Origin: Escherichia coli
Lineage (GTDB): Bacteria > Pseudomonadota > Gammaproteobacteria > Enterobacterales > Enterobacteriaceae
DNA length: 64,000 nucleotides
Reading direction: 5' to 3' (one strand)
Assembly: GCF_045037415.1 (NCBI RefSeq)
Contig: NZ_CP173438.1
Shown: positions 1 to 64,000 of the stretch, one piece after another
How the letters are laid out: every line of letters begins with the position of its first letter
How positions within the stretch are numbered: position 1 is the stretch's first letter
Position numbers and translations under genes: made by a program
The notes under the pieces: model-generated
What the model saw: the letters and a program-made list of their open reading frames with translations, nothing else
Told to the model about the DNA's origin: nothing
Databases searched by the model: none

Positions 1-494
1 AAGGAGTAACAGATTGTGGTACCGACAAACTTAAAACCACGTTTTTTTAGTGCCTTAGATAGGGCGTCGGAGGCGGGTGTAGATGTGGGGATTTCGCTCA
101 ACGTTGTGGCTTGTGTCACCTGTGGTTGATGATTGACAAACGACCAGACAAAGTCGGCAAACGGTTCGCCGTTCTGTTCCATTTGCAGGTACGCCCGCGC
201 ATTACCAATAATTGCCTGAATTTTCCCACGATGGCGGATAATCCCGGCGTCCTGTACCAGTCTTTCGACATCCTCTTCCTGCATTGCGGCAACTTTCACC
301 GGATCGAACTGATGAAAGCATGCGCGATAGTTTTCGCGTTTTTTGAGGACGGTGATCCACGATAACCCAGCCTGCTGCCCTTCCAGGCAGATCATTTCGA
401 ACAGTTTTTTACTGTCAGTTTCAGGCACGCCCCATTCATTATCATGGTAGGCAATATAAAGCGGGTCCTGACTCACCCAGCCGCAACGTTCCAT
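1..494 (-). CDS. tag: DNA-3-methyladenine glycosylase I (partial; 3' end runs off window start)
   Basis: Minus-strand translation from ATG near 494 reads MERCGWVSQDPLYIAYHDNEWGVPETDSKKLFEMICLEGQQAGLSWITVLKKRENY..., matching Tag. Absent from the ORF track because the frame runs off the window edge. Confidence 0.8.
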   Translation of the reverse strand, partial: MERCGWVSQDPLYIAYHDNEWGVPETDSKKLFEMICLEGQQAGLSWITVLKKRENYRACFHQFDPVKVAAMQEEDVERLVQDAGIIRHRGKIQAIIGNARAYLQMEQNGEPFADFVWSFVNHQPQVTQATTLSEIPTSTPASDALSKALKKRGFKFVGTTICYS

Positions 495-651
495 ACTTTC
501 CCTCGCTATGTACCCGATCGTAAAAATTTCAGCCGCTTTTCTTGACGCATCGGTGAAAAAGTCAATATTTAATACAGGGCTACTATGCCCGATATCCTTC
601 ATACAATGACAATAATATTGCCGAATTCGGCTCTTCCCTGGAGTCGTGTTA

Positions 652-1350
652 ATGATCATAAAAAAAAGCGGTGGTCGCTGGCAGCTAAGCCTGCTTGCGA
701 GCGTGGTAATCAGTGCCTTTTTTCTCAACACAGCTTACGCCTGGCAACAAGAATATATCGTTGATACGCAACCCGGACATTCCACAGAGCGTTACACCTG
801 GGATAGCGATCATCAACCTGATTACAACGATATTTTGTCGCAACGTATTCAAAGTAGCCAAAGGGCGCTGGGACTGGAAGTCAATCTGGCGGAAGAAACC
901 CCTGTGGATGTGACCAGCAGTATGAGTATGGGCTGGAATTTTCCTTTATATGAGCAGGTTACAACCGGCCCGGTCGCGGCATTACATTACGATGGCACAA
1001 CCACCTCGATGTATAACGAGTTTGGCGACAGTACTACCACGCTGGCCGATCCGTTATGGCATGCCAGCGTGAGTACCTTAGGCTGGCGTGTTGACTCCCG
1101 GCTTGGCGATCTCCGACCCTGGGCGCAAATCAGCTATAACCAGCAATTTGGCGAGAATATCTGGAAGGCGCAATCAGGCCTGAGCCGGATGACGGCGACA
1201 AACCAGAACGGCAACTGGCTGGATGTCACCGTAGGCGCTGATATGTTGCTCAATCAAAATATTGCTGCCTATGCTGCGCTATCTCAGGCAGAAAATACCA
1301 CTAACAATAGCGACTATCTGTATACGATGGGGGTTAGTGCCAGATTTTAA
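652..1350 (+). CDS. yhjY: YhjY, autotransporter beta-domain-like outer membrane protein
   Basis: ORF 646..1350 (GTG start in track); ATG at codon 3 gives 232 aa with a signal-peptide-like N-terminus, matching YhjY. Divergent from tag. Confidence 0.8.
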   Translation: MIIKKSGGRWQLSLLASVVISAFFLNTAYAWQQEYIVDTQPGHSTERYTWDSDHQPDYNDILSQRIQSSQRALGLEVNLAEETPVDVTSSMSMGWNFPLYEQVTTGPVAALHYDGTTTSMYNEFGDSTTTLADPLWHASVSTLGWRVDSRLGDLRPWAQISYNQQFGENIWKAQSGLSRMTATNQNGNWLDVTVGADMLLNQNIAAYAALSQAENTTNNSDYLYTMGVSARF

Positions 1351-1464
1351 CGTTATAGATACAATTGAAACCCATAAATAACAACTAATGTGGCGATAGT
1401 GGGGACTAACTTACTAAATAATAAATTTGGCGAATAATTGTCGAGTCATTCATTCCTGAACTAA

Positions 1465-1496
1465 TGCATTTCATTCCGTTCTGATGGCATTTCATG
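1465..1496 (+). promoter_or_regulatory. Direct repeat (GCATTTCAT, about 12-nt spacer, GCATTTCAT) upstream of yhjX; candidate YpdB response-regulator site
   Basis: Two copies of GCATTTCAT about 21 bp apart (start to start), roughly 85-115 bp upstream of the yhjX ATG. As I recall it, the published YpdB motif in the yhjX promoter is GGCATTTCAT-N11-GGCATTTCAT. Confidence 0.4.
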
Positions 1497-1578
1497 CCGT
1501 TTTTCCCCAGGCATAAAGCGCACTTCGTTATGGTTGTCAGCAGAGATTTTTCCTTTTTATTACTGCAGGAATACTGCC

Positions 1579-2787
1579 ATGACACCTTCAAATTATCAGC
1601 GTACTCGCTGGCTGACACTCATCGGTACTATCATTACCCAGTTTGCTCTGGGGTCGGTTTATACCTGGAGTCTGTTTAACGGTGCGCTTTCTGCCAAGCT
1701 GGGGGCTCCTGTAAGCCAGGTTGCTTTCTCTTTCGGCTTGTTAAGTCTGGGGCTGGCAATTTCGTCTTCTGTTGCGGGCAAATTGCAGGAACGTTTTGGT
1801 GTTAAACGCGTCACTATGGCTTCCGGCATTTTGCTGGGATTAGGTTTCTTCCTGACAGCACATTCCAACAACCTGATGATGCTGTGGTTAAGCGCCGGTG
1901 TGTTGGTTGGTCTGGCGGATGGTGCGGGTTACCTGTTGACGCTCTCTAACTGCGTGAAGTGGTTTCCGGAGCGTAAGGGACTTATCTCTGCTTTTGCTAT
2001 CGGTTCTTATGGTCTGGGCAGCCTGGGTTTTAAATTTATCGACACGCACCTGCTCGAAACGGTGGGTCTGGAAAAAACCTTTGTTATTTGGGGCGCGATT
2101 GTACTGGTGATGATTGTCTTTGGCGCAACGTTAATGAAAGATGCGCCGAAGCAGGAAGTGAAAACCAGCAATGGTGTGGTGGAGAAGGACTACACCCTGG
2201 CAGAGTCGATGCGTAAACCGCAGTACTGGATGTTAGCGGTTATGTTCCTGACTGCGTGCATGAGTGGTCTGTATGTGATTGGTGTAGCGAAAGATATCGC
2301 TCAAAGTCTGGCGCATCTTGATGCAATTTCCGCAGCCAATGCTGTGACGGTTATTTCCATCGCCAACCTTTCTGGTCGTCTGGTGCTGGGCATTCTGTCT
2401 GACAAAATCGCCCGTATCCGTGTTATCACCATTGGTCAGGTGATTGCGCTGGTGGGTATGGCGGCCCTGCTGTTTGCACCATTGAATGCAGTGACGTTCT
2501 TTGCAGCGATTGCCTGTGTGGCATTTAACTTTGGTGGCACGATTACGGTGTTCCCGTCACTGGTCAGTGAGTTCTTCGGCCTCAATAACCTGGCGAAAAA
2601 CTACGGCGTCATTTACCTCGGTTTCGGTATCGGCAGCATTTGTGGTTCGATTATCGCTTCACTGTTTGGCGGATTCTATGTGACTTTCTACGTGATTTTC
2701 GCCCTGCTGATTCTGTCACTGGCGCTTTCTACGACCATTCGCCAGCCAGAGCAGAAAATGTTGCGTGAGGCGCATGGCTCCCTTTAA
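1579..2787 (+). CDS. yhjX: MFS transporter YhjX (pyruvate-inducible)
   Basis: ORF 1534..2787 trimmed to ATG at 1579 (MTPSNYQRTRWLTL...), 402 aa, multi-TM MFS-like. Confidence 0.9.
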   Translation: MTPSNYQRTRWLTLIGTIITQFALGSVYTWSLFNGALSAKLGAPVSQVAFSFGLLSLGLAISSSVAGKLQERFGVKRVTMASGILLGLGFFLTAHSNNLMMLWLSAGVLVGLADGAGYLLTLSNCVKWFPERKGLISAFAIGSYGLGSLGFKFIDTHLLETVGLEKTFVIWGAIVLVMIVFGATLMKDAPKQEVKTSNGVVEKDYTLAESMRKPQYWMLAVMFLTACMSGLYVIGVAKDIAQSLAHLDAISAANAVTVISIANLSGRLVLGILSDKIARIRVITIGQVIALVGMAALLFAPLNAVTFFAAIACVAFNFGGTITVFPSLVSEFFGLNNLAKNYGVIYLGFGIGSICGSIIASLFGGFYVTFYVIFALLILSLALSTTIRQPEQKMLREAHGSL

Positions 2788-2871
2788 TGCTCAGCCGTGA
2801 GCTACTGGGCTTCAGCTTCAGTGTGCATCAAACGCATCAACGAAATGTATAAACAATAACGCGTAAAATTT

Positions 2872-2895
2872 GGGCCAGTTAACTGGCCCTTTTTA
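2872..2895 (+). terminator. Rho-independent terminator downstream of yhjX
   Basis: GGGCCAGTT/AACTGGCCC inverted repeat followed by a T-run. Confidence 0.5.
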
Positions 2896-3110
2896 CTGCT
2901 TTTTGTAACGCTAAAGTCTCTTTTCAAACTTGCATTTTTGTAAATTTGTGCTTCGTGCACACTCTTTCCCCACACTTTTTCCCTTTGCTGTGGTCTACTT
3001 ATTCGCGCGTGTAGATTTTACTTATCTGACTACCTCCGCACTTTTCCCCTGCCTGGCCTGAAAAGCCACTAAGCAGGGTGTTATCACCTGTTTGTCCAGG
3101 GTTTGTTTGC

Positions 3111-4802
3111 ATGAGATACATCAAATCGATTACACAGCAGAAGCTGAGCTTTTTGCTTGCAATCTATATTGGCCTTTTTATGAATGGCGCGGTTTTTTAC
3201 CGCCGCTTTGGCAGCTATGCGCACGATTTTACCGTCTGGAAAGGCATTTCTGCTGTTGTTGAACTGGCCGCCACCGTACTGGTGACCTTCTTTTTACTGC
3301 GTCTGCTTTCGCTGTTTGGCCGCCGCAGCTGGCGTATTCTGGCATCGCTGGTGGTGCTCTTTTCTGCAGGTGCCAGCTATTACATGACCTTCCTTAATGT
3401 AGTCATTGGTTATGGCATCATCGCATCCGTCATGACCACCGATATCGACCTGTCAAAAGAAGTTGTTGGTCTGAACTTTATTCTCTGGTTAATCGCCGTA
3501 AGCGCGTTGCCTCTTATCCTTATCTGGAATAACCGCTGTCGTTACACCTTGCTCCGACAACTGCGAACCCCAGGGCAACGTATTCGCAGCCTGGCGGTCG
3601 TCGTACTGGCAGGTATTATGGTTTGGGCACCGATTCGTTTGCTGGATATCCAGCAGAAGAAAGTGGAGAGGGCGACAGGTGTTGATTTGCCGAGTTATGG
3701 CGGCGTCGTCGCGAACTCTTATCTGCCATCAAACTGGCTTTCGGCATTAGGTCTTTATGCCTGGGCGCGGGTCGATGAATCTTCCGATAACAATTCTCTC
3801 CTTAACCCTGCGAAGAAGTTTACGTACCAGGCTCCACAAAACGTTGATGATACATATGTCGTTTTCATTATTGGTGAAACCACGCGCTGGGATCATATGG
3901 GCATTTTCGGCTATGAACGCAATACCACACCGAAACTGGCTCAGGAGAAAAATCTGGCGGCGTTCCGTGGTTACTCCTGTGATACTGCAACCAAACTCTC
4001 ACTGCGTTGCATGTTTGTACGTCAGGGTGGAGCAGAAGATAATCCGCAGCGCACATTAAAAGAACAGAACATTTTCGCGGTATTGAAGCAGTTAGGATTC
4101 AGTTCTGATCTCTACGCTATGCAAAGCGAAATGTGGTTCTACAGCAATACGATGGCGGACAACATTGCTTATCGTGAGCAGATTGGTGCGGAGCCACGTA
4201 ACCGTGGCAAACCGGTAGATGATATGTTGCTGGTAGACGAAATGCAGCAATCGCTGGGGCGCAACCCGGATGGTAAGCATCTGATCATTCTGCATACCAA
4301 AGGCTCACACTTTAACTACACCCAGCGTTACCCGCGCAGCTTTGCGCAGTGGAAGCCGGAATGTATTGGTGTTGATAGCGGCTGTACCAAAGCGCAGATG
4401 ATCAACTCATACGACAACTCGGTGACCTATGTGGATCACTTTATTTCCAGCGTGATTGATCAGGTTCGCGATAAGAAAGCGATTGTGTTCTATGCAGCTG
4501 ACCACGGTGAGTCAATTAATGAACGCGAGCACCTGCACGGCACGCCGCGTGAACTGGCACCGCCGGAACAGTTCCGTGTGCCGATGATGGTCTGGATGTC
4601 GGATAAATATCTGGAAAATCCGGTCAATGCGCAGGCATTTGCGCAGCTGAAAAAAGAAGCCGACATGAAAGTGCCACGCCGTCATGTAGAGCTGTACGAC
4701 ACCATCATGGGTTGTCTTGGCTATACTTCACCGGATGGTGGAATTAACGAAAACAACAACTGGTGCCACATCCCGCAGGCAAGAGAGGCGGCGGCTAACT
4801 AA
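3111..4802 (+). CDS. eptB: Kdo2-lipid A phosphoethanolamine transferase EptB
   Basis: ORF 3078..4802 trimmed to ATG at 3111 ([17 protein letters not shown]...), 563 aa; N-terminal TM region plus sulfatase-like domain. Confidence 0.9.
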
Positions 4803-4852
4803 GAGGCCTGCTGACTTTCTCGCCGATCAAAAGGCATTTTGCTATTAAGGGA

Positions 4853-4881
4853 TTGACGAGGGCGTATCTGCGCAGTAAGAT
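4853..4881 (+). promoter_or_regulatory. Candidate sigma70 promoter of proK
   Basis: TTGACG (-35), 17-bp spacer, TAAGAT (-10), then a GC-rich discriminator (GCGCCCCGC) immediately before the tRNA start, typical of stringently controlled tRNA promoters. Confidence 0.5.
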
Positions 4882-4893
4882 GCGCCCCGCATT

Positions 4894-4970
<77 letters not shown>

Positions 4971-4976
4971 AATTCG

Positions 4977-5006
4977 AAAAGCCTGCTCAACGAGCAGGCT
5001 TTTTTG
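4977..5006 (+). terminator. Rho-independent terminator of proK
   Basis: GCCTGCTC-AACG-GAGCAGGC hairpin followed by TTTTTTG directly after the tRNA. Confidence 0.7.
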
Positions 5007-5054
5007 CATCTGTAACTCATGAGGAAGAGAACCCCCGGGGGCGGGGAGGTTCGA

Positions 5055-5140
5055 CTCGACGTAGGCCTGATAAGACGCACCAGCGTCGCATCAGGCAAAT
5101 GTACCGGCCCATTGTCGGATGCGGCGCGACCGCCTTATCC
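5055..5140. repeat. REP (repetitive extragenic palindromic) elements
   Basis: GCCTGATAAGACGCACCAGCGTCGCATCAGGC and CGGATGCGGCGCGACCGCCTTATCCGA imperfect palindromes, typical REP sequence family. Confidence 0.5.
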
Positions 5141-5713
5141 GATCTACACACCACACATTTCCCTGTCAAATTTGCGCCCCATATCTCACTATCCATTAAC
5201 GGATTTGTGACAGAAACCATTGTCTTTTTTTATATTTGCTTAAATCTTTTTTTGCGTTACTTATGGCTGGCGCTGGCATTTTCCGCTGTGCGTTTTAGCG
5301 TTCATGGTATTAATCGCTCAGATATCCACCTTTACCTCAGATTTTTTTCATTAAATGCATAAAACTTAATCACCAAATGTTGCTAAATATTAAGCTGATT
5401 GTTCTGGTTGTGTTGGCGTAGCACAAATTTCTCTGCTGCAAATAGCTGTTTGAAGTTTTTTTAATCTTTGTTTGTGGATTCTCACCGTTGGTGTAAATCC
5501 CGGTTGGCTGTATTGACGTTTTCACATTCTGTTGACAGATTGTAGGTCACGAGGGGCATTTTATGGAGGATCCGCACTGTTACACTGATGTTAATTAGTA
5601 CGGCATCCCCACCTCATAACGTTGACCCGACCGGGCAAAAAACAAAAAAGGTCAGGCAGCGACAACCCACTGCAAAGGGTTAAAACAACAAACATCACAA
5701 TTGGAGCAGAATA

Positions 5714-7321
5714 ATGCGTATTTCCTTGAAAAAGTCAGGGATGCTGAAGCTTGGTCTCAGCCTGGTGGCTATGACCGTCGCAGCAAGTGTTCAGGCTAAA
5801 ACTCTGGTTTATTGCTCAGAAGGATCTCCGGAAGGGTTTAACCCGCAGCTGTTTACCTCCGGCACCACCTATGACGCCTCTTCCGTACCGCTTTATAACC
5901 GTCTGGTTGAATTTAAAATCGGCACCACTGAAGTCATCCCGGGCCTCGCTGAAAAGTGGGAAGTCAGTGAAGACGGTAAAACCTATACCTTCCATCTGCG
6001 TAAAGGTGTGAAGTGGCACGACAATAAAGAATTCAAACCGACGCGCGAACTGAATGCCGATGATGTAGTGTTCTCGTTCGATCGTCAGAAAAACGCGCAA
6101 AACCCGTACCATAAAGTCTCTGGCGGCAGCTACGAATACTTCGAAGGCATGGGCTTGCCAGAGCTGATCAGCGAAGTGAAAAAGGTGGACGATAACACCG
6201 TTCAGTTTGTGCTGACTCGCCCGGAAGCGCCGTTCCTCGCTGACCTGGCAATGGACTTCGCCTCTATTCTGTCAAAAGAATATGCTGACGCGATGATGAA
6301 AGCCGGTACACCGGAAAAACTGGACCTCAACCCAATCGGTACCGGCCCGTTCCAGTTACAGCAGTACCAGAAAGATTCCCGTATTCGCTATAAAGCGTTT
6401 GATGGCTACTGGGGCACCAAACCGAAGATCGATACGCTGGTCTTCTCTATTACTCCTGACGCTTCCGTGCGTTACGCGAAATTGCAGAAGAACGAATGCC
6501 AGGTGATGCCGTACCCGAACCCGGCAGATATCGCCCGCATGAAGCAGGATAAATCCATCAACCTGATGGAAATGCCGGGGCTGAACGTCGGTTATCTCTC
6601 GTATAACGTGCAGAAAAAACCACTGGATGACGTGAAAGTTCGCCAGGCTCTGACCTACGCGGTGAACAAAGACGCCATCATCAAAGCGGTTTATCAGGGC
6701 GCGGGCGTATCAGCGAAAAACCTGATCCCGCCAACCATGTGGGGCTATAACGACGACGTTCAGGACTACACTTACGATCCTGAAAAAGCGAAAGCCTTGC
6801 TGAAAGAAGCGGGTCTGGAAAAAGGTTTCTCCATCGACCTGTGGGCAATGCCGGTACAACGTCCGTATAACCCGAATGCTCGCCGCATGGCGGAGATGAT
6901 TCAGGCAGACTGGGCGAAAGTGGGCGTGCAGGCCAAAATCGTCACCTACGAATGGGGTGAGTACCTCAAGCGTGCGAAAGATGGCGAGCATCAGACGGTA
7001 ATGATGGGCTGGACTGGCGATAACGGGGATCCGGATAACTTCTTCGCCACCCTGTTCAGCTGCGCCGCCTCTGAACAAGGCTCCAACTACTCAAAATGGT
7101 GCTACAAACCGTTTGAAGATCTGATTCAACCGGCGCGTGCTACCGACGACCACAATAAACGTGTTGAACTGTACAAACAAGCACAGGTCGTGATGCACGA
7201 TCAGGCTCCGGCACTGATCATCGCTCACTCCACCGTGTTTGAACCGGTACGCAAAGAAGTTAAAGGCTATGTGGTTGATCCATTAGGCAAACATCACTTC
7301 GAAAATGTCTCTATCGAATAA
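5714..7321 (+). CDS. dppA: Dipeptide ABC transporter periplasmic binding protein DppA
   Basis: 535 aa with signal peptide (MRISLKKSGMLKLGLSLVAMTVAASVQA), recognised as DppA. Long upstream leader region. Confidence 0.95.
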   Translation: MRISLKKSGMLKLGLSLVAMTVAASVQAKTLVYCSEGSPEGFNPQLFTSGTTYDASSVPLYNRLVEFKIGTTEVIPGLAEKWEVSEDGKTYTFHLRKGVKWHDNKEFKPTRELNADDVVFSFDRQKNAQNPYHKVSGGSYEYFEGMGLPELISEVKKVDDNTVQFVLTRPEAPFLADLAMDFASILSKEYADAMMKAGTPEKLDLNPIGTGPFQLQQYQKDSRIRYKAFDGYWGTKPKIDTLVFSITPDASVRYAKLQKNECQVMPYPNPADIARMKQDKSINLMEMPGLNVGYLSYNVQKKPLDDVKVRQALTYAVNKDAIIKAVYQGAGVSAKNLIPPTMWGYNDDVQDYTYDPEKAKALLKEAGLEKGFSIDLWAMPVQRPYNPNARRMAEMIQADWAKVGVQAKIVTYEWGEYLKRAKDGEHQTVMMGWTGDNGDPDNFFATLFSCAASEQGSNYSKWCYKPFEDLIQPARATDDHNKRVELYKQAQVVMHDQAPALIIAHSTVFEPVRKEVKGYVVDPLGKHHFENVSIE

Positions 7322-7354
7322 TTAAAGCCATACAAGACTGATGGCAAAGGCAAA

Positions 7355-7535
7355 ACTGCCTGATGCGCTCCGCTTATCAGGCCTACGAAAACTCTGCAAT
7401 GTATTGAGTTTGCACGATTTTGTAGGTCGGATAAGGCGTTTGCGCCGCATCCGGCATAAACAAAGCGCTCTTTGTCAACAATCTGCATACCCGGTGGCGC
7501 TGTGCCTCTGCGTGCAGCGCCATCCGGCAGCAATA
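7355..7535. repeat. Cluster of REP elements (BIME-like) in the dppA-dppB intergenic region
   Basis: Several GCCTGATGCGC.../GCCGCATCCGGCA... palindromic units. ORF-track entry 7294..7740(-) lies over these repeats and is likely spurious. Confidence 0.5.
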
Positions 7536-7627
7536 CTTCATTCCCTGTCCCACAAGGGCGGGAATTGATTTGTGAGCAATACAGACACGCAGTTCCAGGC
7601 TGCGGGTCACTATAGAGAATCCGGGTT

Positions 7628-8647
7628 ATGTTGCAGTTTATTCTCCGACGTTTGGGACTCGTCATCCCCACGTTTATCGGTATTACCCTTCTCACATTTG
7701 CCTTTGTCCACATGATCCCGGGCGATCCGGTGATGATCATGGCGGGCGAACGTGGGATCTCCCCAGAGCGTCACGCGCAATTGCTGGCTGAACTCGGCTT
7801 AGATAAACCGATGTGGCAGCAGTATCTCCATTACATTTGGGGCGTAATGCACGGTGATTTAGGCATTTCCATGAAAAGCCGAATTCCGGTATGGGAAGAG
7901 TTCGTGCCGCGCTTTCAGGCCACGCTGGAACTTGGCGTCTGCGCGATGATTTTTGCGACCGCAGTCGGGATTCCGGTTGGTGTGCTGGCTGCGGTTAAAC
8001 GTGGTTCCATTTTCGATCACACAGCGGTTGGCCTGGCGCTGACCGGCTACTCGATGCCAATTTTCTGGTGGGGCATGATGTTGATCATGCTGGTTTCGGT
8101 GCACTGGAACCTGACGCCTGTCTCCGGTCGCGTGAGCGACATGGTGTTCCTCGATGATTCCAATCCGTTAACCGGTTTTATGCTGATCGACACCGCCATC
8201 TGGGGTGAAGACGGTAACTTTATCGATGCCGTCGCCCATATGATCCTGCCCGCCATTGTGCTGGGTACTATTCCGCTGGCGGTCATTGTGCGTATGACGC
8301 GCTCCTCGATGCTGGAAGTGCTGGGCGAAGATTATATCCGCACCGCGCGTGCCAAAGGTCTTACCCGGATGCGGGTGATTATCGTCCATGCGCTGCGTAA
8401 CGCGATGCTGCCGGTGGTGACCGTTATCGGCCTGCAGGTGGGAACATTGCTGGCGGGGGCGATTCTGACTGAAACCATCTTCTCGTGGCCGGGTCTGGGG
8501 CGCTGGTTGATTGACGCACTGCAACGCCGCGATTATCCGGTAGTGCAGGGCGGCGTATTGCTGGTGGCGACGATGATTATCCTCGTCAACCTGCTGGTCG
8601 ATCTGCTGTACGGCGTGGTGAACCCGCGTATTCGTCATAAGAAGTAA
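7628..8647 (+). CDS. dppB: Dipeptide ABC transporter permease DppB
   Basis: 339 aa, multi-TM ABC permease; position in dpp operon. Confidence 0.95.
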   Translation: MLQFILRRLGLVIPTFIGITLLTFAFVHMIPGDPVMIMAGERGISPERHAQLLAELGLDKPMWQQYLHYIWGVMHGDLGISMKSRIPVWEEFVPRFQATLELGVCAMIFATAVGIPVGVLAAVKRGSIFDHTAVGLALTGYSMPIFWWGMMLIMLVSVHWNLTPVSGRVSDMVFLDDSNPLTGFMLIDTAIWGEDGNFIDAVAHMILPAIVLGTIPLAVIVRMTRSSMLEVLGEDYIRTARAKGLTRMRVIIVHALRNAMLPVVTVIGLQVGTLLAGAILTETIFSWPGLGRWLIDALQRRDYPVVQGGVLLVATMIILVNLLVDLLYGVVNPRIRHKK

Positions 8648-8656
8648 GGGGGCATC

Positions 8657-9559
8657 ATGTCACAGGTTACTGAAAATAAAGTGATTAGCGCACCGGTGCC
8701 GATGACCCCGTTACAGGAGTTCTGGCACTATTTTAAACGCAACAAAGGCGCGGTTGTCGGGCTGGTTTACGTCGTCATCGTGCTGTTTATCGCGATCTTT
8801 GCCAACTGGATTGCACCCTATAACCCAGCGGAACAGTTCCGCGATGCACTGCTTGCCCCGCCTGCCTGGCAGGAAGGCGGCAGCATGGCGCACTTGCTGG
8901 GCACTGATGACGTGGGGCGTGATGTGCTGTCGCGGCTGATGTACGGCGCGCGCTTGTCGCTGCTGGTTGGCTGTCTGGTAGTGGTGTTATCGCTGATTAT
9001 GGGCGTTATTCTCGGCCTGATCGCTGGTTACTTTGGCGGTCTGGTCGATAACATCATCATGCGCGTGGTCGATATCATGCTGGCGCTGCCAAGTCTACTG
9101 CTGGCACTGGTGCTGGTGGCGATTTTCGGCCCGTCGATTGGTAACGCCGCGCTGGCGCTAACCTTCGTTGCGCTGCCGCATTATGTGCGCTTAACCCGCG
9201 CCGCCGTGCTGGTGGAAGTTAACCGCGATTACGTCACCGCGTCTCGCGTGGCGGGTGCCGGGGCAATGCGCCAGATGTTTATTAACATCTTCCCGAACTG
9301 CCTTGCGCCGCTGATTGTTCAGGCGTCGCTCGGTTTCTCTAACGCCATTCTCGATATGGCTGCTCTTGGTTTCCTCGGCATGGGCGCGCAGCCGCCAACG
9401 CCGGAGTGGGGCACCATGCTCTCTGACGTGTTGCAGTTCGCGCAAAGCGCCTGGTGGGTCGTGACCTTCCCGGGTCTGGCGATCCTGCTGACGGTGCTGG
9501 CATTTAACCTGATGGGTGACGGTCTGCGTGACGCGCTCGATCCCAAACTGAAGCAGTAA
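8657..9559 (+). CDS. dppC: Dipeptide ABC transporter permease DppC
   Basis: 300 aa, multi-TM ABC permease; operon context. Confidence 0.95.
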
Positions 9560-9569
9560 GAGGTTCGAG

Positions 9570-10553
9570 ATGGCGTTATTAAATGTAGATAAATTATCGG
9601 TGCATTTCGGCGACGAAAGCGCACCGTTCCGCGCTGTAGACCGCATCAGCTACAGCGTAAAACAGGGTGAAGTGGTCGGGATTGTGGGTGAGTCCGGCTC
9701 TGGTAAATCGGTCAGTTCGCTGGCGATTATGGGGCTGATTGATTATCCGGGCCGCGTAATGGCGGAAAAGCTGGAGTTTAACGGTCAGGATTTGCAGCGT
9801 ATCTCAGAAAAAGAGCGCCGCAACCTGGTGGGTGCCGAAGTGGCAATGATCTTCCAGGACCCGATGACCAGCCTTAACCCGTGCTACACCGTGGGTTTCC
9901 AGATTATGGAAGCGATTAAGGTGCATCAAGGCGGCAACAAAAGTACCCGCCGTCAGCGAGCGATTGACCTGCTGAATCTGGTCGGTATTCCCGATCCGGC
10001 ATCGCGTCTGGATGTTTACCCGCATCAGCTTTCCGGCGGCATGAGCCAGCGCGTGATGATCGCCATGGCGATTGCCTGTCGGCCAAAACTGCTGATTGCC
10101 GATGAACCAACCACTGCGCTGGACGTGACCATTCAGGCGCAAATTATCGAACTGCTGCTGGAGCTACAGCAGAAAGAGAACATGGCGCTGGTGTTAATTA
10201 CCCATGACCTGGCGCTGGTGGCGGAAGCGGCACATAAAATTATCGTGATGTATGCAGGCCAGGTAGTAGAAACGGGCGATGCGCACGCTATCTTCCATGC
10301 GCCGCGTCACCCGTATACTCAGGCATTGCTGCGTGCGCTGCCGGAATTTGCTCAGGACAAAGAACGTCTGGCGTCGTTGCCAGGTGTCGTTCCCGGCAAG
10401 TACGACCGCCCGAACGGCTGCCTGCTTAACCCGCGCTGCCCCTACGCCACTGACAAATGCCGTGCTGAAGAACCGGCGCTGAATATGCTCGCTGACGGGC
10501 GTCAGTCCAAATGCCATTACCCACTTGATGATGCCGGGAGGCCGACACTATGA
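9570..10553 (+). CDS. dppD: Dipeptide ABC transporter ATP-binding protein DppD
   Basis: 327 aa, Walker [12 protein letters not shown] signature LSGGMSQR; 4-bp overlap with dppF. Confidence 0.95.
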
Positions 10554-11554
10554 GTACGCATGAGGCCACCCCGCAACAACCGCTGTTGCAGGCTATCGAC
10601 CTGAAAAAACATTATCCGGTGAAGAAAGGCATGTTCGCGCCGGAACGTCTGGTGAAGGCGCTGGATGGCGTTTCGTTTAACCTTGAACGTGGCAAAACGC
10701 TGGCAGTAGTAGGTGAATCTGGCTGCGGTAAATCGACCCTAGGTCGGTTGCTGACGATGATTGAAACGCCCACCGGCGGCGAACTGTATTACCAGGGGCA
10801 GGATCTGCTCAAGCACGATCCGCAGGCGCAGAAGCTACGTCGGCAGAAAATCCAGATTGTCTTCCAGAACCCTTACGGTTCGCTGAATCCGCGTAAAAAA
10901 GTTGGGCAGATTCTCGAAGAGCCGCTGCTGATCAACACCAGCTTAAGCAAAGAACAGCGTCGGGAAAAAGCCCTGTCGATGATGGCGAAAGTCGGCCTGA
11001 AAACCGAGCATTATGACCGCTATCCGCATATGTTCTCCGGCGGTCAGCGTCAGCGTATCGCCATTGCCCGAGGTCTGATGCTCGACCCGGATGTGGTGAT
11101 TGCCGATGAGCCGGTTTCCGCGCTGGACGTCTCAGTGCGTGCGCAGGTGCTGAATCTGATGATGGATTTGCAGCAGGAACTGGGGCTATCTTATGTCTTT
11201 ATCTCGCACGATCTGTCGGTGGTGGAGCACATTGCTGATGAAGTGATGGTGATGTACCTGGGCCGCTGCGTGGAGAAGGGGACGAAGGACCAAATCTTCA
11301 ATAACCCGCGCCACCCGTACACTCAGGCGCTGCTCTCCGCGACACCACGCCTGAACCCGGACGATCGTCGCGAACGCATCAAACTTACCGGTGAACTGCC
11401 AAGCCCGCTGAATCCACCGCCAGGCTGCGCCTTCAACGCCCGCTGTCGTCGGCGCTTCGGCCCCTGCATCCAGTTGCAGCCGCAGCTAAAAGACTACGGC
11501 GGTCAACTGGTAGCTTGTTTTGCCGTTGATCAGGATGAAAATCCGCAGCGTTAA
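10550..11554 (+). CDS. dppF: Dipeptide ABC transporter ATP-binding protein DppF
   Basis: 334 aa, Walker [13 protein letters not shown] signature FSGGQRQR. Confidence 0.95.
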
Positions 11555-11583
11555 CTCACAAAACCGGGGCCATGCGCTCCGGT

Positions 11584-12855
11584 TTACTCAATCAACTTCA
11601 ACAGTGGCGACAAGCATAACAAAATGCCGTACAGCAGAATCATCCAGGCTTTAAACCCGCGAAGTTTTTCCAGTTGTGAGACTTTATAGATCAGGAAAAA
11701 CGGAATGAGGCACGACACAATGCCATATAACGGGCTTCCCAACTGAAAGAACACCAGTACCGATACACGAAACGAAACCCAAATCGTCAACGTAATGACG
11801 ATAAAAGTGCAGATCGCCAGAGTCAGCACGCGTGAGTTAATTTTCCTGGTATCAATAATTCGGCTTAACAGATTGAGAATAATGCCTTTAATGGCCTCGT
11901 GGAAACCGAGATAAATGCCAAAGAATGCAGTCAGTACGGCAAAGATATTCAGCACCGTAGAGGTGATATGAATGATATGCCCAGGGATCACCTGCGCGGC
12001 CAGTGCCAGTGCCGAGATATTTTGTTCAAAGGCAGAAACGGCTTCTTCGTGGCTAATTGAGAAGGTAAACGAAAAGGCAAAAAACAGGATCACCGCGATG
12101 AGCGTGACATAACTAATTCGGTGGGTACGCAGCGCGAGCCGGGTTGCCAGTACTTTATCCGCTTCCCGTTTACGATAGGCAATATTCATTGGGTTAAGTA
12201 CCTGAATAAATACCGCGGAAAAGAAGCAAAATGGAATAGTAAGCAGGACATCGCGGAAAAAGTCGGAGGCTTGCGGGAAGGCGGTTATATTGGCGAAATT
12301 CCAGTGCGGGATCATCGCAAAACCGAACACGACAATAATCCCTACTTTGACCACCACCATTGGTCCGGAAATCTTAAACAGTAATCGTTCACCACCAGAC
12401 GCAATCGCCACCAGTACGGCGAAAATGGCGACTTTATAAAATAGAGATTGAGAAAGATCGGCATCGGTTAAACCGAAGGTTTTCAGGTACGAGGCGCTGT
12501 CGAAAACCACGGAGAGAGAGTAGATAAAAATCCCGTGGATAATCATCAAAAAGTAGATAACCCCGAGGAAAATTCCCCAGTTCTTCCCCAGGTAATGACT
12601 GATAATATCGGTGTAGTCATTACAGGAATCGCTTTCAGAAAGGGTTTTTAAATAAATGTCCTGTACTACCCAGGTGGCAGGATAAGCAATGATCGCTGCG
12701 GTAATAAATACCCAAATTCCCTTCAAGCCAATTTGTACTGGCATCAGCACGGTTCCGGCACCAATCGCCATGCCTATGCATAATAAAACCCAGCCGAAGT
12801 CGTAGCGTGTAAACGGCAATTTCTGATCGTGTTTCGGTAGTGTGTTGTGCTGCAT
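11584..12855 (-). CDS. yhjV: Putative amino acid (HAAAP family) transporter YhjV
   Basis: ORF 11584..12918 trimmed to ATG at 12855 ([15 protein letters not shown]...), 423 aa, multi-TM. Confidence 0.85.
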
Positions 12856-13211
12856 AAAGTCCTGTCCAGAAAGAAGTCGGCCTCGCAAAAATGAATAAAC
12901 CCAGTTTCTCTTGCGCAACAGGTGGAGAAGTCGAATACGCAGTATGTAAAAAATGAGGCAACAGATTCACTGGGGAGGTCGCGAGGAGGCGCAATTCTAC
13001 AAAATTGCGCATTTCACTACTAGTCTGGAGTCAGCCCGGATATGAGCTGCAACTATTGCAAATAAAGAAATTAAGCTGGAAGGCATCACGCAATGAGGAA
13101 GATTGCCGGGTGCTGACGGCAAAAAGCAATCGTAAAATCAGCGGCAAGCCGGAAGGGTTCCGGTGAGGCGCAATGTTGCGGGGGCTTTATCCCTGGTGGC
13201 ATTGGTTGCTG

Positions 13212-13278
13212 GAGAGAGAAAACCCCCGCACGTTGCAGGTATGCACCTGACAACATCACGGGGGCCATTCTTGCATCT
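13212..13278 (-). ncRNA. rdlD: Rdl-type antisense RNA (type I antitoxin), copy 1, approximate bounds
   Basis: Minus-strand segment overlapping the ldr leader about 55-120 nt upstream of the ldr ATG, ending in a GC stem plus U-run (plus-strand GAGAGAGAAAACCCCCG); resembles rdlD as I recall it. Ends not determinable from sequence alone. Confidence 0.4.
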
Positions 13279-13330
13279 AGACCATTCAAGAATAGCCGCG
13301 AAACGTTGTCATTACAACACAGGCGGCTAT

Positions 13331-13438
13331 ATGACGCTCGCAGAGCTGGGCATGGCCTTCTGGCATGATTTAGCGGCTCCGGTCATTGCTGGCATTCTTG
13401 CCAGTATGATCGTGAACTGGCTGAACAAGCGGAAGTAA
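13331..13438 (+). CDS. ldrD: Ldr-family type I toxin peptide (35 aa), copy 1
   Basis: MTLAELGMAFWHDLAAPVIAGILASMIVNWLNKRK, the last 35 codons of ORF-track entry 13163..13438; LdrD-like small hydrophobic peptide. Confidence 0.85.
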   Translation: MTLAELGMAFWHDLAAPVIAGILASMIVNWLNKRK

Positions 13439-13488
13439 CGTGTCATGCGGGCGTCAGGCTGCCGTAATGGCAATTTGCGCCCGGACCA

Positions 13489-13522
13489 GGCCGCAGAGGT
13501 GAAACTCTGCGGCCTTTTTCGT
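13489..13522 (+). terminator. Rho-independent terminator after ldr copy 1
   Basis: GGCCGCAGAG-GTGAAA-CTCTGCGGCC hairpin followed by TTTTT. Confidence 0.6.
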
Positions 13523-13694
13523 AAGAAAAATGCAACGGTTGCAAGCGGATAATATTCTGCGGAATGCGCAGCACAGAGTGAAGAAGTGATAGATTCCGGA
13601 ACAGAAAAACAGTCGTAGAATCAGCGTCAAGCCGGAAGGGTTCCGGTGAGGCGCAATGTTGCGGGGGCTTAATCCCTGGTGGCATTGGTTGCTG

Positions 13695-13761
13695 GAGAGA
13701 GAAAACCCCCGCACGTTGCAGGTATGCACCTGACAACATCACGGGGGCTAATCTTGAACCT
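13695..13761 (-). ncRNA. rdlD: Rdl-type antisense RNA, copy 2, approximate bounds
   Basis: Same position within repeat unit 2 (+483 bp from copy 1). Confidence 0.4.
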
Positions 13762-13813
13762 GAACAACTCAAGAATAGCCGCGAAACGTTGTCATTACAA
13801 CACAGGCGGCTAT

Positions 13814-13921
13814 ATGACGCTCGCAGAGCTGGGCATGGCCTTCTGGCATGATTTAGCGGCTCCGGTCATTGCTGGCATTCTTGCCAGTATGATCGTGAGC
13901 TGGCTGAACAAGCGGAAGTAA
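13814..13921 (+). CDS. ldrD: Ldr-family type I toxin peptide (35 aa), copy 2 (N29S variant)
   Basis: MTLAELGMAFWHDLAAPVIAGILASMIVSWLNKRK, the last 35 codons of ORF 13679..13921. Confidence 0.85.
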   Translation: MTLAELGMAFWHDLAAPVIAGILASMIVSWLNKRK

Positions 13922-13971
13922 CGTGTCATGCGGGCGTCAGGCTGCCGTAATGGCAATTTGCGCCCGGACCA

Positions 13972-14005
13972 GGCCGCAGAGGTGAAACTCTGCGGCCTTT
14001 TTCGT
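13972..14005 (+). terminator. Rho-independent terminator after ldr copy 2
   Basis: Same hairpin plus T-run as after copy 1. Confidence 0.6.
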
Positions 14006-14177
14006 AAGAAAAATGCAACGGTTGCAAGCGGATAATATTCTGCGGAATGCGCAGCACAGAGTGAAGAAGTGACGGATTCCGGAGCAGAAAAACAGTCGTA
14101 GAATCAGCGGCAAGCCGGAAAGGTTCCGGTGAGGCGCAATGTTGCGGGGGCTTTATCCCTGGTGGCATTGGTTGCTG

Positions 14178-14244
14178 GAGAGAGAAAACCCCCGTACGTT
14201 GCAGGTATGCACCTGACAACATCACGGGGGCTAATCTTGAACCT
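14178..14244 (-). ncRNA. rdlD: Rdl-type antisense RNA, copy 3, approximate bounds
   Basis: Same position within repeat unit 3; one substitution in the GC stem relative to copies 1 and 2 (CCCCCGTACG versus CCCCCGCACG). Confidence 0.35.
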
Positions 14245-14296
14245 TAACAACTCAAGAATAGCCGCGAAACGTTGTCATTACAACACAGGCGGCTAT

Positions 14297-14404
14297 ATGA
14301 CGCTCGCAGAGCTGGGCATGGCCTTCTGGCATGATTTAGCGGCTCCGGTCATTGCTGGCATTCTTGCCAGTATGATCGTGAACTGGCTGAACAAGCGGAA
14401 GTAA
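14297..14404 (+). CDS. ldrD: Ldr-family type I toxin peptide (35 aa), copy 3
   Basis: MTLAELGMAFWHDLAAPVIAGILASMIVNWLNKRK, the last 35 codons of ORF 14129..14404; identical to copy 1. Confidence 0.85.
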   Translation: MTLAELGMAFWHDLAAPVIAGILASMIVNWLNKRK

Positions 14405-14454
14405 CGTGTCATGCGGGCGTCAGGCTGCCGTAATGGCAATTTGCGCCCGGACCA

Positions 14455-14488
14455 GGCCGCAGGGGGAAACTCTGCGGCCTTTTTCGTT
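14455..14488. terminator. Hairpin between convergent ldr copy 3 and bcsG (candidate bidirectional terminator)
   Basis: GGCCGCAG...CTGCGGCC stem with altered loop, T-run on plus strand, immediately adjacent to the bcsG stop. Confidence 0.45.
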
Positions 14489-14489
14489 C

Positions 14490-16169
14490 TTACTGCGGGT
14501 AAGGCACCCAGTCGCCGCCGTTCAGGCGAACGTACGGTTTATCCTGGTATTGAATAACTACTGCATTTGAGTTCTCGGAGACCGGTGCTGTTTGTGGTAA
14601 CCCACTGGTGAGTTTTTTCCAGTCAACATTGTCTTCGGTGAAAATCTTGCCATCAAGAACGCGAACCACCAGATCGGAGATAGCCAGGAAGCTGCTCGGT
14701 TGGTCGATGACAATCGGAGCCCCCTGATGTGGTGCCTTCATGCCGAAGAATTTCACCCCAACGGGGACGTCTGTGATAGACGGGCTAGGGATATCACGTA
14801 GACCAGATACCTGCATTCTGTCGCCCTTCAGCGCGCCGCCGTGTTCCGGCACCACGACCACCATCACTTTACGACCCGATTTCTCCAGTTCAGTAAAGAA
14901 GGCGTCCAGTTCATCAAAGAATTTTTGCGCCCGCGCTTTGTAATCCGCTGTTTTGCTGACGCCCGGATAATGGTTGCCGTCATGCAGTGGAAGCGTGTTG
15001 TAGAACGTGGCACTACGGCTGTTTTTATCTTTTTCGGTAACGTCCAGCCAACGGTTAAGCACGGCGGTATCGTCATAAACCGGCGAACCATCAAAGCCCA
15101 GCAAAATAACCGGCAGATTTGTTTGATCCATCAATTCGCTCTGCATGCCGCCATTTTCGCGAACTTCCTTCAAAAAACCACCGAACTGGCCGTTATGTCC
15201 CATCATCAGGTGCTGGGTAAAGCCCAGTTTCGACAGGTTATCAAACAGATAGCAGTCGTTATTTGCCGGTTGATACAGATTAGTGTGCGAAGTCTGCCCG
15301 CAGCTGGCGCGCAGTAAACGGATCGCCGCCGGGCCACTGTAGGAGGTGGCGGAGTTAAAGTTCTTGAACTCAATATCGAAATGCGACCACAGTGGATGCG
15401 ACATCAATCCGGCGGCTTCAATATCCGACCAGGAAAGCGAACAGATATTAATCACCAGTAGTTCAAATGGCTGAGCATCAGCGGGCAGCGAAGACGGGAA
15501 GATCGATTTACGTTTCGCCTCCGCGTTATAGAAATTATTCAGCCAGGCGTTAAGGTTTGCTGTTGTTGGCGGTGCAGTTTGTGCGGGCATATCACCCACT
15601 ATCGGTGCGCCACCCGTCGCCGCAACGGTTGCCGCTGCGTTACCACCCGTCGTTGTTACAGTGGTCGTTGGTTGACCGGCTGGCCACAAGGAGAAACTTG
15701 GTCCCGCCAGGGTAAGTACGTTCAGCCATAGCAGAATGGCAACCACAAAAACGGTAATGCGAATCCATTGTGACAGGAATAACCAGGCCACGAATAAAAC
15801 AAAAATGGCCCCAATCATCTGCCAGTTAATAAAGCGTGTGACAAGATCGATTAAATAATCGGTACTGAACCCCGCCACCTGCGAACCCTGGCTCATTATG
15901 CTTTCCGGACCAGGCAACCAGGTGTCATGCCAGAACAAAGCAAAGCCGATCGGCAGGGCAATCCAGTGGCGCAAGCGATGCAGGCTATAGTGCGGAATGG
16001 GCATCAGTAGAAACGCGGCAAACACCAAATTGAGGAGCGGATGGAAGTTAAGATATCCCGCCCACAACAGGCCGAACTTAACCAGAAAATAGAAGTTCCA
16101 GCCGGAAAGGCCGCGCCAGTATTGCCAGAGGGAAGAAGGCATGGCGGTATTTTGCGTAAATTGAGTCAT
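14490..16169 (-). CDS. bcsG: Cellulose biosynthesis protein BcsG
   Basis: 559 aa with N-terminal TM segments, recognised as BcsG (YhjU); operon bcsEFG. Confidence 0.9.
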
Positions 16170-16357
16170 TTTTTGGTTGCCCTGGCTTTTTCCGTGCGGC
16201 GTAACGTCCCGGCCGGTTTAACATAACGAGGTTTAGCAAAGAACAAACGTAAGGTGTCGCGAATGCGTCGCAAAGAGTGCCGCGCCAGATAGCCCAGCGG
16301 GAAAAATATCAGTGCGCAAACGACAATAATTTCAATGATATCGCTGATGGTCATCAT
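16166..16357 (-). CDS. bcsF: Cellulose biosynthesis small membrane protein BcsF
   Basis: 63 aa ([31 protein letters not shown]...), single TM; 4-bp overlaps with bcsE and bcsG. Confidence 0.85.
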
Positions 16358-17925
16358 GATGAGCGCTCCACAGCATCATCTAACAGTCGCATTGGTTCTG
16401 GTATTCGTCGCCAGTGGCGACCATCATGCTCGGCATTGATGACCGGTTTAGAACTTTGCGCTAAAGGCAGCGGCATGCCCCATTGTTCTGGGGCAAGCAG
16501 GCGCATCTGCACCAGCTCGGCACTGATTTGATCATCTTCAAACCAGACCATTCGGTTTGAGAAAATGTCGCCAGTAGGCAATGGGAAAATATGATTCAAC
16601 GCGGTATCCAGATCGTTAATCCGACAGAATGAGAGAAACAGCACCAGCCGATTACCGCCAATGGTCATGATATCGCCGGTACGGTTAGGGCGACATAGCG
16701 TCAGGGCTTGCTCAACGCGGATACCCGGTACCGGACGTAGGGCAACCAGAACGCCTTTACCGTGGGCAGGTAATAGAGGGTTATTCATCATGTTGTTGAC
16801 GGCATTACAGAACACATCCCACTTCTGGAAACCACGCAGTTTGAGCGGCTGGGTCATTGACAGCAAGGTAGTGATATCTTCCGGCACATAGCGACTAAAC
16901 TTCTGCCCTTGCACGCTTTCGATCATCGTCAGACAGCGGGAGAGTGGCGCATTCCACGGGATAACCATATTTGCACCGCAGGCCAATAATAAACGTTCAT
17001 CGGTGGCGCGCAGGCTGGCGGTATTTTCCCGTACGAGGATTTTCATCGCACTACCGCGCTGGCGACGCAGAGTATGAATGCTGCGGGCCAGTGGCTCGAT
17101 TTGCGCATTTTGCTGTAAAGAAAAGACCACCGTCGCCGCCTGAGCGGTACGGGCTTCATTGAACAGGACTTCGTTATTGTTGAACAGTTGCCAGTGTTCC
17201 GATAGCGGCGGCGCACCTTCCAGTACAGCAACATTACTCAGAATGCGTTTTTCGTCGCTGCGTGGTTGGATTTCCGCCTCTTGGTGTTGAACTAATGTCC
17301 AGCAACCATTTTGTTGCTGAACGCTAAGTTGCTGACGGGCGCTGACCCCTTTTTCGTTGCACCAGAAAGCAATATCCAGCAAATGTTGGTCGCCCTGAAA
17401 ACGCAAACTGGCAAGACCAAAAAGTGACCGATATTCCTCAAGTAACAATGAAAATTGTTTATCGTTATTATTTCCGGAATTAATTACCAAAAGCGAACAA
17501 TGGTTTAGCCGGCTCCATTTATTCATTTTATCCAACCATGAGCGAAGCCGCTCGGCAGGAATGTTTTGCCATGCATTATTTGCGCAAACAAGAATAAAAA
17601 GGTAATTATGGGGATCAATAGAACACTGCAAATCACGGGCCAAATAGTATAGACCTTTTTCATGATTTAGCATCGAAAATAATGTTATTTTTTCCGGCCC
17701 TTGAGAATCATCTAATTGAAAGATTTTCGCTGGATCGCTGTCCATGCTAATGACCGCGACGTGTGCGGTTTCAGCCTGGGATGCAATTGTTTGATTCGCC
17801 AGACTGATAGCATCTTCATGGCGATCGACGTTAAACCACCAGACGCCGCCTGCTGGCATATGTCGCAGCTCATCCCATAATGATGAGATACCGATAGAGA
17901 ATACAGGGTCCACAATGTCCCTCAT
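16354..17925 (-). CDS. bcsE: Cellulose biosynthesis c-di-GMP-binding protein BcsE
   Basis: 523 aa, recognised as BcsE (YhjS); first gene of bcsEFG, divergent from bcsR. Confidence 0.9.
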
Positions 17926-18197
17926 GTCAACATTTTGTCTGATTATCAGTTTACTAGCGAAAGCTAAGAAATAAACCTACCATTGAAATTAAAACTTATC
18001 AGATTTAGCATGTGAATCAATTTAGCAGGTCACAAGACATGTGATTTTAGTCTTTTCGTTTTTAACTTTTTCTGTTGCATAACGGAAAGTCAAAAAGTGA
18101 GCACATTCCCGTCTCGCCGTAAACAATAAACCGACGAAATGCTCACAGTTAGAATTGTCTCATGAACGGTACGGTTATTTCATAGGGATCAAGAAAA

Positions 18198-18386
18198 ATG
18201 AATAACAATGAACCAGATACTCTGCCTGATCCCGCGATAGGCTATATCTTCCAGAATGATATTTTGGCGTTAAAGCAGGCATTTTCACTGCCTGATATTG
18301 ATTATGCCGATATTTCCCAACGCGAACAGTTGGCCGCGGCATTAAAACGCTGGCCGTTGCTGGCAGAGTTTGCGCAACAAAAGTAG
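18198..18386 (+). CDS. bcsR: Cellulose biosynthesis protein BcsR
   Basis: 62 aa (MNNNEPDTLPDPAIGYIFQNDILALKQAF...), first gene of bcsRQABZC. Confidence 0.85.
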   Translation: MNNNEPDTLPDPAIGYIFQNDILALKQAFSLPDIDYADISQREQLAAALKRWPLLAEFAQQK

Positions 18387-18397
18387 GGGATTGGTGA

Positions 18398-19150
18398 ATG
18401 GCCGTACTGGGATTGCAGGGGGTTCGGGGAGGCGTGGGGACAACAACCATCACCGCCGCATTAGCCTGGTCATTACAAATGTTGGGAGAAAATGTCCTGG
18501 TGGTCGATGCCAGCCCGGACAACTTGTTGCGCCTGTCATTTAACGTTGATTTTACCCACCGTCAGGGTTGGGCCAGAGCTATGCTGGATGGCCAGGACTG
18601 GCGTGACGCCGGGTTGCGCTATACCTCGCAGCTCGATTTGCTGCCTTTTGGTCAGTTATCGATTGAAGAACAAGAAAATCCACAGCACTGGCAAACCCGG
18701 CTGAGCGATATTTGCTCCGGCTTACAGCAACTAAAAGCCAGCGGGCGTTACCAGTGGATTTTAATTGACTTACCGCGTGATGCCTCGCAGATAACCCACC
18801 AGCTGCTGAGTTTGTGCGATCACTCGCTGGCAATCGTCAATGTGGATGCCAACTGCCATATCCGACTGCATCAGCAAGCGCTGCCGGATGGTGCACATAT
18901 TTTGATTAATGACTTCCGTATTGGCAGCCAGGTTCAGGACGATATTTACCAGCTTTGGTTGCAAAGCCAGCGCCGATTGCTGCCGATGCTCATTCATCGT
19001 GATGAAGCGATGGCTGAATGTCTGGCAGCTAAGCAACCAGTCGGTGAATATCGCAGTGATGCGCTGGCGGCTGAAGAGATACTGACGCTGGCGAACTGGT
19101 GCCTGTTGAATTATTCCGGGCTGAAAACGCCAGTCGGGAGTGCATCATGA
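18398..19150 (+). CDS. bcsQ: Cellulose biosynthesis protein BcsQ (ParA/MinD-like ATPase), intact reading frame
   Basis: 250 aa uninterrupted (MAVLGLQGVRGGVGTTTITAALAWSL...); codon 6 is Leu (TTG), where K-12 carries a stop. Confidence 0.9.
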   Translation: MAVLGLQGVRGGVGTTTITAALAWSLQMLGENVLVVDASPDNLLRLSFNVDFTHRQGWARAMLDGQDWRDAGLRYTSQLDLLPFGQLSIEEQENPQHWQTRLSDICSGLQQLKASGRYQWILIDLPRDASQITHQLLSLCDHSLAIVNVDANCHIRLHQQALPDGAHILINDFRIGSQVQDDIYQLWLQSQRRLLPMLIHRDEAMAECLAAKQPVGEYRSDALAAEEILTLANWCLLNYSGLKTPVGSAS

Positions 19151-21765
19151 GTATCCTGACCCGGTGGTTGCTTATCCCGCCGGTCAACGCACGGCTTATT
19201 GGGCGTTATCGCGATTATCGTCGTCACGGCGCGTCGGCTTTCAGCGCGACGCTCGGCTGTTTCTGGATGATCCTGGCCTGGATTTTTATTCCGCTGGAGC
19301 ACCCGCGCTGGCAGCGTATTCGCGCAGAACATAAAAACCTGTATCCGCATATCAACGCCTCGCGTCCGCGTCCGCTGGACCCGGTCCGTTATCTTATTCA
19401 AACATGCTGGTTACTGATCGGTGCATCGCGCAAAGAAACGCCGAAACCGCGCAGGCGGGCATTTTCAGGTCTACAAAATATTCGTGGACGTTACCATCAA
19501 TGGATGAATGAGCTGCCTGAGCGCGTTAGCCATAAAACACAGCATCTTGATGAGAAAAAAGAGCTCGGTCATTTGAGTGCCGGGACGCGGCGGTTGATCC
19601 TCGGTATCATCGTCACCTTCTCGCTGATTCTGGCGTTAATCTGCGTTACTCAGCCGTTTAACCCGCTAGCGCAGTTTATCTTCCTGATGCTGCTGTGGGG
19701 GGTAGCGCTGATCGTACGGCGGATGCCGGGGCGCTTCTCGGCGCTGATGCTGATTGTGCTGTCGCTGACCGTTTCTTGCCGTTATATCTGGTGGCGTTAC
19801 ACCTCGACGTTAAACTGGGACGATCCGGTCAGCCTGGTGTGCGGGCTTATTCTGCTCTTCGCTGAAACGTACGCGTGGATTGTGCTGGTGCTCGGCTATT
19901 TCCAGGTCGTATGGCCGCTGAATCGTCAGCCGGTGCCATTGCCGAAAGATATGTCGCTGTGGCCGTCGGTGGATATCTTTGTCCCGACTTACAACGAAGA
20001 TCTCAACGTGGTGAAAAATACCATTTACGCTTCGCTGGGTATCGACTGGCCGAAAGACAAGCTGAACATCTGGATCCTCGATGACGGCGGCAGGGAAGAG
20101 TTTCGCCAGTTTGCGCAAAACGTGGGGGTGAAATATATCGCCCGTACCACTCATGAACATGCGAAAGCGGGCAACATCAACAATGCGCTGAAATATGCCA
20201 AAGGCGAGTTCGTGTCGATATTCGACTGCGACCACGTACCAACGCGATCGTTCCTGCAAATGACCATGGGCTGGTTCCTGAAAGAGAAACAGCTGGCGAT
20301 GATGCAGACGCCGCACCACTTCTTCTCGCCGGATCCGTTTGAACGCAACCTGGGGCGTTTTCGTAAAACGCCGAACGAAGGCACGCTGTTTTATGGTCTG
20401 GTGCAGGACGGCAATGATATGTGGGATGCCACTTTCTTCTGCGGTTCATGTGCGGTGATTCGCCGTAAGCCGCTGGATGAGATTGGCGGTATTGCTGTCG
20501 AAACGGTAACCGAAGATGCGCACACTTCTCTGCGTCTGCACCGTCGTGGCTACACCTCAGCGTATATGCGTATTCCGCAGGCAGCGGGGCTGGCGACCGA
20601 AAGTCTCTCGGCGCATATCGGTCAGCGTATTCGCTGGGCGCGCGGGATGGTGCAAATCTTCCGTCTCGATAACCCGCTCACCGGTAAAGGGCTGAAGTTT
20701 GCTCAGCGGCTGTGCTATGTCAACGCCATGTTCCACTTCTTGTCGGGCATTCCACGACTGATCTTCCTGACTGCGCCGCTGGCGTTCCTGCTGTTTCATG
20801 CCTACATCATCTACGCGCCAGCGTTGATGATCGCCCTGTTCGTGCTACCGCATATGATCCATGCCAGCCTGACTAACTCGAAGATCCAGGGCAAATATCG
20901 CCACTCTTTCTGGAGTGAAATCTACGAAACGGTGCTGGCGTGGTATATCGCACCACCGACGCTGGTGGCGCTGATTAACCCGCACAAAGGCAAATTTAAC
21001 GTCACCGCCAAAGGTGGACTGGTGGAAGAAGAGTACGTCGACTGGGTGATCTCGCGGCCCTACATCTTCCTTGTTCTGCTCAACCTGGTGGGCGTAGCGG
21101 TTGGGATCTGGCGCTACATCTATGGTCCGCCAACCGAGATGCTCACCGTGGTCGTCAGTATGGTGTGGGTATTCTACAACCTGATTATTCTCGGCGGCGC
21201 AGTCGCAGTATCGGTAGAAAGCAAACAGGTACGCCGATCGCACCGCGTGGAGATGACGATGCCCGCAGCAATTGCCCGCGAAGATGGTCACCTCTTCTCG
21301 TGTACCGTTCAGGATTTCTCCGACGGTGGTTTGGGGATCAAGATCAACGGTCAGGCGCAGATTCTGGAAGGGCAGAAAGTGAATCTGTTGCTTAAACGCG
21401 GTCAGCAGGAATACGTCTTCCCGGCTCAGGTGGCGCGCGTGATGGGTAATGAAGTTGGGCTGAAATTAATGCCGCTCACTACCCAGCAACATATCGATTT
21501 TGTGCAGTGTACGTTTGCCCGTGCGGATACATGGGCGCTCTGGCAGGACAGCTACCCGGAAGATAAGCCGCTGGAAAGTCTGCTGGATATTCTGAAGCTC
21601 GGCTTCCGTGGCTACCGCCATCTGGCGGAATTTGCGCCTTCTTCGGTGAAGGGCATATTCCGTGTGCTGACTTCTCTGGTTTCCTGGGTTGTATCGTTTA
21701 TTCCGCGCCGCCCGGAGCGGAGCGAAACGGCACAACCATCGGATCAGGCTTTGGCTCAACAATGA
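19147..21765 (+). CDS. bcsA: Cellulose synthase catalytic subunit BcsA
   Basis: ORF 19099..21765 trimmed to ATG at 19147 (MSILTRWLLIPPVNARLIGRY...), 872 aa; glycosyltransferase core (QTPH, QRIRW) and C-terminal PilZ-like region; ATGA overlap with bcsQ stop. Confidence 0.95.
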   Translation: MSILTRWLLIPPVNARLIGRYRDYRRHGASAFSATLGCFWMILAWIFIPLEHPRWQRIRAEHKNLYPHINASRPRPLDPVRYLIQTCWLLIGASRKETPKPRRRAFSGLQNIRGRYHQWMNELPERVSHKTQHLDEKKELGHLSAGTRRLILGIIVTFSLILALICVTQPFNPLAQFIFLMLLWGVALIVRRMPGRFSALMLIVLSLTVSCRYIWWRYTSTLNWDDPVSLVCGLILLFAETYAWIVLVLGYFQVVWPLNRQPVPLPKDMSLWPSVDIFVPTYNEDLNVVKNTIYASLGIDWPKDKLNIWILDDGGREEFRQFAQNVGVKYIARTTHEHAKAGNINNALKYAKGEFVSIFDCDHVPTRSFLQMTMGWFLKEKQLAMMQTPHHFFSPDPFERNLGRFRKTPNEGTLFYGLVQDGNDMWDATFFCGSCAVIRRKPLDEIGGIAVETVTEDAHTSLRLHRRGYTSAYMRIPQAAGLATESLSAHIGQRIRWARGMVQIFRLDNPLTGKGLKFAQRLCYVNAMFHFLSGIPRLIFLTAPLAFLLFHAYIIYAPALMIALFVLPHMIHASLTNSKIQGKYRHSFWSEIYETVLAWYIAPPTLVALINPHKGKFNVTAKGGLVEEEYVDWVISRPYIFLVLLNLVGVAVGIWRYIYGPPTEMLTVVVSMVWVFYNLIILGGAVAVSVESKQVRRSHRVEMTMPAAIAREDGHLFSCTVQDFSDGGLGIKINGQAQILEGQKVNLLLKRGQQEYVFPAQVARVMGNEVGLKLMPLTTQQHIDFVQCTFARADTWALWQDSYPEDKPLESLLDILKLGFRGYRHLAEFAPSSVKGIFRVLTSLVSWVVSFIPRRPERSETAQPSDQALAQQ

Positions 21766-21775
21766 TGATAACGCG

Positions 21776-24115
21776 ATGAAAAGAAAAATATTCTGGATTT
21801 GTGCAGTGGCTCTGGGGATGAGTGCGTTCCCCTCTTTCATGACGCAGGCGACGCCAGCAACGCAACCACTGATCAATGCTGAGCCAGCTGTAGCCGCCCA
21901 GGCGGAGCAAAATCCGCAGGTGGGGCAAGTGATGCCGGGCGTGCAGGGCGCAGATGCGCCAGTCGTGGCGCAGAACGGTCCTTCCCGTGATGTGAAGCTG
22001 ACCTTTGCGCAAATTGCGCCGCCGCCGGGCAGCATGGTGCTACGTGGCATTAACCCGAACGGCAGCATTGAGTTTGGTATGCGCAGCGATGAAGTGGTGA
22101 CGAAGGCGATGCTCAACCTCGAATACACGCCATCGCCATCATTACTGCCTGTCCAGTCGCAGTTAAAGGTTTATCTCAATGATGAACTGATGGGCGTGCT
22201 GCCAGTGACCAAAGAACAGTTGGGTAAAAAAACGCTGGCACAAATGCCCATTAACCCGCTGTTTATTACTGATTTCAACCGTGTGCGGCTGGAGTTTGTC
22301 GGCCATTATCAGGACGTGTGCGAAAACCCGGCCAGCACCACGCTTTGGCTGGATGTTGGGCGGAGCAGTGGACTGGATCTGACCTATCAGACCCTGAATG
22401 TGAAGAATGACCTGTCACACTTCCCGGTGCCATTCTTTGACCCGCGTGATAACCGCACCAACACCTTGCCGATGGTCTTTGCGGGTGCGCCGGATGTTGA
22501 GCTGCAACAAGCATCTGCCATTGTCGCCTCGTGGTTTGGTTCGCGTTCTGGCTGGCGTGGGCAGAACTTCCCGGTGCTCTATAACCAACTGCCGGATCGC
22601 AATGCCATTGTCTTTGCCACCAATGACAAACGCCCGGACTTCCTGCGCGATCATCCGGCGGTAAAAGCCCCGGTGATTGAGATGATTAACCATCCGCAGA
22701 ATCCTTACGTCAAACTGCTGGTGGTGTTTGGTCGTGACGACAAAGACCTGTTGCAGGCAGCGAAAGGTATCGCTCAGGGTAACATTCTGTTCCGTGGTGA
22801 AAGTGTGGTAGTGAATGAAGTGAAACCGCTGCTACCGCGTAAACCGTACGATGCGCCGAACTGGGTGCGTACCGATCGTCCTGTCACCTTTGGTGAACTG
22901 AAAACCTATGAAGAACAATTACAATCCAGCGGTCTTGAGCCAGCAGCGATTAACGTTTCGCTAAACCTGCCGCCGGATCTCTACCTGATGCGCAGTACCG
23001 GCATTGATATGGATATTAATTACCGCTACACCATGCCGCCGGTGAAAGACAGTTCGCGGATGGATATCAGCCTGAATAACCAGTTCCTGCAATCCTTCAA
23101 CCTGAGCAGCAAACAGGAGGCGAACCGCCTGCTGCTGCGTATTCCGGTATTACAAGGTTTGCTGGATGGCAAAACGGATGTCTCTATTCCGGCGCTGAAA
23201 CTGGGCGCGACCAACCAGTTGCGGTTCGACTTTGAGTATATGAACCCGATGCCGGGCGGTTCGGTGGATAACTGTATTACCTTCCAGCCGGTGCAGAATC
23301 ATGTGGTGATTGGTGACGACTCCACCATCGACTTCTCGAAGTATTACCACTTCATCCCGATGCCGGATCTACGCGCCTTTGCTAACGCGGGCTTCCCGTT
23401 CAGCCGGATGGCGGATTTGTCGCAAACCATCACCGTGATGCCGAAAACGCCAAACGAAGCACAGATGGAAACCTTGCTGAATACCGTTGGCTTTATCGGT
23501 GCGCAGACGGGCTTCCCGGCGATTAACCTGACGGTGACCGATGATGGCAGCACCATTCAGGGCAAAGATGCCGACATCATGATCGTCGGTGGTATCCCGG
23601 ACAAACTGAAAGACGATAAGCAGATCGACCTGTTGGTGCAGGCGACCGAAAGCTGGGTGAAAACGCCGATGCGCCAGACCCCGTTCCCCGGTATTGTGCC
23701 GGACGAGAGCGATCGCGCGGCAGAAACCCAGTCAACGCTGACCTCTTCCGGTGCGATGGCGGCGGTGATTGGCTTCCAGTCGCCGTATAACGACCAGCGC
23801 AGCGTGATTGCGCTGCTGGCAGATAGCCCACGCGGTTATGAAATGCTTAACGATGCGGTGAACGATAGCGGCAAACGCGCCACCATGTTCGGTTCGGTCG
23901 CGGTGATCCGCGAGTCCGGTATCAACAGCCTACGTGTTGGCGATGTTTATTACGTAGGTCATCTGCCGTGGTTCGAGCGCTTGTGGTATGCGCTGGCAAA
24001 CCATCCGATTCTGCTGGCGGTGCTGGCGGCTATCAGTGTGATATTGCTGGCGTGGGTACTGTGGCGTCTGCTGCGTATTATTAGTCGTCGTCGTCTTAAC
24101 CCGGATAACGAGTAA
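21776..24115 (+). CDS. bcsB: Cellulose synthase periplasmic subunit BcsB
   Basis: ORF 21689..24115 trimmed to ATG at 21776 (MKRKIFWICAVALGMSAFPSF...), 779 aa with signal peptide and C-terminal TM anchor. Confidence 0.95.
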   Translation: MKRKIFWICAVALGMSAFPSFMTQATPATQPLINAEPAVAAQAEQNPQVGQVMPGVQGADAPVVAQNGPSRDVKLTFAQIAPPPGSMVLRGINPNGSIEFGMRSDEVVTKAMLNLEYTPSPSLLPVQSQLKVYLNDELMGVLPVTKEQLGKKTLAQMPINPLFITDFNRVRLEFVGHYQDVCENPASTTLWLDVGRSSGLDLTYQTLNVKNDLSHFPVPFFDPRDNRTNTLPMVFAGAPDVELQQASAIVASWFGSRSGWRGQNFPVLYNQLPDRNAIVFATNDKRPDFLRDHPAVKAPVIEMINHPQNPYVKLLVVFGRDDKDLLQAAKGIAQGNILFRGESVVVNEVKPLLPRKPYDAPNWVRTDRPVTFGELKTYEEQLQSSGLEPAAINVSLNLPPDLYLMRSTGIDMDINYRYTMPPVKDSSRMDISLNNQFLQSFNLSSKQEANRLLLRIPVLQGLLDGKTDVSIPALKLGATNQLRFDFEYMNPMPGGSVDNCITFQPVQNHVVIGDDSTIDFSKYYHFIPMPDLRAFANAGFPFSRMADLSQTITVMPKTPNEAQMETLLNTVGFIGAQTGFPAINLTVTDDGSTIQGKDADIMIVGGIPDKLKDDKQIDLLVQATESWVKTPMRQTPFPGIVPDESDRAAETQSTLTSSGAMAAVIGFQSPYNDQRSVIALLADSPRGYEMLNDAVNDSGKRATMFGSVAVIRESGINSLRVGDVYYVGHLPWFERLWYALANHPILLAVLAAISVILLAWVLWRLLRIISRRRLNPDNE

Positions 24116-24121
24116 TTGAAG

Positions 24122-25228
24122 ATGAATGTGTTGCGTAGTGGACTCGTGACGATGCTGCTGCTGGCTGCCTTTAGTGTTCAGGCAGCCTGTACCTGGCCTG
24201 CCTGGGAGCAGTTTAAAAAGGATTACATCAGTCAGGAAGGGCGCGTCATCGACCCCAGCGACGCGCGCAAAATCACCACCTCCGAAGGGCAAAGTTACGG
24301 CATGTTCTTTGCCCTGGCGGCTAACGACCGTGCAGCTTTCGATAATCTTCTCGACTGGACGCAGAACAATCTCGCTCAGGGTTCTTTAAAAGAAAATTTG
24401 CCCGCCTGGCTGTGGGGCAAGAAAGAGAACAGTAAGTGGGAAGTGCTGGACAGCAATTCGGCCTCCGATGGTGATGTCTGGATGGCCTGGTCGTTGCTGG
24501 AGGCGGGGCGTTTGTGGAAAGAGCAGCGTTATACCGACATCGGCAGCGCATTGCTAAAACGTATCGCGCGGGAGGAAGTGGTGACGGTGCCTGGGCTGGG
24601 CTCCATGTTGTTACCGGGCAAAGTGGGTTTTGCTGAGGATAACAGCTGGCGTTTTAACCCCAGCTACCTGCCGCCGACGCTGGCGCAGTATTTCACCCGC
24701 TTTGGCGCGCCGTGGACCACGCTGCGCGAAACCAATCAACGTTTATTGCTGGAAACCGCCCCGAAAGGCTTTTCGCCAGACTGGGTGCGCTATGAGAAAG
24801 ACAAAGGCTGGCAGCTAAAAGCCGAAAAAACGTTGATCAGCAGCTACGACGCTATCCGCGTTTACATGTGGGTAGGCATGATGCCTGACAGCGATCCGCA
24901 AAAAGCGCGGATGCTCAACCGGTTTAAACCGATGGCGACATTCACTGAGAAAAACGGTTATCCGCCGGAAAAAGTGGATGTGGCTACGGGGAAAGCGCAG
25001 GGTAAAGGACCGGTCGGTTTTTCTGCCGCCATGCTGCCCTTTTTACAAAACCGCGATGCGCAGGCCGTTCAGCGCCAGCGCGTGGCCGATAACTTTCCCG
25101 GCAGCGATGCCTATTACAACTATGTGCTGACCCTGTTTGGACAAGGCTGGGATCAACACCGTTTCCGCTTCTCGACAAAAGGTGAGTTATTACCTGACTG
25201 GGGCCAGGAATGCGCAAATTCACACTAA
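24122..25228 (+). CDS. bcsZ: Endo-1,4-beta-glucanase BcsZ (GH8)
   Basis: ORF 24116..25228 trimmed to ATG at codon 3 ([21 protein letters not shown]...), 368 aa, signal peptide. Confidence 0.9.
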
Positions 25229-28200
25229 ACATATTCACGCTTTCCCTCGGTCTGGCCGTCATGCCGATGGTCGAGGCAGCACCAACCGCTCAGCAACAGT
25301 TGCTGGAGCAAGTTCGGTTAGGCGAAGCGACCCATCGTGAAGACCTGGTGCAACAGTCGTTGTATCGGCTGGAACTTATTGATCCGAATAACCCGGATGT
25401 GATTGCTGCCCGTTTTCGTTCTCTGTTACGTCAGGGCGATATTGATGGCGCACAAAAACAGCTCGATCGGCTGTCGCAGTTAGCGCCGAGTTCAAATGCG
25501 TATAAATCGTCGCGGACTACGATGCTGCTTTCCACGCCGGATGGTCGTCAGGCACTGCAACAGGCAAGATTGCAGGCAACTACCGGTCATGCGGAAGAAG
25601 CTGTGGCGAGTTACAACAAACTGTTCAACGGTGCGCCGCCGGAAGGTGACATTGCTGTCGAGTACTGGAGTACGGTGGCGAAAATTCCGGCTCGCCGTGG
25701 CGAAGCGATTAATCAGCTAAAGCGCATTAATGCGGATACGCCGGGCAACACGGGCCTGCAAAACAATCTGGCGCTATTGCTGTTTAGTAGCGATCGCCGT
25801 GACGAAGGCTTTGCCGTCCTGGAACAAATGGCGAAATCGAACGCCGGGCGCGAAGGGGCCTCTAAAATCTGGTACGGGCAGATTAAAGACATGCCCGTCA
25901 GCGATGCCAGCGTGCAGGCACTGAAAAAATATCTCTCGATCTTTAGCGATGGCGATAGCGTGGCTGCTGCGCAATCGCAACTGGCAGAACAGCAAAAACA
26001 GCTGGCCGATCCTGCTTTCCGCGCTCGTGCGCAAGGTTTAGCGGCGGTGGACTCTGGCATGGCGGGTAAAGCCATTCCCGAACTACAACAGGCGGTGCGG
26101 GCGAACCCGAAAGACAGTGAGGCTCTGGGGGCGCTGGGCCAGGCGTATTCCCAGAAAGGTGATCGCGCCAATGCAGTGGCGAATCTGGAAAAAGCCCTCG
26201 CGCTGGATCCGCACAACAGCAATAACGACAAATGGAACAGTCTGCTGAAAGTAAACCGCTACTGGCTGGCGATCCAGCAGGGCGATGCCGCGCTGAAAGC
26301 CAATAATCCTGACCGGGCAGAACGGCTGTTCCAGCAGGCACGTAATGTCGATAACACCGACAGCTATGCAGTGCTTGGGCTGGGCGATGTGGCGATGGCG
26401 CGCAAAGATTATCCCGCCGCCGAACGCTATTACCAGCAGACCTTGCGTATGGACAGCGGCAACACTAACGCCGTGCGCGGGCTGGCGAATATTTACCGCC
26501 AGCAGTCGCCAGAAAAAGCCGAAGCGTATATCGCATCGCTCTCTGCCAGCCAGCGGCGCAGCATTGATGATATCGAACGCAGCCTGCAAAACGACCGTCT
26601 GGCACAGCAGGCAGAGGCACTGGAAAACCAGGGGAAATGGGCGCAGGCGGCAGCACTTCAGCGGCAACGACTGGCGCTGGACCCCGGCAGTGTATGGATT
26701 ACTTACCGACTTTCGCAGGATCTCTGGCAAGCCGGACAACGCAGCCAGGCCGATACGTTAATGCGCAATCTGGCGCAGCAGAAGCCGAACGACCCGGAGC
26801 AGGTTTACGCTTACGGGCTGTATCTCTCCGGTCACGACCAGGACAGAGCGGCGCTGGCGCATATCAACAGCCTGCCGCGCGCGCAGTGGAACAGCAATAT
26901 TCAGGAGCTGGTTAATCGACTGCAAAACGATCAGGTGCTGGAAACCGCTAATCGCCTGCGAGAAAACGGTAAAGAGGCAGAAGCGGAAGCGCTGCTGCGC
27001 CAGCAACCGCCTTCCTCGCGTATTGACCTCACGCTGGCTGACTGGGCGCAGCAGCGACGTGATTACACCGCCGCCCGCGCGGCTTATCAGAACGTTTTGA
27101 CGCGCGAGCCCACTAACGCCGATGCCATTCTTGGTCTGACGGAAGTGGATATTGCTGCCGGTGACAAAGCGGCGGCACGTAGCCAGCTGGCGAAACTGCC
27201 TGCCACTGATAACGCCTCGCTGAACACACAGCGGCGCGTGGCGCTGGCACAGGCGCAGCTTGGCGATACCGCAGCGGCGCAGCAGACATTTAATAAGTTG
27301 ATCCCGCAGGCAAAATCTCAGCCACCGTCGATGGAAAGCGCGATGGTACTGCGTGATGGTGCGAAGTTTGAAGCGCAGGCGGGCGATCCAATGCAGGCGC
27401 TGGAAACCTACAAAGACGCCATGGTTGCATCCGGTGTGACCACGACGCGTCCGCAGGATAACGACACCTTTACCCGGCTGACCCGTAACGACGAGAAAGA
27501 TGACTGGCTGAAACGCGGCGTGCGCAGCGATGCGGCGGACCTCTATCGCCAGCAGGATCTTAACGTCACTCTCGAGCACGATTACTGGGGTTCGAGCGGC
27601 ACCGGTGGTTACTCCGATCTGAAAGCGCACACCACTATGTTGCAGGTGGACGCGCCCTATTCTGACGGGCGGATGTTCTTTCGCAGTGATTTCGTCAATA
27701 TGAACGTCGGCAGTTTCTCCACTAATGCCGATGGCAAATGGGATGACAACTGGGGCACCTGTACATTACAGGACTGTAGCGGCAACCGCAGCCAGTCGGA
27801 TTCCGGTGCCAGCGTGGCGGTCGGCTGGCGAAATGACGTCTGGAGCTGGGATATCGGTACCACGCCGATGGGCTTCAACGTGGTGGATGTGGTCGGCGGC
27901 ATCAGTTACAGCGATGATATCGGGCCGCTGGGTTACACCGTTAACGCCCACCGTCGGCCTATCTCCAGTTCTTTGCTGGCCTTTGGTGGGCAAAAAGACT
28001 CTCCGAGCAATACCGGGAAAAAATGGGGCGGCGTGCGTGCCGACGGCGTGGGGCTAAGTCTGAGCTACGATAAAGGTGAAGCAAACGGCGTCTGGGCATC
28101 GCTTAGCGGTGATCAGTTAACCGGTAAAAATGTCGAAGATAACTGGCGCGTGCGCTGGATGACGGGCTATTACTATAAGGTCATCAACCAGAACAATCGC

Positions 28201-28683
28201 CGCGTCACAATCGGCCTGAACAACATGATCTGGCATTACGACAAAGACCTGAGTGGCTACTCACTCGGTCAGGGCGGTTACTACAGTCCGCAGGAATACC
28301 TGTCGTTTGCCATACCGGTGATGTGGCGGGAGCGCACGGAAAACTGGTCGTGGGAGCTGGGGGCGTCTGGCTCGTGGTCGCATTCACGCACCAAAACCAT
28401 GCCGCGTTATCCGCTGATGAATCTGATCCCGACCGACTGGCAGGAAGAAGCTGCGCGGCAATCCAACGATGGCGGCAGCAGTCAGGGCTTTGGCTACACG
28501 GCGCGGGCATTACTTGAACGACGTGTTACTTCCAACTGGTTTGTCGGCACGGCAATTGATATCCAGCAGGCAAAAGATTACGCACCCAGCCATTTCCTGC
28601 TCTACGTACGTTATTCCGCCGCCGGATGGCAGGGTGACATGGATTTACCACCGCAGCCGCTGATACCTTACGCCGACTGGTAA
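25210..28683 (+). CDS. bcsC: Cellulose synthase outer-membrane subunit BcsC (TPR domains plus beta-barrel)
   Basis: 1157 aa, signal peptide, TPR-like repeats, C-terminal beta-barrel-like region; 19-bp overlap with bcsZ. Confidence 0.95.
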
Positions 28684-28764
28684 GTTTTCAGATAGCGCCT
28701 CTCTTAATGCCGCTGCGATCGGGTATACTCGGGCGGCAATCTGGGATTTCCGGGGGGAGACAAT

Positions 28765-30753
28765 TTGCGCGTAAGTCGCTCGTTAACAATCAAGCAGATG
28801 GCAATGGTGGCAGCCGTTGTCCTGGTGTTCGTTTTTATTTTTTGCACCGTTTTGCTGTTCCATCTGGTCCAGCAGAATCGCTATAACACGGCTACGCAAC
28901 TGGAAAGCATTGCTCGCTCTGTCCGCGAACCCTTATCTTCTGCCATTTTGAAAGGCGATATTCCCGAAGCGGAAGCTATTCTTGCCAGCATTAAACCGGC
29001 AGGCGTGGTCAGCCGTGCCGATGTAGTGCTGCCCAACCAGTTCCAGGCGCTGCGTAAAAGTTTTATTCCAGAGCGTCCGGTGCCGGTAATGGTTACTCGC
29101 CTGTTTGAGCTACCGGTGCAAATCTCGCTGGGCGTTTACTCGCTGGAACGTCCGGCAAACCCGCAGCCAATTGCCTATCTGGTGCTACAGGCGGATTCCT
29201 TCCGCATGTATAAGTTCGTGATGAGCACCCTCTCAACGTTAGTGACCATTTACTTACTTTTGTCGTTAATATTGACTGTGGCGATTAGCTGGTGCATTAA
29301 CCGCCTGATTTTGCATCCATTACGCAATATTGCTCGCGAACTTAACGCCATCCCACCCCAGGATCTTGTTGGTCACCAACTGGCATTACCGCGTCTGCAT
29401 CAGGACGATGAAATCGGTATGTTGGTGCGCAGTTACAACCTCAACCAGCAATTGCTGCAGCGCCATTATGAAGAACAGAACGAAAATGCGATGCGCTTCC
29501 CGGTGTCGGATTTGCCGAACAAAGCCTTGCTGATGGAGATGCTGGAGCAGGTGGTGGCGCGTAAACAAACCACCGCGCTGATGATCATCACCTGTGAAAC
29601 CCTGCGTGATACTGCGGGTGTGCTGAAAGAGGCGCAACGAGAAATTCTGCTGCTGACGCTGGTGGAAAAACTCAAATCGGTACTGTCGCCACGCATGATC
29701 CTCGCGCAGATTAGCGGTTATGACTTTGCTGTCATTGCCAACGGTGTACAGGAACCGTGGCACGCTATCACATTAGGTCAGCAAGTGCTCACTATCATGA
29801 GCGAGCGCCTGCCGATTGAACGTATTCAACTCCGTCCGCACTGTAGCATTGGCGTGGCGATGTTCTACGGCGATCTCACCGCCGAACAGCTTTACAGTCG
29901 CGCTATTTCTGCGGCATTTACCGCTCGCCATAAAGGCAAAAATCAGATTCAGTTCTTTGATCCGCAGCAGATGGAAGCCGCCCAGAAGCGGTTGACGGAA
30001 GAGAGCGATATCCTTAATGCACTGGAAAATCATCAGTTTGCGATTTGGTTACAGCCACAGGTCGAGATGACCAGCGGTAAACTGGTCAGTGCGGAAGTGT
30101 TACTGCGTATCCAGCAACCGGATGGCAGTTGGGACCTGCCGGATGGCTTAATCGATCGCATTGAGTGCTGTGGGCTGATGGTTACCGTCGGTCACTGGGT
30201 GCTGGAAGAGTCCTGTCGATTGCTTGCTGCCTGGCAAGAGCGCGGCATTATGCTGCCCTTGTCGGTAAACCTCTCAGCGCTGCAACTGATGCATCCAAAT
30301 ATGGTGGCGGATATGCTGGAACTGTTAACCCGCTATCGCATTCAGCCGGGAACACTGATTCTGGAAGTGACAGAAAGCCGACGTATTGACGATCCTCATG
30401 CTGCGGTGGCAATCCTCCGTCCGCTGCGCAATGCCGGAGTTCGGGTGGCGCTGGATGATTTCGGCATGGGCTACGCAGGGCTGCGTCAGCTGCAGCATAT
30501 GAAATCGTTGCCAATCGACGTACTGAAAATCGACAAAATGTTTGTTGAAGGTTTGCCGGAAGATAGCAGCATGATTGCTGCAATTATCATGCTGGCGCAG
30601 AGCCTGAACCTACAAATGATTGCCGAAGGCGTGGAGACTGAAGCACAACGCGACTGGCTGGCAAAAGCGGGCGTTGGTATTGCCCAGGGCTTCCTTTTTG
30701 CTCGCCCACTCCCTATTGAAATCTTCGAAGAGAGTTACCTGGAAGAAAAATAG
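28765..30753 (+). CDS. pdeK: c-di-GMP phosphodiesterase PdeK (HAMP-GGDEF-EAL membrane protein)
   Basis: 662 aa from the track's TTG start ([15 protein letters not shown]...); N-terminal TM, degenerate GGDEF and EAL-type C-terminal domain. The true start could instead be a downstream ATG (codon 12 or 14). Confidence 0.85.
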
Positions 30754-30899
30754 CTACCCCAAACTGATTACAAAACTTTAAAAAGTGCTGGTTTGTGCGA
30801 GCCAGCTCAAACTTTTTAACCTTTTTGTTTCAATTATGATCCAGGTACATTTCTGTGATGTTGTCTGGGTGTTATTTTAAGGCCGCAGGTACCCCATAA

Positions 30900-32222
<1,323 letters not shown>

Positions 32223-32441
32223 TCTCACCACTTATGCCCGCACTCCCTTCCCCGAGTGCGGGTGTTTGCGCATAATTGACCCCTGTGCCTGAACTTACCA
32301 CCTGGGTGAGTTCAGGTTTATTTCACTTCTTCCGTGACATTTTCATGTTCTTGCGGTCTAACACGAAGTGTTTTTAACGTCATTTAGACTGACCGACAAC
32401 GGGCAGTTTTTTATTACCAGGATAGTTGATCAGGGGTTCAC

Positions 32442-33938
32442 ATGCAGGGCACAAAAATTCGACTTTTAGCGGGCGGTTTGCTGATGATGGCCACTGCTGG
32501 CTATGTGCAGGCAGATGCGCTCCAGCCTGATCCAGCATGGCAACAGGGGACGCTTTCCAACGGTTTACAGTGGCAAGTGCTGACTACACCCCAGCGTCCC
32601 AGCGATCGTGTTGAAATTCGCCTGCTGGTTAATACCGGTTCGCTCGCCGAAAGTACACAACAGAGCGGTTACAGTCACGCCATCCCTCGTATTGCGCTAA
32701 CGCAAAGCGGTGGCCTTGACGCAGCGCAGGCGCGTTCATTGTGGCAGCAGGGGATCGACCCTAAACGCCCGATGCCGCCGGTAATTGTCTCTTATGACAC
32801 CACGCTGTTTAATCTGAGTTTGCCCAATAACCGTAACGACTTGCTGAAAGAGGCGCTCTCTTATCTGGCAAATGCCACTGGCAAACTGACTATCACGCCA
32901 GAAACCATCAACCATGCGTTGCAAAGTCAGGACATGGTGGCAACCTGGCCTGCCGATACTAAAGAGGGCTGGTGGCGTTATCGTCTGAAAGGATCAACCT
33001 TGTTAGGTCACGATCCTGCCGATCCGCTGAAACAACCCGTTGAAGCGGAAAAGATTAAAGATTTCTATCAGAAATGGTACACCCCGGATGCAATGACGCT
33101 GCTGGTGGTGGGAAACGTGGATGCGCGCTCGGTCGTCGACCAAATCAATAAAACGTTTGGCGAACTGAAAGGCAAACGTGAAACACCGGCTCCGGTGCCG
33201 ACGCTTTCTCCGCTGCGTGCGGAAGCGGTGAGTATTATGACCGACGCGGTGCGTCAGGACCGGTTATCTATCATGTGGGATACGCCGTGGCAGCCGATTC
33301 GTGAATCAGCCGCACTGCTGCGCTACTGGCGTGCGGACCTGGCCCGTGAGGCGCTGTTCTGGCATGTTCAGCAAGCGTTAAGCGCCAGTAACAGTAAAGA
33401 CATCGGTCTTGGATTTGACTGTCGTGTGCTGTATCTGCGTGCGCAGTGTGCCATCAACATCGAATCACCAAACGACAAGCTGAACAGCAACCTTAATCTG
33501 GTGGCGCGTGAACTGGCGAAGGTTCGCGATAAAGGTCTGCCGGAAGAAGAGTTCAATGCGTTAGTGGCGCAAAAGAAACTGGAGCTGCAGAAGCTGTTTG
33601 CCGCCTATGCGCGAGCTGATACCGATATTCTGATGGGGCAGCGGATGCGTTCGTTGCAAAATCAGGTTGTCGATATCGCGCCGGAGCAATATCAGAAACT
33701 GCGTCAGGATTTCCTTAACAGCCTGACGGTGGAGATGTTAAATCAGGATCTGCGTCAGCAGTTGTCGAATGATATGGCGTTAATACTGCTGCAGCCGAAA
33801 GGCGAGCCGGAATTTAACATGAAAGCGTTGCAGGCGGCCTGGGATCAAATCATGGCCCCATCGACTGCGGCTGCCGCCACATCTGTCGCCACGGATGACG
33901 TACATCCTGAAGTGACGGATATTCCACCTGCACAGTAA
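32442..33938 (+). CDS. yhjJ: Putative periplasmic M16-family peptidase-like protein YhjJ
   Basis: 498 aa with signal peptide, recognised as YhjJ. Confidence 0.85.
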   Translation: MQGTKIRLLAGGLLMMATAGYVQADALQPDPAWQQGTLSNGLQWQVLTTPQRPSDRVEIRLLVNTGSLAESTQQSGYSHAIPRIALTQSGGLDAAQARSLWQQGIDPKRPMPPVIVSYDTTLFNLSLPNNRNDLLKEALSYLANATGKLTITPETINHALQSQDMVATWPADTKEGWWRYRLKGSTLLGHDPADPLKQPVEAEKIKDFYQKWYTPDAMTLLVVGNVDARSVVDQINKTFGELKGKRETPAPVPTLSPLRAEAVSIMTDAVRQDRLSIMWDTPWQPIRESAALLRYWRADLAREALFWHVQQALSASNSKDIGLGFDCRVLYLRAQCAINIESPNDKLNSNLNLVARELAKVRDKGLPEEEFNALVAQKKLELQKLFAAYARADTDILMGQRMRSLQNQVVDIAPEQYQKLRQDFLNSLTVEMLNQDLRQQLSNDMALILLQPKGEPEFNMKALQAAWDQIMAPSTAAAATSVATDDVHPEVTDIPPAQ

Positions 33939-34033
33939 TGCCTGATGGTGATGAGTTAGCACAACCATCAGGTATTTATGGATGAGCTGGATAGGGGGGT
34001 AACACTCTATCCAGCCTTTTGCATATGCTGCTT

Positions 34034-34963
34034 TTACGCTGGCATCGCTTCACGCGGGATAATCGCGCCGCGATACTGAATAACGGTACTTGCGGTCAGG
34101 TGCCCGCGTTTCGCTGCGTCTTCCGCACTGCCGCCCGTCAAACGTACCGCCAGATAACCGGCACTGAAAGAGTCGCCAGCTGCGGTGGTATCGATCACTT
34201 TTTCTTTCGGCAGTTTTACCGCCGGAACATCCACTAACCCTTCACCAGCAATGGACACCAGGCAAGAATCCGCCCCGCGTTTCACCACCACTTCTTTCAC
34301 GCCCGCGTTATGGGTGCGCGCAATGACGTCTTCCACCGGCTGTTGACCCCACAGCGCGTCTTCATCGTCCAGCGTCAGGAAGGCGATATCCGTGCATTCC
34401 AGCATTTGTTGGTACACCTGCTGTGTCTCTTCTTTGCTGGCCCACAGGCGCGGACGATAGTTATTGTCGAAAATCACTTTTCCGCCGTTGGCGCGGCATT
34501 CGCGCAGCAGGGAAAGCAGCTTTTCGCGGCTGGTCGGGCTTAAGATCGCCAGGCTAATCCCGCTCAGGTAGAGATAATCGAAATTCGCCAGCTCTTCGCA
34601 AATCGTCGCGGATTGCTCACTCTCCAGCCAGAATTTGGCGGCGGCTTCGTTACGCCAGTAGTAGAACGTACGTTCGCCGGTGCTGTCGGTTTCAATGTAG
34701 TAAAGGCCCGGCAGACGGTTTTCCATCCGTTGGGTCAGGGAAGTATCAACGTTCTCGCCGCGCCAGGCGTCCAGCATCTGCTGGCTAAAACTGTCCGTTC
34801 CCAGCGCCGTTACGTAATGAACGGTTAATGCCGCAGGATCGACCTGACGGGCGATATAGACGGAAGTGTTCAGGGTATCGCCCCCGAAACCGCGCTTAAC
34901 GTCCGCGCCTTTCTCGGAAAGCTCAATCATGCATTCGCCAATCACGGCAATCTTTTTGGACAT
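34034..34963 (-). CDS. kdgK: 2-dehydro-3-deoxygluconokinase KdgK
   Basis: ORF 34034..35311 trimmed to ATG at 34963 (MSKKIAVIGECMIELSEKGADVKRGFGGDTLNTSVYIARQ...), 309 aa, PfkB-family sugar kinase. The 116-codon N-terminal extension in the track is not supported. Confidence 0.9.
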   Translation of the reverse strand: MSKKIAVIGECMIELSEKGADVKRGFGGDTLNTSVYIARQVDPAALTVHYVTALGTDSFSQQMLDAWRGENVDTSLTQRMENRLPGLYYIETDSTGERTFYYWRNEAAAKFWLESEQSATICEELANFDYLYLSGISLAILSPTSREKLLSLLRECRANGGKVIFDNNYRPRLWASKEETQQVYQQMLECTDIAFLTLDDEDALWGQQPVEDVIARTHNAGVKEVVVKRGADSCLVSIAGEGLVDVPAVKLPKEKVIDTTAAGDSFSAGYLAVRLTGGSAEDAAKRGHLTASTVIQYRGAIIPREAMPA

Positions 34964-35194
34964 AGTTGTGAACCTGATCTGTAAAAAATTAGCGTTAGTT
35001 TGCGCTGTGGTGGTTTGCTGGTCAACCATATTAAAACAGTGTTCCATTATTTTTTTGAGCCAGAACGTATTCCTGAAAGATTCCGTTGTGGAGTGGGGAA
35101 ATTTACCCCGGCCAGGCGGTAAAGTTCTGCCTTTGCGCGCCGATAATCTTTGTCGAGTCCGGGCAGCATCACTTTTAAACACAGGACATCTTTG

Positions 35195-35962
35195 ATGATA
35201 AGGCAGGTTATCCAGCGAATAAGCAACCCTGAAGCAAGCATCGAGAGCTTGCAGGAACGGCGTTTTTGGTTGCAGTGTGAGCGTGCTTACACCTGGCAGC
35301 CGATCTATCAAACATGCGGGCGGTTAATGGCCGTGGAGCTATTAACGGTGGTCACGCATCCCTTGAACCCTTCGCAACGCCTGCCGCCGGATCGCTATTT
35401 TACTGAAATCACCGTTAGCCATCGGATGGAGGTTGTGAAAGAGCAGATTGATTTGCTGGCGCAAAAAGCCGACTTCTTTGTAGAGCACGGCCTGCTGGCA
35501 TCGGTCAATATTGATGGCCCTACGCTCATCGCCCTGCGTCAGCAACCAAAAATCCTGCGCCAGATTGAGGAGCTTCCCTGGCTGCGTTTCGAACTGGTGG
35601 AACACATCCGCCTGCCGAAAGATTCAACCTTTGCCTCGATGTGTGAATTTGGCCCGCTGTGGCTGGATGATTTTGGTACCGGGATGGCAAATTTCTCTGC
35701 ACTAAGTGAAGTGCGTTATGACTACATCAAAATCGCGCGAGAACTGTTTGTGATGCTGCGTCAGTCACCGGAAGGACGCACACTCTTTTCTCAGCTTTTA
35801 CATCTAATGAATCGCTATTGTCGCGGGGTGATTGTCGAGGGCGTAGAAACACCAGAAGAGTGGCGTGATGTTCAGAACTCGCCCGCATTCGCCGCACAAG
35901 GCTGGTTTCTTTCACGCCCGGCACCGATAGAAACGCTGAATACGGCGGTTCTGGCGCTATAA
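35195..35962 (+). CDS. pdeH: c-di-GMP phosphodiesterase PdeH (EAL domain)
   Basis: ORF 35150..35962 trimmed to ATG at 35195 (MIRQVIQRISNPEASIESLQERRFWLQCERAY...), 255 aa, EAL-only protein. Confidence 0.9.
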   Translation: MIRQVIQRISNPEASIESLQERRFWLQCERAYTWQPIYQTCGRLMAVELLTVVTHPLNPSQRLPPDRYFTEITVSHRMEVVKEQIDLLAQKADFFVEHGLLASVNIDGPTLIALRQQPKILRQIEELPWLRFELVEHIRLPKDSTFASMCEFGPLWLDDFGTGMANFSALSEVRYDYIKIARELFVMLRQSPEGRTLFSQLLHLMNRYCRGVIVEGVETPEEWRDVQNSPAFAAQGWFLSRPAPIETLNTAVLAL

Positions 35963-36031
35963 GCTGCCTCATTTTCCGCCTGGCTGGACTATCTTTAGGA
36001 CTGGCACAGAAAGAATATGAGGAAGCGAACG

Positions 36032-38092
36032 ATGAGCAAGGCAGGCAAAATAACCGCTGCGATTTCAGGGGCTTTCTTGTTGTTGATTGTCGTGGCGATC
36101 ATTTTGATTGCAACTTTTGACTGGAATCGACTCAAACCGACCATCAACCAGAAAGTCTCTGCGGAGTTGAATCGTCCGTTCGCTATCCGTGGCGATCTGG
36201 GCGTGGTGTGGGAGCGGCAAAAACAAGAAACTGGCTGGCGCAGCTGGGTGCCGTGGCCCCATGTACACGCGGAAGACATCATTCTTGGCAATCCACCGGA
36301 TATTCCCGAAGTCACAATGGTGCATTTGCCGCGAGTAGAAGCGACGCTGGCCCCGCTGGCGCTGCTGACCAAAACGGTCTGGTTGCCGTGGATCAAGCTC
36401 GAAAAGCCCGACGCGCGCCTGATTCGCCTCTCCGAAAAGAACAATAACTGGACGTTTAATCTCGCCAACGATGACAACAAAGACGCGAATGCAAAGCCGT
36501 CGGCGTGGTCGTTTCGGCTGGATAATATTCTGTTCGATCAAGGGCGGATCGCCATTGATGACAAAGTAAGCAAAGCGGATCTGGAAATTTTTGTCGATCC
36601 GTTAGGCAAGCCGCTGTCGTTCAGCGAAGTTACCGGATCGAAAGGTAAAGCGGATAAAGAAAAGGTGGGCGATTACGTTTTTGGCCTGAAGGCGCAGGGA
36701 CGTTATAACGGTGAACCGCTCACTGGTACGGGAAAAATAGGCGGTATGCTGGCGCTGCGTGGCGAAGGAACGCCGTTTCCGGTACAGGCTGATTTCCGCT
36801 CTGGTAACACCCGTGTTGCTTTTGATGGCGTTGTGAATGACCCAATGAAGATGGGGGGTGTCGATTTACGGCTTAAATTTTCTGGCGATTCGCTGGGTGA
36901 TCTCTATGAACTGACGGGCGTTCTGCTGCCCGATACACCGCCGTTTGAAACGGATGGTCGGCTGGTAGCGAAAATCGATACTGAAAAATCGTCGGTCTTT
37001 GATTATCGCGGTTTTAATGGGCGCATTGGCGATAGCGATATCCACGGTTCTCTGATCTACACCACCGGCAAGCCACGACCAAAACTGGAAGGTGATGTCG
37101 AGTCGCGGCAATTGCGGCTGGCGGACCTGGGACCGTTGATTGGCGTTGATTCCGGGAAAGGGGCAGAAAAGTCGAAACGGTCTGAACAGAAGAAGGGCGA
37201 AAAAAGCGTTCAGCCTGCGGGCAAAGTGCTGCCTTATGACCGCTTCGAAACCGATAAATGGGACGTTATGGATGCCGATGTTCGCTTCAAAGGGCGGCGC
37301 ATTGAGCATGGCAGCAGCCTGCCGATTAGCGATCTTTCTACTCATATCATCCTCAAAAATGCTGACCTGCGCCTGCAACCGCTGAAATTTGGCATAGCGG
37401 GCGGCAGCATTGCGGCGAATATTCATCTGGAAGGCGATAAAAAGCCGATGCAGGGGCGGGCAGATATTCAGGCTCGTCGACTGAAACTGAAAGAACTGAT
37501 GCCCGATGTAGAACTGATGCAGAAGACGCTGGGGGAAATGAACGGTGACGCGGAACTGCGCGGTAGCGGTAACTCGGTGGCGGCGCTTTTAGGCAACAGT
37601 AACGGCAACCTGAAACTGTTGATGAATGACGGGCTGGTGAGCCGCAACCTGATGGAGATTGTTGGGCTGAATGTCGGCAACTACATTGTCGGTGCGATAT
37701 TTGGTGATGATGAGGTGCGGGTGAACTGCGCGGCGGCGAATCTGGATATTGCCAACGGCGTGGCGCGCCCGCAGATTTTTGCTTTCGATACTGAGAACGC
37801 GTTGATTAACGTTACCGGTACGGCAAGTTTTGCTTCGGAACAGCTGGATTTGACTATTGATCCGGAGAGTAAAGGGATTCGGATTATCACATTGCGTTCG
37901 CCGCTGTATGTACGTGGGACGTTTAAAAATCCGCAGGCTGGGGTGAAAGCCGGGCCGTTGATTGCTCGCGGAGCCGTTGCGGCGGCACTGGCAACGCTGG
38001 TAACACCGGCGGCGGCGTTACTGGCGCTGATCTCACCTTCCGAAGGGGAGGCTAATCAGTGCAGGACAATTTTGTCGCAGATGAAGAAGTGA
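36032..38092 (+). CDS. yhjG: AsmA-family membrane protein YhjG
   Basis: ORF 36017..38092; preferred start is ATG at 36032 (MSKAGKITAAISGAFLLLIVVAI..., 686 aa), preceded by GAGGA. The ATG at 36017 is an alternative. Confidence 0.85.
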   Translation: MSKAGKITAAISGAFLLLIVVAIILIATFDWNRLKPTINQKVSAELNRPFAIRGDLGVVWERQKQETGWRSWVPWPHVHAEDIILGNPPDIPEVTMVHLPRVEATLAPLALLTKTVWLPWIKLEKPDARLIRLSEKNNNWTFNLANDDNKDANAKPSAWSFRLDNILFDQGRIAIDDKVSKADLEIFVDPLGKPLSFSEVTGSKGKADKEKVGDYVFGLKAQGRYNGEPLTGTGKIGGMLALRGEGTPFPVQADFRSGNTRVAFDGVVNDPMKMGGVDLRLKFSGDSLGDLYELTGVLLPDTPPFETDGRLVAKIDTEKSSVFDYRGFNGRIGDSDIHGSLIYTTGKPRPKLEGDVESRQLRLADLGPLIGVDSGKGAEKSKRSEQKKGEKSVQPAGKVLPYDRFETDKWDVMDADVRFKGRRIEHGSSLPISDLSTHIILKNADLRLQPLKFGIAGGSIAANIHLEGDKKPMQGRADIQARRLKLKELMPDVELMQKTLGEMNGDAELRGSGNSVAALLGNSNGNLKLLMNDGLVSRNLMEIVGLNVGNYIVGAIFGDDEVRVNCAAANLDIANGVARPQIFAFDTENALINVTGTASFASEQLDLTIDPESKGIRIITLRSPLYVRGTFKNPQAGVKAGPLIARGAVAAALATLVTPAAALLALISPSEGEANQCRTILSQMKK

Positions 38093-38099
38093 TGATAAT

Positions 38100-38262
38100 T
38101 GCCGGATGTCTGACATCCGGCAATTAAACAGATTTAGATTGTTGGCAAAGTGTGCTTTGTTCATGCCGGATGCGGCGTGAACGCCTCCGGCTTACAAATC
38201 CTTGCGAATTCAATATATTGTATGGAAATTCTGGCCTGATAAGCGTAGCGCATCAGGCTTTT
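38100..38262. repeat. REP elements in the yhjG-yhjE intergenic region
   Basis: GCCGGATGTCTGACATCCGGC, TGCCGGATGCGGCGTGAACGCCTCCGGC and GCCTGATAAGCGTAGCGCATCAGGC palindromic units. Confidence 0.5.
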
Positions 38263-38270
38263 CACTCTTA

Positions 38271-39593
38271 TTACAACGACTGATGTCGCGTCTCATGGGT
38301 CAGCAGCAGGGCGATTAACGTCAAGCCAGCCATCGCCGCCAGATATAGCCCCACCGCACCTAACCCGTAGTTAGTCTGCAACCAGGCTGCGATATACGGC
38401 GCAACGGAAGCCCCGAGAATCGACGATACGTTGTAAGAGAACGATGCTCCGGTGTAACGCACTTCTGTCGGGAACAGCTCTGGTAACAGCGCGCCCATCG
38501 GACCGAAGGTCAGCCCCATCAGACTTAACCCCAGCAGCAGAAAGGCAAAAACCAGAATCGGGTTGCCAGAACCGAGCAAAGGGGTAAAGGCGAATAGCGC
38601 GAACAGGATGATCAGCGTGGTGATGATCACCATGCTTTTACGGCGACCAAAGGCATCAGCCAGTAATCCGGCGACTGGCACCATCACGCCAAAACCAATA
38701 ACTGCCATCATCAGCATCCACAACACTTCGTTACGCGGCAGGCCAAGCCCAACTGGCGCGGCGGCGGTACTAAAGGTCATAGAGTAGACCGTCATGATGT
38801 AAAACAGCGTATAGGTTGCCAGCATAATGAACGTACCCAGTACGGTTACGCGAACATGTTTGGTCAGCAGCGTACCCAGCGGGATCTTCACCTGTTTTTT
38901 CGCTTTAGCGACTTTCTCAAACACCGGCGACTCATGCAGCGACACGCGAACATACAGGCCGATAATGACCAGCACCGCCGAGAAGATAAATGGCACACGC
39001 CAGCCCCAGCTCATAAACTGCTCGTCGGTCAGTAGCCAGGAAAGCAGCAAGAAAGTGCCGTTGGCAAAGAAGAAGCCAATCGGTGCGCCCAGCTGCGGGA
39101 AGGAGCCGTACAATGCACGTTTGCGCGGTGGGGCGTTTTCAGTCGCCAGCAGCGCCGCGCCGCCCCATTCACCACCTAAGCCCAGACCCTGACCAAATCG
39201 AGCCAGCGCCAGCAGCAGCGGGGCGAAAATACCAATCGTGGCATAGCCTGGCAGCAGACCAATCACCACGGTCGAAATCCCCATCGTTAGCAACGAGGCG
39301 ACCAGCGTCGCTTTACGCCCAACGCGATCGCCAAAATGACCAAAAACGGCAGAGCCAATGGGGCGCGCGACGAAGGCGATGGCGAAGGTGGCGAGCGACT
39401 GTAGCGTTGCTGCCGTTGGATCGCCCTGCGGGAAGAAGATATGCGGAAACACAATAACGGCCGCAGTGGCGTAAATGTAAAAGTCGAAGAACTCAATGGC
39501 CGTGCCAATGAGAGAGGCGACAAGGACTTTATTACGCGAGTTGATCGGCGTGTATTCTTGCTCGTGGTCGAGTGTTGTGGCTGTTGCTTGCAT
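38271..39593 (-). CDS. yhjE: MFS-family metabolite:H+ symporter YhjE
   Basis: 440 aa multi-TM transporter (MQATATTLDHEQEYTPINSRNKVLVASLIGTAIEFFDFY...). Confidence 0.9.
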   Translation of the reverse strand: MQATATTLDHEQEYTPINSRNKVLVASLIGTAIEFFDFYIYATAAVIVFPHIFFPQGDPTAATLQSLATFAIAFVARPIGSAVFGHFGDRVGRKATLVASLLTMGISTVVIGLLPGYATIGIFAPLLLALARFGQGLGLGGEWGGAALLATENAPPRKRALYGSFPQLGAPIGFFFANGTFLLLSWLLTDEQFMSWGWRVPFIFSAVLVIIGLYVRVSLHESPVFEKVAKAKKQVKIPLGTLLTKHVRVTVLGTFIMLATYTLFYIMTVYSMTFSTAAAPVGLGLPRNEVLWMLMMAVIGFGVMVPVAGLLADAFGRRKSMVIITTLIILFALFAFTPLLGSGNPILVFAFLLLGLSLMGLTFGPMGALLPELFPTEVRYTGASFSYNVSSILGASVAPYIAAWLQTNYGLGAVGLYLAAMAGLTLIALLLTHETRHQSL

Positions 39594-39894
39594 AATCTTT
39601 TCTTATTTTTTGGCTAACGAATAGCCATATTACGCACAGCAAAAGTGATATTTCAATGTGTAACAAATCGCGGAAATGGTCAAAAATCAGGCAAAAAGGG
39701 AATAATGTTTAGGCCAGTGATTTTTCTTCTATGAAATGCTTCACATAATTTTATAAATGGTGGATTAAACTGGTTTTAGGTTAAATAAAAGTTACCAACT
39801 GGATTTATATGCTGGGGTTATGAGTTGGAATGAAATTGTTTGCTCCTGAATAGATGGCTAAAGAGGCTCTGGGAAAGAGTTTCAAGAGGTTATG

Positions 39895-39990
39895 TGCGCA
39901 TTATAGCCGGATGCGATGCTGGCGCATCTTATCCGGCCTACGGGGAGCCAGGCCGGATAAATTCGTACGCCGCATCCGGCCTATTTTAAG
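39895..39990. repeat. REP elements in the yhjE-yhjD intergenic region
   Basis: GCCGGATGCGATGCTGGCGCATCTTATCCGGCCTAC and GCCGGATAAATTCGTACGCCGCATCCGGCC palindromic units. Confidence 0.5.
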
Positions 39991-40999
39991 GCTGTGTTTT
40001 CCCCGGCATTCGCGGGTCGTCTTTATATTCGGCGGTGGCAATCCACGCCGCGCAAAACAGCGTCAAACGGGCGAAGAAGTAGAAAAATGCCATCAGCCCC
40101 AGCACGGAACCAAATGCTGCGCCAGAGGGTGATTTCATCAACGATGGCAGGGTGTAGGTCATCACGATTTTAATCACTTCAAAACCAATAGCAGCCAGAA
40201 ATGTTCCGCGGATCAGGGCTTTTTTGCGCGGACGGTGGCGCGGCAACCGCCAGAAGATCCAGAAGAAAAGCAGATAGTTGGCGAAGATGGAAATCGCCAC
40301 GCCAATCAACCGCCATGTCGGTTTCAGCCACTCAATGCTGTTCAGGTGCAGGGCGCTAATAATCATTTGCTGCGCAGAACCGGCAACCGAGGTGATAGAA
40401 AGCGTCACAATCAGCGCAATCAACAAACCAATCAGCGAAATAAAATCACGCAGATATTTTACCCAGAACTTCTCCTGATCTTGCGGCGAGCGTTCCCAGA
40501 CATCGCGTGACTGGGCGCGAATCGCTTCACGCAGGTTACCCATCCAGTTGATGCCGGAATAAAGTGCCACTGCCAGACCGACAAGCCCTACAGTCGTACG
40601 CTGCTGAACGGCGGTGTTGATGGTGTTTTTCAATGTGGCGGCTAGCGTCGGATCGCTGATGTTTTGCAGAATTTTGTCGAAGATATCCTGTAGCAACATC
40701 GGATGGGAGGCGAGCACAAAGCCCCCTGCGGCAAACGACACCATCAAAATGGGGATCATCGACAAAAATGAGAAATAGGTGATAGCCGCACCAAACTGGT
40801 TACCCAGCCGATCGTTAAAGCGTTCTGTCGCGCGAATCAGGTGCGCAATAACCGGTTGGCGTTGGACTTTCTCGGCAGTGGTGGTGACGGTTTCCAGCGC
40901 CTGGCTAACTTTGCCGCCTTTCTCGCTATTATCCAACTGCTTAATCGGCTCGTGCTCCAGATCCTGGGTGGGACGTTTGATCTCGTTTTCCTGCGTCAT
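39986..40999 (-). CDS. yhjD: Inner membrane protein YhjD (YihY/virulence-factor BrkB family)
   Basis: ORF 39986..41083 trimmed to ATG at 40999 (MTQENEIKRPTQDLEHEPIKQLDNSEKGG...), 337 aa, multi-TM. Confidence 0.85.
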   Translation of the reverse strand: MTQENEIKRPTQDLEHEPIKQLDNSEKGGKVSQALETVTTTAEKVQRQPVIAHLIRATERFNDRLGNQFGAAITYFSFLSMIPILMVSFAAGGFVLASHPMLLQDIFDKILQNISDPTLAATLKNTINTAVQQRTTVGLVGLAVALYSGINWMGNLREAIRAQSRDVWERSPQDQEKFWVKYLRDFISLIGLLIALIVTLSITSVAGSAQQMIISALHLNSIEWLKPTWRLIGVAISIFANYLLFFWIFWRLPRHRPRKKALIRGTFLAAIGFEVIKIVMTYTLPSLMKSPSGAAFGSVLGLMAFFYFFARLTLFCAAWIATAEYKDDPRMPGKTQP

Positions 41000-41046
41000 C
41001 CGCTCTTTTGTCCTTCTGTCGTGGTCATTCTTAAAAGTATAGTCGG

Positions 41047-41946
41047 TCAGTCCAGGTACTCTTTCATTACGCCAGCCAGCCACTGCATAAACAGGTTTAC
41101 ACGCCGGGAAAGCTCCCGACGCTGCGGATAAACCAGTGAAAGGGACAGCGGCTCGGCACGGTAGCCAGGCAACACTTCAATAAGCCGCCCGGCACGCAGG
41201 GCTTCGCGCACGGCAATGCGCGGGATCTGAATAATCCCCAGACCGGCAAGACCGGCGGCGAGATAGTTTTCGCTACTGTTTACCGTCAACATGCTGCCAG
41301 ACTTAAACCACTGGACGCCATTAACGCTGGCAACCTCAAAACCTAACGGATGTACACCCAGGTGCGGTGTATAACGCACTATTGCGTGTGAAGTCAGATC
41401 ATCGGGGCTTTGCGGATAACCAAAGCGCGTCAGATAGTGCGGACTGGCACAGTTGACCATGGTCAGTTTACCGAGGGGACGGGCGATAACGCCATCTTCC
41501 GGTAATGCGCCAGTGCGTATCACGCAATCAAAACCATCATGAAGAATATCTACCGGACGGTCATGGCTACTCAGTTCCAGCTCAATTCCCGGATGCAGAT
41601 AGAGAAATTCCGACAAGCGCGGCAGTAACAGGCTTTTCGCGATTCCTGACGGGATGTCGATGCGTAATTTACCGCTGATACTGGTGGCATCCTGTTGAAA
41701 CAGACCGTCCAGTTCGCTGAGATTACTCAACACATCTTTTGCTCGTTGATAATAGGTCATGCCTTCTGGCGTGAGTTTGACCCGTCGCGTGGTGCGCTGG
41801 AGAAGCTGGGTGCCAAGTTGATGTTCCAGTGCCTGTATCTGGCGCGAAACACTTCCCTTTGGCAAAGCAAAGAAATCCGCCGCGCGGGAAAAACTTTCCA
41901 GCTCCGCGACTTTGATGAACAACTGCATTGCGTGAATTTTATCCAT
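41047..41946 (-). CDS. yhjC: LysR-family transcriptional regulator YhjC
   Basis: ORF 41047..42018 trimmed to ATG at 41946 (MDKIHAMQLFIKVAELESFSRAADFFALPKGSVSRQIQALE...), 299 aa, N-terminal HTH. Confidence 0.85.
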   Translation of the reverse strand: MDKIHAMQLFIKVAELESFSRAADFFALPKGSVSRQIQALEHQLGTQLLQRTTRRVKLTPEGMTYYQRAKDVLSNLSELDGLFQQDATSISGKLRIDIPSGIAKSLLLPRLSEFLYLHPGIELELSSHDRPVDILHDGFDCVIRTGALPEDGVIARPLGKLTMVNCASPHYLTRFGYPQSPDDLTSHAIVRYTPHLGVHPLGFEVASVNGVQWFKSGSMLTVNSSENYLAAGLAGLGIIQIPRIAVREALRAGRLIEVLPGYRAEPLSLSLVYPQRRELSRRVNLFMQWLAGVMKEYLD

Positions 41947-42465
41947 TTCTTTGACCGATTGTTGTTCACAACGAAACAGTAGCGTGCATATCGCATTGTT
42001 TATTGTTTTTTCTAACATCTAATGCCGGGTTTCACAATGTTGTCATGATGAATGTGGCGATTTCTCAGCAGGAAAAGGGAGGAATAGCTTTATGAGAAAG
42101 GTAAATTCCCTTAAACAGAGCGTATTTTTCAGCGATTCCCTTTAAAGTGAATAGAAGATGTATTGGCTATTTGTGCTTATTTTTATCTCATTGCCGTTTG
42201 TTATTTTTGTTTATGGTCGCGGAATTTCATTTTTAATTGCATGCGTACTAACTACCGATATAAGGAAATCCTCAAAAATGTTTTAAATAGTGCCCTCGAC
42301 ATGTAATTTCAGGCGTTTAGCTGTAACTATTTATATCGGTAACTATTTTCTACGTGTCATCTCTGTAGAATGGCCACCGCCAAATGGCGAATTCTTATTT
42401 TTTCTCGCGGGTAATACCCTTCCACTACTTAAGTCTTTTTAACGTATTCAGGTGGAGATTCAGTT

Positions 42466-43068
42466 ATGCAAATAGTCATGTTTGACAGGCAGTCAATATT
42501 TATTCATGGAATGAAAATCAGTTTACAGCATCGTATTCCAGGAGTGAGTATTCAGGGGGCCAGTCAGGCAGACGAGTTATGGCAAAAGCTGGAAAGTTAC
42601 CCTGAAGCCTTAGTGATGCTCGATGGCGATCAGGATGGTGAGTTTTGCTACTGGTTGCTGCAAAAAACTGTGGTGCAATTTCCTGAGGTTAAGGTGTTAA
42701 TTACGGCGACGGATTGCAACAAACGGTGGTTACAGGAAGTTATTCATTTTAATGTGCTGGCCATTGTGCCTCGTGATTCAACCGTCGAGACATTTGCGTT
42801 GGCGGTAAATAGTGCGGCGATGGGGATGATGTTTCTGCCTGGAGACTGGCGAACGACGCCGGAAAAGGACATTAAAGATCTCAAATCGTTAAGCGCCCGC
42901 CAGCGGGAGATTTTAACCATGTTAGCGGCGGGCGAATCAAATAAAGAGATCGGCAGGGCGCTGAATATCAGTACCGGAACGGTAAAAGCGCATCTGGAAT
43001 CACTGTATCGCCGTCTGGAAGTCAAAAATCGCACCCAGGCGGCAATGATGTTAAATATCTCCTCCTGA
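42466..43068 (+). CDS. yhjB: LuxR/FixJ-family response-regulator-like transcription factor YhjB
   Basis: 200 aa with C-terminal LuxR-type HTH (LSARQREILTMLAAGESNKEIGRALNISTGTVKAHL). Confidence 0.85.
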   Translation: MQIVMFDRQSIFIHGMKISLQHRIPGVSIQGASQADELWQKLESYPEALVMLDGDQDGEFCYWLLQKTVVQFPEVKVLITATDCNKRWLQEVIHFNVLAIVPRDSTVETFALAVNSAAMGMMFLPGDWRTTPEKDIKDLKSLSARQREILTMLAAGESNKEIGRALNISTGTVKAHLESLYRRLEVKNRTQAAMMLNISS

Positions 43069-43118
43069 AGAGGATAATTTTACAGCCAGCAGGAAGTTAG
43101 CGGCTGGCTGTAAAAATA

Positions 43119-44798
<1,680 letters not shown>

Positions 44799-45051
44799 TT
44801 ATCGGGCTTTTCTTTAAGGGTAGTCATTCGCTCCGCCTGGTGGGCGACAAAGCGTGCGGTGGATCACGTTTATTAACCTGCCAAAAAATATAACGCACTA
44901 ATATCAATGGAATTTATAAAAATACGGATTTCGTGTTGTTTTTCATTTTCAGAACATTCAATCCTGCTCTCGCCGCAATCATGATATGCCATTCCTGATC
45001 TGGGTAATAGGCACTGGCTATCTTATTGATAGTTTATATTCATGTAATTGA

Positions 45052-45065
45052 TTGATTCCTATCAA
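45052..45065 (+). promoter_or_regulatory. Candidate FNR binding site (TTGAT-TCCT-ATCAA) upstream of ccp
   Basis: Perfect match to the FNR consensus TTGAT-N4-ATCAA about 110 bp upstream of the ccp start; ccp (yhjA) is known to be FNR- and OxyR-dependent. Confidence 0.5.
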
Positions 45066-45172
45066 AAAGCATATCTCCCTGTTTTTTATGATGGCTTTGT
45101 CTCGCAGAGACGTTTGCAGCATTCTGGAAAATTTTCTGGGTCACAATAACTCACTACCGTGAGGGAAGAATA

Positions 45173-46570
45173 ATGAAAATGGTCTCACGTATTACCGCGA
45201 TCGGCCTGGCTGGCGTCGCGATTTGCTATTTAGGGTTATCTGGTTATGTGTGGTACCACGATAATAAACGCAGTAAACAGGCCGATGTTCAGGCATCTGC
45301 TGTCAGTGAAAATAATAAGGTTTTAGGCTTTCTCCGCGAAAAAGGATGCGATTATTGCCATACGCCTTCGGCAGAATTACCCGCCTATTATTATATTCCC
45401 GGCGCGAAACAGTTGATGGATTACGACATAAAGCTTGGATATAAATCTTTTAACCTCGAGGCCGTGCGTGCGGCTCTGCTGGCTAATAAACCCGTTTCGC
45501 AAAGCGATCTGAATAAGATTGAATGGGTGATGCAGTATGAAACTATGCCGCCAACGCGTTATACCGCGCTACACTGGGCGGGTAAGGTGAGTGATGAAGA
45601 GCGGGCGGAAATACTGGCCTGGATTGCAAAACAGCGCGCGGAATATTACGCCAGCAATGATACTGCTCCGGAGCATCGCAATGAACCGGTGCAGCCCATC
45701 CCGCAAAAACTGCCTACCGATGCGCAAAAAGTGGCGTTGGGTTTTGCGCTGTATCACGATCCCCGTTTATCGGCGGATAGCACCATTTCATGCGCTCATT
45801 GCCATGCGTTGAATGCGGGGGGCGTCGATGGCAGAAAAACATCGATTGGTGTTGGTGGCGCAGTTGGGCCGATTAACGCGCCGACGGTATTTAACTCAGT
45901 ATTTAACGTTGAGCAGTTCTGGGATGGTCGTGCGGCAACATTGCAGGATCAGGCTGGTGGACCGCCGTTGAACCCGATTGAAATGGCGTCGAAATCCTGG
46001 GACGAAATTATTGCTAAGCTGGAAAAAGATCCGCAGCTTAAAGCGCAGTTCCTCGAAGTCTATCCGCAAGGTTTCAGTGGCGAAAATATTACTGATGCCA
46101 TTGCTGAATTTGAGAAAACATTAATTACGCCGGATTCCCCATTTGATAAATGGTTGCGTGGAGATGAGAATGCTCTGACGGCGCAACAGAAAAAAGGCTA
46201 TCAATTATTTAAAGATAATAAATGTGCAACTTGTCATGGTGGTATTATTCTCGGCGGACGTTCCTTTGAACCGTTGGGGCTGAAAAAAGACTTTAACTTT
46301 GGTGAAATTACGGCGGCGGATATTGGTCGTATGAATGTTACTAAAGAAGAGCGTGATAAATTGCGTCAGAAAGTACCCGGTTTACGTAACGTTGCTTTAA
46401 CGGCACCGTACTTCCATCGCGGTGACGTGCCGACGCTGGACGGGGCAGTGAAACTGATGCTGCGCTATCAGGTAGGCAAAGAGCTGCCGCAGGAGGATGT
46501 GGATGATATCGTAGCTTTCCTGCACAGTCTGAACGGGGTTTACATGCCGTATATGCAGGATAAACAATAA
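45173..46570 (+). CDS. ccp: Di-heme cytochrome c peroxidase
   Basis: 465 aa with N-terminal TM and CxxCH heme-binding motifs (CDYCH, CAHCH, CATCH); recognised as YhjA/Ccp. Confidence 0.9.
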   Translation: MKMVSRITAIGLAGVAICYLGLSGYVWYHDNKRSKQADVQASAVSENNKVLGFLREKGCDYCHTPSAELPAYYYIPGAKQLMDYDIKLGYKSFNLEAVRAALLANKPVSQSDLNKIEWVMQYETMPPTRYTALHWAGKVSDEERAEILAWIAKQRAEYYASNDTAPEHRNEPVQPIPQKLPTDAQKVALGFALYHDPRLSADSTISCAHCHALNAGGVDGRKTSIGVGGAVGPINAPTVFNSVFNVEQFWDGRAATLQDQAGGPPLNPIEMASKSWDEIIAKLEKDPQLKAQFLEVYPQGFSGENITDAIAEFEKTLITPDSPFDKWLRGDENALTAQQKKGYQLFKDNKCATCHGGIILGGRSFEPLGLKKDFNFGEITAADIGRMNVTKEERDKLRQKVPGLRNVALTAPYFHRGDVPTLDGAVKLMLRYQVGKELPQEDVDDIVAFLHSLNGVYMPYMQDKQ

Positions 46571-46681
46571 TTAATTTGATCGCCCGAACAGGAGTGTTTG
46601 GGCGATTTTTATTACGATAATAAAGTCTGTTTTTAATATTATCATATTAAATGTTTATATTATAAAAGGTCGTTTTTCTGC

Positions 46682-46701
46682 TTAGGATTTTGTTATTTAA
46701 A
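46682..46701 (+). promoter_or_regulatory. GAD box (GadE-dependent activation site) upstream of gadA
   Basis: Exact 20-bp TTAGGATTTTGTTATTTAAA about 80 bp upstream of the gadA ATG, matching the described GAD box of gadA/gadBC promoters. Confidence 0.6.
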
Positions 46702-46780
46702 TTAAGCCTGTAATGCCTTGCTTCCATTGCGGATAAATCCTACTTTTTTATTGCCTTCAAATAAATTTAAGGAGTTCGAA

Positions 46781-48181
46781 ATGGACCAGAAGCTGTTAAC
46801 GGATTTCCGCTCAGAACTACTCGATTCACGTTTTGGTGCAAAGGCCATTTCTACTATCGCGGAGTCAAAACGATTTCCGCTGCACGAAATGCGCGATGAT
46901 GTTGCATTTCAGATTATCAATGATGAATTATATCTTGATGGCAACGCTCGTCAGAACCTGGCCACTTTCTGCCAGACCTGGGACGACGAAAACGTCCATA
47001 AATTGATGGATTTGTCGATCAATAAAAACTGGATCGACAAAGAAGAATATCCGCAATCTGCAGCAATCGACCTGCGTTGCGTAAACATGGTTGCCGATCT
47101 GTGGCATGCGCCTGCACCGAAAAATGGTCAGGCCGTTGGCACCAACACCATTGGCTCTTCCGAGGCCTGTATGCTCGGCGGGATGGCGATGAAATGGCGT
47201 TGGCGCAAGCGTATGGAAGCCGCAGGCAAACCCACGGATAAACCAAACCTGGTGTGCGGTCCGGTACAAATCTGCTGGCATAAATTCGCCCGCTACTGGG
47301 ATGTGGAGTTGCGTGAGATCCCTATGCGCCCCGGTCAGTTGTTTATGGACCCGAAACGCATGATTGAAGCCTGCGACGAAAACACCATCGGCGTGGTGCC
47401 GACTTTCGGCGTGACCTACACCGGTAACTATGAGTTCCCGCAGCCGCTGCACGATGCGCTGGATAAATTCCAGGCCGACACCGGTATCGACATCGACATG
47501 CACATCGACGCCGCCAGCGGTGGCTTCCTGGCACCGTTCGTCGCCCCGGATATCGTCTGGGACTTCCGCCTGCCGCGTGTGAAATCGATCAGTGCTTCAG
47601 GCCATAAATTCGGTCTGGCTCCGCTGGGCTGCGGCTGGGTTATCTGGCGTGATGAAGAAGCGCTGCCGCAGGAACTGGTGTTCAACGTTGACTACCTCGG
47701 CGGTCAGATTGGTACTTTCGCCATCAACTTCTCCCGCCCGGCGGGTCAGGTGATTGCACAGTACTATGAATTCCTGCGCCTCGGTCGTGAAGGCTATACC
47801 AAAGTACAGAACGCTTCCTACCAGGTTGCCGCTTATCTGGCGGATGAAATCGCCAAACTGGGGCCGTATGAGTTCATCTGTACCGGTCGCCCGGACGAAG
47901 GCATCCCGGCGGTTTGCTTCAAACTGAAAGATGGTGAAGATCCAGGATACACCCTGTACGACCTCTCTGAACGTCTGCGTCTGCGCGGCTGGCAGGTTCC
48001 GGCCTTCACTCTCGGCGGTGAAGCCACCGACATCGTGGTGATGCGCATTATGTGTCGTCGCGGCTTCGAAATGGACTTTGCTGAACTGTTGCTGGAAGAC
48101 TACAAAGCCTCCCTGAAATATCTCAGCGACCACCCGAAACTGCAGGGTATTGCCCAGCAGAACAGCTTTAAACACACCTGA
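46781..48181 (+). CDS. gadA: Glutamate decarboxylase alpha
   Basis: ORF 46718..48181 trimmed to ATG at 46781 ([40 protein letters not shown]...), 466 aa, preceded by AAGGAG. Called gadA rather than gadB from the gadX/gadW context. Confidence 0.95.
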
Positions 48182-48199
48182 TAACATCACGTTGTAAAA

Positions 48200-48245
48200 A
48201 CCGAATGCCCAACCTTTAAAAACAGGTGGGTATTCGGCTACTTAT
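48200..48245 (+). terminator. Rho-independent terminator downstream of gadA
   Basis: CCGAATGCCCA...TGGGTATTCGG inverted repeat followed by a T-containing tract. Confidence 0.45.
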
Positions 48246-48548
48246 TAATTGCAATAATATATTACCTGTCTATTCATCGTGTTGATAAGATATATGTTAT
48301 ATGAATGTTATGGAGCATAGCGATACTGCTTAATATTACGATGATGAATTATTTGCTTACTATTAATTCCTCTGCGTTCTTAAGTCCCCTTTTTATATAA
48401 TAAATCCAGTCATCCAGCCCGAGTATCATCGCTCATTATCATCCTGTTTTCCCGCTTCGTTTAAATTTATTTATCAATCAATTTGACTTAAGAGGGCGGC
48501 GTGCTACATTAATAAACAGTAATATGTTTATGTAATATTAAGTCAACT

Positions 48549-49373
48549 ATGCAACCACTACATGGTAATTGTCTAATTGCGTACGCAAGACATAAATATA
48601 TTCTCACCATGGTTAATGGTGAATATCGCTATTTTAATGGCGGTGATCTGGTTTTTGCGGATGCAAGCCAAATTCAAGTAGATAAGTGTGTTGAGAATTT
48701 CGTATTAGTTTCAAGAGACACGCTTTCATTATTTCTCCCGATGCTCAAGGAGGAGGCATTAAAACTTCATGTACATAAAAAAGTTCCTTCATTACTCGTT
48801 CATCACTGTACCAGAGATATTCCTGTTTTTCAGGAAGTTGCGCAACTATCGCAGAATAAGAATCTTCGCTATGCAGAAATGCTACGTAAAAGGGCATTAA
48901 TCTTTGCGTTGTTATCTGTTTTTCTTGAGGATACGCAGTTTATACCGTTACTTCTGAACGTGTTGCAACCGAATATGCGAACACGAGTTTGTACGGTCAT
49001 CAATAATAATATCGCCCATGAGTGGACATTAGCCCGAATTGCTAGCGAATTGTTGATGAGTCCAAGCCTGTTAAAGAAAAAATTGCGCGAAGAAGGTACG
49101 TCATATTCACAGTTGCTTACTGAGTGTAGGATGCAGCGTGCTTTACAACTTATTGTTATATATGGGGTTTCAATTAAGCGAGTTGCAGTATCCTGTGGAT
49201 ATCACAGCGTGTCGTATTTCATTTACGTTTTTCGAAATTATTATGGGATGACGCCCACAGAGTATCAGGAGCGATCGGCGCAGGAATTACCGAACTGTGG
49301 CTCGGCGGCAAGTATGGCTGCGCAAGGGATTTTTTACGGCACTGACCGTTCTGCGGAAGGAATAAGATTATAG
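48549..49373 (+). CDS. gadX: AraC-family acid resistance regulator GadX
   Basis: 274 aa (MQPLHGNCLIAYARHKYILTMVNGEYRYFNGGDLVFADASQIQ...), C-terminal AraC HTH. Confidence 0.95.
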   Translation: MQPLHGNCLIAYARHKYILTMVNGEYRYFNGGDLVFADASQIQVDKCVENFVLVSRDTLSLFLPMLKEEALKLHVHKKVPSLLVHHCTRDIPVFQEVAQLSQNKNLRYAEMLRKRALIFALLSVFLEDTQFIPLLLNVLQPNMRTRVCTVINNNIAHEWTLARIASELLMSPSLLKKKLREEGTSYSQLLTECRMQRALQLIVIYGVSIKRVAVSCGYHSVSYFIYVFRNYYGMTPTEYQERSAQELPNCGSAASMAAQGIFYGTDRSAEGIRL

Positions 49374-49389
49374 AGTTTTACTCAGACAT

Positions 49390-49495
49390 AAAAAAAACCC
49401 GGCATAGGGGACCGGGAAGAGGATAGTCTGCCGTCTCCAGACTAATAAACCGTTATAACACTCCCTGTTGGCACGGGAAACTTTGTGCTCTCAGT
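49390..49495 (-). ncRNA. gadY: GadY small RNA (antisense to gadX 3' UTR)
   Basis: Minus-strand sequence ACTGAGAGCACAAAGTTTCCCGTGCCAACAGGGAGTGTTATAACGGTTTATTAGTCTGGAGACGGCAGACTATCCTCTTCCCGGTCCCCTATGCCGGGTTTTTTTT matches GadY as I recall it, ending in a GC hairpin plus U-run. Confidence 0.8.
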
Positions 49496-49741
49496 AAGTT
49501 AAATATAACTTTTACTGGAAATAAGATCAGCCATTTTTTTATAAACATAAGCTATACGCTGTGTGAAAATATAATCGTGTTGCATTTACTTATTATCAAT
49601 TAACTGTTATGCAAAACTACTTTGTGGATAAAATTTGGTCCTACCAAATATGGCAGTTTTTGCACACAGAAACAGTCTGGCGTCATTTCATTAGTATACT
49701 GACATTGAAATAATCGCAGTAATGAAATATAAGGGATAGTC

Positions 49742-50470
49742 ATGGCTCATGTCTGCTCGGTGATCCTCGTTCGTCGTTCATTCGATATTCATCATGAACA
49801 GCAAAAAATATCGTTGCATAACGAGAGTATCCTGCTGCTGGATAAAAATTTGGCAGACGATTTTGCGTTTTGTTCACTGGATACGCGACGGCTGGATATC
49901 GAAGAGCTGACAGTTTGCCATTACTTACAAAATATTCGTCAGTTGCCACGCAATTTAGGATTGCATAGCAAAGACCGTTTGTTAATTAACCAGTCACCCC
50001 CCATACAGCTGGTGACGGCGATTTTTGATAGTTTCAATGACCCCCGGGTCAATTCGCCGATACTGAGCAAAATGCTCTATCTTTCCTGTTTATCAATGTT
50101 TTCTCATAAGAAAGAACTGATCCCCTTACTTTTCAATAGTATCAGTACTGTTTCAGGAAAAGTTGAACGCCTTATTAGCTTTGATATCGCTAAACGTTGG
50201 TATCTACGCGATATCGCAGAAAGAATGTACACCAGCGAGAGTCTCATCAAAAAAAAGTTGCAGGATGAAAATACCTGTTTCAGTAAAATATTACTCGCCT
50301 CCAGGATGTCGATGGCCAGACGATTACTCGAGTTACGTCAAATACCTCTGCATACTATTGCGGAAAAATGTGGCTATAGCAGTACGTCATACTTTATAAA
50401 TACATTTAGACAATATTATGGTGTAACGCCACATCAGTTTTCGCAACATTCGCCGGGTACCTTTTCCTGA
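49742..50470 (+). CDS. gadW: AraC-family acid resistance regulator GadW
   Basis: 242 aa (MAHVCSVILVRRSFDIHHEQQKISLHNESILLLDKN...), C-terminal AraC HTH. Confidence 0.95.
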   Translation: MAHVCSVILVRRSFDIHHEQQKISLHNESILLLDKNLADDFAFCSLDTRRLDIEELTVCHYLQNIRQLPRNLGLHSKDRLLINQSPPIQLVTAIFDSFNDPRVNSPILSKMLYLSCLSMFSHKKELIPLLFNSISTVSGKVERLISFDIAKRWYLRDIAERMYTSESLIKKKLQDENTCFSKILLASRMSMARRLLELRQIPLHTIAEKCGYSSTSYFINTFRQYYGVTPHQFSQHSPGTFS

Positions 50471-50832
50471 CATATTTCGCATTTGAATATTGGTCAGGAT
50501 CTCACGTCTGCTTCATGTGAAACTCTTTCCTGATGATTTCTGCCGGGCTACCGGCTAGTTCTCTTTCGCAGTTTGCCAGGCGGTATAGGTATTTTCAGGA
50601 GGAAAAGACTCGGCATGTTTGGGATTATTAAGCTAACAATTCATACGATTACGGGAATGTGGGTCAGTATTGTGCTGTTCAAATTGATGACGAATGGCTG
50701 GAGTGGTTTCTACTTTCAGTGCTGTGTACTAAGCCTGGTATTCCTGACGGTTAGCTGGTTGTTGAGTGGTGAATGGTTAGCAGGAAAGAGTAAGGCTGAA
50801 CCCTCACGTTCAACCTTACTCTCATTTACACG

Positions 50833-53800
50833 TTACGCTTTTTTAAAGCGGGCAAAGAGATGTTCCACTACAACGAAAAAGACCGGAACGAAGTAAATTG
50901 CCAGCACTGTTGCGGCAAACATCCCGCCCATTACGCCGGTACCTACCGCGTTTTGCGCGCCAGAGCCGGCACCATGACTGATAACCAGCGGCAGCACGCC
51001 GAGAATAAAGGCCAGAGAAGTCATCAGGATTGGGCGTAAACGCATACGCGCTGCTTCGATGATTGCCTCTACCGGTGTTTTCCCTTCTTTCTGCATCATC
51101 TCAACGGCAAATTCGACAATCAGGATGGCGTTCTTGGCGGAAAGCCCGATGGTGGTCAGCAAACCAACCTGGAAGTAAACGTCATTACTTAAGCCGCGCA
51201 GATCGGTGGCCAGTAATGCGCCAACGACGCCTAACGGAACAACCAACATCACCGAGAACGGAATTGACCAGCTTTCATAAAGTGCGGCGAGGGCGAGGAA
51301 CACCACGACCAGTGAAATGGCATATAGCGCGGGAGCCTGATTTGAGGATAACGCTTCCTGATACGACAGTCCGGTCCATGAGTAGCCGACGCCTGCCGGA
51401 AGTTTTGCGACCAGGTCTGCCATAAATTTCATGGCGTCACCGGTACTTTTCCCGGCAGCCGCTTCACCTAAAATCTCCATTGACGGGATGCCGTTGTAGC
51501 GTTCCAGTCGCGGTGAACCATAGGTCCATTCGGTAGACGAATAGGCAGAAAGCGGTGCCATCGTGCCAGAGGCGTTGCGTACATACCATTGGTTGATGTT
51601 ATCCGGCAACATACGGAACGGCGTGCCTGCCTGGACATACACTTTTTTCACCCGCCCCTGGTTGAGGAAGTCGTTCACGTAGCTGCTGCCGAAGGCGGTG
51701 GAAATTGTCTGGTTGATATCAGACAGCGCCACACCCATAGCCTCGGCTTTCGCAGCGTTGACGTTCACTTTGAACATCGGCGTATCTTCCAGGCCGTTCG
51801 GGCGTACCCCGATGACCTGATTCGGTGATTGCGCTGCCAGTGATAACAGCTCGTTTCGCGCCTGGGTCAGTTTTTCGTGCCCCAGATTGCCGTTGTCCAG
51901 CAGTTCCATATCAAAACCTGACGCGGTACCCAGTTCAGCCACCGCGGGTAAGTTGAACGGGAAGACGACGGCTTTATTGATACTGCTTAGCGCAATCATT
52001 GCCCGCTGAATAATCGCGGTAACCGAGTTTTCCTCGCCGACACGTTCAGACCACGGCTTGAGGCTGATAAACGCCAGACCGTTGTTTTGCCCCTGACCAC
52101 TGAAGCCAAAGCCACCAACGGTAAACACCGACTGAACATTATTTTTCTCTTTTGTCAGATAATAATCCGTCACCTGTTGTAGCACTTTCGTGGTGTTAAC
52201 CATGGTTGCACCGGAAGGTAACTGCGCGGTGGTCATAAATACCCCCTGATCCTCTTCTGGTAAGAAAGAGGTCGGCGTACGCAGGAACAGCACCGCCATC
52301 CCGGCGCAAATCAGTAGGTAGACCACCATGTAGCGACCGGTACAACGCAACAGCGAGCGGGTGCTGTCGGTATAGTGCTGAGTTGATTTTTCAAACAGCG
52401 TGTTGAAGCGTGCGAACAGGGCGTTAGGTTTGTGACCGCCCTCCGGCGCGGCTTTCAGAATGGTGGCGCACAGGGCAGGGGTCAGGCTCATTGCTACAAA
52501 TACTGAAAGCAGCATGGAGGAGATCAGCGTGATGGAGAACTGGCGGTAGATCTCCCCGGTCGCACCGCTCATAAAGGCCATCGGCATAAACACTGCGGAA
52601 AGAACAACGGCAATCCCGACCAGCGCACGTTGGATCTGCCCCATCGATTTATGCGTCGCTTCCTTCGGCGGTAGCTTATCTTCCGCAATGACACGCTCGA
52701 CGTTCTCCACCACCACGATGGCGTCATCCACCAGTAACCCTATCGCCAGCACCATCCCGAACATAGTTAACGTGTTGATGGTGAAACCAACTGCCGACAA
52801 GATCGCAAACGTCCCGAGAATAACCACCGGTACGGCAATCGTCGGGATGATTGTGGCGCGGAAATTCTGCAAAAACAGATACATGACCAGGAAGACGAGG
52901 ATGATAGCCTCAACCAGCGTTTTGAAAACTTCCTGAATAGAAATTTTGATAAACGGTGTGGTGTCGTAAGGATAAACCGTCTTCAGGCTTGCAGGGAAAT
53001 AAGCCGATAAACGGTTCAGCTCCTCTTTCACCGCTCGCGAGGTATCCAGGGCGTTTGCTCCGGTAGCCAGTTTGATGGCGATCCCGGCGGCAGGTTTGCC
53101 GTTATAGCGCGCCACGGTGGAATAATCTTCCGCCCCAAGTTCGACGCGGGCGACATCACGCAGCAGCACTTGCGAACCATCTTGCTGAACTTTCAACAGG
53201 ATTTTGCCAAATTCTTCCGGCGTTTGCAGACGCGTCTGCACAATGATCGAGGCGTTCAGTTGCTGGTCTGCCGCCTGTGGCATGCCACCCAGTTGACCAC
53301 CAGAAATCTGGTTGTTTTGCACCTTAATCTGGGAAATAACATCGGAAGGTACCAGGTTATATTTATTGAGTTTTTGCGGGTCCAGCCAGATACGCATGGC
53401 GTACTCGGAACCAAAGAGCTGTACGCTACCAACGCCCGCGGTACGGCTTAGCGGGTCTTTGATATTAGACGCTACATAGTCCGCGATATCGTACTGGTTG
53501 AGGCTGCCGTTATCAGAAATAAATGCCGCTACCATCAGGATATTACTGCTCGACTTATCGACGCTAATCCCCTGCTGCTGCACCGCTTCAGGTAATGAAG
53601 GCATAGCGAGTTGCAGTTTATTTTGCACCTGAACCTGTGCGATATCAGGCGATGTCCCCGTCTCGAAGGTCAGAGTGATGGAGGCATTACCTGCCGCATC
53701 GCTGGTTGAAGACATGTACATCAGGCCATCAAGCCCATTCATATTTTGCTCAATCACCTGAGTGACCGAGTCTTCTACCGTTTGCGCATCGGCACCCGGA

Positions 53801-53946
53801 TAGGTTGCGCTGACGGTAATGGTCGGTGGCGCAATCTGCGGATACTGCGCAACCGGTAAGTTCATGATCGCCAGACCGCCTGCAAGCATCATAATAATGG
53901 CAAGTACCCAGGCAAAAACCGGGCGATCAATAAAATAGTTAGCCAT
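50833..53946 (-). CDS. mdtF: RND multidrug efflux pump inner-membrane transporter MdtF
   Basis: 1037 aa AcrB-like RND transporter ([41 protein letters not shown]...). Confidence 0.95.
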
Positions 53947-53970
53947 GAAAGTCCCCTTAAGCCTGCAACG

Positions 53971-55128
53971 TTATTGTTTCGATTCGGTGCTGGCGTTTTC
54001 CTGGCTGGAGGAAATTGCTCGTGCTTTGATACCCGGACGAATGCGTTGCAAGCCGGAAACGATCACCCGATCGCCAGCCTGCAAGCCAGAGGTGACAACC
54101 CACTGGTCGCCGATGGCTTTGCTGGCTTCGATTTCGCGTAGCTGCACGACATCGTCTTTATCCAGAATGAGTGCCGTTGCTTTACCCTGGGCGTTGTGGG
54201 TGACGCCTTCCTGCGGCACCAGTAATACATTCTGGCGGCTACCTTCATCCACTAATGCCGTAACATACATGCCAGGCAGCAAGTCACCATTTGGGTTGGG
54301 GAAAATCGCCCGTAACGTCACGGAGCCCGTGGTTTCATCCACCGTCGGGTCGGAGAATTTCAGCGTGCCGGTCTGGCCGTAACGTTTACCATTTTCCAGA
54401 TTGAGCTGTACTGGCGTACTGCCCTGAACCTGTTTGATTTGCCCACTGGCGACCTCTTCTTTCATGCGCAAGAAATCCTGCACCGACTGCGTGAGATCGA
54501 CATAAATCGGGTCCAGACGTTGTACGGTAACCAGCGAATCTGCCTGATTAGCGGTAACGAGTGCGCCGACGGTCACCGACGATTTCCCGCTGACGCCCGT
54601 AATCGGCGAGGTGACATTCGCGTATTGCAGATTGATCGTCGCCTGTTCAACAGCCGCTTTGGCGACGGTGACATTGGCTTCTGCTTCATTCAACTGGGTG
54701 CGCGCGGTGTCGTAATCCTGACGGCTAACATAGTTGGTCTTCAGCAACGATGCCTGGCGGTTAAAGGTGATGCGGGCATTGCTGGCGGTAGAGAGCGCTT
54801 TCGCCAGCGAGCCTTTGGCGGAGTTCAGCTCTGCCTGTAAAGGCGCAGGATCAATCTGATACAGCGAATCGCCCTGGTTCACTTTATCGCCTTCGATAAA
54901 GTTGCGTTTAATGATAATTCCGCCCACCTGGGGACGTATCTCGGCAACTTCATAAGGAACGGTTCTACCGGGCAATTCGCTCAACACATTGACCGAACCG
55001 GGGGAGAGTGTGACGACACCGACCTCAGGCGTCATGGCGGCGGCGTTTTCCGCCGATTTGTCATCGCAGGCGGTGAGCATCGCGCCGCAGAATAACAACG
55101 GTATTAACAGTTTTCTTCTTCTGTTCAT
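53971..55128 (-). CDS. mdtE: RND efflux membrane fusion protein MdtE
   Basis: 385 aa with lipoprotein signal (MNRRRKLLIPLLFCGAMLTAC), AcrA-like. Confidence 0.95.
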   Translation of the reverse strand: MNRRRKLLIPLLFCGAMLTACDDKSAENAAAMTPEVGVVTLSPGSVNVLSELPGRTVPYEVAEIRPQVGGIIIKRNFIEGDKVNQGDSLYQIDPAPLQAELNSAKGSLAKALSTASNARITFNRQASLLKTNYVSRQDYDTARTQLNEAEANVTVAKAAVEQATINLQYANVTSPITGVSGKSSVTVGALVTANQADSLVTVQRLDPIYVDLTQSVQDFLRMKEEVASGQIKQVQGSTPVQLNLENGKRYGQTGTLKFSDPTVDETTGSVTLRAIFPNPNGDLLPGMYVTALVDEGSRQNVLLVPQEGVTHNAQGKATALILDKDDVVQLREIEASKAIGDQWVVTSGLQAGDRVIVSGLQRIRPGIKARAISSSQENASTESKQ

Positions 55129-55466
55129 TTTAGTCCCTGAAAATTCTTGAGAAATAACGGTTCTTTAAATTGCGCGCGAGGAGAGATATGAGGGATTTAC
55201 AGACCAGCGGCATAGTGGGGTTGTCAGCCAGTAAGATGGGATGCAAGCACAGTGATCGACATGGTGAGGTCAACGACAAAAAAAATGTTGCCGTTCTGCC
55301 AACAGTTTCTGCCAGCATTCGGGCAACGAAGGGTTCTACTGGTGGATACACATACCAGGGGAATAAAGTCGTTTTCGTCTCTCCTTCAATAATCACCGGG
55401 GGTATTGAAATCAGCATCTGCATCCCTCGTCATGCCAGCCATCAATTTCAGTTGCTTATGTCCTTA

Positions 55467-55994
55467 CTAAAAATAAGATGTGATACCCAGGGTGACGATG
55501 TCGCTCATACGTCTTAATTTCAGCTTGTACATAATGTTGAATTTCTGAATCTTTAATGTTTGTTGCGAAATGTTGAGCGTTGACGTGATATTGCTTTCAT
55601 TTTTGTTTTTCAGAATCAGTTGCATAATTTTGAACTGATTATGTGAAAAACATAGTTGTGAATTCTTATGGGGCAAGTGTTTACCATAAGTAATCTCAAG
55701 AAGATTTTTGATACTTTCTTTACGGCTGACAAAATAAATAGGCGCTTTAGCTTTTAGTTTACTGATGTGATAAGGTGCCAAAACAATAATTCTCTCGGCA
55801 TCTAATTTCTCCAGGAATTTAATCGCTTCTTCATCAAGGATATGGTTGTGATAGGTGTCAATGATCACCTTGAAGGGTTTATTGCCTACTTTTTTGATCT
55901 CTGACAGGGAATTGATTTTTATCATTTCGTGATTATCTTTCAACTGCCAAAAGCCCTGTAAAAGAAAAGAATCTTTCGTCATGAGAAAAATCAT
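55467..55994 (-). CDS. gadE: LuxR-family acid resistance master regulator GadE
   Basis: ORF 55467..56072 trimmed to ATG at 55994 (MIFLMTKDSFLLQGFWQLKDNHEMIKINSLSEIKK...), 175 aa. Confidence 0.9.
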   Translation of the reverse strand: MIFLMTKDSFLLQGFWQLKDNHEMIKINSLSEIKKVGNKPFKVIIDTYHNHILDEEAIKFLEKLDAERIIVLAPYHISKLKAKAPIYFVSRKESIKNLLEITYGKHLPHKNSQLCFSHNQFKIMQLILKNKNESNITSTLNISQQTLKIQKFNIMYKLKLRRMSDIVTLGITSYF

Positions 55995-56792
55995 AACTTG
56001 CTCCTTAGCCGTTATCGTTTCGAACATGTCATCCTTTTCATTATTTACATCCTTGTCCGAATCGTTGTTCAATATAGTAAACGCCTATAAGAACTTTGCC
56101 CTTCGTGAACTAATACGTCTATTAACACTAATCAATACTTCAGATTTATCCATCACGCACTCCATATATTGGTCCTAAGTAAGATTCCTGGTTGTTATCA
56201 GTTTGTAACTAGTAAACAAAAGGTTAACTTTTGCGGATTACTGCCCAAGAATAAGTTATCAATAACCAGTTTGTGATCTCTGAAGAATATTACTAAAGTT
56301 AAAATGTAATCCGATTTAAATATCGAGTCTCCTTGTTTCGACTTAGGCTGGCAATTGGATTGCCAGCTTTCTTTTAACGCATTGAAATTACCTGATTAAA
56401 TAACTCATTCATGTCTTCAGGTTTTTATATAGCGTCTGGAGACACGGATATTTATGCAATGTAATCAACGCCAGTTGCAAAAAAATGAACCCGGATTACT
56501 TATTTAACCGCCCATAGCATCAACGCTTACGGAACTCTTTGTTCACTTTCCCACAGCACTTTTAAAACATTAAACCTGACCACGGAAAATATCAGCCATG
56601 ATAATGTTTGAAATGGCTAATTTGCCATGGAACGAAAAAAATCAGATTAAATTCAGTAGGTTGAAATAATCAACAGCAGGCAATTGTTTCAATGATAGTG
56701 CGTAATTGAACTGAAACACTGTATAGCTAAGAGAGTATTAACTGGATCATAGTCACTTAATGTGACTATGATCCAGGTGGAAATAGGGATAA

Positions 56793-57365
56793 TTATTGCT
56801 TTTTAACGAACAAACTGGCGAAGCTGAACAGACTGGCGGCGCTAAATATCAGTTCAATTCCCACCAGTGTGGAAACCAGCGTTACCGACACCATCGGCGT
56901 AGCACCAAGGAATATCCAGGCAATGACGATATCCAGCACACCAATAACGAGCTGTAGCCAACTGCCTTTCATTGAACGCTGACGATACCAACTCATCAGG
57001 CGAATAACCCCTGCCACACAGAACAAACCGGCAATAAATGCCGCAATGGCAAAAATGCCCAGCTCTGGTGCGCGGATGAAGAAATAGCCGATCAATAAAT
57101 AGGCGACTGCGACGAGGAAACCGGATAATACCGGCCAGAAATTATGACTGCGGTTGCTGAATAGCCCGACAATAAGCGCAATGCCCGAGCAGATTAATAA
57201 TGCACCCACTACTGTGCTTAAAATGTCGCCAGAGACGAACGGAAAACTGATACACAGCAACCCGACGATAAACAGCAGCACGGCAATAAACTGGATTGCT
57301 CTGCGATGTTTTTTAAGCATCTCCAGATCAAACTTCAAAATTGTTGCCTTATCTATATATAACAT
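56793..57365 (-). CDS. hdeD: Acid resistance membrane protein HdeD
   Basis: 190 aa multi-TM (MLYIDKATILKFDLEMLKKHRRAIQFIAVLLFIVGL...). Confidence 0.9.
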   Translation of the reverse strand: MLYIDKATILKFDLEMLKKHRRAIQFIAVLLFIVGLLCISFPFVSGDILSTVVGALLICSGIALIVGLFSNRSHNFWPVLSGFLVAVAYLLIGYFFIRAPELGIFAIAAFIAGLFCVAGVIRLMSWYRQRSMKGSWLQLVIGVLDIVIAWIFLGATPMVSVTLVSTLVGIELIFSAASLFSFASLFVKKQ

Positions 57366-57619
57366 AGAACCACCCTATAAAATTAAGAAGAAAATCCCCT
57401 GCTATCAATCTATGCCAAAAACGCGTCTAAGAATGCAGTCGATTTAATAAAAATTTCCTAATTACAGTATCTGATGCATCTGTAACTCATTGTATTGAAA
57501 TAAAAATATCTGATTTTGATATTTTCCATCAACATGACATATACAGAAAACCAGGTTATAACCTCAGTGTCGAAATTGATTCGTGACGGCTCTTTCACTT
57601 TATAGTTGAGGATATTACG

Positions 57620-57952
57620 ATGAAAAAAGTATTAGGCGTTATTCTTGGTGGTCTGCTTCTTCTGCCAGTAGTGAGCAATGCAGCGGATGCACAAAAAGCA
57701 GCTGATAACAAAAAACCGGTCAACTCCTGGACCTGTGAAGATTTCCTGGCTGTGGACGAATCCTTCCAGCCAACTGCAGTTGGTTTTGCTGAAGCACTGA
57801 ACAACAAAGATAAACCAGAAGATGCGGTTTTAGATGTTCAGGGTATTGCAACCGTAACCCCAGCTATCGTTCAGGCTTGTACTCAGGATAAAAAAGCCAG
57901 CTTTAAAGATAAAGTTAAAGGCGAATGGGACAAAATTAAGAAAGATATGTAA
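57620..57952 (+). CDS. hdeA: Periplasmic acid stress chaperone HdeA
   Basis: 110 aa with signal peptide (MKKVLGVILGGLLLLPVVSNAADAQKAADNKKPVNSWTCEDFLAV...). Confidence 0.95.
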   Translation: MKKVLGVILGGLLLLPVVSNAADAQKAADNKKPVNSWTCEDFLAVDESFQPTAVGFAEALNNKDKPEDAVLDVQGIATVTPAIVQACTQDKKASFKDKVKGEWDKIKKDM

Positions 57953-58067
57953 TTCCGGGAATGCGTTACATCGTATTTCCTTGCATATTGAACAGGCCGG
58001 AATATCTTCTTTAAAAGCAGCTATTCCTCCTGTTTGTATATAATCTCTATATTGAATGGGTTACAAA

Positions 58068-58394
58068 ATGAACATTTCATCTCTCCGTAAAGCGTTTATT
58101 TTTATGGGCGCTGTAGCGGCTTTGTCACTGGTGAACGCACAATCTGCGCTGGCAGCCAATGAATCCGCTAAAGATATGACCTGCCAGGAATTTATTGATC
58201 TGAATCCAAAAGCAATGACACCAGTTGCGTGGTGGATGCTGCATGAAGAAACAGTATATAAAGGTGGCGATACCGTTACTTTAAATGAAACCGATCTCAC
58301 TCAAATTCCTAAAGTGATCGAATACTGCAAGAAAAACCCGCAGAAAAATTTGTATACCTTCAAAAATCAAGCATCTAATGACTTGCCGAATTAA
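58068..58394 (+). CDS. hdeB: Periplasmic acid stress chaperone HdeB
   Basis: ORF 58056..58394 trimmed to ATG at 58068 (MNISSLRKAFIFMGAVAALSLVNAQSALA...), 108 aa. Confidence 0.9.
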   Translation: MNISSLRKAFIFMGAVAALSLVNAQSALAANESAKDMTCQEFIDLNPKAMTPVAWWMLHEETVYKGGDTVTLNETDLTQIPKVIEYCKKNPQKNLYTFKNQASNDLPN

Positions 58395-58457
58395 TGAGGT
58401 ACAAGTAAAAAGGAGTAGCAAGTTGAGCCATCTTGCTGCTCCTTTTTGCATTTTTAT

Positions 58458-59105
58458 ATGACAGCAGAATTTATTATACGACTTATACTTGCGGTAATTG
58501 CCTGTGGCGCTATTGGCATGGAAAGACAAATGCGCGGCAAAGGAGCAGGGTTACGCACACATGTATTAATTGGCATGGGAAGCGCCCTGTTTATGATTGT
58601 TTCGAAATATGGTTTTGCTGACGTGCTGTCTTTAGGTCACGTCGGACTAGACCCCAGCCGTATTGCTGCTCAGGTTGTGACGGGCGTCGGGTTTATCGGT
58701 GCAGGTAACATTCTCGTTCGTAACCAAAATATTGTAGGTCTGACGACGGCAGCGGATATCTGGGTGACCGCCGCCATTGGTATGGTTATTGGCAGCGGTA
58801 TGTACGAACTGGGTATTTATGGTTCAGTGATGACCTTGCTGGTGCTGGAAGTCTTCCATCAATTAACCTTCCGCCTGATGAACAAAAATTACCATTTACA
58901 GCTGACATTAGTGAACGGTAATACGGTATCAATGCTCGACTGGTTTAAGCAGCAAAAAATAAAAACGGATTTAGTTTCGTTGCAGGAAAATGAAGATCAT
59001 GAAGTGGTCGCCATTGATATCCAGCTTCATGCCACGACGTCGATAGAAGATCTGTTGCGATTATTAAAAGGTATGGCAGGGGTGAAAGGCGTTTCAATTA
59101 GCTAA
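58458..59105 (+). CDS. yhiD: MgtC-family inner membrane protein YhiD
   Basis: ORF 58446..59105 trimmed to ATG at 58458 (MTAEFIIRLILAVIACGAIGMERQMRGKGAGLRTHVLIG...), 215 aa. Confidence 0.9.
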   Translation: MTAEFIIRLILAVIACGAIGMERQMRGKGAGLRTHVLIGMGSALFMIVSKYGFADVLSLGHVGLDPSRIAAQVVTGVGFIGAGNILVRNQNIVGLTTAADIWVTAAIGMVIGSGMYELGIYGSVMTLLVLEVFHQLTFRLMNKNYHLQLTLVNGNTVSMLDWFKQQKIKTDLVSLQENEDHEVVAIDIQLHATTSIEDLLRLLKGMAGVKGVSIS

Positions 59106-59125
59106 TCTGTATAGTTATTTATTCG

Positions 59126-59150
59126 CAGGAGTACCAGTGCGGTACTCCTG
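59126..59150. terminator. Hairpin between convergent yhiD and chuV (candidate bidirectional terminator)
   Basis: CAGGAGTACC-AGTGC-GGTACTCCTG perfect inverted repeat in the 51-bp gap between the two stop codons. Confidence 0.5.
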
Positions 59151-59156
59151 TTGGTT

Positions 59157-59927
59157 TTAATGATCGAGGACGATCAGTGGTGAATGGTTGGCAGGATCTT
59201 TAAGTACGGTAATATCCGCGCCGTAGAGCATTGTCAGCGCCTGCTGTGTCAATACGTCCTGCGGCTTACCATTTGCGATAACCTTTCCTTTTTGCATTAA
59301 TACAACACGGTCTGCATAACGCGCGGCAAGATTTAGATCGTGCAATACGCAGCAAACATTGAACTGCCGTTCGTGAACTAACTGGCGTAATAAACGAAAC
59401 AAGTGCTGCTGATGGTGAATATCCAGCGCCGAAGTTGGTTCATCAAGAAATAACCATTTCGGTGAGGGAGTAGGTTCCCAGAGTTGCACCAGCAGGCGCG
59501 CTAATTGCACGCGCTGTTGTTCACCACCGGATAATTGCCGATAGTCGCGGTTTGCTAACGCCTGACAGTCACATAACGCCATTATTTGTGCTGTTTCATT
59601 ATCCTGATTACCAGTACGATGCGGATGCCGCCCCATCTGGATAACTTCTTGTACGCTGAATGGAAACGCCATGTGGCTATTTTGACGCATCACGGCCCGG
59701 TGTTTCGCCAGTTCAGTAATCGACCATTCATTTAATGGCTTATTAAACAACCGACATTCGCCGCTATCAGGTTGAAGATAGCCGGTTAGCTGGCGAAGCA
59801 GCGTAGATTTTCCCGCACCATTAGGGCCGAGGATGGCAACAATTTCCCCACCGGGAAAAGTCAGCGAGACATTATCAGTCAGACGCCGCCCCTGAAGGCT
59901 ATAAACCAGATTCTGGGCGCTGATCAT
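59157..59927 (-). CDS. chuV: Hemin ABC transporter ATP-binding protein ChuV/HmuV
   Basis: ORF 59157..60080 trimmed to ATG at 59927 ([42 protein letters not shown]...), 256 aa, Walker A and LSGGEQQR; ATGA overlap with chuU stop. Confidence 0.9.
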
Positions 59928-60916
59928 GTGATCCTCCGGTTGCGCAGAATCAACCACATAAAATAAGGGCCACCAAGCAGGCTGGTTAATAATCCCACGG
60001 GCATTTCTGCTGGCTGTACCAGCGTGCGGGCAAGCGTGTCTGCCATCAGCAATAAACAGGCTCCGGCGAGGGCGGAACAAGGGATTAGCCAGCGGTGATT
60101 TGCCCCGGTAGTCATGCGAATCAGATGCGGGATCACCAGGCCAATAAAGCCGATAATACCGCTTACCGATACGGCAGCACCAACGAGCAGTGAGCTCACT
60201 AACAGTAATTGCTGGCGTTTACGCTTAACGTTCACGCCGAGGTAGTGGGCTTCTTCATCACCGAGCTGCAGTAAATTCAGCGTTCCGGCGAGACAAGTTG
60301 TTGCGATAATGGCCGGTAGGATGAATGAACTGGCAACCAATAACGTCGGCCATTGCGCCTGTCCAAGATTGCCCATCATCCACAATGTGAGTTGTCGTAG
60401 CTGCTGCTCATCGCCGATATAGCTCAGGATGCCGATCGCTGCGCCGCACAGGGCATTGATGGCGATACCGGCGAGTAATAATTGCATCATGCTGCCATCG
60501 CGATGGCGCTGCGTGATGAGAAAAATGATGGTGCAGACCACTAAACTTCCGGCAATGGCAAACACCATTTGCTCATAGAGCACCAGCACCACTGGGAAGG
60601 AGAAGGGCAGCACAATAGCAACGCCAACCATTAATGCAGAACCGCTACTGACGCCAAGTAATCCAGGGTCAGCCATTGGGTTGCGAAAAAGCCCTTGCAT
60701 AATTACCCCTGCGGTTGCCAACGCTGCACCTACCAGCACCGCCAGCAAAACCCGTGGTAGACGAATATTGAGCCAGATATCGCGGTATTCCTCATCAAAA
60801 AGGGCATCAAAACTGATCTTTAACGCTCCCTGACTGGCACCAAACAGCACCAGAGCTAGCAATAATAGTGATAGCCCCATAAAGACCCTGGCGGAAGAGA
60901 GTGAATCCTTGAGCAC
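59924..60916 (-). CDS. chuU: Hemin ABC transporter permease ChuU/HmuU
   Basis: 330 aa multi-TM FecCD-family permease. Confidence 0.9.
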
Positions 60917-60964
60917 GCAAAACTCCGTTACGACATTACGGCGCGGACATGCCGCGCCGGGGGA

Positions 60965-61588
60965 TCACGCCGGTTTCAGGTCCGGTTCAATCAGACTGTA
61001 GACCTGCTGGTTAAGTGCTGGCGCATTTGCCAGTTCATGGATATGTGCGGCGACATCAGCACGGTTAACAAAACCATGACACTCCTGATTTTGTATCCGT
61101 TGTGCTTTGCCCGTTGCCGCACCATCAAGCAGACCGCCAGGGCGGAGAATGGCATAATCAAGCTGGCTGGTTTGCAACCAGCTTTCCGCCAGCGTTTTTT
61201 CCCGTACCGCCTGACCAAACGCAGCCTTTGCCCGCTCTGATAAAAACGGCCAGCTATCGCCGCATCCCAAAGAGGTCACCAGAATCATGCGACTGATGCC
61301 AGCCTTCTCGGCCTCATCAATCACTGTTCTGTGCGCCAGATAATCCTGAGCTCCGCCCATTGTTGAGATGATAAGCGCATCCGGGCCAGCTGCGCGGCAA
61401 GCAGCCGCGACTACGCTGGCATCACAGGCGTCGCCTGTAAAAACCTGTACGCCTTGTTGCGCCAGTTTCGTGGCGGCATCGGCATGACGAATGACAGCAA
61501 CGACCGGACGTTGTTCCGCCAGCGCCAGTTCAAGCGTTCTGGCACCCACACCTTTTCCGCCCGCACCAAAGAGTAGCCACGGTGTCAT
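60965..61588 (-). CDS. chuY: NAD(P)H-dependent reductase ChuY (anaerobilin reductase)
   Basis: 207 aa with Rossmann-type N-terminus (MTPWLLFGAGGKGVGARTLELA...); position in chu operon. Confidence 0.8.
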   Translation of the reverse strand: MTPWLLFGAGGKGVGARTLELALAEQRPVVAVIRHADAATKLAQQGVQVFTGDACDASVVAAACRAAGPDALIISTMGGAQDYLAHRTVIDEAEKAGISRMILVTSLGCGDSWPFLSERAKAAFGQAVREKTLAESWLQTSQLDYAILRPGGLLDGAATGKAQRIQNQECHGFVNRADVAAHIHELANAPALNQQVYSLIEPDLKPA

Positions 61589-62082
61589 CAGGCGTGTTCC
61601 TTTAACGATGCTGCCAGAGCATGGAAGGCGCTGACTTGTTCGCTCAGGAGCTGACGATGATCATCCCTACCGAGGAAGATTTTCAGCATTGCGCTGCCTT
61701 CCTTATTGAAAAAGAGAATAGAGGCGGTGTCCATGCCCATAAATTTACGTTCGATCAAGGCAATATGCGTGCAGTTTTCTGCTTTGATATGCCCGGACAT
61801 GCCGTGCTTTCCGCGTAGGTTGAAATAGCCGTGGCGATGGAAACCCGAAGGCAGTTCGCCGCTAAATTCGAGTATTACATCGGTAGTATGTACTAACGTG
61901 GTGACGTTGCCCCATTCGCAGACGGTATCCCAGACAGTATCGAATTTATCACCTGACACAACAGTCGGAGAGGGCAGATTTTTCACTACCTCCAGCAGCG
62001 TGGTGTTGTATTGTTCGGCGATCGCCTCCAGCGTACCGTCTGGCTCCGTTTTCAAAAATTCCTGTAACGAGACATGGCTCAT
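61588..62082 (-). CDS. chuX: Heme utilisation carrier protein ChuX (HutX family)
   Basis: 164 aa (MSHVSLQEFLKTEPDGTLEAIAEQYNTTLLEVVKNLP...); position between chuW and chuY. Confidence 0.8.
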   Translation of the reverse strand: MSHVSLQEFLKTEPDGTLEAIAEQYNTTLLEVVKNLPSPTVVSGDKFDTVWDTVCEWGNVTTLVHTTDVILEFSGELPSGFHRHGYFNLRGKHGMSGHIKAENCTHIALIERKFMGMDTASILFFNKEGSAMLKIFLGRDDHRQLLSEQVSAFHALAASLKEHA

Positions 62083-62094
62083 AAATCACTCCTG

Positions 62095-63432
62095 TTATGG
62101 TTTTTCAAGCGCAATTGCTGGCGCATTAAGTACCTGAATCAGTTCATTAAGAGACTGCAAAATGTTGCTTGCCCAGAAACGACCTTCATTGGTCAACCGC
62201 AGACACGTTGACGCATCGCGGCTTAAGCCTTTTTGGTGCCACTGGGCCAGTAACGGCGCGAGTTTTTCGGCATGTGGCGTAAGTTCGTCCAGCGGTACAC
62301 GCGCCGTTTCAATGCCCGACTGCAAGGTATGACGCCACTGCGCGTTACGTTCGGCGTTACGCATGATCATCATCAGCGGTTTTTTGCCTGCTGCGACGGA
62401 TTCATGCCAGGTCTGAAGATTGCGTTCGTTCATCCAGGAGTAACCATTAATCGAACCGCCGGCTCCGGAACCAAAGGCCAGACAATCGGCACCTTGTTTA
62501 ATCAGCAGGTTATAGAGATTGCGTTCGCGTGTGGTACGGCCCCAGTGGCTGTTACTGATGCAGCGCCAACCGGCATCGTCCATAAAATCACACCCTTGCA
62601 GGTAAAGATCGCGACGTTCTGCCGGAGAGGGCACGGTAGTACGCCCATTTTCCACGGCTTTGCCCAGCGGTGTATTGGGCAGGACATTGAGCGCATAGAG
62701 ATCGACGCCGTCGAGACCGATATCGCGGGCAATAGCCAGATCTTCTCCCCAGGTTTGCGCATCCTGACCCGGCAGACCAAACAGCAGGTCACAGACCACC
62801 GCGGCACGGTCGCGTTTGACCAGGCTTTCCATAAACGCAATAGCGGTTGGGCCATCCGAGGTGCGGGCCATTTTCTTGCGGATTTTGCTGTTAAACGACT
62901 GAATACCAATTGAGAAGCGGTTTGCTCCAGCATCAAGGCAAGCATCGATTCGCTCAGCGTCAAAATTCAGTACCCGGCCTTCGATAGTGATTTCACAATC
63001 AGGGGCCAGTGGCAACTTTTCTCGTAATGTGGTGATGATTCTGGCCAAATCGTGTGCTGAAAGCGCGGAAGGCGTACCGCCACCGAAATAGACCGCGTGG
63101 ATGGGGCCCGACTGATGCAATACGCTGTCTGCTTCCAGTTCTATTTCACGAATCAGGGCGTCGGTATAATGAGCACACACATCTTCATTAAAACGGTTCT
63201 GATAAAAACCACAAAATGTGCAGTGTGTCGCACAAAAAGGAATGTGTAGGTAAACCAGTCGCTTACGTGGTGATACCGTTTGATTGATCATCTCTTGCCA
63301 GGTCTGTACCAGTTGCTCTTTGGCAACCGGAATGGCCCCACGAAACGGCATCATGGCGCGCCTGTCTTTAAAGGGCTGATCACCGTCTAAAGCAAAATGT
63401 GGCGTGAGATCCAGGGTGTTATTTGTGTTCAT
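62095..63432 (-). CDS. chuW: Radical SAM heme-degrading methyltransferase ChuW (HemN-like)
   Basis: 445 aa with radical SAM cysteine motif CATHCTFC (CxxxCxxC). Confidence 0.85.
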   Translation of the reverse strand: MNTNNTLDLTPHFALDGDQPFKDRRAMMPFRGAIPVAKEQLVQTWQEMINQTVSPRKRLVYLHIPFCATHCTFCGFYQNRFNEDVCAHYTDALIREIELEADSVLHQSGPIHAVYFGGGTPSALSAHDLARIITTLREKLPLAPDCEITIEGRVLNFDAERIDACLDAGANRFSIGIQSFNSKIRKKMARTSDGPTAIAFMESLVKRDRAAVVCDLLFGLPGQDAQTWGEDLAIARDIGLDGVDLYALNVLPNTPLGKAVENGRTTVPSPAERRDLYLQGCDFMDDAGWRCISNSHWGRTTRERNLYNLLIKQGADCLAFGSGAGGSINGYSWMNERNLQTWHESVAAGKKPLMMIMRNAERNAQWRHTLQSGIETARVPLDELTPHAEKLAPLLAQWHQKGLSRDASTCLRLTNEGRFWASNILQSLNELIQVLNAPAIALEKP

Positions 63433-63451
63433 TCGTCTGATTTAAATCCAT

Positions 63452-64000
63452 TTATTGCGGCCAAAGCTGCTGGTGTAAAGACTCAACGACATCAGCAATA
63501 CGCGGACCCATTCCCAGAATCAGGTTTTGATCAACGGTGATAATGCGCTGGTTTTTCCATGCGGCAGTGTGGGTAATTCCGGCAATAGAACGTAGCCGAT
63601 TAATATCGCCATCGACCATTTGTGAGGTGACGACAATCACTTCAGGGTTAGCCGCAATCAGCGATTCCGCGCTGTAGCTTTTGTACTGCTGGTGGGTAGC
63701 GACGTTTTCTGCTCCGGCAAGCGAAAGAATGGCGTCCGCGACGCTGCCTTTACCGGCAACCTGTGGCGCACTTCCGCCTGCGGAGAGAATAAACATGGCT
63801 TTAACCGGGGCTTTTTTGGCCGCCACGTTTTGCTGTACTCGCTCCAGGCGTTGGTTGATCTGTGTCACCAGCGCCTCGCCTTGTTCAGGAACCTGTAACG
63901 TTTTTGCCAGTTGGCGAATGTTGGCGTACATCTGCTCAAGGGTGGCTGGTACACGCGGCAGAGTGACGACGTTGACTTTTTGCGCCCGCAGTTGGTCGAG
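63452..64000 (-). CDS. chuT: Periplasmic hemin-binding protein ChuT (partial; 5' end beyond window)
   Basis: The minus-strand frame is open from the stop at 63452 to the window end; C-terminal region ...VTSQMVDGDINRLRSIAGITHTAAWKNQRIITVDQNLILGMGPRIADVVESLHQQLWPQ. The track's start at 63931 is an internal Met. Confidence 0.8.
   Translation of the reverse strand, partial: LDQLRAQKVNVVTLPRVPATLEQMYANIRQLAKTLQVPEQGEALVTQINQRLERVQQNVAAKKAPVKAMFILSAGGSAPQVAGKGSVADAILSLAGAENVATHQQYKSYSAESLIAANPEVIVVTSQMVDGDINRLRSIAGITHTAAWKNQRIITVDQNLILGMGPRIADVVESLHQQLWPQ

Follow-up and report, generated by a model that had tools for sequence, protein, structure and literature searches.

The chu heme-utilization locus at the yhiD-dctR site of an ST131-like Escherichia coli genome: a lineage marker with two possibly ancient alleles

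The heme-utilization locus of Escherichia coli, named chu and equivalent to shu of Shigella, contributes in chuA a phylogroup marker of the Clermont PCR scheme. The shu locus of S. dysenteriae is described as spanning 9.1 kb and comprising eight genes, shuA, shuS, shuTWXY plus shuUV (Wyckoff et al. 1998, as summarized in PMC5458455), and separate shuTWXY and shuUV transcripts have been predicted (PMC5458455). In O157:H7 Sakai, the locus constitutes a 9-kb insertion between yhiF (dctR) and yhiD (PMC2241611), and the acid fitness island measures ~22 kb with chu and ~13 kb without it (PMC9144400). chu is found in phylogroups B2, D, E, F and G and is absent in A, B1 and C (PMC8281228). Its site, biochemistry and value as a phylogroup marker are, like the locus itself, already known and of textbook status.

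The window analysed here, a stretch of 64,000 nucleotides, ends within such a locus. Positions 59111-64000 almost certainly make up the leftmost 4.9 kb of a chu (shu) locus of 9,054 bp at its canonical yhiD-dctR (yhiF) site, within the acid fitness island of an ST131-like phylogroup B2 genome; no observation contradicts this identification. Over the compared stretches (~63.9 of 64 kb), E. coli ST131 strain JJ1887 differs from the window by one mismatch and one extra base, with no mismatch over positions 50106-64000 and a single one over 1-49999. This near-identity points to ST131 and phylogroup B2. Positions 59106-64000 are 100% identical to many complete genomes, O25b:H4 and JJ1887 among them. 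The gadW gene is annotated with a frameshift in JJ1887; the window open reading frame is intact, ruling out the assumption that the frameshift applies to the window as well.

Past the window end, the RefSeq annotation of JJ1887 lists chuT, chuA and chuS, then dctR and slp. chuA and chuS, which the initial annotation had expected there, are the next genes in this near-identical genome, and 2,235 of 5,426 complete E. coli genomes carry what remains of the locus. Both genes and the right junction, all outside the window, are presumed from one near-identical genome and the genome survey.

Open reading frames and RefSeq reproduce the layout given in the initial annotation, in which yhiD is followed by a spacer of exactly 51 bp (59106-59156) with a perfect hairpin and then by minus-strand chu genes. 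The yhiD gene (58458-59105, plus strand) encodes a protein of the MgtC/SapB family (NCBIfam NF007431, 398 bits against a cutoff of 214) and has its RefSeq start, the sequence being identical in JJ1887. It closes the hdeAB-yhiD unit within the acid fitness island and forms the conserved flank to the left of chu. In K-12 MG1655, dctR follows 41 bp after yhiD, in agreement with what had been claimed for the corresponding K-12 position, and the 9,054-bp locus stands in place of 35 bp of the K-12 yhiD-dctR spacer. Comparison of the junctions of K-12, the window, JJ1887 and three additional species-level lineages of Escherichia (L003, L004 and L006) revealed TCTGT (59106-59110) as the last 5 bp in common with the empty K-12 allele, which places the left edge of chu at 59110|59111. 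The left junction of the chromosomal site between yhiD and dctR thus lies inside the window, and JJ1887, O157:H7, L003, L004 and L006 show the right one. Insertion between yhiD and yhiF, as stated in the initial annotation, is also the published arrangement in O157:H7 Sakai (PMC2241611).

Every protein called as ChuT, ChuU, ChuV, ChuW, ChuX or ChuY matches its Chu/Shu/Hmu family or a solved structure, so these earlier gene calls stand. The first minus-strand gene beyond the spacer, chuV (hmuV; 59157-59927), encodes a 256-aa heme ABC transporter ATPase (NCBIfam NF010068 equivalog, 395 bits against a cutoff of 261; HmuV 4G1U_C at 3e-95), whose translation contains a ten-residue Walker motif, the signature LSGGEQQR and the Walker B sequence LFLDEP. 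Its start is overlapped by 4 bp by the stop of chuU (59924-60916, minus strand), a 330-aa heme ABC transporter permease with a GTG start, which matches HmuU 4G1U_A at 1e-128 and is named ShuU/ChuU in RefSeq. The chuY gene (60965-61588, minus strand) encodes a 207-aa NmrA/SDR-like anaerobilin reductase by its RefSeq name and its match to PDB 5GUY/5FFQ at 1e-134. Among NCBIfam families, ChuU has only BtuC-type matches, all below cutoff and none ChuU-specific, and ChuY has no match at 1e-5; the identities of these two proteins are therefore settled by solved structures. The 164-aa cytosolic heme carrier ChuX of the HutX family (61588-62082, minus strand) reaches 210 bits with equivalog TIGR04108 (cutoff 110) and matches PDB 2OVI at 9e-106. 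ChuW (62095-63432, minus strand), a 445-aa radical-SAM methyltransferase for anaerobic heme opening, scores 570 bits with the ChuW/HutW equivalog TIGR04107 (cutoff 400) and bears a CxxxCxxC motif within FCATHCTFCGF; its closest solved structure, HemN 1OLT, is only distant. A chuW-chuX-chuY block is thereby present in full. The C-terminal 182 of the 304 codons of chuT, which encodes the periplasmic heme-binding protein, occupy 63452-64000 on the minus strand (ShuT 2R7A at 2e-112). A truncation of chuT had been suspected from a 159-aa open reading frame at 63452-63931, but translation shows the frame open to the window edge, and the gene is merely cut by the window; in the numbering of the JJ1887 locus (L001), full chuT lies at 13347-14261. 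ChuT, partly in the window, ChuU and ChuV together supply a periplasmic binding protein and a type II ABC importer.

Established knowledge of these families suggests how the products would cooperate. ChuA, encoded just past the window, would pass heme across the outer membrane in a TonB-driven manner, ChuT would bind it in the periplasm, and ChuU2V2 would pump it into the cytoplasm, where ChuX would hold it. Degradation would proceed aerobically through ChuS, or anaerobically through ring opening by the radical-SAM methyltransferase ChuW, yielding iron and anaerobilin, the latter then reduced by ChuY. Fur is predicted to repress chu via boxes located between chuT and chuA, and an RNA thermometer in the chuA 5′-UTR probably gates translation of that gene.

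These regulatory elements lie 0.3-0.9 kb past the window end. In JJ1887, Fur boxes occur at L001 14285 and 14636, with 16/19 and 17/19 consensus matches, and the Rfam shuA/chuA thermoregulator is found at L001 14916-14947 (60.1 bits, gathering score 58). The Fur scan used a cut-off of 13/19, at which shuffled sequences average 1.9 sites each; no box for chuUV exceeds 13/19 in the window, and the 13/19 matches are all intragenic. The promoter scan of the window minus strand likewise returned no sigma-70 consensus promoter. A hairpin and a ribosome-binding site occupy the 48-bp gap between chuY and chuU and leave no space for a promoter. This G+C-rich hairpin, GGCGCGG-catgt-CCGCGCC (60940-60958, minus strand), precedes the chuU GTG by 23 nt; its stems are unchanged across O157, L003 and L004, while the loop is altered in L003. 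It could serve as an RNA stabilizer or attenuator. The genes, called an operon in the initial annotation, may be transcribed as one unit or as chuTWXY plus chuUV, the literature prediction being separate transcripts. L006 carries a partial locus, and an ERIC element was sought as its explanation; ERIC-like matches occur only in L006, and there is none in the chuT-chuA spacer of JJ1887.

The history of the site was approached through the divergence of its two alleles. L003, L004 and L006 all carry chu at the same site with the left junction TCTGT|AT. Identity to the window is 97.9% for the flanks and 97.1% for chu in O157:H7, 96.0 and 95.1% in L006, 93.2 and 91.5% in L004, and 89.4 and 92.3% in L003. 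The divergence of chu keeps pace with that of its flanks, even across the three sister Escherichia lineages, so chu is old at this site. Alignment pairs the empty K-12 spacer with its empty counterparts in E. whittamii and Escherichia sp. E1V33, and in Citrobacter a dctR-like gene directly follows yhiD. These two observations indicate that the empty allele is itself ancestral sequence. No entry named E. albertii, E. fergusonii or E. marmotae appeared when species representatives were scanned with YhiD.

Taken together, the shared sister-lineage junction, the co-divergence and the homology of the K-12 35-bp spacer to those of E. whittamii and E1V33 lead us to propose, tentatively, that the occupied and empty yhiD-dctR alleles both predate E. 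coli diversification. The presence or absence of chu would then be a long-lived trans-lineage polymorphism, spread via homologous recombination in the flanks, rather than a gain specific to pathogens or a simple loss; the acid-resistance operon and its convergent neighbour would be separated by no strong terminator other than the one in the chu segment. The chu segment itself probably replaced 35 bp of the ancestral spacer long ago; it has since diverged jointly with its flanks, and its presence or absence sorts with E. coli lineages. The five sister-lineage loci are compatible with a single old gain followed by replacement of the allele as well as with recurrent transfer through homologous recombination.

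Alternatively, chu could be ancestral to E. coli and deleted in K-12 (phylogroups A, B1 and C), the "insertion" being a K-12-centred illusion. The identical site and left junction in L003, L004 and L006, the co-divergence with the flanks and the presence of chu in phylogroups B2, D, E, F and G all agree with such a history, yet it is rather unlikely: the 35 bp of K-12 are no deletion scar, having aligned counterparts in the unoccupied spacers of E. whittamii and E1V33, and the dctR-like gene of Citrobacter sits directly after yhiD. With an ancestral empty allele, loss would require allele replacement by recombination and not plain deletion.

The putative terminator invoked in the two-allele proposal is a hairpin inside the chu segment, at 59125-59151 in the spacer between yhiD and chuV. 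It consists of CAGGAGTACC-agtgc-GGTACTCCTG, a perfect 10-bp inverted repeat that gives 11 pairs with a closing G-U and a 5-nt loop. Folding yields -21.5 kcal/mol (z = -3.8) on the plus strand and -17.9 kcal/mol (z = -4.4) on the minus strand, neither value was equalled in 200 shuffles, and the hairpin is the top terminator-like site in the scan. TGGTTTT follows the stem on the plus strand only, so that a G+C-rich stem-loop with a U-run, as in Rho-independent termination, is found there. Because the T-run is on the yhiD strand, the hairpin is most likely a terminator for hdeAB-yhiD transcription, a role read from sequence features, and would end it before it runs antisense into chuV. That it is instead a chuV terminator or a chance palindrome is unlikely. 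It does lie 5 nt past the chuV stop on the minus strand, where it also folds well, but the stem is followed there by GCGAAUAAAUAAC, which lacks a U-run, against UUGGUUUU after the stem on the plus strand. Furthermore, the arms show no change in L003 and L004, whose loops both differ, and such conservation in lineages at ~90% identity makes a chance palindrome improbable. The hairpin may nevertheless act on both strands.

The initial annotation also called the locus an island marking a pathogen-type backbone. The first term holds in the sense of presence and absence among strains: the full locus occurs in 2,235 of the 5,426 complete E. coli genomes and its window part in 2,238 (~41%), with an empty site in 3,179. 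The usual marks of a mobile island are absent. Annotation of the locus and its flanks places no integrase, transposase, tRNA or IS at either end and only chu genes in the yhiD-dctR interval; terminal or direct repeats were not found either, the longest sequence shared by the two locus ends being 8 bp, a chance level. A composition unlike the host, for which a G+C comparison had been suggested, was not borne out. The whole locus has a G+C of 0.502 and the part inside the window 0.522, compared with 0.509 for the window, the flanking acid-fitness genes being the atypical ones (0.34-0.46), and GC3 deviates only mildly (0.53 in chu genes vs 0.61 in core genes of the window). As to the second term, the window does come from an ST131-like ExPEC lineage, but chu follows phylogroup and its carriers include isolates from river water, night heron, dogs and yak. 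chu is an ordinary lineage marker, not a pathogenicity marker. That chu is a pathogenicity island acquired recently by horizontal transfer and diagnostic of a pathogen genome is very improbable, for although it varies among strains, has a lowered GC3 and is tied by the literature to ExPEC, EHEC and S. dysenteriae with horizontal transfer suggested (PMC3852070), it lacks mobility features and end repeats above 8 bp, matches the window in G+C, is always single-copy at a single site with none of 2,238 copies on a plasmid, tracks flank divergence down to ~90% identity, with figures that already point toward chu trees congruent with the core-genome tree, and is distributed by phylogroup rather than pathotype, environmental and animal isolates included.

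For annotation, chu places the window sequence in a chuA-positive lineage. The added value is modest and consists of a base-exact boundary, the finding of no mobile-island feature, and evidence for the age of both alleles, which cautions against taking chu as a sign of pathogenicity.

Compared with described systems, the locus is closest to those of O157:H7 (the Sakai 9-kb insertion) and uropathogenic strains, which share its eight genes, their order and orientation, and the insertion site. The chu genes of O157:H7 Z887 are 97.1% identical to the window at the nucleotide level; an in-frame 183-bp deletion affects its chuU, which is intact in the window, and the remaining differences are allelic only. 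The S. dysenteriae shu locus, as characterized in PMC5458455, is a 9.1-kb, eight-gene locus like chu, and its ShuT (2R7A) matches the ChuT fragment at 2e-112. The Fur site in the shuT 5′-UTR, three nucleotides off consensus (PMC5458455), matches the 16/19 box of the JJ1887 locus. Beyond this group, hmu of Yersinia pestis (HmuTUV, 4G1U), which differs in genus, encodes a homologous type II ABC importer, matched by ChuU at 1e-128 and by ChuV at 3e-95. ChuW and ChuX reach the HutW and HutX equivalog cutoffs, linking them to the hutWXZ/hmuW genes for anaerobic heme degradation in Vibrio and Fusobacterium, with a common chemistry of radical-SAM ring opening to anaerobilin (PMC10404700). The third gene sets these systems apart: chu has the NmrA/SDR-like reductase ChuY, while Vibrio has HutZ and Fusobacterium a flavodoxin-type protein.

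The frames that follow yhiD (58458-59105, plus strand; start from RefSeq) belong to the chu (shu) heme utilisation locus and all lie on the minus strand. Beyond a non-coding spacer of 51 bp (59106-59156), they comprise chuV (59157-59927, 256 aa), chuU (59924-60916, 330 aa), chuY (60965-61588, 207 aa), chuX (61588-62082, 164 aa), chuW (62095-63432, 445 aa) and chuT (63452-64000), of which 182 codons are present in a frame open to the window edge. This layout, including the perfect hairpin within the spacer, matches to the base that of an initial annotation made from sequence alone, and its assignment to the Chu/Shu/Hmu families holds, as every protein aligns to a family or solved structure. ChuV scores 395 bits against a cutoff of 261 for the NCBIfam equivalog of heme ABC ATPases and matches Yersinia HmuV (4G1U, 3e-95); ChuU matches HmuU (4G1U, 1e-128). 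Over its full length, ChuY aligns with the solved ChuY/ShuY-like structures 5GUY and 5FFQ (1e-134), and ChuX exceeds the HutX equivalog cutoff and also matches 2OVI. ChuW, which bears the CxxxCxxC motif, scores 570 bits against a cutoff of 400 for the ChuW/HutW radical-SAM equivalog, and the partial ChuT aligns with S. dysenteriae ShuT (2R7A, 2e-112). A 213-aa ORF antisense within chuW (62272-62913, plus strand) is unannotated in the identical sequence of the ST131 genome JJ1887 and thus most likely arises by chance opposite coding sequence. In O157:H7 Z887, an in-frame loss of 183 bp (61 codons), bounded by two ATTACT repeats, affects chuU (12964-13773 of locus L084), which RefSeq names a generic FecCD permease; the window copy is intact.

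Many complete E. coli genomes, including O25b:H4 and JJ1887, share 59106-64000 at 100% identity. Compared with JJ1887, 50106-64000 contains no mismatch and 1-49999 contains one, and the window has one additional base between 49999 and 50106. Here gadW (49742-50470) is an intact ORF of 242 aa, annotated as frameshifted (728 bp) in the JJ1887 record. Elsewhere, between bcsG and yhjV (13122-14487), a 483-bp unit is repeated in tandem 2.8 times (97% matches), with a type I toxin gene of the Ldr family in each copy. Past the window end, JJ1887 continues with the rest of chuT, a 683-bp spacer, chuA, chuS, dctR (yhiF) and slp. Because chuA and chuS follow the matching end in JJ1887, both are expected just beyond the window, as the first reading had predicted.

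In K-12 MG1655, dctR lies 41 bp past yhiD, the position that the initial annotation had given it. Past the yhiD stop, K-12 and the window share the first 5 bp, TCTGT, and agreement between K-12 and JJ1887 resumes 1 bp beyond the dctR stop; the intervening sequence measures 35 bp in K-12 versus 9,054 bp in JJ1887. The left edge of the chu segment is therefore 59110|59111, which places the spacer hairpin (59125-59151) within the segment. Repeats shared by the two locus ends do not exceed 8 bp, and neither border has an annotated mobility gene, tRNA or IS. The term "island" stands in the sense of presence and absence only.

A strong hairpin occurs at each end of the segment. The left one is a perfect 10-bp inverted repeat (11 pairs including a closing G-U) with a 5-nt loop (-21.5 kcal/mol, z = -3.8), a fold equalled by none of 200 shuffles. 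A scan of 57400-64000 ranks it first among terminator-like sites, and its T-run is on the yhiD strand only. The right one, after chuS and outside the window (18017-18044 of the JJ1887 locus), has a stem of 12 pairs and then UUUAUAUU (-20.4 kcal/mol, z = -3.1). In K-12, the 41-bp spacer (4215-4255 of the K-12 locus) does not fold significantly (z = 0.06). The chu segment would bring its own predicted terminators, and the left one would keep hdeAB-yhiD transcripts from extending antisense into chuV. Neither a convincing Fur box nor a convincing minus-strand promoter occurs inside the window. The chuT-chuA spacer contains two strong predicted Fur boxes (16/19 and 17/19 matches to consensus) and a match to the Rfam shuA/chuA thermoregulator, at extrapolated window coordinates of ~64390, ~64741 and ~65021, all beyond the window. 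The 48-bp chuY-chuU gap contains a G+C-rich hairpin, GGCGCGG-catgt-CCGCGCC (60940-60958, minus strand), 23 nt ahead of the GTG that starts chuU, leaving no room for a chuUV promoter there. Its stems are invariant in O157:H7 and in two sister Escherichia lineages (L003 and L004), and its loop differs in L003. Of the proposed minus-strand operon, the shared strand stands, and a single operon is one candidate arrangement.

Base composition, a check suggested by the initial annotation, yields no more than a slight indication that chu is foreign. G+C is 0.502 for the whole locus and 0.522 for its window part, near the 0.509 of the whole window. The compositionally atypical genes are the acid-fitness flanks (gadE 0.34, hdeA 0.42, hdeB 0.41, yhiD 0.45), not chu. 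GC3 is 0.53 in the chu genes, intermediate between 0.61 in the window core genes and 0.43 in the acid-fitness genes, and in codon usage the chu genes are closer to the core (distance 0.37) than the acid-fitness genes are (0.57). Between mdtE and the gadE 3′ end, an Rfam ES205 sRNA match (55278-55349, minus strand; 106.5 bits, gathering score 86) overlaps an opposite-strand "hypothetical protein" annotated in JJ1887.

Among 5,426 complete E. coli genomes, the window part of chu is present in 2,238, always as one chromosomal copy and never on a plasmid; 2,235 have the remainder, from the chuT 5′ end to chuS, at 80% coverage or more, and 3,179 have a contiguous empty yhiD-dctR site. A YhiD scan of one genome per GTDB species returned five Escherichia loci. 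The full chu locus occurs at the same junction in L003 and L004, and the empty site occurs in E. whittamii and Escherichia sp. E1V33. Of the chu genes, Escherichia sp. MOD1-EC7003 (L006) has only chuA-chuS. This third state of the site retains the left junction TCTGT|AT, with ~650 bp bearing ERIC-like repeat matches (5880-6530) in place of chuTWXYUV. An 8,635-bp contig labelled Flavobacterium paronense CECT 8460 carries mdtE-gadE-hdeD-hdeAB-yhiD-chuV-chuU at E. coli-level identity with several frameshifts; contaminating E. coli DNA in a long-read assembly is the almost certain source.

Identity to the window falls together for seven flanking genes and the chu genes: 97.9% and 97.1% in O157:H7 Z887, 96.0% and 95.1% in L006 (chuA and chuS only), 93.2% and 91.5% in L004, and 89.4% and 92.3% in L003. 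The divergence of chu has thus kept pace with that of its neighbours to species-level distances, and its presence at this site is old. Alignment of the 35 bp found in K-12 with the empty spacers of E. whittamii and E1V33 shows the empty allele to be ancestral sequence rather than a deletion scar. Both alleles are therefore old. A dctR-like gene directly follows yhiD in two Citrobacter species, so the adjacency appears older than the genus Escherichia. At 10001-11380 of the Citrobacter sp. On2M and C. werkmanii loci, yhiD has a homologue of 55-56% identity, and the dctR-like gene next to it is convergent and of the LuxR family (41-42% identity).

Published work places chu in phylogroups B2, D, E, F and G and reports its absence from A, B1 and C (PMC8281228). 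The latter may never have had chu, or may have regained the empty allele by recombination. Whichever history holds, chu is a marker of lineage and not of pathogenicity, and the earlier reading of a "pathogen-type" backbone goes too far. The chu locus at yhiD-dctR is a known system at a known site. Its placement between yhiD and yhiF, as initially annotated, agrees with the 9-kb insertion described in O157:H7 Sakai (PMC2241611). The shu locus has been defined as a 9.1-kb unit of eight genes (PMC5458455), and acid fitness islands measure ~22 kb with chu versus ~13 kb without it (PMC9144400). The finding is thus not new, having been published in different terms.
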